Under the pieces are notes generated by a model. It made no database searches. It worked only from the letters and a program-made list of their open reading frames with translations, and had not been told where the DNA came from. From Chiloscyllium plagiosum (Eukaryota), in NCBI RefSeq assembly GCF_004010195.1, contig NC_057719.1:23835629-23899628 (forward strand): DNA of 64,000 bases, given 5' to 3'. Below are positions 1-64,000 of this stretch, in pieces (within the stretch, counting starts at the first letter, position 1; every line of letters starts with the position of its first letter). The position numbers and the translations under genes were made by a program.

Positions 1-280
1 CTGGAAAAGCGCAGCAGGTCAGGCAGCATCCAAGGAGCAGGAGAATCGACGTTTCGGGCATGAGCCCTTCTTCAGGAATCTGGGAGGAAGAGAGCTTCTT
101 CAAGGAAGACATCCTTGTAAGAGGATTTGCAGTAGGTTAAAATCTTCGAGGAGGAAGTGAGGACTGCAGATGCTGGAGATCAGAGCTGAAAATCGACGTT
201 TCGGACATGAGCCCTTCTTCATTCTCCTGCTCCTTGGATGCTGCCTGACCTGCTGCGCTTTTCCAGCAACACATTTTCAG
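1..280. mobile_element. Penelope-like-element terminal repeat cluster (inverted copies)
   Basis: Same repeat unit as 21905, 32256 and 53641 (CTGGAAAAGC.CAGCAGGTCAGGCAGCATC...GTTTCGGGC...CCCTTC), in both orientations. Confidence 0.7.
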
Positions 281-375
281 ATCTGTTGGTAATGCCTTTC
301 AAAAGAAGCTGAATTAAAAGCAGGGTCACTGAATTACATTAGCCAAAAATAAATTGCCTTTTTACTGACTGTTGA

Positions 376-564
376 AGTTTTTTTTTAAAAATGAATCCTG
401 ATGAAGGGTCCTGCCCAGAAAGGTTGACTCTCCTCTCCTGCTCTTCTGATGCTGCTTGACCTGCTGTGCTTTTTCCAGCTCCATAATTTAACAAGTCTGA
501 CTTTCCACCGTCTACAGTCCTCACTACCTCCAAGGTATTTTTAAACGTACATTGGAATTTGTTT
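376..564 (+). repeat. ~190 bp direct repeat copy 1 (contains PLE-derived unit)
   Basis: Near-identical to 992-1181, including non-TE flanks. Confidence 0.9.
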
Positions 565-991
565 AACAAAGCTATGCAATTGCAGCTTCCATCAAAAGCA
601 AAGGAATAAAATTTTAAGGTTTGCATAATTAATCCAGGACACTGAGCATGATAGACAAATTTATAATCATCCAGAACATGGGACATGACAAATAAATGTT
701 AAATAACCCCGGACATCTAAAGAACAAATTTCTGCATCAGTCTATGTAAATGTCTACCTTAGTCCACTCCTTTCAACAGACCTCAGGTAAATAGGGATAA
801 GTATTGATATCCAAGACTGCTGTCAGTACCAAATTGTGTACTGTCACTAACGAAGTGGTACATGGCAAATGAAGTTCAATGTAGCAAAGTTTAAGATTGT
901 TCATTTCTGTAGAAGGAGTAGGGAGGTGACCTAGTTACCAGAAGTTAAGAAACAAATTTAATTTCTAAAGGAATAGAATATAAAATCAGGG

Positions 992-1181
992 AGTTTTTTT
1001 TAAAAAATGAATCCTGATGAAGGGTCCTGCCCAGAAAGGTTGACTCTCCTCCCCTGCTCTTCTGACGCTGCTTGACCTGCTGTGCTTTTTCCAGCTCCAT
1101 AACTTAACAAGTCTGACTTTCCACCGTCTGCAGTCCTCACTACCTCCAAGGTATTTTTAAACGTACATTGGAATTTGTTTA
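992..1181 (+). repeat. ~190 bp direct repeat copy 2
   Basis: Near-identical to 376-564. Confidence 0.9.
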
Positions 1182-1584
1182 GCCTGCCATTGAGAACACT
1201 GGTGCAGTTCCAATCTTCACACAAAAAGCATATTGAAGCACCATAGAAAGTTCAAAAGGTGTGGAGTGAATCCAAAACAATGATCATAAAAAAAGTTCAG
1301 ATAATATATAACAAAGAATCAAAGAGAAATTTGTTTACAGAGTGGTGGAAATGTAGAGTTCACCAAGATGAAATGGGAGAGGCTGACAACATTGATGCAT
1401 TTAAGTGGAGTCTTGGTGCAAAAATGAAGAGGAGAACAATAAAGAGAGCTTTACTGTTGGAGGACGCGAGGTGAAATAGAAGCACCGAATGGCTTGTTTC
1501 TGTGCGGTTGCAATTCTAGCACTCATGGTTCAGTCTTTAACTTAAGTAGTAGCTTTCAGTTTGACATGTCTGTGAATGTCAAAC

Positions 1585-2870
1585 AATAAGCTGCACATGG
1601 CCTTTATTGACTTCAAAAAAGCCTCTGATACTTTATCATCCTCAAATGTGGCAGTCCTCAGAAATTTATAACCATTTTTGCCTACTCCAAATGAGATGCA
1701 AGCCATGTTTCTTATCAATGGACCCACCACACATCTTATCTCATTGAAAATTGGGATTGCACAAGACTTTACACCGATTCTCTTGTCATTTTCCTTGCTC
1801 AATAATGCATTTCATCTCCAATATATTATTAACAATTTTGGGGAAAGTCTACAGGCAAGATGGAATGAAGGGCTTTTGCCCGAAACGTCGATTTTACTGC
1901 TCCTCGGATGCTGCCTGAACTGCTGTGCTCTTCCAGCACCACTAATCCGGAATCTGGTTTCCAGCATCTGCAGTCATTGTTTTTACCAAGGTGGAAACCA
2001 TTCAACTTTCAATCCAAAACTAAAACAACTTAACCTCAGTACGCTGATGATACTCATGTGTGTGGTCACTTAGAAAGTAAACTCCAGGTGATTGTTTATT
2101 CCTTCTCTGAAACATAAGAAAAAAAGTGAAGGCCCTCTTCCAACCAGGTCCAACATCAGAACAACTTCTGCTGTGAATTAAGACCAATGGCAAACTCTAA
2201 GAACACATGATCCAGTTTCTAAACTGTGGGAGCTTCCTCTTGATGAAGACCAATAAAGAAAATGAAATTTAGCATTACTTTCAAGTTGCTAGCTCAGCTT
2301 TTAGCTGACTAAAATAAAGGGTATTAGAGGACCAGGAACTCAAACTCCATATTATGGTGATGACTACCTGGCAATAGTGATCTCTGTGCTCCAATATGCT
2401 TTAGAGAAGTATTACCAGCAAAATCTTCCAAACTCAGTGGTAAGATAGGCAATCCAAAATAGCATCCTTTCATGAGCCCCCCAACATGCCCAACATTGTG
2501 ATGCTAATCACTCAAAACCAGTTGCAGGCTGCAGGATATGCCTGACACTGGGCTTTTGGAGCAATTATGCCACCTGGAACTTGATTGAGACAGGAACCTC
2601 TCGGGATGTCCTCAAAGCATCCCTTCAGAGATCAATTGTATCCACTGATTCATGTGAGCCATGGACTGTGACTGACCAAAACAAAGAAGGCTCAGTCAGT
2701 AAGGCAGCGAAAGAAAGAGCGAATTCATCAGAAACACGCAGAGGCAAAACCAAGCTGATGTTGTGAAAGCACAAACCTCCAACTACCCTACCCTTCAAGG
2801 ACGACTGCTTTATATGTGGCAGAGTCTGGGTACTAATGACACAGAGGTAAATGAACACCCATGGCACATT
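1585..2870 (+). mobile_element. Degraded RTE-like LINE fragment, with PLE-derived insert at ~1862-1988
   Basis: LHMAFIDFKKA-type RT motif near 1590, followed by decayed RT-like sequence. Confidence 0.5.
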
Positions 2871-3224
2871 TATATGGCAGAGTGGCTTTGATGGACCAAT
2901 GTTGCACCTGTGAATCCAATATTCAGCGTAATCATTTCACATCTGGAGCAGTTGGGACTTGAACCCAGGGCGTTACTGGGACACTATTACCGCACCACAA
3001 GAATTCCTGATCTGTGGTTCTACATCCTGCATTCTAATGGACTTACCAGTCATCTAAGTAGGCTGGCAAGTTGCATCCAGACAGATGGGACTGCCGAAGA
3101 AGGAAGAGTGATCGAGCATTTTTTCTTCCAATAATAAGCTGCTTCTATGCACTGTCCCTAATGAGAGAGGAGCCCTACGGTCCAATTGAACAAAGGCGCT
3201 TTTGTTTCCAAGTACGGGTGTCAG

Positions 3225-3430
3225 ATTACTCAGTTGGTTGGATGGCAGGTTCATGATGCAGTGTGATGCCAACAGTATGGGTTCAATTGCCATGCTAGTT
3301 GAGGTCAACATGAAGGTCCCACTTTCTCAATCTCATTCCTCACATCTAGTGTGGTGGCTCTCAGGTCAAACCACCACCAGTTATCTGTCTGACGAGAGAC
3401 CAACCCTCTGGTCCACTGAGGAAGATTACT
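3225..3430 (+). mobile_element. Old tRNA-derived SINE (related copies at ~10650-10830 + and ~47160-47385 -)
   Basis: A/B-box-like CTCAGTTGG...GGTTCAATT head and a body shared by the three copies. Confidence 0.55.
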
Positions 3431-4004
3431 TCACACATTTGGCAGATAAGACAGTACCAAGTGCAGCAGCTAAGGGAAAGCTGAGTAAAATAAATCAAAG
3501 AAGGGCGGATTGCTGGTGATCCAAAACAAACAAAAAAGAGAAAAGGCTGGGGAAACTTAGCAGGTAGTGTAGCAGCCTCCGTGCAAGGAAAACAGAGGTA
3601 AGGTTTCGAGTTAGTTTTGAAGGATGGCCAATCACTGGATCGGAAAGCTGGATGTTTAGCTGAAAAGAAACAAATTAAGAAATTGCTGGAGGAAATTCAG
3701 CCCTGCTGGAGTCTCGAAACATTAACTCTGTTTTCACACAGGCAGACTTTCCTCCAGCAATTTCTGTTTTCGTTCCAGATCTTCAGTCTTGGTTTTATTT
3801 TAGACAAGCAGGAGGCTGGAAGAACACAGCAAGCCAGCCACCACCAGCACCTCCGGACGCTGCCTGGCTTGCTGTGTTCTTCCATCCTCCTGCTTGTCTA
3901 CCTTGGATGCCAGCATCTGCATGATTTTTTTTTGTCTCTAACTTGGTTTTATTTTAGCTGCAAAGAAATGCTGATTGGCGGGAGGGTGGTCTGCTCACTG
4001 TTTG

Positions 4005-4097
4005 CCTGATTAAGGGCTTTTGCCCGAAACGTCGATTTTGCTGCTCGTCGGATGCTGCCTGAATTGCTGTGCTCTTCCAGCACCACTGATCCAGAAC
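4005..4097 (+). mobile_element. PLE-derived short insertion with 14-bp TSD
   Basis: Flanked by CTGCTCACTGTTTG at 3991-4004 and 4098-4111. Confidence 0.85.
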
Positions 4098-4149
4098 CTG
4101 CTCACTGTTTGAGCCAAGATCATTCATTCCCCCTCCCCCTTTCTCGGTC

Positions 4150-4178
4150 AATGAATGAATGAATGAATGAATGAATGA
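4150..4178. repeat. (AATG)n microsatellite
   Basis: About 7 tandem AATG units, ~100 bp upstream of the GALC ATG. Confidence 0.9.
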
Positions 4179-4281
4179 AGTGCTGCCGCCGCCAGCGCCG
4201 GGTGCCTCGTGTCTCCCCATTGTGACGATTGCGATCAGGTGACCGGTAGTGCTCGCGGAGACGGCTCGTGGGGGTGTTTCC

Positions 4282-4470
4282 ATGGAAGCGGTGGAGTGGG
4301 TCGTTGGAGTTCGGCGGCAATGGTGTCCGGGGCTGGTGTCCCTCCCCTGGGCCTTGCTCTGGTTCAGCCTCAGCGCCAGCCCGCGCCTCGGAGCCGCCGT
4401 CTACGTCCTGGACGACGAAGGAGGCCTGGGCCCGCAGTTTGACGGCATCGGCGGCCTGAGCGGCGGCGGG
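4282..4470 (+). CDS. GALC: GALC exon 1 (signal peptide plus N-terminus)
   Basis: MEAVEW...LVSLPWALLWFSLSASPRLGAAVYVLDDEGGLGPQFDGIGGLSGGG, donor GTGAGT at 4471, GC/CpG-rich context. The start codon is the least certain part. Confidence 0.92.
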
Positions 4471-4705
4471 GTGAGTAGCCGGGGTGCCGGCGCAAGAGGA
4501 AGTGAGATGACGCACAAAGAGGCTGTTCAGCCCGTCGCTGTTGTGCTGACCCCCATCCTTTGGGTTAGCAGCAAAGGCAGAGGACGCTGTAGACACTCAG
4601 CAGGTCTGGCAGCATTTGCGGGGAGAGAAACGTTTCGAGTGGTTGTATGACTTGTTCGGAATTGCTTCTTTCAGATTTCCAGGAGGTGCAGTATTTTCCC
4701 TTTTT

Positions 4706-4875
4706 GGATTAGATTAGATTAGAATCACTACAGTGTAGAAACAGGCCCTTCGGCCCAACCAATCCATACCGACCCTCCGAAGGGTAACCCACCCAGACCC
4801 ATTTCCCTCTGACTAATGCACCTAACACTATGGGCAATTTAGCATGGCCAATTCACCTGACCTGCACATCTTTGT
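4706..4875 (-). mobile_element. HE1-type SINE, 3' fragment
   Basis: (GATTA)n tail and AAACAGGCCCTTCGGCCCAAC 3' region shared with the full copies. Confidence 0.85.
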
Positions 4876-5174
4876 GCTAGAAGCCATCTTATAATTCCTA
4901 ATTCCTTCTCCCTCCCCATTATTATGACCAAGGTAATAGAGTCACGGAAACGGACCCTGTGACTGAATGTGTGTTATTAAAAGTAGAGATCAGGATGTTG
5001 CTAATCCGCTTCTCCGCTATTGACTTGACTGTGGAGTCTAGGGTTATCACTTGCAATTATCAGTTTCAAACTGTTCTGTATAATACTGTTGTGTTACTAC
5101 TTTTATGGCTTTACTTCCTTGTCCTGTATGTGCACATACTTTGCCCAACCTATATTTAGTCTCTTGTGCTTTTT

Positions 5175-5496
5175 AGATTAGATTACATTACATTACATTA
5201 CATTACATTACAGTGTGGAAACAGGCCCTTCGGCCCAACAAGTCCACACCGCCCCGCCGAAGCGCAACCCACCCATACCCCTACATTTATCCCTTACCTA
5301 ACACTACGGGCAATTTAGCATGGCCAATTCACCTGACCTGCACATCTTTGGACTGTGGGAGAACCCGGAGGAAACCCACGCAGACACGGTGAGAACCTGC
5401 AAACTCCACACAGTCAGTCGCCTGAGGTGGGAATTGAATCCTGGTCTCTGGTGCTGTGAGGCAGCAGTGCTAACCACTGAGCCACCGTGCTGCCCA
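5175..5496 (-). mobile_element. HE1-type V-SINE, near full length
   Basis: tRNA-like head GGCAGCACGGTGGCTCAGTGGTTAGCACTGCTGCC, V-core TGTGTGGAGTTTGCA...GGGTTTCCTCCGG, LINE-like 3' end and pentamer tail. Confidence 0.92.
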
Positions 5497-6010
5497 TGGT
5501 TGTAAAGAACGTCAAGATAATGCCTCCTATAATGATGAGTCCATTGAAAGTGCATGTTGCACGTTTGTAGCTTGTTTGGTTTCTCAATGCAGAAAACTGG
5601 TAAAATTGTCTGATGTTTGCAGAGAAATGCATAATGGAAGTGATAATCTCTTAACAAATTATTATTAAAAACCCAGCCAGACAAATGTTTTCTATATCCT
5701 GACAGTATCTAAGTGGCCAAAACCTCTCAGATTAAGTTTGGCTGCAGTGTTTTGAGCTAAATACAGAAAATATTGTAAGCACTGCAAATCTGAAATAAAA
5801 ATGTAAAATGCTAGAACAGATAGGTTTGCAGTTTGGGCTCAGCAATTCTTTTTAGAACAGCTACCCCAAGATATCATGCGTTCAGTGCTGCTAACTTTGA
5901 CTTTATGCTGATCATAAGTGTGTTGTGCATCGTTGTAACTGCAGTAAGTTGTGTAGTAAATTTCAGTGATTTGTTTTGAATTATCATAGAATATTGTGCT
6001 TTTTTTTTAG

Positions 6011-6112
<102 letters not shown>

Positions 6113-6210
6113 TAGCGGCCTTGGCATCAAGGGTGTAGCAATGATGTTTAACTGATGAGGTTAGTATTGCTGTAACTGATAAGATCACTTTTCTCTTTTG
6201 TACAGTAGAT

Positions 6211-6545
6211 GGGCGACACAGTGGCTCAGTGGTTAGCACTGCTGACTAAGTGTCAGGGGCTGAGTTCAATATCATCCTCAGGCGATAGTGTGGACTTTGC
6301 ACAGTTTACTGGTGCCTGCTTAAGTTTTCTCCCACAGTCCAAAGACATGCAGATTAAGTGGATTGGCCATATTACATTGCCCACCATGTCCAAGGATGTG
6401 CAGGCTAGATGGATTAGTCATGGGAGGTACAGGGTTACGGGTGTAGGGTAGGGGGGTGAGTCTGGATGGGATGCTGTTCAGCAAGTCGGTTTGGGCTCAG
6501 TGGGATGAATGGCCTACTTCCATGCTGTCAGGAATCTATGATGGT
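6211..6545 (+). mobile_element. HE1-type V-SINE, diverged
   Basis: GTGGCTCAGTGGTTAGCACT head, CCCACAGTCCAAAGA core. Confidence 0.8.
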
Positions 6546-7774
6546 GTATTCATACTGACTTGGTTTGCTTCAATGGTGTGTAATTGTAATGCATCATGAA
6601 AACAAGTAGTTAAGGATCCCACTTGTATATGAACACTTTAAGTGGCATAATGTGGGTCTAGTGCAGGAAAGTGGGGTTTGTGTGGGTAGGAGTGCACTTT
6701 TAGCAGTACAGAGTTGTGGGACCAAAATGAATGGTGCCATGATTGGAGCTCTGCTGAGAAGGTACCTCCTTCTCAACTCTTCCCTTCTTCTGAATTATAG
6801 TGACATCCAGTTAAACCACTGCCAGTCCATTCTCTCTGAGCAGCCCTGTAATCCTTTGGGAATATGGTGACTCTTTTTTAGTGGAGCTCTGTGCATGTGT
6901 ATCAATAAGCTTCACATCTCTCCTAGCTGGGGGAACAGAGGCATTGACAATTTTAGCAGTGAATTTATTCAATGATGAAGTACTACCTGATTCATAAGAA
7001 TTTTCTCCAGCACTTTTGAAGTTTAGTTCATCGCTGTAAAAAATATAAAGAAATGAGTTTTCGTACACACTGATCAAAGTATCCCATGTCACCCAAAGTG
7101 AGCTTTCTCTCATATTATTGTGTGATGGAGCCTTTTGTAAATCTTAATCTATAATTTCTTAAATCATATATAAGCAATGGTACATTTTATGTCACCTTGT
7201 ATACAATTATCTTTGCTTGTTGTTTAACTTGTATAGGCAATAAGTAATACTTTGAAATATGATGGCTTTAGCAAATTAGAGGAAAATGGAATTTCATTTG
7301 ATATTTGACTAGAAGATTTAACCCTTTTGAAATGTTTATAATTAGAATATAATGTACAGTAATACAGTGCATTTGCAAACATAGCTGTTAATCCATGTTG
7401 GTGAGCCAGTGACTTATCGTAACTAAATAGGATTCAGTGTTTATAATGTTTCCTTTATGAATTCTATTCATTTTTTCATAAAGATAGCAAACTAGTGACC
7501 TTGCCTATTGATAACAGTTTATCACAAAATTAAAAATGTATCAATGATTTGATTATTTTGAATAAACAAGTAAAATAGGATTCACTGTATATCAATGATC
7601 GATGGTGAAATGTTTCTGTGTCCCTCATAGATGGAAGACGGGAAAAATTTCTGGCTGTAAGAGCTGCTCTCTTTTTTTTTTTGAGGTATTTTAGGTGTTG
7701 GAGGTGATTTCCTGAATTCCAGGAGCAGCAATTACTGTTTTATATGCTGTTACATTGTTTTAGAACTTTGGAAA

Positions 7775-9060
7775 AAGTGGATAAATCCCCAGGACCTGAT
7801 CAGGTGTACCCGAGAACTCTGTGGGAAGCTAGAGAAGTGATTGCTGGGCCTCTTGCTGAGATATTTGTATCATGGATAGTCACAGGTGAGGTGCCGGAAG
7901 TCTGAAGGTTGACAAACGTGGTGCCACTGTTTAAGAAGGGCAGTAAAGACAAGTCAGGGAACTAGAGACCGGTGAGCCTGACCTCGGTGGTGGGCAAGTT
8001 GTTGGAGGGAATCCTGAGGGACAGAATGTACGTGTATTTGGAAAGGCAAGGATTGATTAGGGATAGTCAACATGGCTTTGTGCATGGGAAATCATGTCTC
8101 TCAAACTTGATTGAGTTTTTTGATGAAGTAACAAAGAAGATTGATGAAGGCAGAGCAGTAAATGTGATCTATATGGACTTCAGTAAGGCGTTCAACAAGG
8201 TTCCCCATGAGAGACTGATTAGCAAGGTTAGATCTCAGGGAATACAGGNNNNNNNNNNNNNNNNNNNNNNNNNNNNNNNNNNNNNNNNNNNNNNNNNNNN
8301 NNNTCAGATAAATGCGAGGTACTGCATTTTGGGAAAGCAAATCTTAGCAGGACTTATACACTTAATGGTAAGGTCCTAGGGAGTGTTGCTGAACAAAGAG
8401 ACCTTGGAGTGCAGGTTCATAGCTCCTTAAAAGTGGAGTCGCAGGTAGATAGGATAGTGAAGAAGGCGTTTGGTATGCTTTCCTTTATTGGTCAGAGTAT
8501 TGAGTAGGTTAGGCCACTATTGGAATATTGCATGCAATTCTGGTCTCCTTCCTATTGGAAAGATGTTGTGAAACTTAAAGGGTTTAGAAAAGATTTACAA
8601 GGATGTTGCCAGGGTTGGAGGATTTGAGCTACAGGGAGAGGCTGAACAGGCTGGGGCTGTTTTCCCTGGAGCATCGGAGGCTGAGGGGTGACCTTTGTAG
8701 AGGTTTACAAAATTGAGGGGTATGGATAGGATAATAGACAAAGTCTTTTCCGTGGGGTCGGGGAATCCAGAACTAGAGGGGATAGGTTTAGGGTGAGAGG
8801 TGAAAGATATAAAAGAGACCTAAGGGGCAACTTTTTCACAGAGTGGTACGTGTGTGGAATGAGCTGCCTGAGGAAGTGATGGAGGCTGGTACAATTGCAA
8901 CATTTAAAAGACATTTGGATGGGTATATGAATAGGAAGGGTTTGGAGAGATATGGGCCGGGTGCAGGCAGGTGGGACTAGATTGGGTTGGGATATCTGGT
9001 CGGCATGGACGGGTTGGACCAAAGGGTCTGTTTCCATGCTGTACCTCTCTATGACTCCGT
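7775..9060 (+). mobile_element. CR1/HER1-like LINE, 5'-truncated (spans N gap 8249-8303)
   Basis: RT motifs SLTSVVGKLLE, SQHGF, YMDFSKAF; typical 3' end ...GGGTCTGTTTCCATGCTGTA. Confidence 0.92.
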
Positions 9061-10193
9061 ATGCACAAATACTAGAGCAGCTGTTTGACCACAGCACTTG
9101 TGGCCGTGAGGAATCAATCATGTGTTTATGTCTGAATCTATACTTCCTTGAGTAGTTAACAGAATTTACTTCCCTTTAGCTTATTACTAGCTCTAGATGG
9201 TTGCAACCTTTGCTTAAGTTGCTGAAATAGAAACAAAATTAATTCCGTGTCTCTTTTGTTGCTTGAGTGGCATTAATGTTTTTTCACCAATACATAATCT
9301 GCATTTCCCTCTTCATTTATTTAGATCTAAGACTACTTTTTGGTGACGTTTATGAAGACAGCAATAAGCTCCAGTGTTACTGTTCTAAAAATTTGCTATT
9401 TCCTTTTATGATATGCTTTTGAGTTTCTCACAAGATCTGTGAAATTGTGATTAAATCTTTTAAGACAGATGAAAGTGAAGTATTGTTGTAGGAAGTAGCT
9501 TCTGCAAAACAAGTTGAATGGAAACTGGTGGTCACTGTGACCAGTTCCTCGAGTTCAACTGAAACTCCATGGAGTTCTTCTTCTCTTGCTCTCTTCTGAT
9601 AGTAATACTACATGATGTGCAGCTGTCTTTGTCAAGCATTATTCTGGTCAGAACTTCATTTGACTGGGATCTTTAGATTTGTCTTTTTTCAATTGTTCTA
9701 ATAACAGAACAGTCAGCTTTACTGCAGTGAATTGCTACCTATAGGGTGTTTCGTGTAAAGATTTTGCTCTTTTGAACTACAAACCACAAAACCTCTATGC
9801 AACTTTTCTATATGTTTTTACTTTTGGACAAATGATTTTTATGACTGAGAAAATAATTTGGTAGTTGGTGTTTTTTGATCTTCCTGATCCCTTGACTTCA
9901 CCAATTCTTTATCATCTTTTTGAAAACCTTTTCAAAACCCACCTGTCAACCACTGTTAATTTCACTTCCACAGTTTGGTATCTGTTTCCATTTCTGAAGC
10001 TTTTCTTTAAAATATTTATAAAGAGACCATATAAGTGCAAGTTGTATTGCAGCATCCTTCATTACCTAATGAGTAATTCTAATAATGAATGGAAGTCCTG
10101 TTTCTCTTCTCACCTGTTGGGGGTTGTATTTGGTGACATAATCAGTATTAATCATAGTAATAATTTGTTCATAAACTTATTTTCTGTTGTCAG

Positions 10194-10257
10194 CCAAACT
10201 TTGGTGCTTCCCTGCATATCTTAAAGGTGGAGATTGGTGGTGATGCCCAAACGACAG
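10194..10257 (+). CDS. GALC: GALC exon 3
   Basis: gtcag|[21 protein letters not shown](D)|gtagga; 64 nt. Confidence 0.97.
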
Positions 10258-10999
10258 GTAGGAACTTCAACTCTCTCTAACTTTGAAATGCACCTGCAAA
10301 ATGGGTGATTGAAAATCATGTTGGGGTGTCCTGGATTGTCCACTATAACTTTGGAAAACATGATGAGCATTTTATGCATTTGTACTATTTCCTTCAGGTT
10401 ATTGTAGCAATCTTAAAATTGTATGGACTGCAAGGAGGAGAATCCTCACAGTAATGTAATCTCATGGAAATTAAATCTTGTAAAGAAACTTCAGGACTAA
10501 ACACAGCTAATATTGCTAGATCTTAAGTTTTATTGACATCTCAACTTTTTAAAGTACTTTATTTTCTGTGACATTCTTTTGTGATTTGGTGGTCAAATCC
10601 AAATAGCTGTTCACATTTAATGGCAGAGGTAAGAGTGCATGAGGCGGGGAGGGTAAATTAATTCAGTAGGCTGGTCGCTGGTTTTGACGCAGAATGATGC
10701 GTACAGTTTGGATTCACTTTCTGCACCAGGTGAAGTTACGATGAAGGGTCTCCTTCTCAACACCTCACCGTCTAATAACATAGTTAGACATATGACACAG
10801 TAGGATTATAGTGACTTTACCTTTTTAGTACTGATAAAAGTCACATTTTGTCCAAGCTTTCCATCTTGCACTTATCAGGACAATTTACAAAAAATGCAAA
10901 AGTAAAGGGGATACCAGCATTACACCATATGAGAACAGAGTGCTGTTTGGTTGGCAAGTGGATTCTGATTGAGAAGTGTTGCCATTAGACTGTAGGAGT

Positions 11000-12445
11000 T
11001 AGTGAATGAAGGTAAAGCAGTTGATATGGTGTATATGGATTTCAGTAAGGCATTTGATAAGGTTTCCCATGGTAGGCTATTTACAAAATACGGAGGCATG
11101 GGATCGAGGGTGATTTACTGGTTTGGATCAGAAGTTGGCTAGCTGAAAGAAAACAGAGGGTGGTGGTTGATGGGAAGTGTTCATCCTGGAGTTCAGGTGA
11201 CTAGTGGTGTACTGCAAGGGTCTGTTTTGGGTCCACTGCTGTTGGTCATTTATAAAAAAAATGACCTGGATGAGAGCATTAGTAAATTTGCAAATGATAC
11301 TAAGGTCAGTAGAGTTGTGAATCGTGACAAAAGATGTTGTAGGTTTCAGAGGGACAGAAGCTGCAGAGCTGGGCTGAGAGGTGGCAAGTGGAGTTTAATG
11401 TAGAAAGGTGTGAAGTGCATCCCTTTGGAAGGTGTTACAGGAATACAAAGTACTGGGTTGATGGTAAGATTCTTGGTAGTGTAGATCAGCAGAGAGATTT
11501 GGAATTAGAATCCCTACAGTGTGGAAACAGGCCCTTCGGCCCAGCGAGTCCAAACCGACCCTCTGAAGAGTATCCCCACCTAAACCTGTTCCTTTACATT
11601 TAGCCCTGACTAATGGGCAATTTAGCATGGACAATTCACCTGACCTGCACATCTTTGGATTGTGGGAGGAAACCCACGCGGACATTGGGAGAATTTGCAA
11701 ACTCCACACAGATAGTTGCCTAAGACTTGAATTGAACCCAGGTCCCCAGTGCTGTGAGGCAGCAGTGCTAACCACTGAGCACTGTGCCACGCCTGGTCCA
11801 GATCCAGATCTGTGGCCAGGTCCATAGATCCTTGAAGGTTGCCATCCAAGTTGATAGTTAAGGCATATGGTGTGTTAGCTTTTATTGGTAGTGGGATTGA
11901 GTTTCGGAACCTTGAGGTCATGCTGAAGCTGTACAAAACTTTGCCGCACTTGGAGTATTGCGTACAGTTCTGGTCACCGTATTTTAGGAAGGGTGTGGAA
12001 GCTTTGAAGAGGGTTCAGAGGCGATTTACTAGGGTGTTGCCTGGCATAGAGGAAAGGTCTTCTGAAGAAAGGCTGAAGGATTTGAGGCTGTTGTCATTAG
12101 AGAGGAGGAGGGTGAGAGGTGACTTAATTGAGACATATAAGATAATCAGGGTTAGATAGGGTGAACAGTGAGAGCCTCTTTCCTCTGGTGGTGGCGGCTA
12201 GCACTAGGGGACATAGCTTTAAATTGAGGGGTGATAGTTTGTTTACTCAGAAGTAGGGAAGTAGTAGAATACCCTGCCTGCAACAGTAGCAGACTCGCCA
12301 ACTTTAGGGGCATTTAAATGGTCATTGGATAGACATATGGATGGGAATGGAAGAGTGTAGGTTAGATGGGCTTCAGATTGGTTTCACAGGTCAACGCAAC
12401 ATCGAGGGCCGAAGGGCCTGTACTACACCGTCATGTTCTATGTAA
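11000..12445 (+). mobile_element. CR1-like LINE fragment with a nested HE1 SINE (~11500-11792, minus strand)
   Basis: YMDFSKAFDKV, SGVLQGSVLGPLL, KFANDTK, LEYCVQFWSP, RGDLIETYKI. Confidence 0.9.
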
Positions 12446-13539
12446 CTGCTGCTTGTTCAAATTGCAATTTACGTGATGCTTGCCCCAGAGTGTCAGGTTA
12501 CTTGGTTTTCCAAACATGCAGCAATCCTTAAACATTGGTTTTAAAATAATACTTTCTCATTTCAGTCTACAAGTTTTAAAAGCACAAAAATAAAAAGGCA
12601 CAATCTTTTCACCAAATGAAAAAAAATTTAGGTTTGCTCCCATTTCACATTTGCCTTCTATGTAACTAATCTTAACTGGATAGTAGCAAGAGTAGAAAAG
12701 TACATTGTTTTCAATAGGGGAGGAAAAAATAAATAAATTAGCCCATGCTTCTACTTTTGATAGCTCATATTACAAATTCCAAATGGGGATTTCATACTGC
12801 AATAGTCAAGACACCAGTATCTTTCAGTACGTTATGTTGTGGCTCCTACCTTTGGTAGTTATGTGTGGTTCTTTGTGGAATTGAAATGCTTGTGATAAAT
12901 TTCCAAATTCAGTATATTCACCAACTGTTGAGTTAATTGATAATGCTGAAACATTCTGTCATTTCTAAAGAAACCAAGGATTTGGCTATGTTGCTGGGGA
13001 ATACAAGGTGGAAGGTAACATGGAGTTTGGACATATTTGAATTAGCCAACTAATGTGAACAGAAAATAAATACGCTTTTTTAAGAGTTGACGTTTATATG
13101 CAAACAATCAGTCGTTATGCAAGTTATTTTGATGCCACTATATGTGAACTGAAGTTGTTAACTTTTTCACAGAAATTTAAAAGTTGCCAGGAAAATACAT
13201 AAATTGCAAAGAAATACTGGAACACAACTATACACTTATGGTGAAATATGTGAAATCACATAATCAGGACTGTCAATTCTAGAAGAAAAAAATTAAATTA
13301 ATTATGTAGGTTCTATGAAGGTTTAGTGATAAATATCCTAATGAGGGAGGCTCTCTGGATAGCCGTTTTGATATGGGAAACCAGATACACTTGGCAGACA
13401 ACATCAATCATTTTAACTACAATAAATCGCTGTCAGGTATCCAGATAGGAAAGGAAAAGAAGCTCACCATGTGAAGCATGCACTACTGGAGCATAGTCTC
13501 CTAGAAAGTGGTTGCATTTTAGTTAATATTACAAAAGGT

Positions 13540-14065
13540 ACATTGGTTAGGTCACTTTTTTGGAGTTGTGCATTTAATTCTGGTCTCTTTGCGACAGGAA
13601 GGATGTTGTTAAACTTGAACAGGTTCAGGAAAGTTTTACAAGGATGTTGCCAGGGTTGAAGGGTTTGAGCAGCAAGGAGAGGCTGAATGGGCTGGGGCTA
13701 TTTTCTATGGAGCTAAGGGGTGACCTTTATAGAAAATTTTAAAATCATAAAGGGCGTAGATAAGGTGAATAGTCAAGGTCATTTCCCAGGGTAAGGAGTC
13801 CAAAACTAGAGTTGAGGGGGAAAAGATTTAAAAGGGACCTAAGGGGCAACCTTTTCATGCAGGAAGCTGTGTGCGCATGGAATGAGCTGCAGGAGGAAGT
13901 TATGGAGGCTAATACAATTGCAGCATTTAAAAGGCATCTGGATGGTATATGAATAGGAAGGGTTTGAAGGGATATTAGCCAAATGCTGGCAAACAAGACT
14001 AGATTAATGTAGAATATCTGGTCAGTATGGACAAGTTGGACTAACACTACATCCCGATGACTCTA
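13540..14065 (+). mobile_element. CR1-like LINE 3' fragment
   Basis: Similar to 8510-9060. Confidence 0.8.
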
Positions 14066-14716
14066 AAAGAGGAGGAATAGTGACACATGGAAACTTTTCC
14101 AAATCTCAGGAAGAAAATTCATCAGTGGTTAGCAGGAAACAGGAGGAATAATTTTTTTTAATGTATATATTGTACAAACATTCATTACTTAAGCATAAAC
14201 TTGATCAGTCTAGGAATGGATGGCCTGAGCATTCTTGTCTATTCTTATGATGTGATGGACATAAAAATTAGGAAAGTGAGTAACAACTTGTATTTAACGG
14301 AGGACTTTCATTTTCACAAACTATTAGATTGGAAAAATATAAGTAGAAAAGCACATTAATTTCTAGGATAAATTCTGGATTGTTTTTGTTGAAGAACATG
14401 TTTAAAAGCCAACTAAAGAGCCCTTCCTAGATTTAGAGATGAACAACTAACAGAATTGTTATTAATCCATTTGTTAGCGATCATCTTAAATAATCACTGC
14501 AGTGACATGAGTTTCATATTAGGGAGAAAGAGAATTACGTTTTTAAGCTAAAGTAGGCCTCGAGATGAGAAATAATTGACTTGTAAACTGAGCTGAACTT
14601 TCATCAGCTGTAGTATTTTGCTTTTCTTTTAACGTTCTGTTGACATTTGAATCCTACCGCTGGCAATAATGGGATATACCAGCTTCAGAGTTGATTGTTA
14701 CATTATTAAGAGAACG

Positions 14717-15013
14717 TTACAGTGGTTAGCACTGCTGCCTCGCAGCGCCAGAGACCCGGGTTCAATTCCCGCCTCAGGCGACTGACTGTGTGGAGTTTGC
14801 ACGTTCTCCCCGTGTCTGCGTGGGTTTCCTCCGGGTGCTCCGGTTTCCTCCCACAATCCAAAGATGTGCAGGTCAGGTGAATTGGCCATGTTAAATTGCC
14901 TGTAGTGTTAGGTAAGGGGTAAATGTCGGGGTATGGGTGGGTTGCGCTTCGGCGGGTCGGTGTGGACTTGTTGGGCCGAAGGGCCTGTTTCCACATTGTA
15001 ATCTAATCTAATC
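14717..15013 (+). mobile_element. HE1-type V-SINE, young
   Basis: Near-identical to the reverse complement of the 5175-5496 and 35182-35485 copies. Confidence 0.92.
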
Positions 15014-16165
15014 TGTTCTCTTCACTTGCTGAACCAGCGACACCTTCAACCAATGAACAGGTAAAATAAAAGAATATTGAACTTGTTAAAAGATGACGTT
15101 CATGGTTGAACCTTGTACAAGATCTACATAATGGCGTAGAATACTAACTTTTGTGCTAACAGATATCAGGAGCAAGGCTGGTGGAAAGTAGTTTTGTTTC
15201 CTTAAACATGCTGAATTGAGGAATGCTTCAGTGAAGCAATTTCCTCAGAGTAAAGCAATACATTGTCAGTAATCAAAAAGGGAGAATTATTAAACAGACC
15301 TTGAAGGGAGTATTTTTAAAAAAGGCCAAGCATTAGCTAATGTGGTTGGTTTTTGATAAGCACCACTAATTACTAGCTGAGGACCAAAGAACTCCAGATT
15401 TGCATCTGAATTGGTTTTTAACTTGGTCAACTTGAACCAAGTTCAGCCCCCAAACAGTGGGAGGTGAGAAACCTGTCACAACATAGTACACACTGCTGGA
15501 ACTTGTACCTTACAAAAGATAGTCAATGTTAAATCTTAGTGCTGCAGTCAGGAGGAAAAGTGACTTGTTCAACCACTAAAGAATACAATTAACACTGAAC
15601 TGGCCATTCAAAATCGCTTTGATTAAGACCCAGTGATGGAACAGACCATCCTCGATTTAGTGATGAACAACTGACGGTTACCAATCCAAAGGTAAAGGAT
15701 CAATCCACAGTTATGTCAGAGCCTGGGTGTCTCTAGAGAAGGAGCACATGAGCTGTTCAGGGAGAGATGGGCACCACAGGGATTGGAGTGTATTATTTCC
15801 CCTTCCAACTCTATTTTGATTTAATCCTGCCCTCTCCTTCACTGATCACGCCGCATTGCCCTCTAGGAAGAATACTGCTTGTCACTGCCAACTTGGGTGT
15901 TTCCTTTCTTCCTAGTGGTGGAAATTAAATAAAGATTTGTACACCTTTTGTCTTTGTGTCTCACACCTGCACCCATACAACACACAAAGGGGGAGAAAAA
16001 AGTAAAGAATCAACTTTGACAAGGTTCCGCATAATAGACGAACTAGTAAAGTTGGGTCACATGGCATTTGTGGTGAACTTGCCAATTTGGTACGTAATTG
16101 CCTTAGTGGCAGGAGATAGTTGGTAGAAGTCTGTCACCAGTAGTGTTCCACAGGGATCAGTTTTT

Positions 16166-16475
16166 GATTTGATTAGATTAGGTTCCCTACAGTGTGGAAA
16201 CAGGCCTTTCGGCCTAACTAGTCCACACCGACCCTTCAAAGAGTAACCCACCGAGACCAATTTCCCTGTGAGTAATGCACCTAATAATATGGCAATTTAG
16301 CATAGCCAATTTGCCTGACCTGCACATCTTTGGACTGTGGAAGGAAACCGGAGCACCCGGAGGAAGTCACCACAGACACGGGGGAATGAGCAAACTCCAC
16401 ACAGCCAGTTGCCCAAGACTGGAATCACACGCTACTGCTGTGAGGCAGTAGCGCTAACCACTGAACCACCGTGGC
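16166..16475 (-). mobile_element. HE1-type SINE nested in a CR1 fragment (~16010-16544)
   Basis: SINE head/core/tail interrupting the SVPQGSV RT motif. Confidence 0.8.
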
Positions 16476-16544
16476 GCTCAATTCTGAGTCCTGCTTTTGT
16501 TTGTTATTCGTGGAAATTATTTGAATGATAATACAAAAAGCATG

Positions 16545-16847
16545 TGTTATAGTAAAAGTCCTAAAACACAAATTTAGAAGCAAGTCAATCAAATTTATTA
16601 AATCAAGTGTTTGGGGGGGGGGGGGCAAGCATGATTTTGACCCTAACCATGGGACTTGACCACGCCATCTCTCCCTGAACAAGTACAGCAGTTTTTACAG
16701 TCTGGAGGACATACAAAAAAAAACACAAAAGACGGTTTCTTGTGTTCTGTGCATGCGCACGCAGAGATCAGTTTCCAGGAGTGGCGTACTATGACATTGT
16801 GTTCTGCAAGTATTTCTTCTTTAGTTTTCTCCCCCCCCCCGACTTTT
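16545..16847 (-). repeat. Polypurine tract plus probable 3' LTR of the ERV
   Basis: On the minus strand, AAAAGTCGGGGGGGGGGA (PPT-like) is followed by ~280 bp containing AATAAA and ending ...CTATAACA. Confidence 0.6.
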
Positions 16848-17069
16848 GTGGTCTGAGACATGTGGGAGCATAATGAACAGGCTACCTACCCCCCGGCATA
16901 ATTCTTGCGAATGGAGTTATGCAATGGTCCAAAGGGTATATCGCCCATGTGCAACAGCCTGCGCTCTTGGTCTATTCACAACGACCTGCACGCACAAAGT
17001 CAGCCGGCTGCGAGAGGAGTCAGTCTGACAAGAAAGCAGAGGGTGAGGATCATCAATCGGTGTCTGTAT

Positions 17070-19765
17070 ATTCAGTTGTGACCAGTGTTTCCAGTCACCA
17101 CTAATGATAAAGTCATAGGGACATTTCCATTTGGGGGTGAAGCCAGGTTTAACGGGTATATAACCTTACTAGCCGCTGATGGAACCTCTGGACAATCCTG
17201 TAATTGCCTCTGTTCATCCCACCTCCTCCTGTTTGTCCCTAACTGTTTTCCACATTCCCTTCAGCTGGGCGCTCAGTTTGAGCACATAGAATACGTCGCT
17301 ATCAAAGAGAGGGCTAACATCGGAACCCCCCCCCCCCCTTCAATGAGGATGGACTTGGGTACTTGCATTACCCTACCTGCCATCAATTCAAGGGGTCAAA
17401 CCTGTCGATTGGCTTATCAGAGTCACATGAGTGTAGCAGGCCGAACCTCAGTCCAGCTTTTGTTAGAGTCCTGCATGGCCTCAGCAGGAGAGGTTTTAAG
17501 AGTTCTGTTCATTTGCTCCAGCATGCCAGAACTTTGTGGATGATAGGGTATGTGAAATTTCTGTTGAATGCCCATCAGCTGACACATGAGTTTTTATCAT
17601 TCTTCCAGTAAAATGGGTCCCTGGTCGGAGTCAATCTGGGATGGCACCCACCCCACCTGGGAATCACGACCTCAGCTAAAATCCTTGCAACAGGGTTAGC
17701 TGAGCAGTTCTGGGTAGGGTAGGCCTCGACCCATTTGGTGAATTGGTCAATGATCCCAAGCTGATGCGTCTTCCCATGGGATTGGGGAAGGGGTTCCGTA
17801 AAATCCATCTATACATGCTCCCAGGTCCCTTTGGGCCACTAACTCTGCCAACTGGGCTGACAGGTCGCCTCCTATTCTCCCCACTCAGACACCTCATAGT
17901 TCCATGTTCACTACTGCCCATTCCGTTCGTGGCAAACCGTCTATGTATTTCTGCGTGCCATCCACAAACAGGGCTCACCTGGTGCCTCCATGGGTACATT
18001 CTTTATCCTACTTTCCTCTACTTCATCGTCCATGTTCCCACACACGTGGTTCACCGTCGCCTAACATCTCTTCTGCTGGGTTTTCCTGAATATCCCATAC
18101 AATAGTAATTAGTTTGGTTGGTGGCAAAAGGACAGCCTCCCATTTTGCCCTTCTCGTGTTAGAAGCAGTGCATAATCTTCCCGTATTTAACATTTCTACG
18201 AGGGTGTGTTTGGTATGCAAGACTATATTCCCTGTCATCACAATAGGCTCACTGATCCTCAAAGCCCATACGACACAGTCTAAAGCAGCTGTACCTCTGG
18301 GCACGCTGTTCACTACGGGACCCTCAGCAGTAGAGTAGTACCCTGTAGGTCGCCGTTTTTTCGCCAAGGAGCTGGGTTACTACTGCTGAGTAAAACCTCC
18401 CTTTTCGTTGCAGTAAATGTGGAGGTCTTTACTAGTGTCTGGAAATTCCAAAATGCTGCTGACATTAACTCCACTTTCAGTTTTGTATAGGAGTCGTCTT
18501 GCTCCAGTCACCGGAGCCCGTTGTAGGTTTACCCCCTTTTACCAATCGTTGTATGAGCTCAACAACTTTGGCAAACCCGGGGATAAAATTTCTTTCATAA
18601 TTAAACAAGCCTAAGACCTTTCTCTCACCACGGACTGTCACGGGCCGTGGCATCTGTTGTATAGCTGTCTTCCTGTCTGTCTAGTTTTCTCAATTTGAGC
18701 TTTCTTTGGTTTGGCTTTTAATCCTTTGTCCTGCAAGTGCATCAGGACTAAGCATAGCACCTCCTGATGTCTTGGTTTGGATTCAGAAGCCAGGAGTGGA
18801 GCAGGTCGATCTCCCTGAGTACCTCCCTCATTACACGGTGAAAGATGGATGGACGATTACTAAATCCCCGGGGACATCTGATCCAGATATACTGTTTTTC
18901 CCTTATGGTAAATGCAAACTTATCTTGGGAGCCACGATGGGGTGGTGACCAGAATCCATTCGCAATATCCAGTGCAGTAAAGAGTTTGTGCATCAGGGAG
19001 AGCCCATTTAAGATTGTGGATGGATTGGCGACAGTAGGGTGTAATTTAGTAGTGACCTGTTTAGGGCTGTACAATCAATTGAGATGGTAACTTCCATCAG
19101 GTTTACTGACCGGTCATGTGGGGGAATTAGTTGTGCTTGCAGTGTCTTGGAGAATTTTCCTCTCTGCTAATCTTTTCATAATTTCCACAACCACCCTTCT
19201 GGCTTCAGGTTTGATGGAGTTTGGCGGTGAGGCTTGTGTTCTGGACCATCCATGACTACAGGGTTGATTTTAATCAAGCCTGTTTCTAATTTAGTCTCTG
19301 CCCATACCCCTGGGACAGAGGTGCAAATGACACTAAAGCCATTATCATTTAGCTGCCAATCGTGTCCCATAGTGGAGGTGACTTGGACAGTGCTCAAGTG
19401 GCTCGCATAAGTTTCCATTTTTTCCTTTCTCCCATTGGAACGGGGCCAGGTTAATTTGCCCTTCCCAGATTCATTAAGGATTTCATACTCCTTTGTTAAA
19501 TCATTCCCCGTAATAGTTCTTTGATTATTTTTACATACATAAAATCGCATCAATATATGCAGGTTACTGATTTCTACTAGAGTGGTCTCACTGAAGTACG
19601 CAGGGGTTCGTTGTCCATTAATCCCCTTCACACAAATCATTTTGTTACTTAGGGATAGGTCAGTAATAGATATGGAGGCTCCTGTGTCCACTAGCATCTC
19701 TCACTGTCTGCCCCCTACCAGTGCAGTCGCATAACTCCTTCCTTCCTTATCACCTGTGTCCATGG
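17070..19765 (-). pseudogene. ERV pro-pol remnant
   Basis: Protease DTGA; RT motifs with YxDD removed by a small deletion near 18800; RNase H joined directly to the integrase core by an internal deletion near 17830. Confidence 0.85.
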
Positions 19766-20495
19766 AGCTGCTGGACGTCAGTACGATGTATTTTCGGTGT
19801 TTGTTGGTTTGCCAATTTTTTTCCAACTAGTGTCTTCAGAGTGTTCTGTTTCCTCCCCTTACAATCCCAGACAAAGTGGCCCATTTTGCCACAATTGTGA
19901 CACATGGGTCTGGATTTTGTCTTTGTGAAGGCGCCTAGGTTTTCCGGCTTTATGCGCATGGGGAGTTTTTCTCATCCTCCTAAACTCCTTTTGCCTATTC
20001 TGCCAGGCATCATAGTCTTGGAGAACAACAAACCCCATTTTTAGGACTGCCTGGTGCGCGGGAGACAGCTCGTCCTTGAAAGACTGAATAAATGCCCGAT
20101 CAGAGCAGTCTGTCTAGGGAATCCCTGAGCATTCTTGGTAGACCCTAAAGAGTCATTCCCCATATTCTGAGGTGCCCTCCCTCTTCTGTTGTTTGGTGTT
20201 TGTTATTTTTGCCCAACTGGTGGGCGGTTTCCCCAGAACGCACTGGATTTCAGCCTTAATTCTGCTGAAGGGCTCCTGCTGAGCCTCGATATCTGCTTTA
20301 GTAGGGGTGCCCTGGGTCCATCTGCCTCTCCTATAATCTTGACTTCATTACTATGCAACATCGGCTATGTCAGACTTGTCAGATACTAAACGTCAGTTGC
20401 CCTGAGGGCATGCAGCCTGGACCATTTGGTGGATGTCCCTTAAATGTAGTTGGTGGCCCACCCAGATGGTATCTAATTCAGCCCAAAACTTTGCA
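19750..20495 (-). pseudogene. ERV gag remnant (capsid-like region plus CCHC zinc knuckle)
   Basis: CX2CX4HX4C in ORF 19750-19959; upstream fragments are broken. Confidence 0.75.
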
Positions 20496-20562
20496 AACAG
20501 CACAGAAACAGTTAGACCATTCAGTCTAACTCATCATGCCAACCAGGTATCCTAACCTAATG

Positions 20563-21320
20563 ATTAGATTACTCACTGTGTGGAACCAGGCCCTTCACTC
20601 TGCATATGTCCTCCGAAGAGCAACCCACCCAGACCCATTCCCCTATATTTACCTCTTCACCTAACACTACGGGAAATTTAGCATGGCCAATTCACCTAAC
20701 CTGCCCATTTTCAGACCATGGGAGGAAACCGGAGGTGGGTTGCCTGAGGTGGGAATTGAACCCAGAATTGAATCTGGCTGGGTGCTCTTTGGAGGACATA
20801 TGCAGACTGAATGGCCTCTTTCTGGACTGTAGGGATTCTATGATGTCCCTTTTATATCCCCCTTTTACCTATCTTACCTCTGCCACCTTAAACTGTCCAA
20901 ATGATTGGGCTAATTGCTACAATCAGCTTTGAGCAAGTTTTCCACTTAAACAGTAAAGGATTCCTTCACATTGCAAAGACCATATAGAAATTATACAGTT
21001 AATGGTCAGGCCTTGGGGAGTGTGGGTGGAATCCAAAACCATAGGGTATAGTTTAAGATGGGAAGGGAAAGATACAAAAGGGACCTAAGGGACAACTTTT
21101 CACACAGAGGGTGGTGCATTTATGGAATGAGCTGCCAGATTAAGTGGTAGAGGCTGGTACAGTTACATTTAAAAGGCATCTGAATGGCCTTATGAATAGG
21201 AAGGGTTCCAAGGGATATGGGCCAAATGTTCGCAATTAGGTCTAGATCAGATTGGGATATCTTCAGTGCTGACAAGTTGAGCTAAAGGGTCTGTTTCCGT
21301 GCTGTATGACTCTATGACTT
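20563..21320. mobile_element. SINE fragment (minus) plus CR1 3' fragment (plus)
   Basis: SINE 3' half at ~20563-20770; CR1 3' end at ~20990-21320. Confidence 0.7.
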
Positions 21321-21469
21321 GCAATGCAGTGTTAATGCACAACATTCGCCAATATATCATTCAAGAAAATTACAGACCTCTGCACTGCAGCATCATATCT
21401 CACAATCTGAACCTGCCACCACTGCATTAACAAGTGTTTATGAAATTTATGAACTCAGCAACTTGCACA

Positions 21470-21760
21470 GTTAGGTTCAATTTGAATGTCACCAATGTAG
21501 GTCCAAACAGATGATGCTGCCGTAGGAACCCCTCTAGGTCCATCTCTCTCAAATATCTTTATGAGATACTCAGAGACATGTCTGATGTCTATTGCCACTT
21601 ACGTATTTCCAATATGAGGACAGGATGTTTGCTACAATTAAATCTGCAATTGCATGTAAAAAAAATTCCTTACACGTTTTAAGATTCTCTATCCTGCAGT
21701 CAAATTTACTTTACAATTGAGACAGTCAAATGAGCTCCCTTTCCTCCAAATTTTAGCGGA
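21470..21760 (+). mobile_element. Penelope-like RT fragment, degraded
   Basis: Decayed G.PLGPSL.NIFM, YxDD-region and KFT...NELPFL motifs. Confidence 0.55.
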
Positions 21761-21904
21761 GAAATCATAAGTGGATATGATCAGTAACTTGCTTAATATG
21801 AACACATGGATATGCTGTTTGATGTATCCTGCCAGTCTTTGCAATATACAGCTTACTTTGCTCTTATCATATGAGCACTAAAATTTGTATACCATGTCAT
21901 TCAG

Positions 21905-22101
21905 GAGAAAGTGAGGACTGCAGATGCTGGAGACTAGAGTTGAAAAATGTGGTGCTGGAAAAACTCAGCAGGCCAGGCAGCTCAGCCCACCTGGCACACC
22001 AGCCTCATTCCTGAAGAAGGGCTTATGCCCGAAACTTCGATTCTCCTGCTCCTCGGATGCTGCCTGGCCTGCTGTGTTTTTCTAGCACCACATTTTTCAA
22101 C
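21905..22101. mobile_element. PLE-derived inverted element with 16-bp TSD
   Basis: ATACCATGTCATTCAG at 21889-21904 and 22102-22117; CTGAAGA...GAAAC core. Confidence 0.85.
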
Positions 22102-22493
22102 ATACCATGTCATTCAGTTGTGTGATAGGCAAAATGACTTTTTTGGCTCAATGACAGCTCCCTATTAGTGGCAAGCTCAACTTGTGTTGTTACTGCATAC
22201 TATCAGCTAGTGATGGTGAAGAGAAACTAGGAGTATCTTTGCATTCCTGCATAATCGTTGAATAGTGAACAATCTTAAGTTTTATTCGGTTGTGAGACTA
22301 TGATCTCTTTATCATTAATCTTTTGGCGAGGATATTAGGGACTGTGACCGCCATTAGGTGGCACTGAATAATTTATATTTGCCACATTTATGGTAGTAAT
22401 TGAGACAATAACTTAATACCAATGCCTATTAAATATTAATTTGTATTTTAACATTGAATTGTTTTAAGGCATGTTTTATTATTTGCTAAATAG

Positions 22494-22607
22494 ATGGGAC
22501 TGAGCCATCACACATGCACGATGAGAACGATGAAAATTACTCACGAGGATATGAGTGGTGGCTAATGAAAGAAGCTAAAAAGAGGAATCCTAATATTAAA
22601 TTAATAG
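22494..22607 (+). CDS. GALC: GALC exon 4
   Basis: aatag|(D)[37 protein letters not shown](G)|gtatgt; 114 nt. Confidence 0.97.
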
Positions 22608-23150
22608 GTATGTACTAACACCTTGTCAACCATGCAATCCTTTTGGTTCTCAAATTACAGTCAATTGATGGTCATACCATTCTCTGCCAGCAATATCCAA
22701 TGAATTGCAGTCAGATTAATGACGGACAAATCTGATTTTCTTTGATCTGAAGAAAGAATTTTGGTGGAAGAACCTAGGATGATTTGTGCCTTTTAAATTA
22801 ACATTCTGTTCAGGTGCATGTTAAAAATTGTAGAGACAGGATCATGATTGACTGCTTTCTCTGAACGACTTCACCTGCAACAGTGCACCATTCCTTTATA
22901 CTATACTGGAGTGACAGCACACTTTGTGAAAATAATCTGTGTCCATCTGGCTTAAAGGTATTAGAGTGGAGACAAAATGTAAATCATGTAGCTGAAGAAA
23001 AAATCATTCCCAGAATGTTCTCAAATTTTTGACTCTTAAATTACAGAATATTAATATTCCAGTTCCTCTTTTTATATTTGTAACAAAATCTCCAGATAGA
23101 AGTTAACGGTTCGGTTGTAGAAATTCCTAGTTTGCCGAACAAAACTTTAT

Positions 23151-23272
23151 TGTCGAAACTTTATTGCTGGAACAGCACAGCAGGTCAGGCAGCATCCAGG
23201 GAACAGGAGATTCGACGTTTCGGGCACAGGCCCTTCTTCAGGCCTCACTTTCTGCAGACCTCACTTTCTCCT
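23151..23272 (-). mobile_element. PLE-derived short insertion with 15-bp TSD
   Basis: CGAACAAAACTTTAT at 23136-23150 and 23273-23287. Confidence 0.8.
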
Positions 23273-24179
23273 CGAACAAAACTTTATCCCTATAAATGGC
23301 ATTCAGAATACATTGGAGCATCAGTCTCCATTCTATTCAAGGAAATTAGACAAGATTTTCAGAAATGTAAAGGGCATTTGATAAGGATTGAAAGAAAACT
23401 GGTCAATAAAGTAAGAACTTGGAACTGAAAACCAATAGAAATTTGTTATTCATTAAATATAGAATGCATATTATATAATTCTATTTTATAGATTATACAT
23501 TTGAGTAAACTTGACTGGCTATGAGACTAGCTAGAATACCTTCAGTATCAAATACACATTCCTTTTAGTTCTCCAGCCCTTAATCTTGATACAAAAATAA
23601 ATCAATCACTTTTCTGAGTTTGTTTTAATAGTTCATGGGATGTGGGTGTCACTGTCTGAGTCAGCATTTATTTGTCCATTCCTAATTGCCCTGGAGAAGG
23701 TGCTGGTGAGTTGTAACCTTCTGCTGCATTGGGGTGTAGGGATATGCACAATGCTGTTAGTTCAATTCACATTTCTTATGCTATATACAGAACTGCTTGG
23801 GTGATTGTGTGTGTTTATTTGTTTCTATGAAGCCTTGATTGAGAAGAGGAAATTAACAGTATTTTCCAATCATTCTTCAATCACAGATATAATTGGTGCG
23901 GAGGCATTGAATCACCAGAAAAAAAACCCAAGAATCTTTTTTTCTTTCATGCTTTTGGATGAGTTGCTTGTTTTGGAAGTGTGGGTTTTGCAGCTTACCT
24001 TGGGATGCCCGAGTGAAGGGCAAGGCAGTTGATTAAACTGCAACCTTGGAAGTGTATCACATGTTACCACATTTAGAAGAAACTCTAAAACTTAAACTCA
24101 ACAAAATTGAATTTGAAAGACTTTTAATATTGCTTTATATCAACTGCATTTGTTTAGTGAGTGTTTATTTTCTTATTAG

Positions 24180-24319
24180 GGTTACCTTGGGCCTTTCCTG
24201 GTTGGATTGGCTGTGGAACCAACTGGCCTTATACCTGCCCAGACAAAACGGCCTATTATGTTGCTTCATGGATTCATGGTGCCAAATCCTATCATAATTT
24301 GGATATTGATTATGTTGGG
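24180..24319 (+). CDS. GALC: GALC exon 5
   Basis: attag|(G)[46 protein letters not shown]|gttagt; 140 nt. Confidence 0.97.
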
Positions 24320-24849
24320 GTTAGTACCTGTATTAATTAATGTTGTTGAAACCCGAATGTTATAGCATATAATAATCAAACTTTCATTGTGCCCTCTATC
24401 TTTGAAAAATGAATGAAGAGCAGATTGGCTTCTTTGACATTGTGATCAGACTGTGATATCAGCTGCCCTCTGCTGCGTGTCTCCTTTTCTTGAGTGTACT
24501 TAGCGAAACTTTCTTTTTATGCAACCCTGGCATTGCTCTGAACTCTGATCTTTCCCTTGTCTCTTCTCATGTCCTCCCTGAATTCAATTTGCCAATGAGA
24601 CTCCCTACCTGTTCCCATTAAGGTGTATCCTTCCAATCAGGTTTCTGTCCTTGTTACAGTACTAAAACACCTCTTATGACAGCACTAAATAGATCTTATG
24701 ACAGCCACAAATTGTATCTTTTGTGACTGTTACAAAAGTAGTTCCCCTCATTGTTGTTTGCCTGTAACTTTGCCATATTTGTTCATACTATTCACTGTTA
24801 GTACCTCTGCGCTGTTGTCAGCTAGGTGAGATTATTATCAAGTGGTTTC

Positions 24850-25800
24850 ATTTTTGTCCATCAGATTGTAATAAGAAAATTACTTGCACTGGATTTCCAA
24901 CCTGCTCCCAAACTGCTATCTCTGGTAACTACAGATAACCTGCCCTGAATCTGCGACTCGGCGATCTCGTCTGAAAGCACAATATTAATTTTCTCAAATG
25001 TACTGACAACCTCTAGCTTTAACTCACTACCACTGCTCATAATTCCCAATTATCAGCCCACATATCCAATATTCACTATTGGATGAACAGAAATTCTTTC
25101 CAAGATTGATTGTATTGTCTTTGGTCCCCACTCCAAACTCCATTATTTAAGTACCAGCTCCATTCCTCATCAGGGCAAAAGGATGAAATTCTTTAGCGTC
25201 CTTGGTGTCATATTTTAAATCTGTGATGAACTTCAACCTCAGTCTGTAATAATGATGGCAAGAATATTTCCACCTCTACTACCATCCAACTTCACTCCTG
25301 TCTCAGCTCATCTGTTACTGAAAATCTCATTCACGCTTTTGTTACCTCTATATTTGCATTCCTGACTGGTTTTCTGCATTTCTCTGTAAACCTGAGCTTA
25401 TCCACATTCCAATCACTTCTGTGCATTTGACCTACATTGGTTCCTGTTTGTCATCCTTTTCACATCTCTCCCCAGCCTCACCCCCCCCCCCCCCTCTATT
25501 TGTTACTTGTTATTGTGCCACAACCCTCCCAAATATTTGCACCATTCTGTTTCTTATGCATTCCTGATTTTAATAGCTCCACCATTGTTGGCCATATCTG
25601 CAGTTTCCTAGGCTCCACACTGTGAATCACTATCCCTATACATCTCTAATTCACCTTGCTTTGTTGAGATTTCTTGGAAACAATTTCTTTGACCAAGACT
25701 TTACTCGACTGTCTAATAGTTCCTTGTATTATGCGATGTTATACTTTGTTTTATAATATTCCTATGTCAAGCCTTTGTGTTTTATTTTATAACACCATCA
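24850..25800 (+). mobile_element. Old L2-like LINE 3' fragment
   Basis: LGVIF and E.LIHAFVTS motifs typical of the L2 RT C-terminus. Confidence 0.6.
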
Positions 25801-26229
25801 TATAGATATAAATTGTTTTCATTCAATTCAAAGTTCACCTTTAAATCAGACAAGTAGGTACAAGAAATTGTAATGAATCATTGAAACTCCTTTACCAATC
25901 TAACAATCTGTTTGGGGATTTCTTTCAGATCCTGCCGATTAGGGTTGGAGGAGGGGTGTTATTGGAGACAAAAAAGAATGGAAAATTGGGGGGGGGGGAG
26001 AAAAACGCATTAGTTTTTACTTGGCACATAAAGGGTAGTACTGCCAAATCTAGAGCTTCCTGTTCATCCAGATCTTTATAGGATAGGCTAAAGTTTATTT
26101 TTTTAAAAACAAGCCTCTGACAGTTACAAAAACTTAAATTAGGAATAGACAATAAATGCTGGCTGGCCAAAACAACTCCCACATCCCATGAATAATTTTT
26201 TTTACAAAAAAGGTACAGGTTGAAGTAAA

Positions 26230-27445
26230 ATAGGAAAGAGAATATGAGAAAATAGTGGCAGTTAAAGTCAAGGAAAATCCAAAAATGTTTTATCGTTACT
26301 TTCAGAGCAAGAGGATAACTAAGGAAAGGTAGACCTGATCAGAGATGTATATGGTACCTTGTGCAGGGATAACAAAGATGTGGACAGGGTTCTTCATAAG
26401 TACTTCCTCCATTTGTGAAGACTACAAAGCAGGAATTTTGCAGATACTCAAGTTGAAGAGGAAGTGTGAAATAATGGATACCTAAAGCATTATGCATGAG
26501 GAAGTATTGGAGGAACTGACCACCTTGAATGAATAAATTACCGGTGCAAGATGGATCATATTGTAGTCTGGTAAAGGAAGCCAGGGAGTACAAAGTGGAT
26601 GCTTTGAGCATTAGAGGATTGGAGGTATGCAAACGTTGTGCTATCCTTTAGAAAAGGTGCAAGGAGCAGGTCACATAATTATCGGCAAATTATTAGAATC
26701 AGTTCTGAGAGACAGGATAAACTGTCTGTTAGAAAGACCTGAATTAATCAGGAACAATTAGAATGGTTTTGTTGAGAAAGGTCATCTTTTACAAACTTGT
26801 TGAATTTTTTGAGAAGGGAGATGGAGAATTGATCGTGGTTTGGGAAGAGGCCCAGTGATCTTTGCCTATATAGATTGTAGTAAAGCACTTGGAACTGTAC
26901 AAAACGCTGAATAGGTTACAGCTGGAATTTTGTCTACAATTTTGGTCGCTGCTATCCAGGAAGAACATAATTACTCTGGAGAAGATATATAAGAGATTTT
27001 CAGGAATGTTTCCAATTCTTGAAACATGCAGCTACGAAGAAATATTGAATAGGCTAGAGTTGTTTCCTTAAAACAGAGGGAGCTAATGGGTGAATTCACT
27101 GAGATTTAAGAAGTTCTGAGGGACATAGATAGTGTAAACTAGAAAGACTTGTTTTCCATAGCAACAAGGTCAAGTATTAGGGATAGAGATTTATGCTGAT
27201 TGGAAGAAGAATTAGAAGTGGCACAAGATAAACTTTTTCACCCAGAGGGTGGTGGATGTTGGAATTCACCACCAGGTTTGTTGGTTGAGGCAGAAACCCT
27301 TAATTAATTTAAAAGGTTCCTTAGATTTGCACCTGGAGTGCTGTAACCTGCAAGGCTATGGATCATGTGCAGGGAAGTGGGATTAGAAGTGCAGACATAA
27401 TGGGTTGATTAGCTGTTCTTCCTGTAAATTTTTGTTTGGTTCCAA
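26230..27445 (+). mobile_element. Old CR1-like LINE fragments
   Basis: KENPKMF, LYKTL.R.QLEFCLQFWS, CR1-like 3' end. Confidence 0.7.
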
Positions 27446-27970
27446 AGGACATGGATTTACCTGATTAAAGCACTAGATTTAGTGTGGGAGTGGAGGGTCG
27501 AAAAGCAGCATCCAATGCCATTGCTTTTGTGATTCTATATATGAAATTTCCTAGAAGTACACTCCATCCAAACTTATGAGGCAGAGAGTTTGCCTGTAGA
27601 GAATGTTCTTGATGCTGGAAGTACAATGCAATCTGGTATGAACATCATTCAGTAAAAATAATTATATTTTAACAATTCTCCTTAGAACAATGCTGCATGT
27701 GCACTTTATATTCCTATTGACCTGCACATGGAGCAAAGATTTTGCTTCTTAATTCTAGAATTTAAAAACATTAACAATTGTAGTTTGACATGCAGAATGT
27801 AGCTAAATGTGAGTAATCATTGCTTCTGGTTTTGGGTACAGTTCTTAACAACTGGTAGTAAAATTGTTGCTATTTCATAGACTTAGCATCACATTGTTTT
27901 TAAGAACAACTTTATTTGAATTTTAAAATGTCCATAGATAAAAATGGAATTTAATGCTTTTCTGTTCTAG

Positions 27971-28009
27971 ATTTGGAACGAGAGAACATTTAACACAAAG
28001 TACATTGAG
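27971..28009 (+). CDS. GALC: GALC exon 6 (catalytic acid/base Glu in WNE)
   Basis: ttctag|IWNERTFNTKYIE|gtaagt; 39 nt. Confidence 0.95.
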
Positions 28010-30605
28010 GTAAGTGTAGAATAATTTTGATGATAAGTTTTTAATTATCTTCACCTTTGTTTCTTTAAATAGTACATTATGTTTTAAAACATAATGTAAA
28101 AATATAAAATGAACTTCACAAGGACACATTTCTCTGCATGCTGACCATCTGTGAAATTTACCTAATACAGGTTTTGTGAATATCCTGTTGTGCAAAGATT
28201 TTTTAAAAACAAATTATAGCATTTAGACTGAATAAACAAAATAGAACAATTAACTTAGTTTTCATTATGTAAAATTATAATTGGCTTTGAAATTATGAGG
28301 TCCAGCATTGTCATTTGGTATGATAAAATTGTAACTGGAACTAGCTACAGTAACATTTTTCTTTTTGAGATAAAGGAGAACTGCTGCTATTGCTCAATTT
28401 TGTCCATTGGAATAAGACATTGACATATTCTTGTAGAAAAGCCCAAATTCATGTCATGACCTTGAAGTAATGTTAAATTATCTCTCAGAATGTACTACTT
28501 TGTTTCATAAGTAAGGAATTTTCAATTTATTGGCCATTCATGCTTGGAAAGGCATAGTGTTTTTATGAACTGATAAAAATTTTAATTTTGCAAAATTTTA
28601 CTTTTGAATAATCAGAGGAATGTGCCTTTGTACTAAAGTAGACTTTTTTTTCAACCTTTGTGATAAATGGCAAAAAGATACAAATTGCTATTTTTGCTCC
28701 AAAACTCGGGTGAGTTATTACAATTGTTTTTGAGAGGATGTGAATATGTTATATAATAACTTATTAAATCTTCGTTCATCAAGTACTTAATGAAGACTAA
28801 AGGCAACTTGTTATTAGTTTTGACCCTTGCTTTCAGAATGACTGAAATTTCAGTGAAAGCTTGTCTTTTGATTAACAGTACCATGCCAGAATAAGTTGGA
28901 CCACTTCAGTTCCTTAAGTAATGGATGTTGTAGTTGTGAAAGGAAATGATTTATAGTTTTGTGCTTGCTTTGAAATTACATTCCAACCAGTCATATGATT
29001 ATTTAATATTGGTTTGGCTTTCTGACATAACAAAGAAACGTTAGTTTGATTTAGAATCAGCTAACATTTTATGTTTTGTAAACATATACCTCGGTACACA
29101 TATACTTATTAACTAAAGTTACTTTTCTTGTCATCTTCTTGGCTATTCCACCATCTTTTGGACTTGGTAATGTTTACAAATGGTGATCTACATCATAAGT
29201 AACTTCTAAAACCATTGTGTGGATAACAAAATATACCTGATGACTCCATGATGCCATATTACTACGCCACATTTATCAAAAGACATGATTAAAAAGCAAT
29301 GCACTGCAAAACGTTTTACTGTGTGAAAACCCTGCCAGTATAACACTTCTGTGATCCTCCTCTTGAAACTCTAATGAATCATGTCTTACAACATTGGACA
29401 CATTCAATGTATTTGACAGCACATTTCTGAGTAAGTTACCTTCATGCAGCTTCCCAGCAAAGCTATGATCTTAGGTATTTTATTTTCTCTTAACTGTTGC
29501 ATGATGATGGTTCGATGTTGAACATTTTTAAATGAATGTGGTGTAGATATAGCCCAGTGCTATTCAGTAGCAAATTACAGGGTTTTGACCCAGCAATACT
29601 AAAGGAACAACAATATATTTTCAAGTTTATGCATTGGAGAGGAACATGGTGCCTGTACTGCCTTATCTTTCCAGTTGTTAGTGGGTCACCTATTTCAGTA
29701 GTACAGTTGGGGAAGCTTTGGTGAATTATTGCCATACATCTTTTGCCGAATGTGAGTTGCAGCAGTGTTGCACTGGAAATTGAGGGTGCGAGGTGGTGGG
29801 TGATCAATTTATGTGCTTATCAGTCAAGTTGCTTTGTCATGGATGGCATCACACCTCTTGAATGTTGGAAATGCAGTTATTCTGGCAAGAATAGTATTCC
29901 ATCACAGTGGGTGAGAGAGAGACTTTGAGGAGTTAAGAGGTGAGTGATGAACCATAGAGTGTTCAGCTTCTGAACTATTCATGTAGCTGCAGTATTTATT
30001 TGGCTGGTACCGTTAACTTTCTGGTTAGTGGTGACAGTCAAGATTTTGCTGTGGTTTTTGATTGTGGTGGTGAGATTTTTCTTTTCACGTGGAGATGACT
30101 GTGTGCCTACATAAACAGCATAATCTAATGAATTGCTCTTAGTTGTATTAGTTTTTGCAATTTATGAGCGAACACTCCTACTTCTAACTTTATGATGAGG
30201 AGGAATTTCTTTTGAGGGATGAGCTCTGGGCAGAATTCTTGTGTATAATTAAGACTGAGATAGATCCTTGATCAGTAAGGGAATCAGGGCTTATGAGCAA
30301 TATGCAGGAAAGTGGATGTCAAATCAGCTTTTGGTGGAACAGCTTAAAGGAGCCAAATAGCCTACTCCAGTTCCTATTTCTTATGGAAGGAAAGTCTTGA
30401 TAAAATAATGGAAATAGTTGGGCCTAGGACGCAATTATGGAACTCCTGCAATAATATCAGAGGTTAAATGATCAACCTCCGATAATCACAACCATTGTTA
30501 GGTGCAATTTCAGTCAGTGGAATGTTTTCTACAGATTCCCAGTAATCTCGATTATACTTTACCTCACAAGTTTTGAGATGATTTGTAATCGGTTTAGGTT
30601 CTGGG

Positions 30606-30974
30606 TGTAAGCTTGCTCGCTGAGTTGGAAGGTTACTTTTCAGAACTTTTGTCACCTTATTAGGTAACATCATCAGTGAGCCTCCGGTGAAGCACAGGGG
30701 TTAGTGACCTGTTTTCTATTTGTATGTTTTGGTTTCCTTGGGTTGGTGATGTCATTTACTGCAGTGACATCATTTCATGTGGTGATGTCACTTGACGTTA
30801 GCATAAGAAATGATGTCACCGCAGGAAATGACATCACCAACCCAAGGAAACAGAAACACACAAATAGAAAACGGGTCACTAACCCCTGTGCTTCACCAGA
30901 GGCTCACTGATGTTACCTAATAAGGTGACAAAAGTTCTGAAAATTAACCTTCCAGCTCAGCATGCAAGCTTACA
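30606..30974. repeat. Long inverted repeat (~170-bp arms), second PLE-like family
   Basis: 30606-30776 is the reverse complement of 30807-30974; carries a decayed CTGATGA-GTTACC/GGTGAC hammerhead-like core. Confidence 0.85.
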
Positions 30975-32255
30975 TTCAATAGTATAGCTCCATGATGCCA
31001 CACTTGATTAAATGCTGTCTTCACATTAAGTCACTCTACCCACTAAGCATTTACTGTACCTTACAAAATAACTAAATTCTAAAGGTGTATGTTTGGGCTA
31101 AGGATGTAATGAAGTTAAGAGAAAAGTATTCCTGGTGGAATCCAGCTTAAAAACATTATTGGTGAGTAAGTGTCATATTGTAGTACTTTTCATTAAAGAT
31201 GATTGAGAATAAACTGGGATGTCAATTGGCCAGATCCCACACTTGATCAGTTTTCCATTTTGTTGGCTGGAGGCCTGTATTATAATTTTGCGATAATAGT
31301 GGTTCAAAGATTTCTGGAGCAAGTCTTCACAACAGTTGGATTGCCATAGCTTTTATTGTGACACATTTACCATTTTGAAGACTTTTTAAAAAAAATCTAG
31401 CAACTCTGCTAGAGCCTTGAAATCTTTTCTCGATCGTAAAGCCTGTAGTAAAGGCCATCCCGTGCCAAGTTTTGTCTTTTTTTCCTCGTAACTATTATAA
31501 TAAAGACTGTAGAAGTTTTGAACAAGGCTTTCGTGTGTGTGGAGGCTCTTCCAAACCCCTCTGCATTACGGCAAAATGCAAGGAAAAGTCTGGTCTAATC
31601 AATTAATGCTACACTTGTCTCTGGCTTCTATTATCTCCACAGTAACTCTCCTTTTCTTAGTCTTGGTCAATTATTTTCAAGTTTCTTCCATTCATTTGAA
31701 GTTGCTAAAATACCATACTGGACCTGTCCATGCAACCTCATCATAATGAATTGAGCATTCATTTCTGTTTTTGTTCAGTTCTGCCATCTTTCAGGTTTGA
31801 GACTCCTTGCCTCCCTCTCCTCCCTCTGATAATCTTTAGCCTTTTGGGTCCCAGATGGCATTTCATTGGTATTTCCTAATATTTGGTTTTTCTTTTATAT
31901 CTGTCTGTGATATCTTGGCTCTTTACTCAATTTCTTTTAGGAAAAGCAAAGTTAGTGCAGTATTAAGTGGTCTTGATCCTATTTTCCTGTATATTTATAA
32001 AGATCAACAAGAGAATATTTGGTTTGTCAGTTCATAAGGAAATATTCTTCTTGAATCCAGTGTTTCTTGTTAAGCACTCCACGTGTTTTTTATGCCTGCT
32101 ATTGAAAGTGAAGCACTTTGTCAAAAATAGCTTTTTAATCTAATTAACTATTTTACATTTTGAGAACAAAACACAAAATCATGAGTAGACAACAGGGGGA
32201 GATCACTGATTTTTGTAGTTAACTGGCTTGATTGTGGTTCTGGTACTAACAGTTT

Positions 32256-32490
32256 CTAGATTACAGTGGTGCTGGAAAAGCACAGCAGTTCAGGCAGCAT
32301 CTGAGGAGCAGGAAAATCAAAGTTTCGGGCAAAAGCCCTTCATCAGGAATAGAGCTGTATTCCTGATGAAGGGCTTTTGCCCGAAACGTTGATTTTCCTG
32401 CTCCTGGGATGCTGCCTGACCTGCTGTGCTTTTCCAGCACCGCTCTAATCTGAACTCTGGTTTCCAGCATCTGCAGTCCTCACTTTTGCC
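32256..32490. mobile_element. PLE-derived palindromic element with 18-bp TSD
   Basis: Arms ~32258-32351 and 32358-32451; TSD TTCTG(G/A)TACTAACAGTTT at 32238-32255 and 32491-32508. Confidence 0.9.
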
Positions 32491-32582
32491 TTCTGATACT
32501 AACAGTTTGTAAATTTGCAGTATAGATACTTAGTATGTTTCTATATATAGTCCAGTGATTTTTGTCTTTATTTGTTGCAAAG

Positions 32583-32710
32583 GTGCTGCGCCAGTCTCTG
32601 GATAAAATTGGTTTAAAGAATGTTGGTATTATTGCTGCTGATGGAACTTGGGGGATCGCAAATGATATGTTAGTTGATCCATACCTAAATGATGCAGTTA
32701 AAATTATAGG
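32583..32710 (+). CDS. GALC: GALC exon 7a (alternative copy of exon 7)
   Basis: ttgcaaag|VLRQSLDKIGLKNVGIIAADGTWGIANDMLVDPYLNDAVKII(G)|gtaagt; 128 nt, phase 0-2, no stop codon, homologous to exon 7b. Confidence 0.9.
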
Positions 32711-33612
32711 GTAAGTTTTTAGGGCTAACTTGTCTAAGAAATTTCAACCCATGTTTTTTGTCTGTCTTATATATCCTGGGGTCCAATTTCGTTTCACATG
32801 TACAGGATGCAAATGAAAGCCTATTTTGGATTGACTACATTCATTAGGATTGATCTGTTCTATTCCAGTGGTAAAAGAAATTCCTCTTTCTTATATTTAA
32901 TGAATGAATGGGATAGGAATTAAGCAAAAACATTGACCGTGGATCAAAATTGGAATATTAAAAATTCAAGGAATGTCTTCAAGGATAACTTTGAAATGTC
33001 CAGTGTTGCCTGTCTCCAGTGTGTATATGGAAAAAAAATATAGTTAGCCTAGTTTGGCTCCCTTCCAAATCAGCAAAAGTTTCTGATATGGCTATGAATC
33101 GTCTGCCTTTTTAAATCATCTTTTGATGTCTATCAAAAAGAATCTGACTACCAAATGGCTAGAATCCATAAAACAAACCTTTTTTGAAAATTTGGATATC
33201 TTTTATTCATTCCTGGGATGTGGGCATTGCTGGTTAGGCTAGCATTTATTGATCTTTTCTTAATTATCCAGAGGGCATTTAAGAGTCGACAAGGTAAAGG
33301 TGAAAGATTTCTTTCCCTAAAGTATTGGTGAACGAGATGAGTCTTTGCAATGATCAGTAGTGCTTCCATGGTCACCCTTTATTCCAGATGTTTTTATTGC
33401 ATTGAAATTCCATTATCTACCATGGTAAGATTCAAATCTATGTCCCAGATCAATAACCCACTATTTCACTGTCTGTCCTTTTGAAATCTAATCATTTGAA
33501 TTCTTCTACTGACCTCTTATAGGGAGACATTAAGAGTGGCAATAAATCAGATGATTGTATTATCAGCTTGGCATGTAATATGCAGTGCTTTAACCACTTG
33601 TCAAAACTATTA

Positions 33613-33644
<32 letters not shown>

Positions 33645-34589
33645 TGCTTTTCTCTTTTTTTTCTCTTCCTTTTTTGTGTTCTTTGCTCTTCCTTCTGTTT
33701 CTACTTCTCTCTCCCTACTACCTTTTGCAAGCTGAGCCCACATCTTCTTATGAAAACTGAGCTTGGAGAATTGTCAATATCAGTTATTGCAAGATCAAAT
33801 ATACCAAAGCTTTAGTACATATTTCATATATGCACAAATATCAGAAACTTTGCAACATTTTTGAATCACATATTGAATTTATGTTTGTGTTGCATCTTAT
33901 TATACATGTGAAAGAAAAATAAATGATTGTAGGGTATTTTGATAAAGATGCTGCTTTATTTACAGTCCTGCTTTGAATGTTTTTTGCTGATTTATAAATA
34001 TTAGGTCATCTGATGTTTTTGGTTGTTACTGTTAACATCCAAACCTGTGAAAATTAGAACTCAAAGGTAACTACAGAGAAAATAACACACATCTTTTGTT
34101 TTAATTTTAATGTCACTAAACCTCAAGAAAACCATTAAAAAACTAAACTATCTGTAGTAGATGCATCTGTTAGTGACATTATCAGTAAGCTTGACCACCC
34201 CACAGTTATTGTGAAGATGAAGTCTCACCTTCTCATTTAAGATGACCATCAATGTATTGTACAGCTCTATCACCATGCTCAGTGACCAAAAAGAGGCTTC
34301 GGTCTGGTGAAAGTACAGCACAGGACTAGTTAGATGCCAAGCAGTTCAACCAGCATGTGATAGACTGGGTTAAGTGATCTCAAACAACAGATCAATTTAA
34401 TGCTCTGGAGTTCTGCTAGATCCAGTTGTGATTAGTTGTGGTCAACAAAATAACTCACTTAAAGAGAGTTCTACAAATGTCTTTATTGAAGTGATTGGGG
34501 AGCACAGCACATCAGTGCAGCGGACAAGGTTGAAGCATGTCCAAGCGCTGTGAGCCAAATATACTGAGTGTGAGTGAATGCTCTATCTC

Positions 34590-36450
34590 AACTTCTTCCT
34601 GAGATTTCCACCATCTTGGATGCCAACATGTCAGCTAATTGATACACTCCACACGATATCGTGAAACAGCTGAAGGCACCGGATACTGCAAAGGCTATGG
34701 GTCCTCACAAAATTGTGGCAGTAATAGTGAAAAAGTGCCCCAGATCTATCCATGCCCTTAATGAGCTGTTTCAGTATAGTTGCTGGTATCAACCTGGCAA
34801 CATGTAAAATTGCCTAGATGTGTCTGGTGTGCAAAAATAGAATGAATCCGACATGAACCATTATTGCCTCATCAGTTTACATTCAGTAATCAACAAAGCT
34901 TTGAAAGGTTTCATTGACAGCAGTATCGATGACTGTCTTTATCCATGTTTGTCTGCTCACTGATGTAAAATTTGGGTTCCACCAGGCATACTCCACTCTT
35001 AATCTCATCACAGACTAAGTCCAAACATGAACAAAATAATGGAACTCAATGGACTCTGCCCTTGACATCAAGATGATTTTTGATTGAAATGACATCAAGG
35101 AACCCCAGTAAGACTGGACTCATTGGAAATTAGAAAGAACACTCTGCTGCTTGGAGTCATAGCTATCACAAGGGAAGGTTTTAGATTACATTACAGTGTG
35201 GAAACAGGCCCTTCGGCCCAACAAGTCCACACCGACCCGCCGAAGCGTAACCCACCCATACGTTTATCCCTTACCTAACACTACGGGCAATTTAGCATGG
35301 CCAATTCGCCTGACCTGCAATTCGCCTGACCTTGTGGGAGGAAACCGGAGCACCCAGAGGAAACCCACACAGACACGGGGAGAACGTGCAAACTCCACAC
35401 AGTCAGTCGCCTGAGGCGGGAATTGAACCCCGGTCTCTGGCGCTGTGAGGCAGCAGTGCTAACCACTGTGCCACCGTGCCGCCCATAAGGTTGTTGTTGT
35501 GATTCTTGGAGGTCAGTCATCTCAGCTATAGGACATCATGGCAGGATTTCCTGAGGGTAGTATCCTAAGCCCAACCATCTTCAGCAACTTCATAATGACT
35601 TTCCCTCCATAATAACATCAGAAGTCAGGATGGTTACTGATTGTTCAGCTCCATTAGCAATGCATCAAATACAGAGGCAGTCCGTGTCCAAATACAGCAA
35701 GACCTGGACAACAGTCAGGCATGAGTTAGTGTGATGTAAGTGTTCTTTGTAACTTGTACATAAGTAACAGGAAATGCTCACCACCTACAAGTGAGAATCT
35801 AGCCATCACCCCTTGACATTGAGTGGCATTAGCATCGCAGAATTCCACACTATCAACATCCTGGGGTTACCATTGACTAGAAACAAAGCTGGTCTAGCAC
35901 TAATAATACTGTGGTTACAGGAGCGGGTTGAAGGCTGGGCATTCTCTGGTGAGTAACTCACCATCTGGCTCCTCAAAATCTGTTCACCAGACTGTGATAG
36001 AATACTGTATATTTGCCTTGATGAGTGTAGCTCTTGCAACACTCAAGAAGATAAACACATTTGAAGACAAAGCAATTCACTCTATTATCATTCCATTCTC
36101 TACTTTCAAAATTTATTCTCTCCACCTCCACAGTGGCACATACAACTGCCACCTGTCGGGAGCATTGCAGTAACTCACCAAAAGTCTTTTTCCAAACTCA
36201 TTACCTCGGTCATGTAGAAGATCAAGGGCAGCAGAAGTAGGGCAACATCATCCCCAAGCTGCACATCCTGACTTGGACCTATATTACCATTCCTTCATTG
36301 TTGCTGATCCAAAATTCTGGAACTTACTTCCCTACAGCACAAGATGAACCTAAACCATGCGAACTGCAGCAGTTCAAAAAGGTCACCACCACCCACTCAA
36401 ATGCAATTAGGAATGTTAGTCTAACGAGTAATGCCTACATCCCGTTAATA
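34590..36450 (+). mobile_element. CR1/L2-clade LINE RT and 3' portion with nested HE1 SINE (35182-35485, minus)
   Basis: LDTAKAMGP, LDIK..FD and G.P.GS.L.PTIF-like motifs; same family as 41330-44920. Confidence 0.75.
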
Positions 36451-37199
36451 AGTAAAAATGAATAAATAGTATATGTTGACAACTGGCAATTTTCTATTGT
36501 TCAAAGAAAATACTTCTGTAGATCTTGTTGCTTTTCCAAATGTAATCCATTTTAAGGATTTTGTGAACACCAAATACTGATGAGCTATTTACTAAAGTAT
36601 GTGCGATATTTGACAATGGACTGTGTATTCTGACAACTGTTAGAATTAACATTTAATGAGCAGATCATCAACATTACAGTCAAGTTTAAATAAAATTCAC
36701 AATGTGATTAAGTTGGTGTTAAATTCTATTTCTGTGCCATGAATGGTATATAGTCATAATTGTACATGGTGAATCAGTTTTGTTAATAACAGGATACAGG
36801 CATTTTCAGCACTCCTCCCTAACACCTTGTTATTACATATTCATTGCCTGCACGTCTTCTGATGTGATTTTCAAGAAAAACAAATTAGAATTTTTTTGCT
36901 TATTCTCTACCCAAAAAAAAAATCTAGTACTTCAGTAGAAATTGTTTGAGCAGTTCTGTGTATTTTGTTTTTTTCACAGTAGCTGCTTATTAGTTGATTG
37001 CAATGTTGACAAGGTGATTACTTAACACAAATATGATAGTTAAAGCTAAAAATGAAACAAAATCAGGTAACTGATGTAATTAGGAAAACCAGGCTTTTTA
37101 CAGTACAAAATACTGTTTGTGCATTACCAGCTTTAATGGTTTAGTGAATTTACTGATAAACCTGCAAAATTTCTTCAAACATGGACTACAATCTTTAAT

Positions 37200-38990
37200 A
37201 AAATCAGAAATTGATGGAAAACCTCAGCAGATCTGGTAGGAACTGTGAAGGTAAAATTAACATTTTGGGTCCAAATGAAGACCCTACTTTAGAATTGACT
37301 TGAGCAAGGAAAAGGTTGACATAAATGCTGAAGATGGTGCAGGAGGAGTGGGGAGGAGTAAATGATAGGTAGAGATAGAGAGAAGGTCAAAGGTGTGGTC
37401 ATGGGCCTAGTTATGCCTGTCTTTTTGTGGGGTACATGGGTTCCTTGTTCTGGTCGGATATGAACCCCCACCCACAACTCTTTCTCCGTACATCCATTAC
37501 ATCATTGTTGCTGCTTCCCTGTCCTGTCTGGATTGGAAAAGTTTATTAATTCCAATATCCACCCGCCTTTACCTTTTCACTTGGTCCATCTCTGACTCCT
37601 CCCTTCCCTTCCTCAACATCTGTTTCCATTTCTGGGATAGGCTGGCCACCAATATCCACAACAAATGCACTCACTCCTATAGTTACCTTGATTATAAATT
37701 GTCACACTCTGCTTTCTGTAAAGACTGTATTCCATTCTCCCAGTTTCTCTGACTCCATTGCATCTGTTCCAATAATGCCATCTTCTGCAAGAGGGCCTCC
37801 AAAATGTACACCACCTTCCTTGTCTGAGGATTCCCCACAACTGTGGTTGACAGTACCCTCAGCTGTGCCTGACCCATCTCCCACCCCTTTGTCTTCACCT
37901 ACCATCTCACCAGCATTCACATTCAAAGGATCCTTAGCTGCCAATTCTGCCACCTCCAGCAGGATGTCACCAGCAGGCACACATTCCCCTACTCTCCCTT
38001 ATCAGCCTTCCACAAGGACCATTCCCTCTGTGGTACCTTGGTCTGTTCCTCCTCCACTCCCAACAGCGCTCCACAGCATCTCCCCATTCAATTGCAAGTG
38101 GTGCAATTTTTGGCTGTTTACTTCCTCTCTGTTCATTATCCAAGGGCCCAGACGCACCTTCCAGATGAAGCAAAGATTTACCTGCTCCAATCAATCTAGT
38201 TTACCATATTCACTGTTCAGTGTAGTCTGCTGTATACTGGGGAGATGAAATGCAACTTAGGAGATTGCTTTGCAGAACACTTATATTCTGTCTGCAAAAA
38301 TGACCCTGAGCTTCATGTTACCTGCCACTTCAGCACCACCACCATGTTCTCTGGCCAACATCTCTGTCTCAGGCTTGCTGTAGTGCTGCAGCAAAGCTCA
38401 GCACAAGCTGAAAGAACAGAGTCTCATTTTCCACTTGAGGATCCTGAAGCCTTCCAGGCTCAATATAAAGTTCAATAATTTTAGGAACAAAATCAGAAAT
38501 TACAGGAAAAGCTCAGCTGGTCTGGCAGCATCTGTGTAGAGAAGTAAGTTAACAATTTCAGGTCCGGTGACTCTCAACTTTGGGGCCTTTAACTTTAGTT
38601 CCTGAGCATCTTTGACTGTGACATTGCCGCAAACCCTACACGCCAGACCTTGTCATCACATGGGCTGCTACCAAGAACAACGACTGTCAGCCATTATTGG
38701 TCCCCTATTGATTCTCCCAGGCTGATCTTTTGCCCATTCCTTTTTCTCACTCCGTGTCTGTCTCTTCCCCTCCTTCTGGACTCATCTCCACTTATCTCTC
38801 CATCCTCTTCCTCCACTCCATCTTCAGCATATATATCAACCTAGCTAAAATCAGTTCTGAAGAAGAGTCACTGGACCTGAAATGTTAACTGTCACCTGTT
38901 CATAGATGCTGTCAGACCTGCTGTGCTTTTTACAGCAATTTGTTTTCTGATTTCCAGCCTTTGTAATTCTTTGGATTTTTTTTTTGTTTA
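37200..38990 (+). mobile_element. Penelope-like element, 5'-truncated (RT C-terminus plus GIY-YIG, with inverted terminal-repeat copies)
   Basis: LPFLNI...DRLATNI...SHSYLDY RT tail; Y.GE.K..LGD.FAEHL.SV GIY-YIG region near 38230-38340; terminal unit at 38850-38985 with inverted copies near 37200 and 38490. Confidence 0.85.
38852..38891 (+). ncRNA. Minimal type I hammerhead ribozyme motif (PLE-associated, probably degraded)
   Basis: Stem I CAGTT/AACTG, core CTGAAGA, imperfect stem II AGAGTC-ACTG-GACCT, GAAA, then GTT. Confidence 0.55.
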
Positions 38991-41329
38991 GTGCTCCAAT
39001 CTTTAAGTTTATTTTTGTAATTTCCACTGGGAATAATATGTGACAAAACCACTGCCTTATTTAACTGTTTAAATATTTTATCCAAACTGATCATCAATGC
39101 CCTAGCTATGCAGTCATTCAGTATGCTGTATCTGGGATAGATGAGAGTTGTTGCTTTATTGAATCACTCAGCTTGCATGATCTTTCAAGTTCTAATGAAT
39201 CTCTCTGAGCAGTTAAGTTTTTCTTTTGGCAGTGAGAAGTAGTCACGGCCTTGCTGCACTAATCCTCCTTCATCCGGTGAGTCAGTGTTGTGGGAAGAGT
39301 GGGCCTAATATGGCAATCTCCTTTCTTTATTTGTTGCTTCCTCTTTGACATGACTATTACAGTGCAAAGTCATCTTTTTCCTTTCTGAATAGATTCAGAT
39401 AATTTTAACCCACTGTGGGGGGGGGTGCAGTTAGAAAATTTTAGAACAGGCCACCCAGCAATGGTTTTTCTGCAATGCTGTTTCTAGCTTCTGGCAAGGC
39501 AGGACTTCAGTACTAAGGCCCATGATTTGCATAAAAACTTACTGGTCAGCTCTTAAGGATTGAAGTTTGTCTGGGGATGGTGAGTCACTTGTCACTGAAG
39601 ATCCCCATCCTCATAATTGGTGTTTGGATCATTAAATCTCAGCCAGAGTGTTGCCCTTTAAGATAGCGATTGGGAGGAATTTTCTTCTCAAAGTGTCATT
39701 ATTCTTGGGCATTCTGTTCCTCAGACTGCAGTGGAGACCTGCCATGTCCAACTCAACTTTGAAAATATTCCAAGTTTTTATTGACAAGGGAATTACGGTT
39801 ATTGAGGACAGGCAAATACAAAGAATTATACAACACTGCAACAGGCTCCTTGGCCCACCAATACTACACCAAATCACTCAAAGCCATTTGCCTCTTTGCT
39901 ACCAATATACCTCAACTTTTTGCCTATTCATATTTCAGTCAAAATCCTTCTTAAACTTTATCCTCCTTCTCTGGCAGCATATACCAGGCACTTGCCACTC
40001 TCTCTATTTTTCAAAAAAAAACTTGCCTCTCAGATCTCCTTTTAAGAATATGGAGTTAAGGCCACAAACTTAGCTGTATCCATATCAAATGGCAGAAGGA
40101 CTGAGTGGCCTACTCCTATTTCCTAAGACACATTAGTTGATGGGATGGTGGCCAGCTTGTGGCCCAGATACAATGCAGCTTGATGGGCTTACTTCACATA
40201 GTTGGAAATTGTGGAGGTGACTCTGTTGTAATTGTTTAAAGTTGCTTTTTTTTAATATGATTTTGATATTGTAGCTTCTACTTCAAAGTTTGTGTATATC
40301 GTAATGATTTTGTTTCCTGTCAAATGTTCAGAAAACTAATTCTGATCTGTGTTTTGTACCTATTGGTTTGCTATTCATGAGAAATCTTCATTCTGATTGG
40401 CCAATCAGCCTGCTTGTTGATATCATCCTTTCTGGACAGCACACATCTTGAATAAATAATGTCTGTTTCAAAATAATGTTAAATATGCTATTTCACATTC
40501 CAAAGCCCATTGAATCTTATGGGCAATGTTTTTTTTTAAAATTAGCAGAGTGCATTGCCTCAGACTCATCTGAATTAAATATTTCAGATTAATGTTGTCA
40601 AATGACTAAGCAATAACTGTTGTTTCTGCCAGCCTTGTATTTTTTGAATTCTGTGATGGGGTGTCTCATTGCTACCAAGGTCAGGGTTTTTTGTCAATCC
40701 CTAATTACCCTTGAACTGAGTGGCTTGCCATGCTATTTCATGGAATCTAAAAGTCAACCATATTGCTGTGGATCTGGTATTGTATATAGGTCTGTCAGGT
40801 AAGGTCTGAATGTTTCTTTCCTGAAAGAACTTTAGTGAACCAACAGCATTTTTTATAGCTGTTTATGATTTGCTGACTACCATTATGAAGGCTACTTTTC
40901 AACTTCAGTTTCTTTGTTTAAAAACAAATTTAATTTGTATCATGAGTAAAAACAAAGTGTTGTAGAAACTCAGTATGTCTGGCAGATTTGCAAAGAACCA
41001 AAAAATGTGAACATTTCAAGTCCAGTGTGACTCTTCAGCTGCTATGGTGGGATTTGAACCCATGTACTGAGAACATTAGTCTTTGTCTCAGCATTAAAAT
41101 TATCTCAACATCTTCCCTGCCTTTAACTAGATGATGGTTGTACTTTGCATTGTAAGATGTGTTGTTTTTTTTCTTTAGCCTGCATAAATGCATTAGTGCT
41201 TTGGATCTTTCTAAGAGTGACAGAGACCATATTTAAAATTAATTTCAGCACAAATTTCAGGGAAGACTCAACTGGCTTGTATTTCTAGCTCTTGTCCACT
41301 ATGCATTTAACAGTAAATTGTTTAATCCC

Positions 41330-44300
41330 ATCCTTAATTGGAGGGCAGGAAGACGATAAGCTCGTGGTATCATTGTTAATGTTCTGAGGTCATGAGTTTG
41401 AATCCTGCCACAGTAGATGGTGGAATTTAAGAATCTACTGAAGACAGTGAAACCATTCACTGTCAGAAAAGCCCATCTGGTTCACTGAAGTTCTTCTGAG
41501 AAAGCAACCTATCATCCTGACTTGGTCTAGCCTCCAGAACTGATACACTCAACTGCCCTATACACCCGAATAGATGGCAGAAATAGCCCTATAGACCCCA
41601 CTAAGAAGACCTTACTAACATCTGGGGCTAGAGCCAAAATTAGAAGAGCTATCTCAGACCAGTTGAGCAACAGCTTGGCATTGTCAAGCTTACAGAATTC
41701 TAACTGACGGGCAATGTCCAGGCACCAGGATCACCATTCCAATGCCAGGACAGACCCAGCAGAAGTAGTGGCACAGTAATATACAGTCAGGAGGGAATTG
41801 CCCTTCGAATACTTAACATTGACTCCAGACCCCATGAAGTCTCATGGCTTCAGGTTGAACATGGGCAAAGAAATTACTTGCTGATTACCACATACTGTCC
41901 TCCCTCGGCTGATGAATCAATACCCTCATGTTGATCAACACACAGAGGAAATGCTGAGAGTGGCAAGGGTGCAAATTATTTTGTTTTATTGACATGTACA
42001 TGGACAGTATATGGGTCACCATTTACAATACCATCTTGGGTACAAAAGTACCTAGGTACAGCTTCTTCAATTACAAGATGTTAGAAAATAGAGAAATAAA
42101 ACGTCCAGCATCGCAGAATAAAAGTTCAGAACAATGTTGTTCCAACCCAGACCACAGTGGCATCCTCCAGTCTGCAGTAGCCCCAGATCATTCCAAGCTT
42201 CACCTCAAGGTTCATGAGCCTGGGAGATTGAAGTCCAACACCAAGAATGGCTCAGCAGCAGTACTATTGATCAAGTTGGTTGGATCCTAAAGGACATAGT
42301 TGCTAGACTGAATCTGCAGCACTGGTGAGAGAACCAAGAGGGGGGCAAAGCATACTTGACCTCATCCTTGCCAATCTGCTGGCTGCAGATGCATCTGTTA
42401 TTGCCAGTATCAATAAGAGTGACCACTGCACAGTCCTTGAGGAGACCAAGTTCTGCTTTCAAATTGAGACCTTCCTCCATTGTGACTATCACCATGCTAA
42501 ATTGGACAGACTTTGAACAGATCCAGCAACTCAAGACCTGGCATCCATGAGAGTCATCAACAGTAGCAGAATTGTACTCCAGCACTCCCTGGCACAGCAT
42601 ATGGGATCAACCCTGATTCAATGGAGAGTCCAGGAGGGCATGACAGGAGCTTCTCCAGGCATACATGAAAATGAGATGTCAACCTTGTGAAGCTACCAAA
42701 CTAGCTTAATTGCATACCAAACAACATAAGCAGCAAGAGCTAAACGGAACAAAGCAGCAAGTGAAAGACATAGCTAAGTGATCCCACAACTAACAGATCA
42801 GATTTACGCTCTGCAATCCTGTCCCATCAAGTCATGAATAAATAACTCACTGAAGGAGGAGACTTCTTCATTTCCCTATCCTCAATGATGGAAGAGCCCA
42901 ACAGATAAATGCAAATGATAAGACTGAAGCAACTTTCAGCCAGAAGTGCCAAGTGGGTGAACTATGTCAGCCTCCTCCAGTGGTCCTCAGCATTACAAAT
43001 ATCTGTCCTCCTTCAGCTGATGAACCCTCCATGTTGAACAACATGTGGAGGAAGCACTGAGGTACCAATCTGCAGCCAATTCGATTCACTCCATGTGATA
43101 TCAAGAAACGGTTGGAGGCACTGGATGCTGCCAAGGCTATGGGCTGTGACAACATTTTGGCAATAGTATTAAAGACTTGTGCTTCAGAACTTGTGACTCC
43201 CTTAGCCAAGCTCTTCCAGTACAGTTACAACACTGTCCAGGTATGTCCCATACATACAAAGCAGAACAAATTCAACCAATTAGCACTCTGTCAGTCTACT
43301 CTCGATCATCAATAAAGTGGTAGAATGTGTCATCTCTTTAACAGTGCTATCAAGCAGAATCTGCTCACTGATGCCCAGTTTGGGTTCTGCCATTCGACTC
43401 TTAACCTCATTACAGCCTTGGTTCAAACACTGACAAAAGAGTTGAATTAGAGGTGAGTGTGACAGCCCTTGAAATCAAGGCCGCATATGACCGTGTGGCA
43501 TCAAGGAGCCCCAGCAAAACTGGAATCAATGGGTATTGGGAGGAAAACTCCCCTGGTTGGAGTCATTACTTGACATATAGGAAGAAATTTGTTGGAGGTC
43601 AGTTATCTCAATCCAGGACATTTCTGCAAGAGTTCCTCAGGGTAGTGCTCTAGGCTCAGTCACCACCTTTTGCTTCATTGATGACCTTTCCTCCATCACA
43701 AGGTCTAAAGTTTGTTTACCAATGATTGCACAATATTCAGCACCAGTCACAACTCCTCAGATAATGAAGCAGTCCATGTTCAAATGCAACAAGATCTGTT
43801 GGACAATATCCAGGCTTGGGCTGACAAGTGGCAAGAAATATTTGTCACACAAATGCCAGGCAATTCGAGACATTCAGTGGTTTAACCATCACTGAACCCC
43901 CACTGTTAAAATCATTGGGGTTACCATTGACCAGAAACTCAACTGGACTGGTCACATAAACACCTATGGCTACAACAGTATTTCGGAGGCTAGGAGTATC
44001 TCACCTCCTGACTCCTCACTTGCCTGGATGGGTGCTGCTCCAACAACACTCGAGCTTGACACAATTCAGGGCAAAGCAGCCACTTAATTGACACCACATC
44101 CAGACAGATCTAATCCTTCCATCACCATAGCAGTAGTATGTGACAATGAACAACATTATGTTGTCTTTGGTTTTTTTCAGAGGGGTCATAAAGTCAGAGG
44201 TTCTAATATATCTGGGTTTAACTACTTGAGAATGCTTTTAAGTCTTGCACAATGAAAGGGGAGCGGCCAGTACTCACTGCTCAGGATTTGTTTTGGTTTG

Positions 44301-44920
44301 AGTAGACTGGCTGTTTCGCAGCTGCTGGTCAAGTCTTAGCTGGGAACTCAGAAGCTGCTGGACCCAAAGAAACAGCTCCATGCTGATTTTTTTTTTTCTT
44401 CCCCCTCTTCCCCCTCTTTCTCTCCTCTCTCGTAAGAACCTGTATTTGATTTTATCTTTTTATGTTTATGGGGACGCATAAATAAATTCTGTTTTGTTTA
44501 AAACCAGGTAGTTGATACATTGTTCACCTGCTTAAAACAACTAATAAAGTTAGGGTCTGGGCTACCTTCTTGAAATGTTTTGGGGGGATCTGGCCTAGTT
44601 CATAATAAGTGTATACTGTCTACAAAATGCACTGCAGAAATTCACTGAAGATCCTTAGACAGCACCTTCTAAGTTTACAACCACTTCCACATAAAAGGGC
44701 AGAATAAAGATGGAAGCACCACCATCTGCAAGTTCCCCTCCAAGCTGCTGACCACCCTGACTTGGAAATATATTGCCATTCCTTCACTGTCGCCAGGTCA
44801 AAATCCTGGAATTCTCTCAGCAGCAGTTTAAGAAAGCAGTTCACCACCACAATAGCAACTAGGGACAGGCAGTAAAGGCTGGCCAGCCATTGATACCAAC
44901 ATCTGATAAGTGAATTAAAA
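41330..44920 (+). mobile_element. Long degraded CR1/L2-clade LINE (APE endonuclease plus RT), interrupted by other inserts
   Basis: RQDRPS, PHEVSWLQV, REPRG..ILDLILANL, SDHCTV, LDAAKAMGCDNI, ALEIKAAYDRV; 3' end resumes after 44608. Confidence 0.8.
44139..44607 (+). mobile_element. Probable solo LTR nested in the LINE
   Basis: Starts TGTGACA, ends CATAATA (decayed CA end), internal AATAAA; LINE sequence continues across it. Confidence 0.5.
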
Positions 44921-45784
44921 AGAGGTGGTAAACATAAAACAGCATGGGAACAGGCCCTTCAGCCCATCATATTTGTACTGTGCGCAATGCTAATCCAAAA
45001 TAATTCCATCAGTGCGCACATGGTCCATGTCCCTTCTCTTCTCTGTTTACATGTCCATCTGAATGCCTCAAACATTGCTATCATGTCTGCTTCTAATCAG
45101 ACTACAGTAGTGCAGCATTGATTCACCAACTTACCTTCCTGTCAAGCAAATGGTCTATAATTTTACAGAAAAGTTCAGTTTGAAATCAGCGTATATATAT
45201 TATGTAAAGTGACCTCAGATTCTTTCATTTTAATGTTACAACTAATTTTCAGTGCAAGATTGCCAAATGTACTGCACTTAAGCATTTTTCACTTGAGCAA
45301 TTTTGAGTTGTAAATTGCTCCTTTTCTTTTCTTTGTTGTATGCTATAGATTTTTCACAAATTTGCAGTGCATGTTAATAGTTTGAGATCTGTGTTTGATA
45401 TCAGCCAAATTTAAAACTTTCAACTTATTATAATTGATGTTTCTGTGTTGTAATATGAAAACGTACCTGTTCTCAGTGCTTTGCACTGGCCCACTTACGG
45501 ATTTGCTAGTTTTGCTTGAAAATAGGAGGGTGAAAGCCAGTTGTGTATGCCAACACACATTAGGAGTATAATGAATTTGAAAAGAACACGTTTTTTTAAA
45601 AAAAATAAATAGCTGCAAAATGTTTCAAAGGTGAGTGTAGGATGCGTGAGAGTCCAATATCTATAGACACTTCCTAATTGTAACTTCTGTCTTACAAATT
45701 TGTATTCACTCCTAAGTTTAATTGCATTGTGCTTAGTTAGCTAAAATGCTAACATTTCCTTTGACTATCTCTTTTTCTGCCAAG

Positions 45785-45915
45785 CTGCTGAGATACACCA
45801 TGGACAAAATGGGTCTAGAGCAGGTGAAAATCATAGCCAGCGATAATCTTTGGGAACCAATATCTTGGTCTGTGCTTCAAGATACTGAACTATGTGATGT
45901 GGTCGACATTATTGG
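45785..45915 (+). CDS. GALC: GALC exon 7b (mammalian-like exon 7)
   Basis: tgccaag|[43 protein letters not shown](G)|gtaggc; 131 nt, phase 0-2. [11 protein letters not shown] matches mammalian GALC as I recall it. Branch-like GCTAAC about 35 nt upstream. Confidence 0.94.
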
Positions 45916-46505
45916 GTAGGCATTTATATGCTCTATTCTCGCAAGGTAATAACAATTATTAGGTTTCCAATGTCAGTGAGCTGCTTCTTTGGGGAAGTTC
46001 TTTGCACTTGGATGTCACCTGACTTGATACTGCAATTTGAAATCTAACATTCGAGGTATTCCACATATGTGCAGCTATAGAGACAAGCAGTCTAACTATA
46101 CATACTCCTTGCTGGGTTACAAATGTCAGTGTATAACTTGAAGTGGGAAAGAAATTGAAAACCAAATACGTGACGAGGTCAATGTTTTTGCCTAGGTCAC
46201 TTTTTTTTTATCCTTTAATGTGGTAAATCCAATATGTAAATCTAATATAGCAAAATCAATTCAAATGGTTGAAGCTGATCACCAACTTATCAAGATTTTA
46301 TTAATTTTCACCTTTCTCTGTTAACATTTAGCTGTATTTCTGAAGTTGCATTTAATGTGTTTGGGCATGAAATCCATAGCGCATACCATAATTGTTGGTT
46401 TTTAAAAATGGTCTGTTTTAAAGTCGAACTAGGTGTAATTATTTTCAATGTTTGAATGAAATGTAAACACTTTTGGGTTTATGAATATTTTGTTTTATAT
46501 CTTAG

Positions 46506-46661
46506 AGCCCATTATCCTGGAACATTGTCAAGCAGTAATGCCAGGAAGACTGGAAAGAAGCTATGGTCATCTGAAGACTACAGTACTGTTAATGATAATG
46601 TTGGAGGAGGTTGCTGGGCTCGTATACTTAACCAGAATTTTGTCAATGGCAATATGACTTC
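46506..46661 (+). CDS. GALC: GALC exon 8 (catalytic nucleophile Glu in WSSED)
   Basis: cttag|(G)[51 protein letters not shown](S)|gtaagt; 156 nt. Confidence 0.97.
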
Positions 46662-46869
46662 GTAAGTGTTAACATGGATTCTGTTAACAAACATCTGACT
46701 GTACATTTCTCTACAGTATTCTAAAGCAAACAAGTTCTTGGGATGTGTAAAATAACAATAAGACTGAAATTTGTGGACTTGACTTTTGAACTATTGTACT
46801 ACTCTGGATGATGCTCCTTCCATAGTGCTCTCACATAGTCTGAAGACACTTACTCATTGTCAATAAGTC

Positions 46870-49320
46870 ACTGAAGGCTAAAATATTATTAGGAAGGCTA
46901 ATGGAATATTGGCCTTCATTGCACAAGGGTTTCAGTACTGGAGCAGTAAAGTAATTCTTCAATTGCACAGACATTTGATTAGACTACACATAGAGTACCG
47001 TGTACAATTTTGGTCTCCTTGCCTCAGGAAAAATATTAAGTTAGAAATCCCCTGGACCTGATTAAGTATTTCCCAGGAAGTTAGGGAAGAAATTGTGGGG
47101 CTTCAAGCAAAGATATTTGTATCTTCAGCAGCCGCAGGTGAGGTTCCGGAAGTCAAAGTCAAGTCACCCTAATCTTAGCAGACCATAGTGCTGTTCTCTC
47201 ATTTAGAAAGAGACAATTAGTGATGATTTAAGCTGAGGGCCTCCATACCTCCGGTGAGGGGAAAGGTTGAGAAGTAGACTTCCTCATGGTAACCTCAGCT
47301 GATTTGGGGATTGAACCCATGCTGTTGGCATTAAACTGCTTCACAAACCAATCGTCCAGCCAACTGAGTTAAACCAACCCCTGTGGTGCAGGAGAACTGG
47401 AGGGTGGCTCATGTGCCACTATTTAAGAAAACCTGCAAGAAAAAGCCAGGCAACTACTAATCTGAGTCTGAGGTCAGTGGTAGGTAAGATCATAGAATTT
47501 CTACAGAGTGGAAGCAGACCATTTGGCCCATAGAGTCCTCACCAACACTCTGTAGAGTATCCCACCCAGCCCCACCCCCTACCCTATCCCTGTAACCCTG
47601 AATTTCCTATGGGTAACCCATAGCTTACACATCCCTGAAAGCTACAGGGTAGTTTACCTATCCTGCACATCTTCCGACTGTAGGAGGAAACCCACGCATG
47701 CACGGAGAGTATGCCATCTCCACACAGTTGTCCGAGGGTAGAACTGAACCCAGGTCCCTGGCACTATGAGACAGTAATGCTAACCACTGAACTATCACAT
47801 CTTTGGAGGTGATTCTGAGAGACAAGACTTGTGCGCATTTGGAAAGGTAAGGACTAATTAGGGATAGTCCGCATGACTTTGTGTTTGGGGAAGCATGTCT
47901 CTCACACTTGAGTTTTTGAAGAGATGACTTCATGGACTTTAGCAAAGCCTTCAAGGTTCCACATGGAGACTGGTTAGTAAGGTGAGATCTAGGGAGAATG
48001 GTGAAGAATACGTTTGATATGTTTGCAGTCATCGGTCAGAGCATTGAGTACAAGAGTTGGGATGTCATGTTATGATTGTGCAAGACATTTGAAACATTGC
48101 AGTCAAGATTAGAGTGGTGCTGGAAAAGCCCTGCAGGTCAGGCAGCATCTGAGGAGCAGAAAAATTGACGTTTCAGGCAAAAGCCCTTCATTAAGAATGA
48201 GGCTGGGAGCCTCGAGGGTGGAGAAATAATGGGAGTGGGGCTGGGGAGAAGGTAGCTGTGTGCACTAGGTGGATGGAGGTGGGGATAAAGATGATTGGTC
48301 AGAGGTTGGAGCTGACAGGTGGGACAGGTCATGAGGAATGTGCTGAGCTGGAAGGTGGGGGGATGGAAAATGAGAAAACTGGTGGAGTCCACATTGATGC
48401 AGTTTGAAACATTGGATACAATTCTGGTTGCCCTGTTATAGGAAGGATGTTATGAAACTGAAAAGGATGCAAAATTGCAAGGATGTTACTGACACAGGAG
48501 GGTTTGAGTTACAAGGTGAGGCTGAATAGGCTGGGATTCTTTATTTTTCCCCTGAAGCATAGGAGACTGAAAGGTGACCTTGTAAAGGTTTATAAAATCA
48601 TGAGGGGCAAAGCTAAGGTGAAAAACTAAGGTTTTTCCCCAGGCTAGGGGGAGTATGAAATTAGAGGGCATGTGTTTAAGGTGAGAGGGGAAAGATTTAA
48701 AAGGGACCTGAGAGGCAACCTTTTCACGCAGAGGATTGTGCATATATGGGGCGAGCTGTCAGTGGAAATGGTAGAGATGAGTACAATTACAGCACTTAAA
48801 AGACATCTGAACAGGTACTTGGATAAGAAGGGTTTAGAGGAATATGAACCAATTGCAGGCAAGCGGGACCAGTTCAGTTTAGGAAGCGTGTTTGCCATGG
48901 ATGAACTAGGCTAAAGGGCCTGTTTCCATGTTGTATGATTCAGTGTCTTGATAGAGTGCAATGAAAATTCACGAGGCTTGTTCCTGGGACTGACCTATGA
49001 ACAGAGATTGGGCAACTAGACCTTTGTGCTCTGAAGTTTGGAAGAATGAGAGGTGACCTTGTAGAAACCTACAAGATTTCAAAATGGATAGACAGCATAG
49101 GAACATAAGATGTTGCACCTAATTGGGAAGTTTAGAACCGTGGGGCACAATTTAACAATAAGGAGGATGCCATTCAGGTTAGGAAAAATTTTGTTTTACT
49201 CGGACAGTTGAGAGTCTTTGCAATTCTCTTTCCCCAGAGGCTGTGGAGTCTCAGTGTTTGATAATATTTAAATTGGAGATTGATTTCTGATTATAAATTG
49301 TTGAGAAGGTTATGGGGATA
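46870..49320 (+). mobile_element. Nested cluster of CR1 fragments with SINE (~47490-47800, minus) and PLE fragment (48100-48402, minus)
   Basis: CR1 RT and 3' motifs; PLE piece flanked by TTTGAAACATTG at 48088-48099 and 48403-48414. Confidence 0.75.
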
Positions 49321-49337
49321 CTGTGATTTTAAAAAAA

Positions 49338-49502
49338 CATCTCTCCACCCTTCAGGCTTTCTGCCTGTATTCCTGATAAAGGGCTTTTGCCCGAAATGTC
49401 GATTTTACTGCTCCTCGGATGCTGCCTGAACTGCTGTGTGCTTTCCCAGCACCGCTCTAATCTAGACTCTGGTTTCCAGCATCTGCAGTCATTGTTTTTA
49501 CC
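49338..49502 (+). mobile_element. PLE-derived terminal unit
   Basis: CCTGATAAAGGGCTTTTGCCCGAAATGTCG...TTCCAGCATCTGCAGTCATTG. Confidence 0.8.
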
Positions 49503-49624
49503 TACCCTGATAAAAAATATTGAAATGTTCAATCAGCCAAGACCGAAATGAATGGTAGTGCAGGTTCGATAGGCTGAATAGCCTATGTTACATTTCAGTT
49601 TCCAATGCATTGCTTTTTTTCTAG

Positions 49625-49749
49625 TACAATTGCATGGAACCTGGTGGCAAGTTACTATAAAGAGTTACCATTCGGGCAGGATGGACTGATGACTGCAGAT
49701 GAACCATGGAGTGGGCACTATGACGTGCAGTCACCTATTTGGGTTACAG
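49625..49749 (+). CDS. GALC: GALC exon 9
   Basis: tctag|(S)[41 protein letters not shown](A)|gtaaat; 125 nt. Confidence 0.97.
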
Positions 49750-52287
49750 GTAAATAAATATTCTTTAAGATTCAAACTTTATGGTCCCAAAGTTAAAACA
49801 TCCTGTATATTCCACCTAATTAGCAAATTACAGAAGGACGCAATCCAGTCTCTCCCTAGGAGCAATTTCCTCACTACCACTTGCTGTCTTCTCTCTCTCG
49901 TTATAAATTATCTGTAAAAACCGATAGCAGAGTCTTCGATTCTTTAACTTTTTTGTGGAATATTCAAAATGTATATTCATGATGTGTTACTTTGTCATAG
50001 TTGGTGATTGTTAATAGAGTGAATATGCTTTATCAATAATGTGCTACTCATTTTAGAAAATTGTTGTGGTCTTTGGAAAATTGCCCTGCAAGTGTTAAAA
50101 ACTGTATTTCTCCACATTTTAACTCTTATGAGCTGCTAAAGTAAATTATGACAGAGTTCTGTCACCAAAGCCTGAGAGAACTAACATTATATAAAGATTG
50201 ACACAGCTCACAGTTTCTACTGGCACAGTGGTGGAGTGCAGTAATGGAGCAATTAAGCCGGTGCCTCAGTATAACAAATGATGTGCTCGAAGATTAGGTG
50301 ATCTACAAATACTAAGCAGTAACTGTATCAAGTCATCAACTACATATATTTGCAGCAGAGAAATGACCTATTTGGCCTAACTTGTCCATGCCAGTGTTGA
50401 TTCTCCGCGCAAGCTTCTTTCTAACCCTTTTCATCTAACCCCATGAATGTACTTTCTCCCTCATAGTTACCTAATTTACTCTTAAATGTGTCAGTGCCAT
50501 GAATTAGTGTTACTATATGTTCTGAATGTATCCATGTACATTATCCTGACATTGTGAATGAAAGATTAGATTCAAAATGAGCATAGGCTACTAACATGCC
50601 TGAATTTACAGTATGAATAATTTTTTGTGCAAATATTTCAGTTGTATAAAAATATTAGTCTTAAGATGTATCTGATTTATAAAGCGAAAAATATGGAGGA
50701 AATAACTAGACACAGGACAGAATATAATTCATCTACATTTGAAACAGGTAATATGCTCCATAGAGATTCCAACCTCCTACATCGATGTCCATTCCCATGA
50801 ACAAATTCAAAAGTAAAAAGGTGGGACTGTTTTCCTTGGTGAAGAGAAGGTTAAGGGGAGGTTTCTTAGAGATATTCAAAATCATGAAGGATCTAGACAA
50901 ATAGATAGGAAGAGACTGTTCCTACTGGTAGAAGGATCTAGACTGTGAGGGCACAGATTTAAGGTAAAAGGCAATGGAGACAGAGGAACTTGACACTCCA
51001 AAAGTGGTTAAAATTCAGAATGTGCTGCCTGAGAGGGTGGTGGAGCTAGGTTCAATCGAGGCATTCAAAAGGAATTCGATTACTATCTGAAAGAGTCCTA
51101 TGCAGGGTGATATAGCAAAGGGAGTAGAACGGCACCAGGTTACTTGTTTAGTTAACCAACACAGATGGGCCAAATGGTGCCCTTCTGTGTTATAACACTT
51201 CAGTGATTCTGTCCTCCGAGTTCACAAATCTATATCTCCAACCCTTCAGTATTCCTCAGCATTCTTGCACTCCTGCTTGACTCCCATTTAGATAAGCCTA
51301 AGTCAACAACTCTCTGTCCCAAAATGCCTATCTCCAAATTGTCCATTGAGCCATATGTCATGCCTTGTCATACCTTCCTGCACACCGCATCAGTGCGGGA
51401 TTAATCCTTCCAACCTCATTCCTCTGCTCCATTAATCATCACAAATATTTCAACTTAATCTTTCCTTAAGCATTTGTACTCAAGACAATGCATATCTAGT
51501 CTAGTCTCTTATAACTTTGTCCTCCATATGATTCTGAAGATACACACTACACCCCTCCAAGGCCATTACACCCTTCATGTGATGTGCTGCCAGATCAGAA
51601 CTCTATACCAGGCCAAGTAAGAGCTTCATATGATTGCAAATTCACTTTCACTGCTACATGATAGGAAGGCTTCTTTAGTTTGAAGGCTAATATTTAATTC
51701 ACCTCCTGTAATCTTTTGGTATCCTATGGACTACTTTTCATTGATTTCTGTAATTGGTCCAATAAATATTTTCCATTCTTCCATGGTTCTAACTTCTCAC
51801 CATTTAAGAATTTACTCTCCTTTTTGCATTCAGAGTAGATGACCTGATACATCTCTGAACTCTGCTGCCTCGGATATGCCCTCCAATTTAAATCTATTGA
51901 CTTGCTTTGTAGTTTTGTACTCCACTTTCACTGTTCACTGTCCCACTTAACTTGATGTTAGCAGCCAGTTTGGATAAGTGGTTCGCCCTTCAGCCAAGTC
52001 CTTTATACCTACAGTGAAAATTTCACACCTCAGAGCAAATCACTAACAGAGCTCAGTCACAGCTACTCTTCCAATGTTGTCATGAACCTCCATCAACATG
52101 TATCACGTGTTCACTCTATTTATAAAATATGTTAAAGAATAATGCACTAGAAAGAAACAACTTCTGACAATATGTACGTTATTTTCAAAGCGACTCATTA
52201 CCTTGTCAGAAGTGAGCACGATTGCTCTAAATTCCCTGGTTTGCTTGAACAAACAATGCTGTGTGTGAGAAGTGCTATTTAAATTAA

Positions 52288-52470
<183 letters not shown>

Positions 52471-53640
52471 TAACCCTATACTATGTATTCATGTGTGAAT
52501 CTTTACCAATTCATTACTCTGTCATCACATTTGGCCATTTCTTTCACACCATATGTTTTTCACTTTCTGGCTGTTTTCCTGCACACAGAATTGGCAATGC
52601 AATGTTGCTTAATTTGTTGAGCCATTTCAAAACTCAGTAGCAGCTAATGGCTTCTGGAGTCAACATTTCTGATTCTACGAAGGTGCTCATTAACTTGTGT
52701 GTCTTCCCAATATTACAAAGTCTAGAAAGTTAAATGCACAAGATTGACATAAATAAGTACTAAATCTTTCTCTTCCAAAAGTATTTACTTCTAACTTCCT
52801 TTTAGTTGACATCTCAAGGGTGGGATATTAGTTCAAAGTTGTTCAGATCTAAATATATTTTTACTTATTTATTATTTGTGTTCACTTTATCTCAACTTTT
52901 TCTCATCGTAACATAAAATTGCTTCAAGCCACTGGGTATTTATATGAGATGTCATTTTGATTAGGGTGTCTTCAAAATTGCATTTTTCATTTTGCCCTTG
53001 TTTCCAACGGATTCACAATAAATAATTAGAATGGTGACGCCATTTCTCATTACTGCCACTTGCTAGTATGTAGAACATTAATATCTGAAAGGTAACTGGG
53101 CGACAACCTGCAGCTGAGATTAAGGCATCTAAGGGAAAGTTTAGTAAGTTCAGTAGTGTCAAAATGTGAGAGGGCCTGTCACTGGAAGCAAACTTTGCAC
53201 TATAAAACATTAAAGAGCTACTTGAAAATAATTTTCCACTTATTTTAGATTAATTGGATTCTGAGTTTATTATTTAGTAAACAAGATCTCATTTCATGAT
53301 CTCACTTTAATATATCTACTAGTTTGATTTTCTTTTGGAACTTGAGGAAAAATAGAGACTCCCAATTCCCTGAAAAAGAGTGCTGTATTGGGATAGAGGA
53401 GCAGAGGGATCTAGATATTGGTGATTATAAATCTACACCTATCTAGAGGTAGAGTCGTTGATTAAAGAAATCATTTAAAATGTGTAAACACAGGACTGAG
53501 GGGAACTTCCAGAGGGATTGAATTGAAAAGCAGATTATGATTTTGTTCAAAACCTTGGTTAAGCCAAATCTGAAGAGATCTGGTCTCCAAAAATGGATTT
53601 GTGTCCTGAAGAAAATACAAGAAAGCTTTATTAGGATGCT

Positions 53641-53829
53641 CGGAGAAAGTGAGTACTGCAGATGCTGGTGATCAGAGTAGAGAGTGTGGGGCTGGAAAAG
53701 CATAGCAGGTCTGGCAGCATCCGAGAAGCAGGAGAATCGACATTTCGGGCATAAACCCTTCATCCTGACTCTCCTGCTCCTCCGATGCTGTCTGACCTGC
53801 TGCGCTTTTCCAGCACCACAATCTCGACC
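53641..53829. mobile_element. PLE-derived inverted element with 13-bp TSD
   Basis: TTATTAGGATGCT at 53628-53640 and 53830-53842. Confidence 0.85.
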
Positions 53830-54423
53830 TTATTAGGATGCTACCAGAACCCTAAAATTTTGCACTCTTCAGGATAGATTGAACAGGCTGGGGCTCTTCG
53901 CTGTAGCAAAGAAAAGATGGAAGTGTAACAGAGATATGATTGCTAATTTGTTTGATCAGGTGGAAGTAGGGAAGATGCTGCCGATTGCGAGAGCAAGTAG
54001 TCATAAATAGAGTGTAGTCATTAATAAAATCACTGGGGTATTTGGTAGAATTTGTTTTGTCTAAACAATGATTAGTATGTAGAACTTTGCCACAAGGATT
54101 AGTTGAGACACTTAGCGTTGATGCATTTAAGGGGAAGTTTTTTAAAAAAGCACAGTTATAGAAAAATACATTGGGGTTAGATGAAGGCTGCAGTGGAGCA
54201 TAAGCACGAGAATGAACATGTGGCCTGACCTGGTTCTGTGTCACTAATACTGGATAATTAATTGACATGGTTTATAATAGAAATCATGTCAAAAATATAC
54301 ATTTAAGACTCCTTGATTTCGGTAAAATTTCAGGTATCTCTTTACTGTTGCTTTGCATTTTATTTCATTTATGGTGCATTTTAATATTGAGCGATATTTT
54401 AAAGCTGTTTTTTTCTAACTTAG

Positions 54424-54513
54424 ACCCATGATCATTCAATGTGTATCAGGCCACCACTACCACCTTACGATGTCCATCAGCAAAATGTGACTTTTAAGTT
54501 GCAAGGATCATTT
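54424..54513 (+). CDS. GALC: GALC exon 11
   Basis: tttag|[30 protein letters not shown]|gtaagt; 90 nt. Confidence 0.95.
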
Positions 54514-55868
54514 GTAAGTACCATTAGTTGATCAGTGCATATTGTTTTTGTGTATGTGAGAGGAAATTATTTTGTAGTTACATTTTGTCATTATTTAATA
54601 ATAGTCACCATCAGAATTCCCTTTTTTAAAATCTTCTGCATGGGCCTCCCAAGACCCGTGCACAGTCATGACTTCCAGAACTGGAAATCAATGCTGCAAT
54701 CCACATCAGCATGCTGATTGCCACGCACCCAAATATCAGAGAATAGAGTGAACATTGGTCATGAATAATAAAGTTGCATGCGGACTGTGAATTGGAGAGT
54801 AGCACAATGATGTGATTCAATATACTCCTTCTCAAAGTTTATTGAAACCCCTCCTTCACAGTCGATATGTGTCAATGTTAAATATTGCTGTTTCCTCCCT
54901 CTTGTCTCAGGCAGAGGCATAATTTGATTTGATTTATTGTAGTCATGTGTACCTGAGTACAGTGAAAAGCTTTGTCTATCAAGCAGTACAGGCAGATCAT
55001 AGCAATCATACAGTGCTTCGATAGAGCGAGATATACAGGTTACTCAGCAAGATCAGCATTATTTGAAAGTGGTTAAGGAGTCCAGTCATTAGTCGAATAG
55101 TGACAGGGAAGACGTTGTTCTTGAACCTGTTGGTGTGTGTATTCAAGCTTCTGTATCTTCTACCTGGTGAAAGAGGATATAGGAGAGCATTATCCTGATG
55201 GTAGGGGTCTTTGAGCCTTTCCATGCAACAAGAAGTATAAATAGAGTCCATGGATGGCAGATTGACTTCCATGATGGTCTGGGCTGTGCTCTATATTTTA
55301 CTGAAAAAGTGGTTTTACACTAGCATCCACTGTAATAGGAAATTCAATCTGTTGCCTATTTGAGAATGAGATAAATGATGTTGAGATACTTCCCAATAAT
55401 GTTCCTTGATTCTGTTCCAACTGAAAAGAGGAACATGCAGTAAAATGTATTTGTTTACTTATATTTCCACTGGAATGAAATCAACATTTAGTTTCTTAGT
55501 ATTTCTAAAATTAGAGCATTTAGATGTATTGAGTTATATAACCACTTTAACACCATCTGGATTAAGAAAACAGGCTGTGCTAATGCATAAACATTGTTAT
55601 TACAGAACGTTGCACACTCAATTTATGCTTGACACAGGAGGAACTGAAAAAAAAAGACCTATCTCTTCAATGAGAAGAGAACTTCTGGGATAATGTATAT
55701 GTGACTAAGATATAATCAAAGACCTAAGCCTATATTAATGACTAATTTTATTAGTTTAAGATGGTTTGTGGTAACAATTTTGAGAGACTTATTTATAGAT
55801 TTAAATATTATTTTCCTTTGTTTAAATATATATGCAATGATTAATAACCTATGTTTAAATTTCTTCAG

Positions 55869-55958
55869 AAAAATATTAAAGCTTTAAAAGTATGGCATTC
55901 AAAGTTTGACTTTGTCAAGAATTCATCAACATTTTTTAACCAGTTGTCTGAAATCAAG
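55869..55958 (+). CDS. GALC: GALC exon 12
   Basis: ttcag|KNIKALKVWHSKFDFVKNSSTFFNQLSEIK|gtaatt; 90 nt, LxVW motif. Confidence 0.9.
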
Positions 55959-56738
55959 GTAATTCTTGTCTCTTGACCAACTAAAATGATACTTTTTTTA
56001 AATTCTGATTTTCTAACATGCTGTTTTAGCTGAAAAGGTTAGCAATGCACAGTGAGAGTTACAAAATGAATTTGACTAAGTTCTTCCTCATTTCTAAGCT
56101 ATATTACTAGCCTTCCTTGTCTCCTTATTCATCTCTGTTGTTGCCACATAACTGATATCATCATAGAATCATAATTAAATCGAGATAAGGTGTCATTTTA
56201 GTTAGCATTTCATACCACATCAGCTTGAGAAAGTTTGTTAAGCCATAATATTGCAGTGGCATCTTTCATTTAAGTCCAATGTTGGGGATCTACAAGTAGC
56301 TCATACCTGAACGGTTTTGGAGGAATTGATTAGTACCTTGACTTCACAAGCCAGTAAACTGTTGGAAGATTAGAGTTTTTGGTTTCATTTCTAATTGAGC
56401 CACACCTTAATCTACAGAAATCTGAGAGGAAGACAAATACCAATGAGAGCACACACTCTTTAACAAGTCAGTTCAGAAACTTTCTCGTTAGTAAAATTAA
56501 TTTAGCTCACTAGCAGTTCCACACTTTGTTTTGGTTGTAGTATGAAATGGATAAAAAAATCATTAAATTTTATTCTTTTCATTTTTTTGTGTTTAAAAAA
56601 GCTTGCTGGTTTACATTGGACAGCAGCCCACCTTGTAGAATCTAATATAGGCACACAGTTACACCTTCAAATCCTGCTTTTTAAAGCATGCTGCAATTGC
56701 AGAAATTCTTGATTTTTACATTAATTATTCTAATTCAG

Positions 56739-56883
56739 CCCATTAATGGATCATTTTCACTACAATTGGAGCTGGATGAAATATTCACTATAACCACCAT
56801 CAGCACAGGAAATCGAGGCAGCTTCCCTGAACCACCACCCTCTACATCATTTCCCAGAGTATATAAGGACAACTTTAATGTTG
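56739..56883 (+). CDS. GALC: GALC exon 13
   Basis: ttcag|[48 protein letters not shown]|gtaagt; 145 nt. Confidence 0.95.
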
Positions 56884-57105
56884 GTAAGTGAGCAAATAAA
56901 AAGAATAATTTAAAGCATCATAACTTGTCTGTGTCCAGCATGGGAAACGTAAAGTAATGTACAAGTGTTATAACAAGTATTTTGTAATCATCAACATAAT
57001 GAGTCAGCATATTTTGCATAGTTTTTAAGTGAAAGCTAATACAAAATACACACACAAATATTGTCCTTTTACCATATCTCACAAAGCTGTAAGAGCAATA
57101 CAGTT

Positions 57106-59524
57106 ATAGAGTCATAAAGATGTACACCATGGAAACAGACCCTTCGGTCCAACCCGTCCATGCCAACCATATATCCCAACCTAGTCTAGTCCTACCTGCC
57201 AGCATCTGGCCCATATCCCTCCAAACCCTTCCTATTCATATACCCATGCAAATGCCTCTTAAATGTTGCAATTGTACCAGCCTCCACCACATCCTCTGGC
57301 AGCTCATTCCATACACGTATCACCACCTATGTGAAAAAGTTGCCCCTTGGGTCTCTTTTTTTTAATATCTTTCCCCTCTCACCCTAAACCTACGCCCTCT
57401 AGTTCTGGACTCCCCGAGCCCAGGACTTTGCCTATTTACCCTATCCATGCCCCTCATAATTTTGTAAACCTCTATAAGGTCACCTCTCAGCCTCTGACGC
57501 TCCAAGGAAAACAGCCCCAGCCAATTTAGCCACTCCCTATAGCTCAAATCCTCCAACCTTGGCAACATCCTTGTAAATCCGATAGGAAGGAGACCAGAAT
57601 TGCACGCAGTATTCCAACAGTGGCCTAACCAATGTCCTGTACAGCCGCAACATGACCTCCCAACTCCTGTACTCAATACTCTGACCAATAAAGGAAAGCA
57701 TACCAAATGCCATCTTCACTATCCTATCTACCTGTGACTCCACTTTCAAGGAGCTATGAACCTGCACTCCAAGGTCTCTTTGNNNNNNNNNNNNNNNNNN
57801 NNNNNNNNNNNNNNNNNNNNNNNNNNNNNNNNNNNNNNNNNNNNNNNNNNNNNNNNNNNNNNNNNNNNNNNNNNNNNNNNNNNNNNNNNNNNNNNNNNNN
57901 NNNNNNNNNNNNNNNNNNNNNNNNNNNNNNNNNNNNNNNNNNNNNNNNNNNNNNNNNNNNNNNNNNNNNNNNNNNNNNNNNNNNNNNNNNNNNNNNNNNN
58001 NNNNNNNNNNNNNNNNNNNNNNNNNNNNNNNNNNNNNNNNNNNNNNNNNNNNNNNNNNNNNNNNNNNNNNNNNNNNNNNNNNNNNNNNNNNNNNNNNNNN
58101 NNNNNNNNNNNNNNNNNNNNNNNNNNNNNNNNNNNNNNNNNNNNNNNNNNNNNNNNNNNNNNNNNNNNNNNNNNNNNNNNNNNNNNNNNNNNNNNNNNNN
58201 NNNNNNNNNNNNNNNNNNNNNNNNNNNNNNNNNNNNNNNNNNNNNNNNNNNNNNNNNNNNNNNNNNNNNNNNNNNNNNNNNNNNNNNNNNNNNNNNNNNN
58301 NNNNNNNNNNNNNNNNNNNNNNNNNNNNNNNNNNNNNNNNNNNNNNNNNNNNNNNNNNNNNNNNNNNNNNNNNNNNNNNNNNNNNNNNNNNNNNNNNNNN
58401 NNNNNNNNNNNNNNNNNNNNNNNNNNNNNNNNNNNNNNNNNNNNNNNNNNNNNNNNNNNNNNNNNNNNNNNNNNNNNNNNNNNNNNNNNNNNNNNNNNNN
58501 NNNNNNNNNNNNNNNNNNNNNNNNNNNNNNNNNNNNNNNNNNNNNNNNNNNNNNNNNNNNNNNNNNNNNNNNNNNNNNNNNNNNNNNNNNNNNNNNNNNN
58601 NNNNNNNNNNNNNNNNNNNNNNNNNNNNNNNNNNNNNNNNNNNNNNNNNNNNNNNNNNNNNNNNNNNNNNNNNNNNNNNNNNNNNNNNNNNNNNNNNNNN
58701 CTATACCTACCAGCCTTTCCTTTCACCCTAACAGGAATATACTTTCTCTGGATTCTCGTTATCTAATTCCTGAAGGCTTCCCATTTTCCAGCCATCCCCT
58801 TACTTGCGAACATCTGCCCCCAATCAGCTTTTGAAAGTTCTTGTCTAATACTGTCAAAATTGGCCTTTCTCCAATTTAGAAATTCAACTTTTAGATCTGG
58901 TCTATCCTTTTCCATCACTATTTTAAATCTAATATAATTATGGTCACTGGCCCCAAAGTGTTCCCCTACTGACACCTCAGTCACCTGCCCTGCCTTATTT
59001 CCCAAAAGTAGGTCAGGTTTTGCACCTTTTCTAGTAGGTACATCCACATACTGAAAATTGCCTTGTACGCACCTAAGAAATTCCTCTCCATCTAAACCTT
59101 TAACACTTTGGCAGTCGCAGTGTATGTTTGGAAAGTTAAAATCCCCTACCATAACCACCCTATTATTTTTACAGATAGCGGAGATCTCTTTACAAGTTTG
59201 TTTCTCAATTTCCCTCTGACTATTGTGGGGGTCTATAATACAATCCCAATAAGGTGATCATCCCTTTCTTATTTCTCAATTCCACCCAAATATCTTCCCT
59301 GGATGTATTCCCGGGAATATCCTCCCTCAGTACGGCTGTAATGCTATCCCTTATCAAAAATGCCACTCCCCCCCTCCTCTCTTGCCTCTCTTTCTATCCT
59401 TCCTGGAGCATTAAGCTGCCAGTCCTGCCCATCCCTGAGCCATGTTTCTGTAATTGCTATGATGTCCCAGTCCCATGTTCCTAACCATGTTCATCTGCCT
59501 TCCCTGTTAGGCCCCTTGCATTTG
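57106..59524 (-). mobile_element. CR1/HER1-like LINE (endonuclease to 3' end; spans N gap 57783-58700)
   Basis: VGDFNFPNI, PTRKGA..DLLLGN, SDHN (APE); LVRPLLEYCVQFWSP, LRGDLIEVYKIM. Confidence 0.92.
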
Positions 59525-60984
59525 TAAGTATTTTGTTTTTCCACAGCCCTTTGTTCATGGCACGGAATCTTTATCATTTCCATGGAACACAAACTGCAAA
59601 GTTTGATGATAACCAAAGTTACAGAAGCTGAAGGAGCTGAAAATAGCATGACCAGTGCCTCTGAACAATTCTGGTGCAGCCTACACTGTGTGCCATGTTC
59701 AAGGACACTGAAAACATGCAGACTTTGCAGGATGTGACATCAGCAATCTCTTTGGTTGAATGGATGCATGTGCTGCGATCTTGGGTCATATTAGTCTAGT
59801 TAACTCTCCCTTTAGATATTTTAATAAACCTGTTCAGATGTGTCACAGCTTGTCTGGGGCAGGGGTAGGGACATTACCACTGCAGCAGCACAAGAGTCCT
59901 AATCTCTCTTTATATATTTTCTAATCAACCTGTTTAGTGATGTTACACACCTCTGGAGCAGGTAGAACTTGAGCCCAGATACTTAGTAATTCCTCTCTTT
60001 ATTTTCTTCTTGTTTGTAGAAGTGCTATAAAGAGGTTTTTTTTCCATCACCAAGTCAAACATATAACCTTTCACCTGTTATCCAGCACCACTAAATCACC
60101 CAGGTTCCAATTGATCAATTTACGTGTAAAGCCTTTCAAGGTAATCCCCTCATCACTCCCAGCTAAAAGTATGTCATTTGTAGAAGGGATTTAATAGTAT
60201 TATTTCAATAATCAATTATCCTATGTTATTGGTGAGGAGCATTTGACTTACCTTTGCTGTTATAAATTTAGTTCAGAGGAGTACTGTGATGTGTTCTGGG
60301 AGGCACTTTGGTGACCTGTTATTTTGAAGTGAATCTTGCTGCTTCCTCATGGGGTGTAACAGAAATTTTTCTTCTGAATGTTCTCCACAATGCCCAGTGC
60401 AGCTGGTTCAATTGCAGCTGTTCAAACAAGATAAAGTATTGCCTGAGTGTTCTAGAAAGGACAACACCTTCAGGCCTGCCTATATGTGTCCTAGCAATAT
60501 GTGTCCGTCTGTTCCCTGCTCCAAGGGAAAAAGTGTGTTCCACAAAACTGCAGATGTCAGCACCTAACTGCAATGACAGCCTGAACCTCCTAAGGCACGG
60601 TTGTTCCGATAAATCAAGAGAGCTAATGCTCTGAATGTAGACCTGGTTATGCTGCTGATAGTGGCGTGTGGTCTCTGCTCTTGTTGACCAACAAAGGAGA
60701 CTGGACCAGACTGCTGTAGGAACTAGTCTTAGCAAGTTGGTGATTGTGAAAAGCTTAACAAAATTCATTTAAATGTAACCAGTCATCTGATGTATTTAAC
60801 AGTGCTAAACTCATGAGGTGCCGCAGAGCATAAATTGGTGTGGTTGTACTTGATTTCCCTTTCTTTCAAGCAATTAGAATATTTTTTGGTTGGTATGACT
60901 TTAATATGGTTTTGAAGCCCTTGATGTTGATACGGAGTTTGATAAATACATTTAATCTTGCTGTTCAAATTATCTGTGATCCAG

Positions 60985-61165
60985 AGAGCCCACCATTCAG
61001 TGAAGCACCTAATTTTGCTGACCAGACTGGAGTGTTTGAGTACTTCATAAACTACCAAGATCCTGGTGACCATGTGTATACCCTACGCCAGGTCATAACT
61101 CAGCGACCTATAACTTGGGGAAATGATGCTGACCAAACAATTAGTGTTATTGGTAACTACAATTG
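60985..61165 (+). CDS. GALC: GALC exon 14 (start of lectin domain)
   Basis: tccag|(E)[59 protein letters not shown](W)|gtaagg; 181 nt. Confidence 0.96.
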
Positions 61166-62029
61166 GTAAGGCTTTATTTTGTTAAATTAAAATATTTAAA
61201 CATGTGGAAATAGAACTTTCTTTGTGCACACAATATTTCTAGCAATTTCACTAAATTTCATTCACACTTGAACTTCTCATTGTTGTTAAACTTTGCAATG
61301 TCTCGGGTGTGTTGATTTCATTTTGATGCAGGAGAAATGAGTAGATTTATATTTCTATCTGCTGTAAGTCCTTGTTTAAAGTTGCCCGATTTAATGTTGT
61401 TTTGCTTTAAAAGTTATAAGTTTTTTTTAAAATTCTAATTTCCTTGAGCATTACAATGTTCATTTTACTTTTATCTATCCAACCCGGCTGGTGCCATTTA
61501 GGTGCAGCCTTGTCCTTTCTGACTCTCTAACTTGAAGCTGTTTCTGGTGCGCAGCCTTCTGTAGCCTGTCATCATCCTTGACCTTCCAACTTGTGATCTC
61601 TCCTGGTGCTTGGCTTACAGCCTCTCCCTTTGTCAAATCCTCAGAGAGTAGAGCCCAAGCTATTGCTGCCCGAGCTCTGCACCAGGAAGCTTTCTCTTTG
61701 AGCTGTTGGCTGCCTGTTTGAGATGTTACTTCTTCCTAGCCATGTCATAGCCTGTGTCTGATGGACCTTTTTGAGATTTCTCTGGCCCTCTTGGCTTGCA
61801 TAGATACTTTGGCCTTCCTCTCCCTCCTGGTAAATGAAATAACTTCTAAAATAAATAAAATTTTGAAACTATTTTAACATACACCTTTCTACGTTAATGT
61901 CTCCTCACCACCAACCCTGCTACGTGTTTACTAATCCGGCTAGTTATGGCAGCTCCTTCCCTCCCGTGACAGAGGCCCAGGGAGGAGGAAAGGCCCCAAG
62001 TTGGAAGGGTAGAGAGAGACACATTCAGA

Positions 62030-63005
62030 GGGTCAGGAAGAGGAAGGGAGGCAAGAGAGGAGGGGGAGTGGCATTTNNNNNNNNNNNNNNNNNNNNNNNN
62101 NNNNNNNNNNNNNNNNNNNNNNNNNNNNNNNNNNNNNNNNNNNNNNNNNNNNNNNNNNNNNNNNNNNNNNNNNNNNNNNNNNNNNNNNNNNNNNNNNNNN
62201 NNNNNNNNNNNNNNNNNNNNNNNNNNNNNNNNNNNNNNNNNNNNNNNNNNNNNNNNNNNNNNNNNNNNNNNNNNNNNNNNNNNNNNNNNNNNNNNNNNNN
62301 NNNNNNNNNNNNNNNNNNNNNNNNNNNNNNNNNNNNNNNNNNNNNNNNNNNNNNNNNNNNNNNNNNNNNNNNNNNNNNNNNNNNNNNNNNNNNNNNNNNN
62401 NNNNNNNNNNNNNNNNNNNNNNNNNNNNNNNNNNNNNNNNNNNNNNNNNNNNNNNNNNNNNNNNNNNNNNNNNNNNNNNNNNNNNNNNNNNNNNNNNNNN
62501 NNNNNNNNNNNNNNNNNNNNNNNNNNNNNNNNNNNNNNNNNNNNNNNNNNNNNNNNNNNNNNNNNNNNNNNNNNNNAGGGAGAGGCTGAACAGGCTGGGG
62601 CTGTTTTCCTTGGAGTGTCGGAGGGTGAGGGGTGACCTTATAGAGGCTTACAAAATCATGAGGGGCATGGATAGGATAAATAGACAATTTCTTTTCCCTG
62701 GAATCAGGGTGTCCAGAATTAGAGGGCATAGGTTTTGGGTGAGAGGGGATAGATATAAAAGACCTAAGAGCCATCTTTTTCAGGCAGAGGGTGGCACGTG
62801 TATGGAATGAGCTGCCAGAGGAAATTGTGGAGGCTGGTACTATTGCAACATTTGAGGCATTTGGATGGGTATATGAATAGGAAGGGTTTGGAGGGATATG
62901 GGCTGTCTGCTGGCAGGTGGGACTAGATTGGGTTGGGATATCTGGTCGGCATGGACGGGTTGGACCGAAGGGTCTGCTTCCGTACTGTACATCTCTATGA
63001 TTCTA
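62030..63005 (+). mobile_element. CR1/HER1-like LINE (spans N gap 62077-62577)
   Basis: KRGGGVAF APE motif before the gap; RGDLIEAYKIMRG and 3' end after it. Confidence 0.88.
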
Positions 63006-64000
63006 ATTGAGAGGATCAGGGAAGAGATCAGCCAAAGATCGGAAGGCCAGGAGCTGGAAGGGATTAGAGGATCATGTAGGCCACAAGGCCATGATCCAGT
63101 AAGGAGGCCAAATAACAGCTGGCCAGAAAGGGGGAATGATCTAAAATTAATCAAATTTAATTTTTAATTTATTATATACTTTTTAAAATGATTTTTATTT
63201 ACCTATGTAGAAATCTAGTAAGTTAAAAGCATTTCAGCTAATAGAATATAACGCTTTTTTTTCTGATAAAGAACATTTCAAGGGAACCTAACTCCCATTT
63301 TGACATTGATTCCTCTGGGAATCTGCATTTCATGTTTTTTTTTAATTTTTGAAGTTGCAATTTTCAGGAACCACAATCTTAAAGAAGGACTTATTGCCTT
63401 GATAGTATTATCATTGATTTGGTGGGTTTTTTTAAAATGCTGTTAAGAGCCCATTTTTAAAAGGGATTTTTCAGATTTAAAAGAAAAAATTTCAGGACTG
63501 TTTGCTGAAGAGAAAATGGATTAGCATGGAATAAAGGTCAATAAGGAAAGAGAAAAGAAGGGATGAGCATGAAAAGTTAAGCTTGAGTGGTGAAACTGAA
63601 TTTCTAAACATTTATCGGTCCAAATTTATATTCTAGTGACAATAACCTCTGTCAACATGAAAGATAATTTCCTTATCTGGCTGTTTTCAGTTTTTGTTGC
63701 AGATGACAGCCACACTTTTTTCATCAAGTTATAAAACAGTCATCCATGATATATCATGAGCATTGTGAATTGAGGATATAATCTGTCAGATAAATCTCAT
63801 TTAAGTAAATGTAGTAAAATTGAGTTACGCTAGTTAGTTTGATAAAAATAGATGGTACAATTTGCAGTACGCTAGACAAATTATGTGTTGAATGTCAAAC
63901 CAAAAGTATACCAAAAATTAATGTCTTTAAATAGAAGTTACAACGGGCAGAAGAGAAGAACTTGTTCTATTTATGCAGCATGCAAAGCAAGTGGCACTTT

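Follow-up and report, generated by a model that had tools for sequence, protein, structure and literature searches.

Homologous mutually exclusive exons are a familiar mechanism class, and the two copies of exon 7 found in the GALC gene of this shark belong to it. The pairs covered by the accessible part of the human duplicated-exon substitution catalogue (PMC8373072), such as OGDH 4a/4b and ATE1 7a/7b, are ancient and frame-compatible and exchange a single segment within a folded domain, as the GALC pair does; GALC differs from them in being a lysosomal hydrolase. In the searchable part of the supplement of the same catalogue we recovered 0 matches to GALC (OGDH control 5), which is in line with the loss of exon 7a in mammals. 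Some exon pairs are kept apart by a short-intron steric mechanism, which is excluded in GALC by the intervening intron of 13 kb. In docking-site/selector systems (14-3-3zeta, Mhc and MRP1, as far as the accessible text of PMC6071210 describes them) an arm downstream of the cluster pairs with a site after the upstream exon, as in the candidate duplex reported below; however, those systems have at least two competing selectors, whereas GALC shows one candidate pair only. As for the protein, mouse GALC and its complex with saposin A (PDB 3zr5, 4ccc and 5nxb; PMC5764952) is 65 % identical and has the same fold and catalytic motifs.

The closest counterparts in the databases are the RefSeq GALC isoforms X1 and X2 (Hemiscyllium XP_060684540/XP_060684541, Callorhinchus, Latimeria and Columba), which contain the same exon pair but are automatic models only. 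The open-access literature searched, bioRxiv supplements apart, gave no account of the GALC pair, its age, losses or function. GALC is unnamed in the texts of the duplicated-exon papers searched, it was not found in the searchable supplementary files of PMC7954323 and PMC4494069, and the available text of a zebrafish knockout paper (PMC12493051) does not mention splicing. As far as we searched, the pair is thus machine-annotated but apparently undescribed. We lean towards a reading in which one GALC gene with two exon 7 copies, used either-or in fish, makes enzymes that share their catalytic residues and likely differ at the saposin A rim.

The window, by which we mean the whole stretch of 64,000 nucleotides analysed, contains the following parts of the gene:

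4282..61165, + strand: GALC exons 1-14, placed by tblastn of shark GALC; the last exons lie beyond the window.
27971..28009, + strand: exon 6, 39 nt, the common upstream exon with the acid/base Glu (WNE), identified as E182 via the mouse chain alignment.
32583..32710, + strand: exon 7a, 128 nt, phase 0-2, the ancestral-like copy, with a strong donor GG/GTAAGT; branch-point consensus is absent within 60 nt.
45749..45755, + strand: CTAAC, a consensus-like branch point located 36 nt upstream of exon 7b, placed by consensus only.
45785..45915, + strand: exon 7b, 131 nt, phase 0-2, the copy that mouse retains, with a weaker donor GG/GTAGGC; it encodes the E215-P216 position.
46506..46661, + strand: exon 8, 156 nt, the common downstream exon with the nucleophile Glu (SSED), placed by exon mapping and genome match; these coordinates slightly correct the initial annotation.

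The initial annotation had described two intact exon 7 copies, and re-derivation confirmed the coordinates, the AG/GT sites, the absence of in-frame stops and the lengths of 128 and 131 nt, each of which is 2 mod 3. Its count of 21 identical residues out of 44 with one codon indel was reproduced as 20 of 43 aligned residues plus a split Gly codon. Exon 7 is also the sole doubled exon, as had been claimed: tblastn of shark GALC on the window found exons 1-14 once each and exon 7 twice, and no remnant of other exons was found between exons 6 and 8. No exon 8 homology was detected by tblastn in HYP at 38134, and the introns around 7a and 7b share no homology beyond chance except an inverted 18-nt match. 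Searched against the whole genome, the 7a peptide matched two places only, exons 7a and 7b, and exon 8 matched one, so that this is one gene and not a collapsed duplicate. Among named proteins, the closest come from Hemiscyllium and Chiloscyllium, which makes a bamboo shark the likely source of the window. A larger duplication or a second GALC gene is ruled out by the single-copy flanking exons. The gene therefore carries two homologous exons in tandem, the arrangement of a mutually exclusive pair. Its product has GH59 domains, the WNE acid/base and SSED nucleophile motifs of GH59 enzymes and the GALC fold, and Pfam PF02057/PF21708/PF17387 were found on close orthologues. Between the two copies, 20, 32 and 17 nucleotides match at codon positions 1, 2 and 3, respectively (42 codons), which at the sequence level is the pattern of old coding divergence.

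The two exons have the same phase, and either one alone keeps the frame, with each single form open through exon 14. Inclusion of both would create a stop at 45789 and of neither a stop at 46536 (computed). Nonsense-mediated decay clears transcripts with a stop far upstream of the last junction. Both stops lie far upstream of it, so decay would be expected to clear the wrong products. Two other ways of enforcing the choice were considered and rejected: steric exclusion, given 7a-7b introns of 13,074 nt in the shark and of 3,443 and 1,985 nt in two teleosts, and U12/U2 incompatibility, both exons having GT-AG, U2-type sites. The donor of 7a matches the consensus at 7 of 9 positions and that of 7b at 5 of 9; counts of RBFOX, QKI, MBNL and PTB motifs around the two exons displayed no stand-out. 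In the mechanism that we propose, 7b would be the default exon.

Mutually exclusive use, put forward as a candidate in the initial annotation, was recovered in orthologues through rMATS rows of damselfish and stickleback, database isoforms and Logan-derived proteins. In Table S4 of PMC12215730, which reports damselfish brain in 58 libraries, the mutually-exclusive block includes a row for galcb. Its two alternative exons measure 131 and 128 nt and are flanked by exons of 156 and 39 nt; all four sizes equal those in the shark. The inclusion form length of 217 (128 + 89) in this row identifies the 128-nt exon, 7a. The row gives 550 versus 2718 reads with a mean 7a share of 0.167 (range 0.025-0.313), and both forms are present in 58 of 58 libraries (PMC12215730). 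A second row of that source has 7a as a skipped exon before 7b (373 versus 1048). From these two rows a rough deconvolution, which assumes even coverage, gives about 81 % of transcripts with 7b only, 16 % with 7a only and 2 % with both, and it predicts 2636 reads where 2718 were observed. The part of the text that names GALCB speaks only of a skipped-exon event with a premature stop, not of the mutually exclusive one (PMC12215730). The same 131/128-nt event is listed for stickleback gill in Table S2c of PMC12159805, where it is not differential between ecotypes. Six Logan-derived proteins, one with 7a and five with 7b, come from contigs of 2-3.4 kb, which are too short to hold the introns; a full 7a protein is encoded on one 2814-nt contig. 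We consider it almost certain that this either-or use holds also in this shark. In damselfish brain, the one tissue with counts, 7a is the minor form.

The initial annotation had asked whether the pair is already annotated in non-mammalian vertebrates; it is, as automatic isoforms X1 and X2 in many of them, and in these RefSeq records X1 is usually the 7b form and X2 the 7a form. A search with 7a resulted in 13 proteins from sharks, rays and teleosts, mostly named isoform X2, and their cluster mates named X1 carry 7b. A 7a profile yielded 317 matches. The 120 of them that were listed extend the range to at least chimaera, sturgeon, lungfish, coelacanth, caecilians, frogs, tuatara, squamates and birds, and among these 120 there is no name of a mammal, turtle or otophysan. 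Cluster look-up recovered either-or isoform pairs in chimaera, sturgeon, bichir, coelacanth, caecilian, tailed frog, tuatara, crocodilians and pigeon, and database isoforms with one exon or the other are present also in sharks, rays and teleosts. We classified 370 vertebrate protein records into 154 with 7a alone, 178 with 7b alone, 15 with both fused, 3 with neither and 20 without the span, a set that is redundant and selected by queries, so that the counts are not frequencies. All 15 fused models read 7a and then 7b via odd junctions and none is named a RefSeq X isoform; their constant order indicates the genomic order 7a-7b.

Among the records examined, 7a was not found in any of 6 monotreme, 23 turtle, 13 catfish or 15 characiform records (one turtle cluster of 65 members is represented by the 15 listed), and of 11 crocodilian records 6 have it. 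Mouse GALC as deposited in the PDB is of the 7b type, which agrees with the earlier statement that the canonical mammalian exon 7 resembles 7b. Mammals were apparently reduced to a single exon 7 of the 7b type, judging by annotation and the mouse and monotreme records, and 7a appears to have been lost in turtle, catfish and characiform lineages, as read from the annotation records. It thus seems dispensable in several lineages. In lungfish there are two GALC records of consecutive accessions, one carrying 7a and the other 7b. Outside exon 7 these are identical at 145/165, 124/136 and 222/297 residues (75-91 %), which speaks for two genes, one per exon type.

To place the copies in time we computed a tree of 45 exon peptides over 44 columns, which are few for so many rows. 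The 17 rows of 7a and 20 rows of 7b are split by one branch with support 99/97, recovered in 100 % of 200 bootstrap trees; the stem of 7b has a length of 1.03 and that of 7a 0.51. One hagfish record has a single 43-residue exon of mixed character that falls between 7a and 7b with weak support, and this one model is no proof that cyclostomes have no pair. The simplest reading is one duplication before the split of chimaera and bony fish, and a single tandem duplication, dating probably to the jawed-vertebrate ancestor, would account for the two exons. Averaged over 11 species, identity to the shark sequence amounts to 0.71 in 7a and 0.70 in 7b, with 0.77, 0.71 and 0.76 in exons 5, 6 and 8. The long selection on both copies that the initial annotation had deduced from their open frames is upheld at the protein level, by two clades and about 70 % identity from shark to bird, similar to the constitutive neighbours; throughout the jawed vertebrates each type has retained a set of fixed residues of its own. 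Judged by this conservation, the pair is real, ancient and functional.

We scored 125 non-vertebrate or jawless segments against both profiles, 113 of them at 10 bits or more. The 7a profile was favoured by 90 of the 113 and the 7b profile by 21; amphioxus slightly favours 7b, and the W-x-P-I/V of the 7b type is found in only 4 of the 125. As the non-vertebrate segments are mostly closer to 7a, the copy kept in mouse (7b) is the more derived one and, on this profile comparison, 7a is the more ancestral-like.

In mouse numbering (transferred by alignment with an offset of +14, checked on E182, G144 and S146), exon 7 corresponds to residues 192-235. It sits between the acid/base Glu in exon 6 and the nucleophile Glu in exon 8, as had been stated, so that both catalytic glutamates are outside it and spared by the swap. 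AlphaFold models of the two forms show exon 7 as helix, strand, loop, helix and strand (mean pLDDT 63 and 66, local values in exon 7 of 80-90 for 7a and 65-89 for 7b), and the best structural match of the 7a model is mouse GALC. As whole models they are of mediocre quality, too rough for a comparison of the two forms. No structure of the 7a type was found among the PDB sequences (2 matches, both of the 7b type). The swap would rebuild helix 4 and strand 5 of the barrel together with the loop behind them, helix 5 and strand 6. Since the loop that follows strand 5 also belongs to the catalytic face, an effect on catalysis is conceivable.

Type-specific positions were extracted from 115 distinct 7a and 111 distinct 7b sequences. 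Invariant in both types are L193, R194, A209, D211, W214 and G235; the types differ (7a/7b) at V/L192, A/S210, G/N212, D,N/L213, variable/E,Q215, gap/P216, N,K/F,L219 and Y/E226. Thus 7b combines L/M213 and E/Q215 with an invariant P216 and mainly hydrophobic residues at 219-220, and 7a has G212, D/N213, no P216, N/K219 and Y226, with the indel between the two falling on E215-P216. Position 215 is Q in 20 % of the 7b sequences and L in lungfish. The accessible texts of PMC5764952 and PMC4949656 describe the Krabbe variant E215K as folded, trafficked and active; PMC5764952 places it adjoining the saposin A (SapA) footprint without direct contact, and reports SapA-GALC binding as charge- and pH-dependent. 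The direct SapA contacts named there, G144, S146, R520 and T523, are outside exon 7 (PMC5764952).

With the catalytic glutamates and the named SapA contacts outside exon 7 and the indel on E215-P216, activator dependence fits best among the guesses made for the swap, which also included substrate preference and pH optimum. The 7a and 7b forms would then dock saposin-lipid particles or membranes differently. We see about an even chance that they do so with the consequence that lipid turnover in cells differs while soluble galactosides are cut alike. As E215 makes no direct SapA contact and position 215 is variable in 7b, the docking argument rests on proximity.

The strongest alternative is a difference in intrinsic catalysis, in which the strand 5 loop reshapes the aglycone side or the pKa of the acid/base Glu irrespective of saposin and so would alter the pH optimum or the choice among galactosylceramide, psychosine and lactosylceramide as substrates. 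The two catalytic exons enclose exon 7, fixed differences (A/S210, G/N212, D/L213) flank the invariant D211 and W214, and the closeness of 90 of the 113 non-vertebrate homologues to 7a is expected if 7a retains an older specificity. However, the named active-site residues E182, E258, W291 and R380 all fall outside the exon, in the part of PMC4949656 available to us E215 is described as a surface residue remote from the active site, and activity persists in E215K. We regard this alternative as rather unlikely.

The proteins could also be near-equivalent, the pair being kept for stability, trafficking, another partner, or as a dose-tuning splice switch that acts via decayed transcripts. Double inclusion at about 2 %, as deconvoluted for damselfish, would suit such a switch, as would the galcb skipped-exon event with a premature stop flagged by that study (PMC12215730) and the apparently repeated loss of 7a. 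On the other hand, a mere dosage switch has no need of residues fixed by type across jawed vertebrates, and lungfish retains one gene of each type; we therefore find near-equivalence improbable. That 7a is a defunct copy or stems from an error of assembly or annotation deserves practically no credence here and is refuted for the GALC family as a whole: 7a orthologues are open and conserved in groups as far apart as chimaera and birds, two teleosts yield spliced reads, a full 7a protein is encoded on the 2814-nt contig, and the flanking exons are single-copy.

A candidate RNA structure may take part in the choice between the exons. In ATE1, mutually exclusive exons are reportedly controlled by long-range RNA structure. 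We screened 10 flank pairings for perfect complements and only one exceeded the shuffles, consisting of two arms:

32924..32938, + strand: candidate RNA arm A, 213 nt downstream of the 7a donor, a 15-nt perfect complement of arm B.
46177..46191, + strand: candidate RNA arm B in the intron between 7b and exon 8, 261 nt downstream of 7b and 314 nt upstream of exon 8; its duplex with arm A, when extended, has about -27 kcal/mol.

The arms are complementary, intronic and placed to loop out an alternative exon. A match of 15 nt was reached in 0 of 400 shuffles; a rough chance estimate over the 10 pairings is p about 0.005; among 376 flank pairs of GALC only one longer match was found, of 21 nt and between repeat-like copies. 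The 15-mer has 12 copies in the 3.56 Gb genome (control 19), two of which are these arms, and with so few copies it is not a repeat. The duplex contains an A5/U5 run. If formed, it would loop out the 13-kb intron together with 7b, so that the 7a donor would lie close to exon 8, and we tentatively suggest, with slightly less than even confidence, that it favours inclusion of 7a. No other complement to arm B was found within 3 mismatches, the best local partner being a loose duplex of -20 kcal/mol, and as no competing second selector was found the duplex is not classed as a docking-site/selector system. A loose pairing of -26 to -31 kcal/mol that would join the beginning of intron 6 to the sequence preceding 7b was discarded; it beat only 6 shuffles and had no long perfect core.

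GALC is the enzyme of Krabbe disease, and nearly all studies of it concern species that apparently have one exon 7. A second form, with a proposed difference in function, would surprise a specialist on Krabbe disease or sphingolipids. Intact from chimaera to birds, it offers a natural experiment on the surface adjoining the saposin A site, where the folded and active disease variant E215K presumably fails. Catalogues of duplicated exons based on human miss ancient events that were lost in mammals, lungfish is a test case of splice forms divided into two genes, and in fish, amphibian and bird models the choice of exon in a construct or knockout matters. A broader scenario, in which ancestral jawed vertebrates made two enzymes from one gene, would join an old-type 7a with a 7b, the copy with the longer stem, whose rim was rebuilt when myelin arose and tuned to galactosylceramide presented by saposin A, the 13-kb duplex choosing between them and mammals keeping the myelin type only; we consider it doubtful as a whole. 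If it is true, work on human, mouse and perhaps zebrafish has missed a second GALC with different activator dependence, and the 7a form, which might work without saposin A, becomes a test of how saposin specificity is encoded. To our knowledge jawless fish have no myelin, and the link between 7b and myelin is one of timing only. In a scan of metagenome contigs for both introns we recovered one bird-like contig, which stops where exon 7a ends, and one unrelated match.

Two palindromes lie upstream of exon 7a, the first of the two alternative exon 7 copies of GALC, and the introns of the window also contain runs of N:

30606-30974, palindromic element of 369 nt in intron 6, 89% self-complementary
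32258-32451, near-perfect palindrome of 194 nt, ending 131 nt upstream of the 7a acceptor
8249-8303, run of N in an intron
57783-58700, run of N in an intron
62077-62576, run of N in an intron

The 194-nt palindrome is a dispersed repeat, a status based on 3995 first-look candidates, 40 of which were scored. Its computed hairpin fold reaches -171 kcal/mol, and such a hairpin, if formed, could influence the use of the 7a acceptor. The 369-nt element is probably another repeat. Within the intron separating 7a from 7b, the second copy, we found two collinear, diverged repeat copies (34159-36322 and 42387-44811; 68-78% in patches), which are likely remnants of old retroelements. No N runs were present in the window between exons 6 and 8.

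Regarding the exons themselves, residue 41 of the aligned 7a (approximately 32703-32705) is Lys in the C. plagiosum genome but Glu in the nearest sharks. The substitution looks tolerated, as some teleost 7a sequences share the Lys. In skates and an electric ray (protein records P0021, P0017, P0022 and P0026), a codon of 7b has been lost and the exon is thus 128 nt, the same length as 7a. The distant non-vertebrate homologues P0256, P0287 and P0242 carry a 7b-like loop, ASD-x-x-W-E/D-P-I, and this resemblance is possibly convergent.

In lungfish, there are two GALC genes with consecutive accessions (P0083 and P0414), one for each exon 7 type. The pair is a candidate for partition of splice forms between genes.

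RefSeq short isoforms of two sharks (P0015 and P0033) start at an ATG within 7b, a pattern which we would expect of transcripts frame-shifted upstream, e.g. by inclusion of both 7a and 7b. Models from birds and turtles (P0379, P0381, P0384, P0402 and P0406) splice exon 7 to exon 9, omitting exon 8 and the nucleophile; if real, they would represent an inactive form. A metagenome collection yielded a bird-like GALC stretch (L003, 10001-10125) which is host DNA; it covers exons 3-7a, and the contig stops at the end of 7a.
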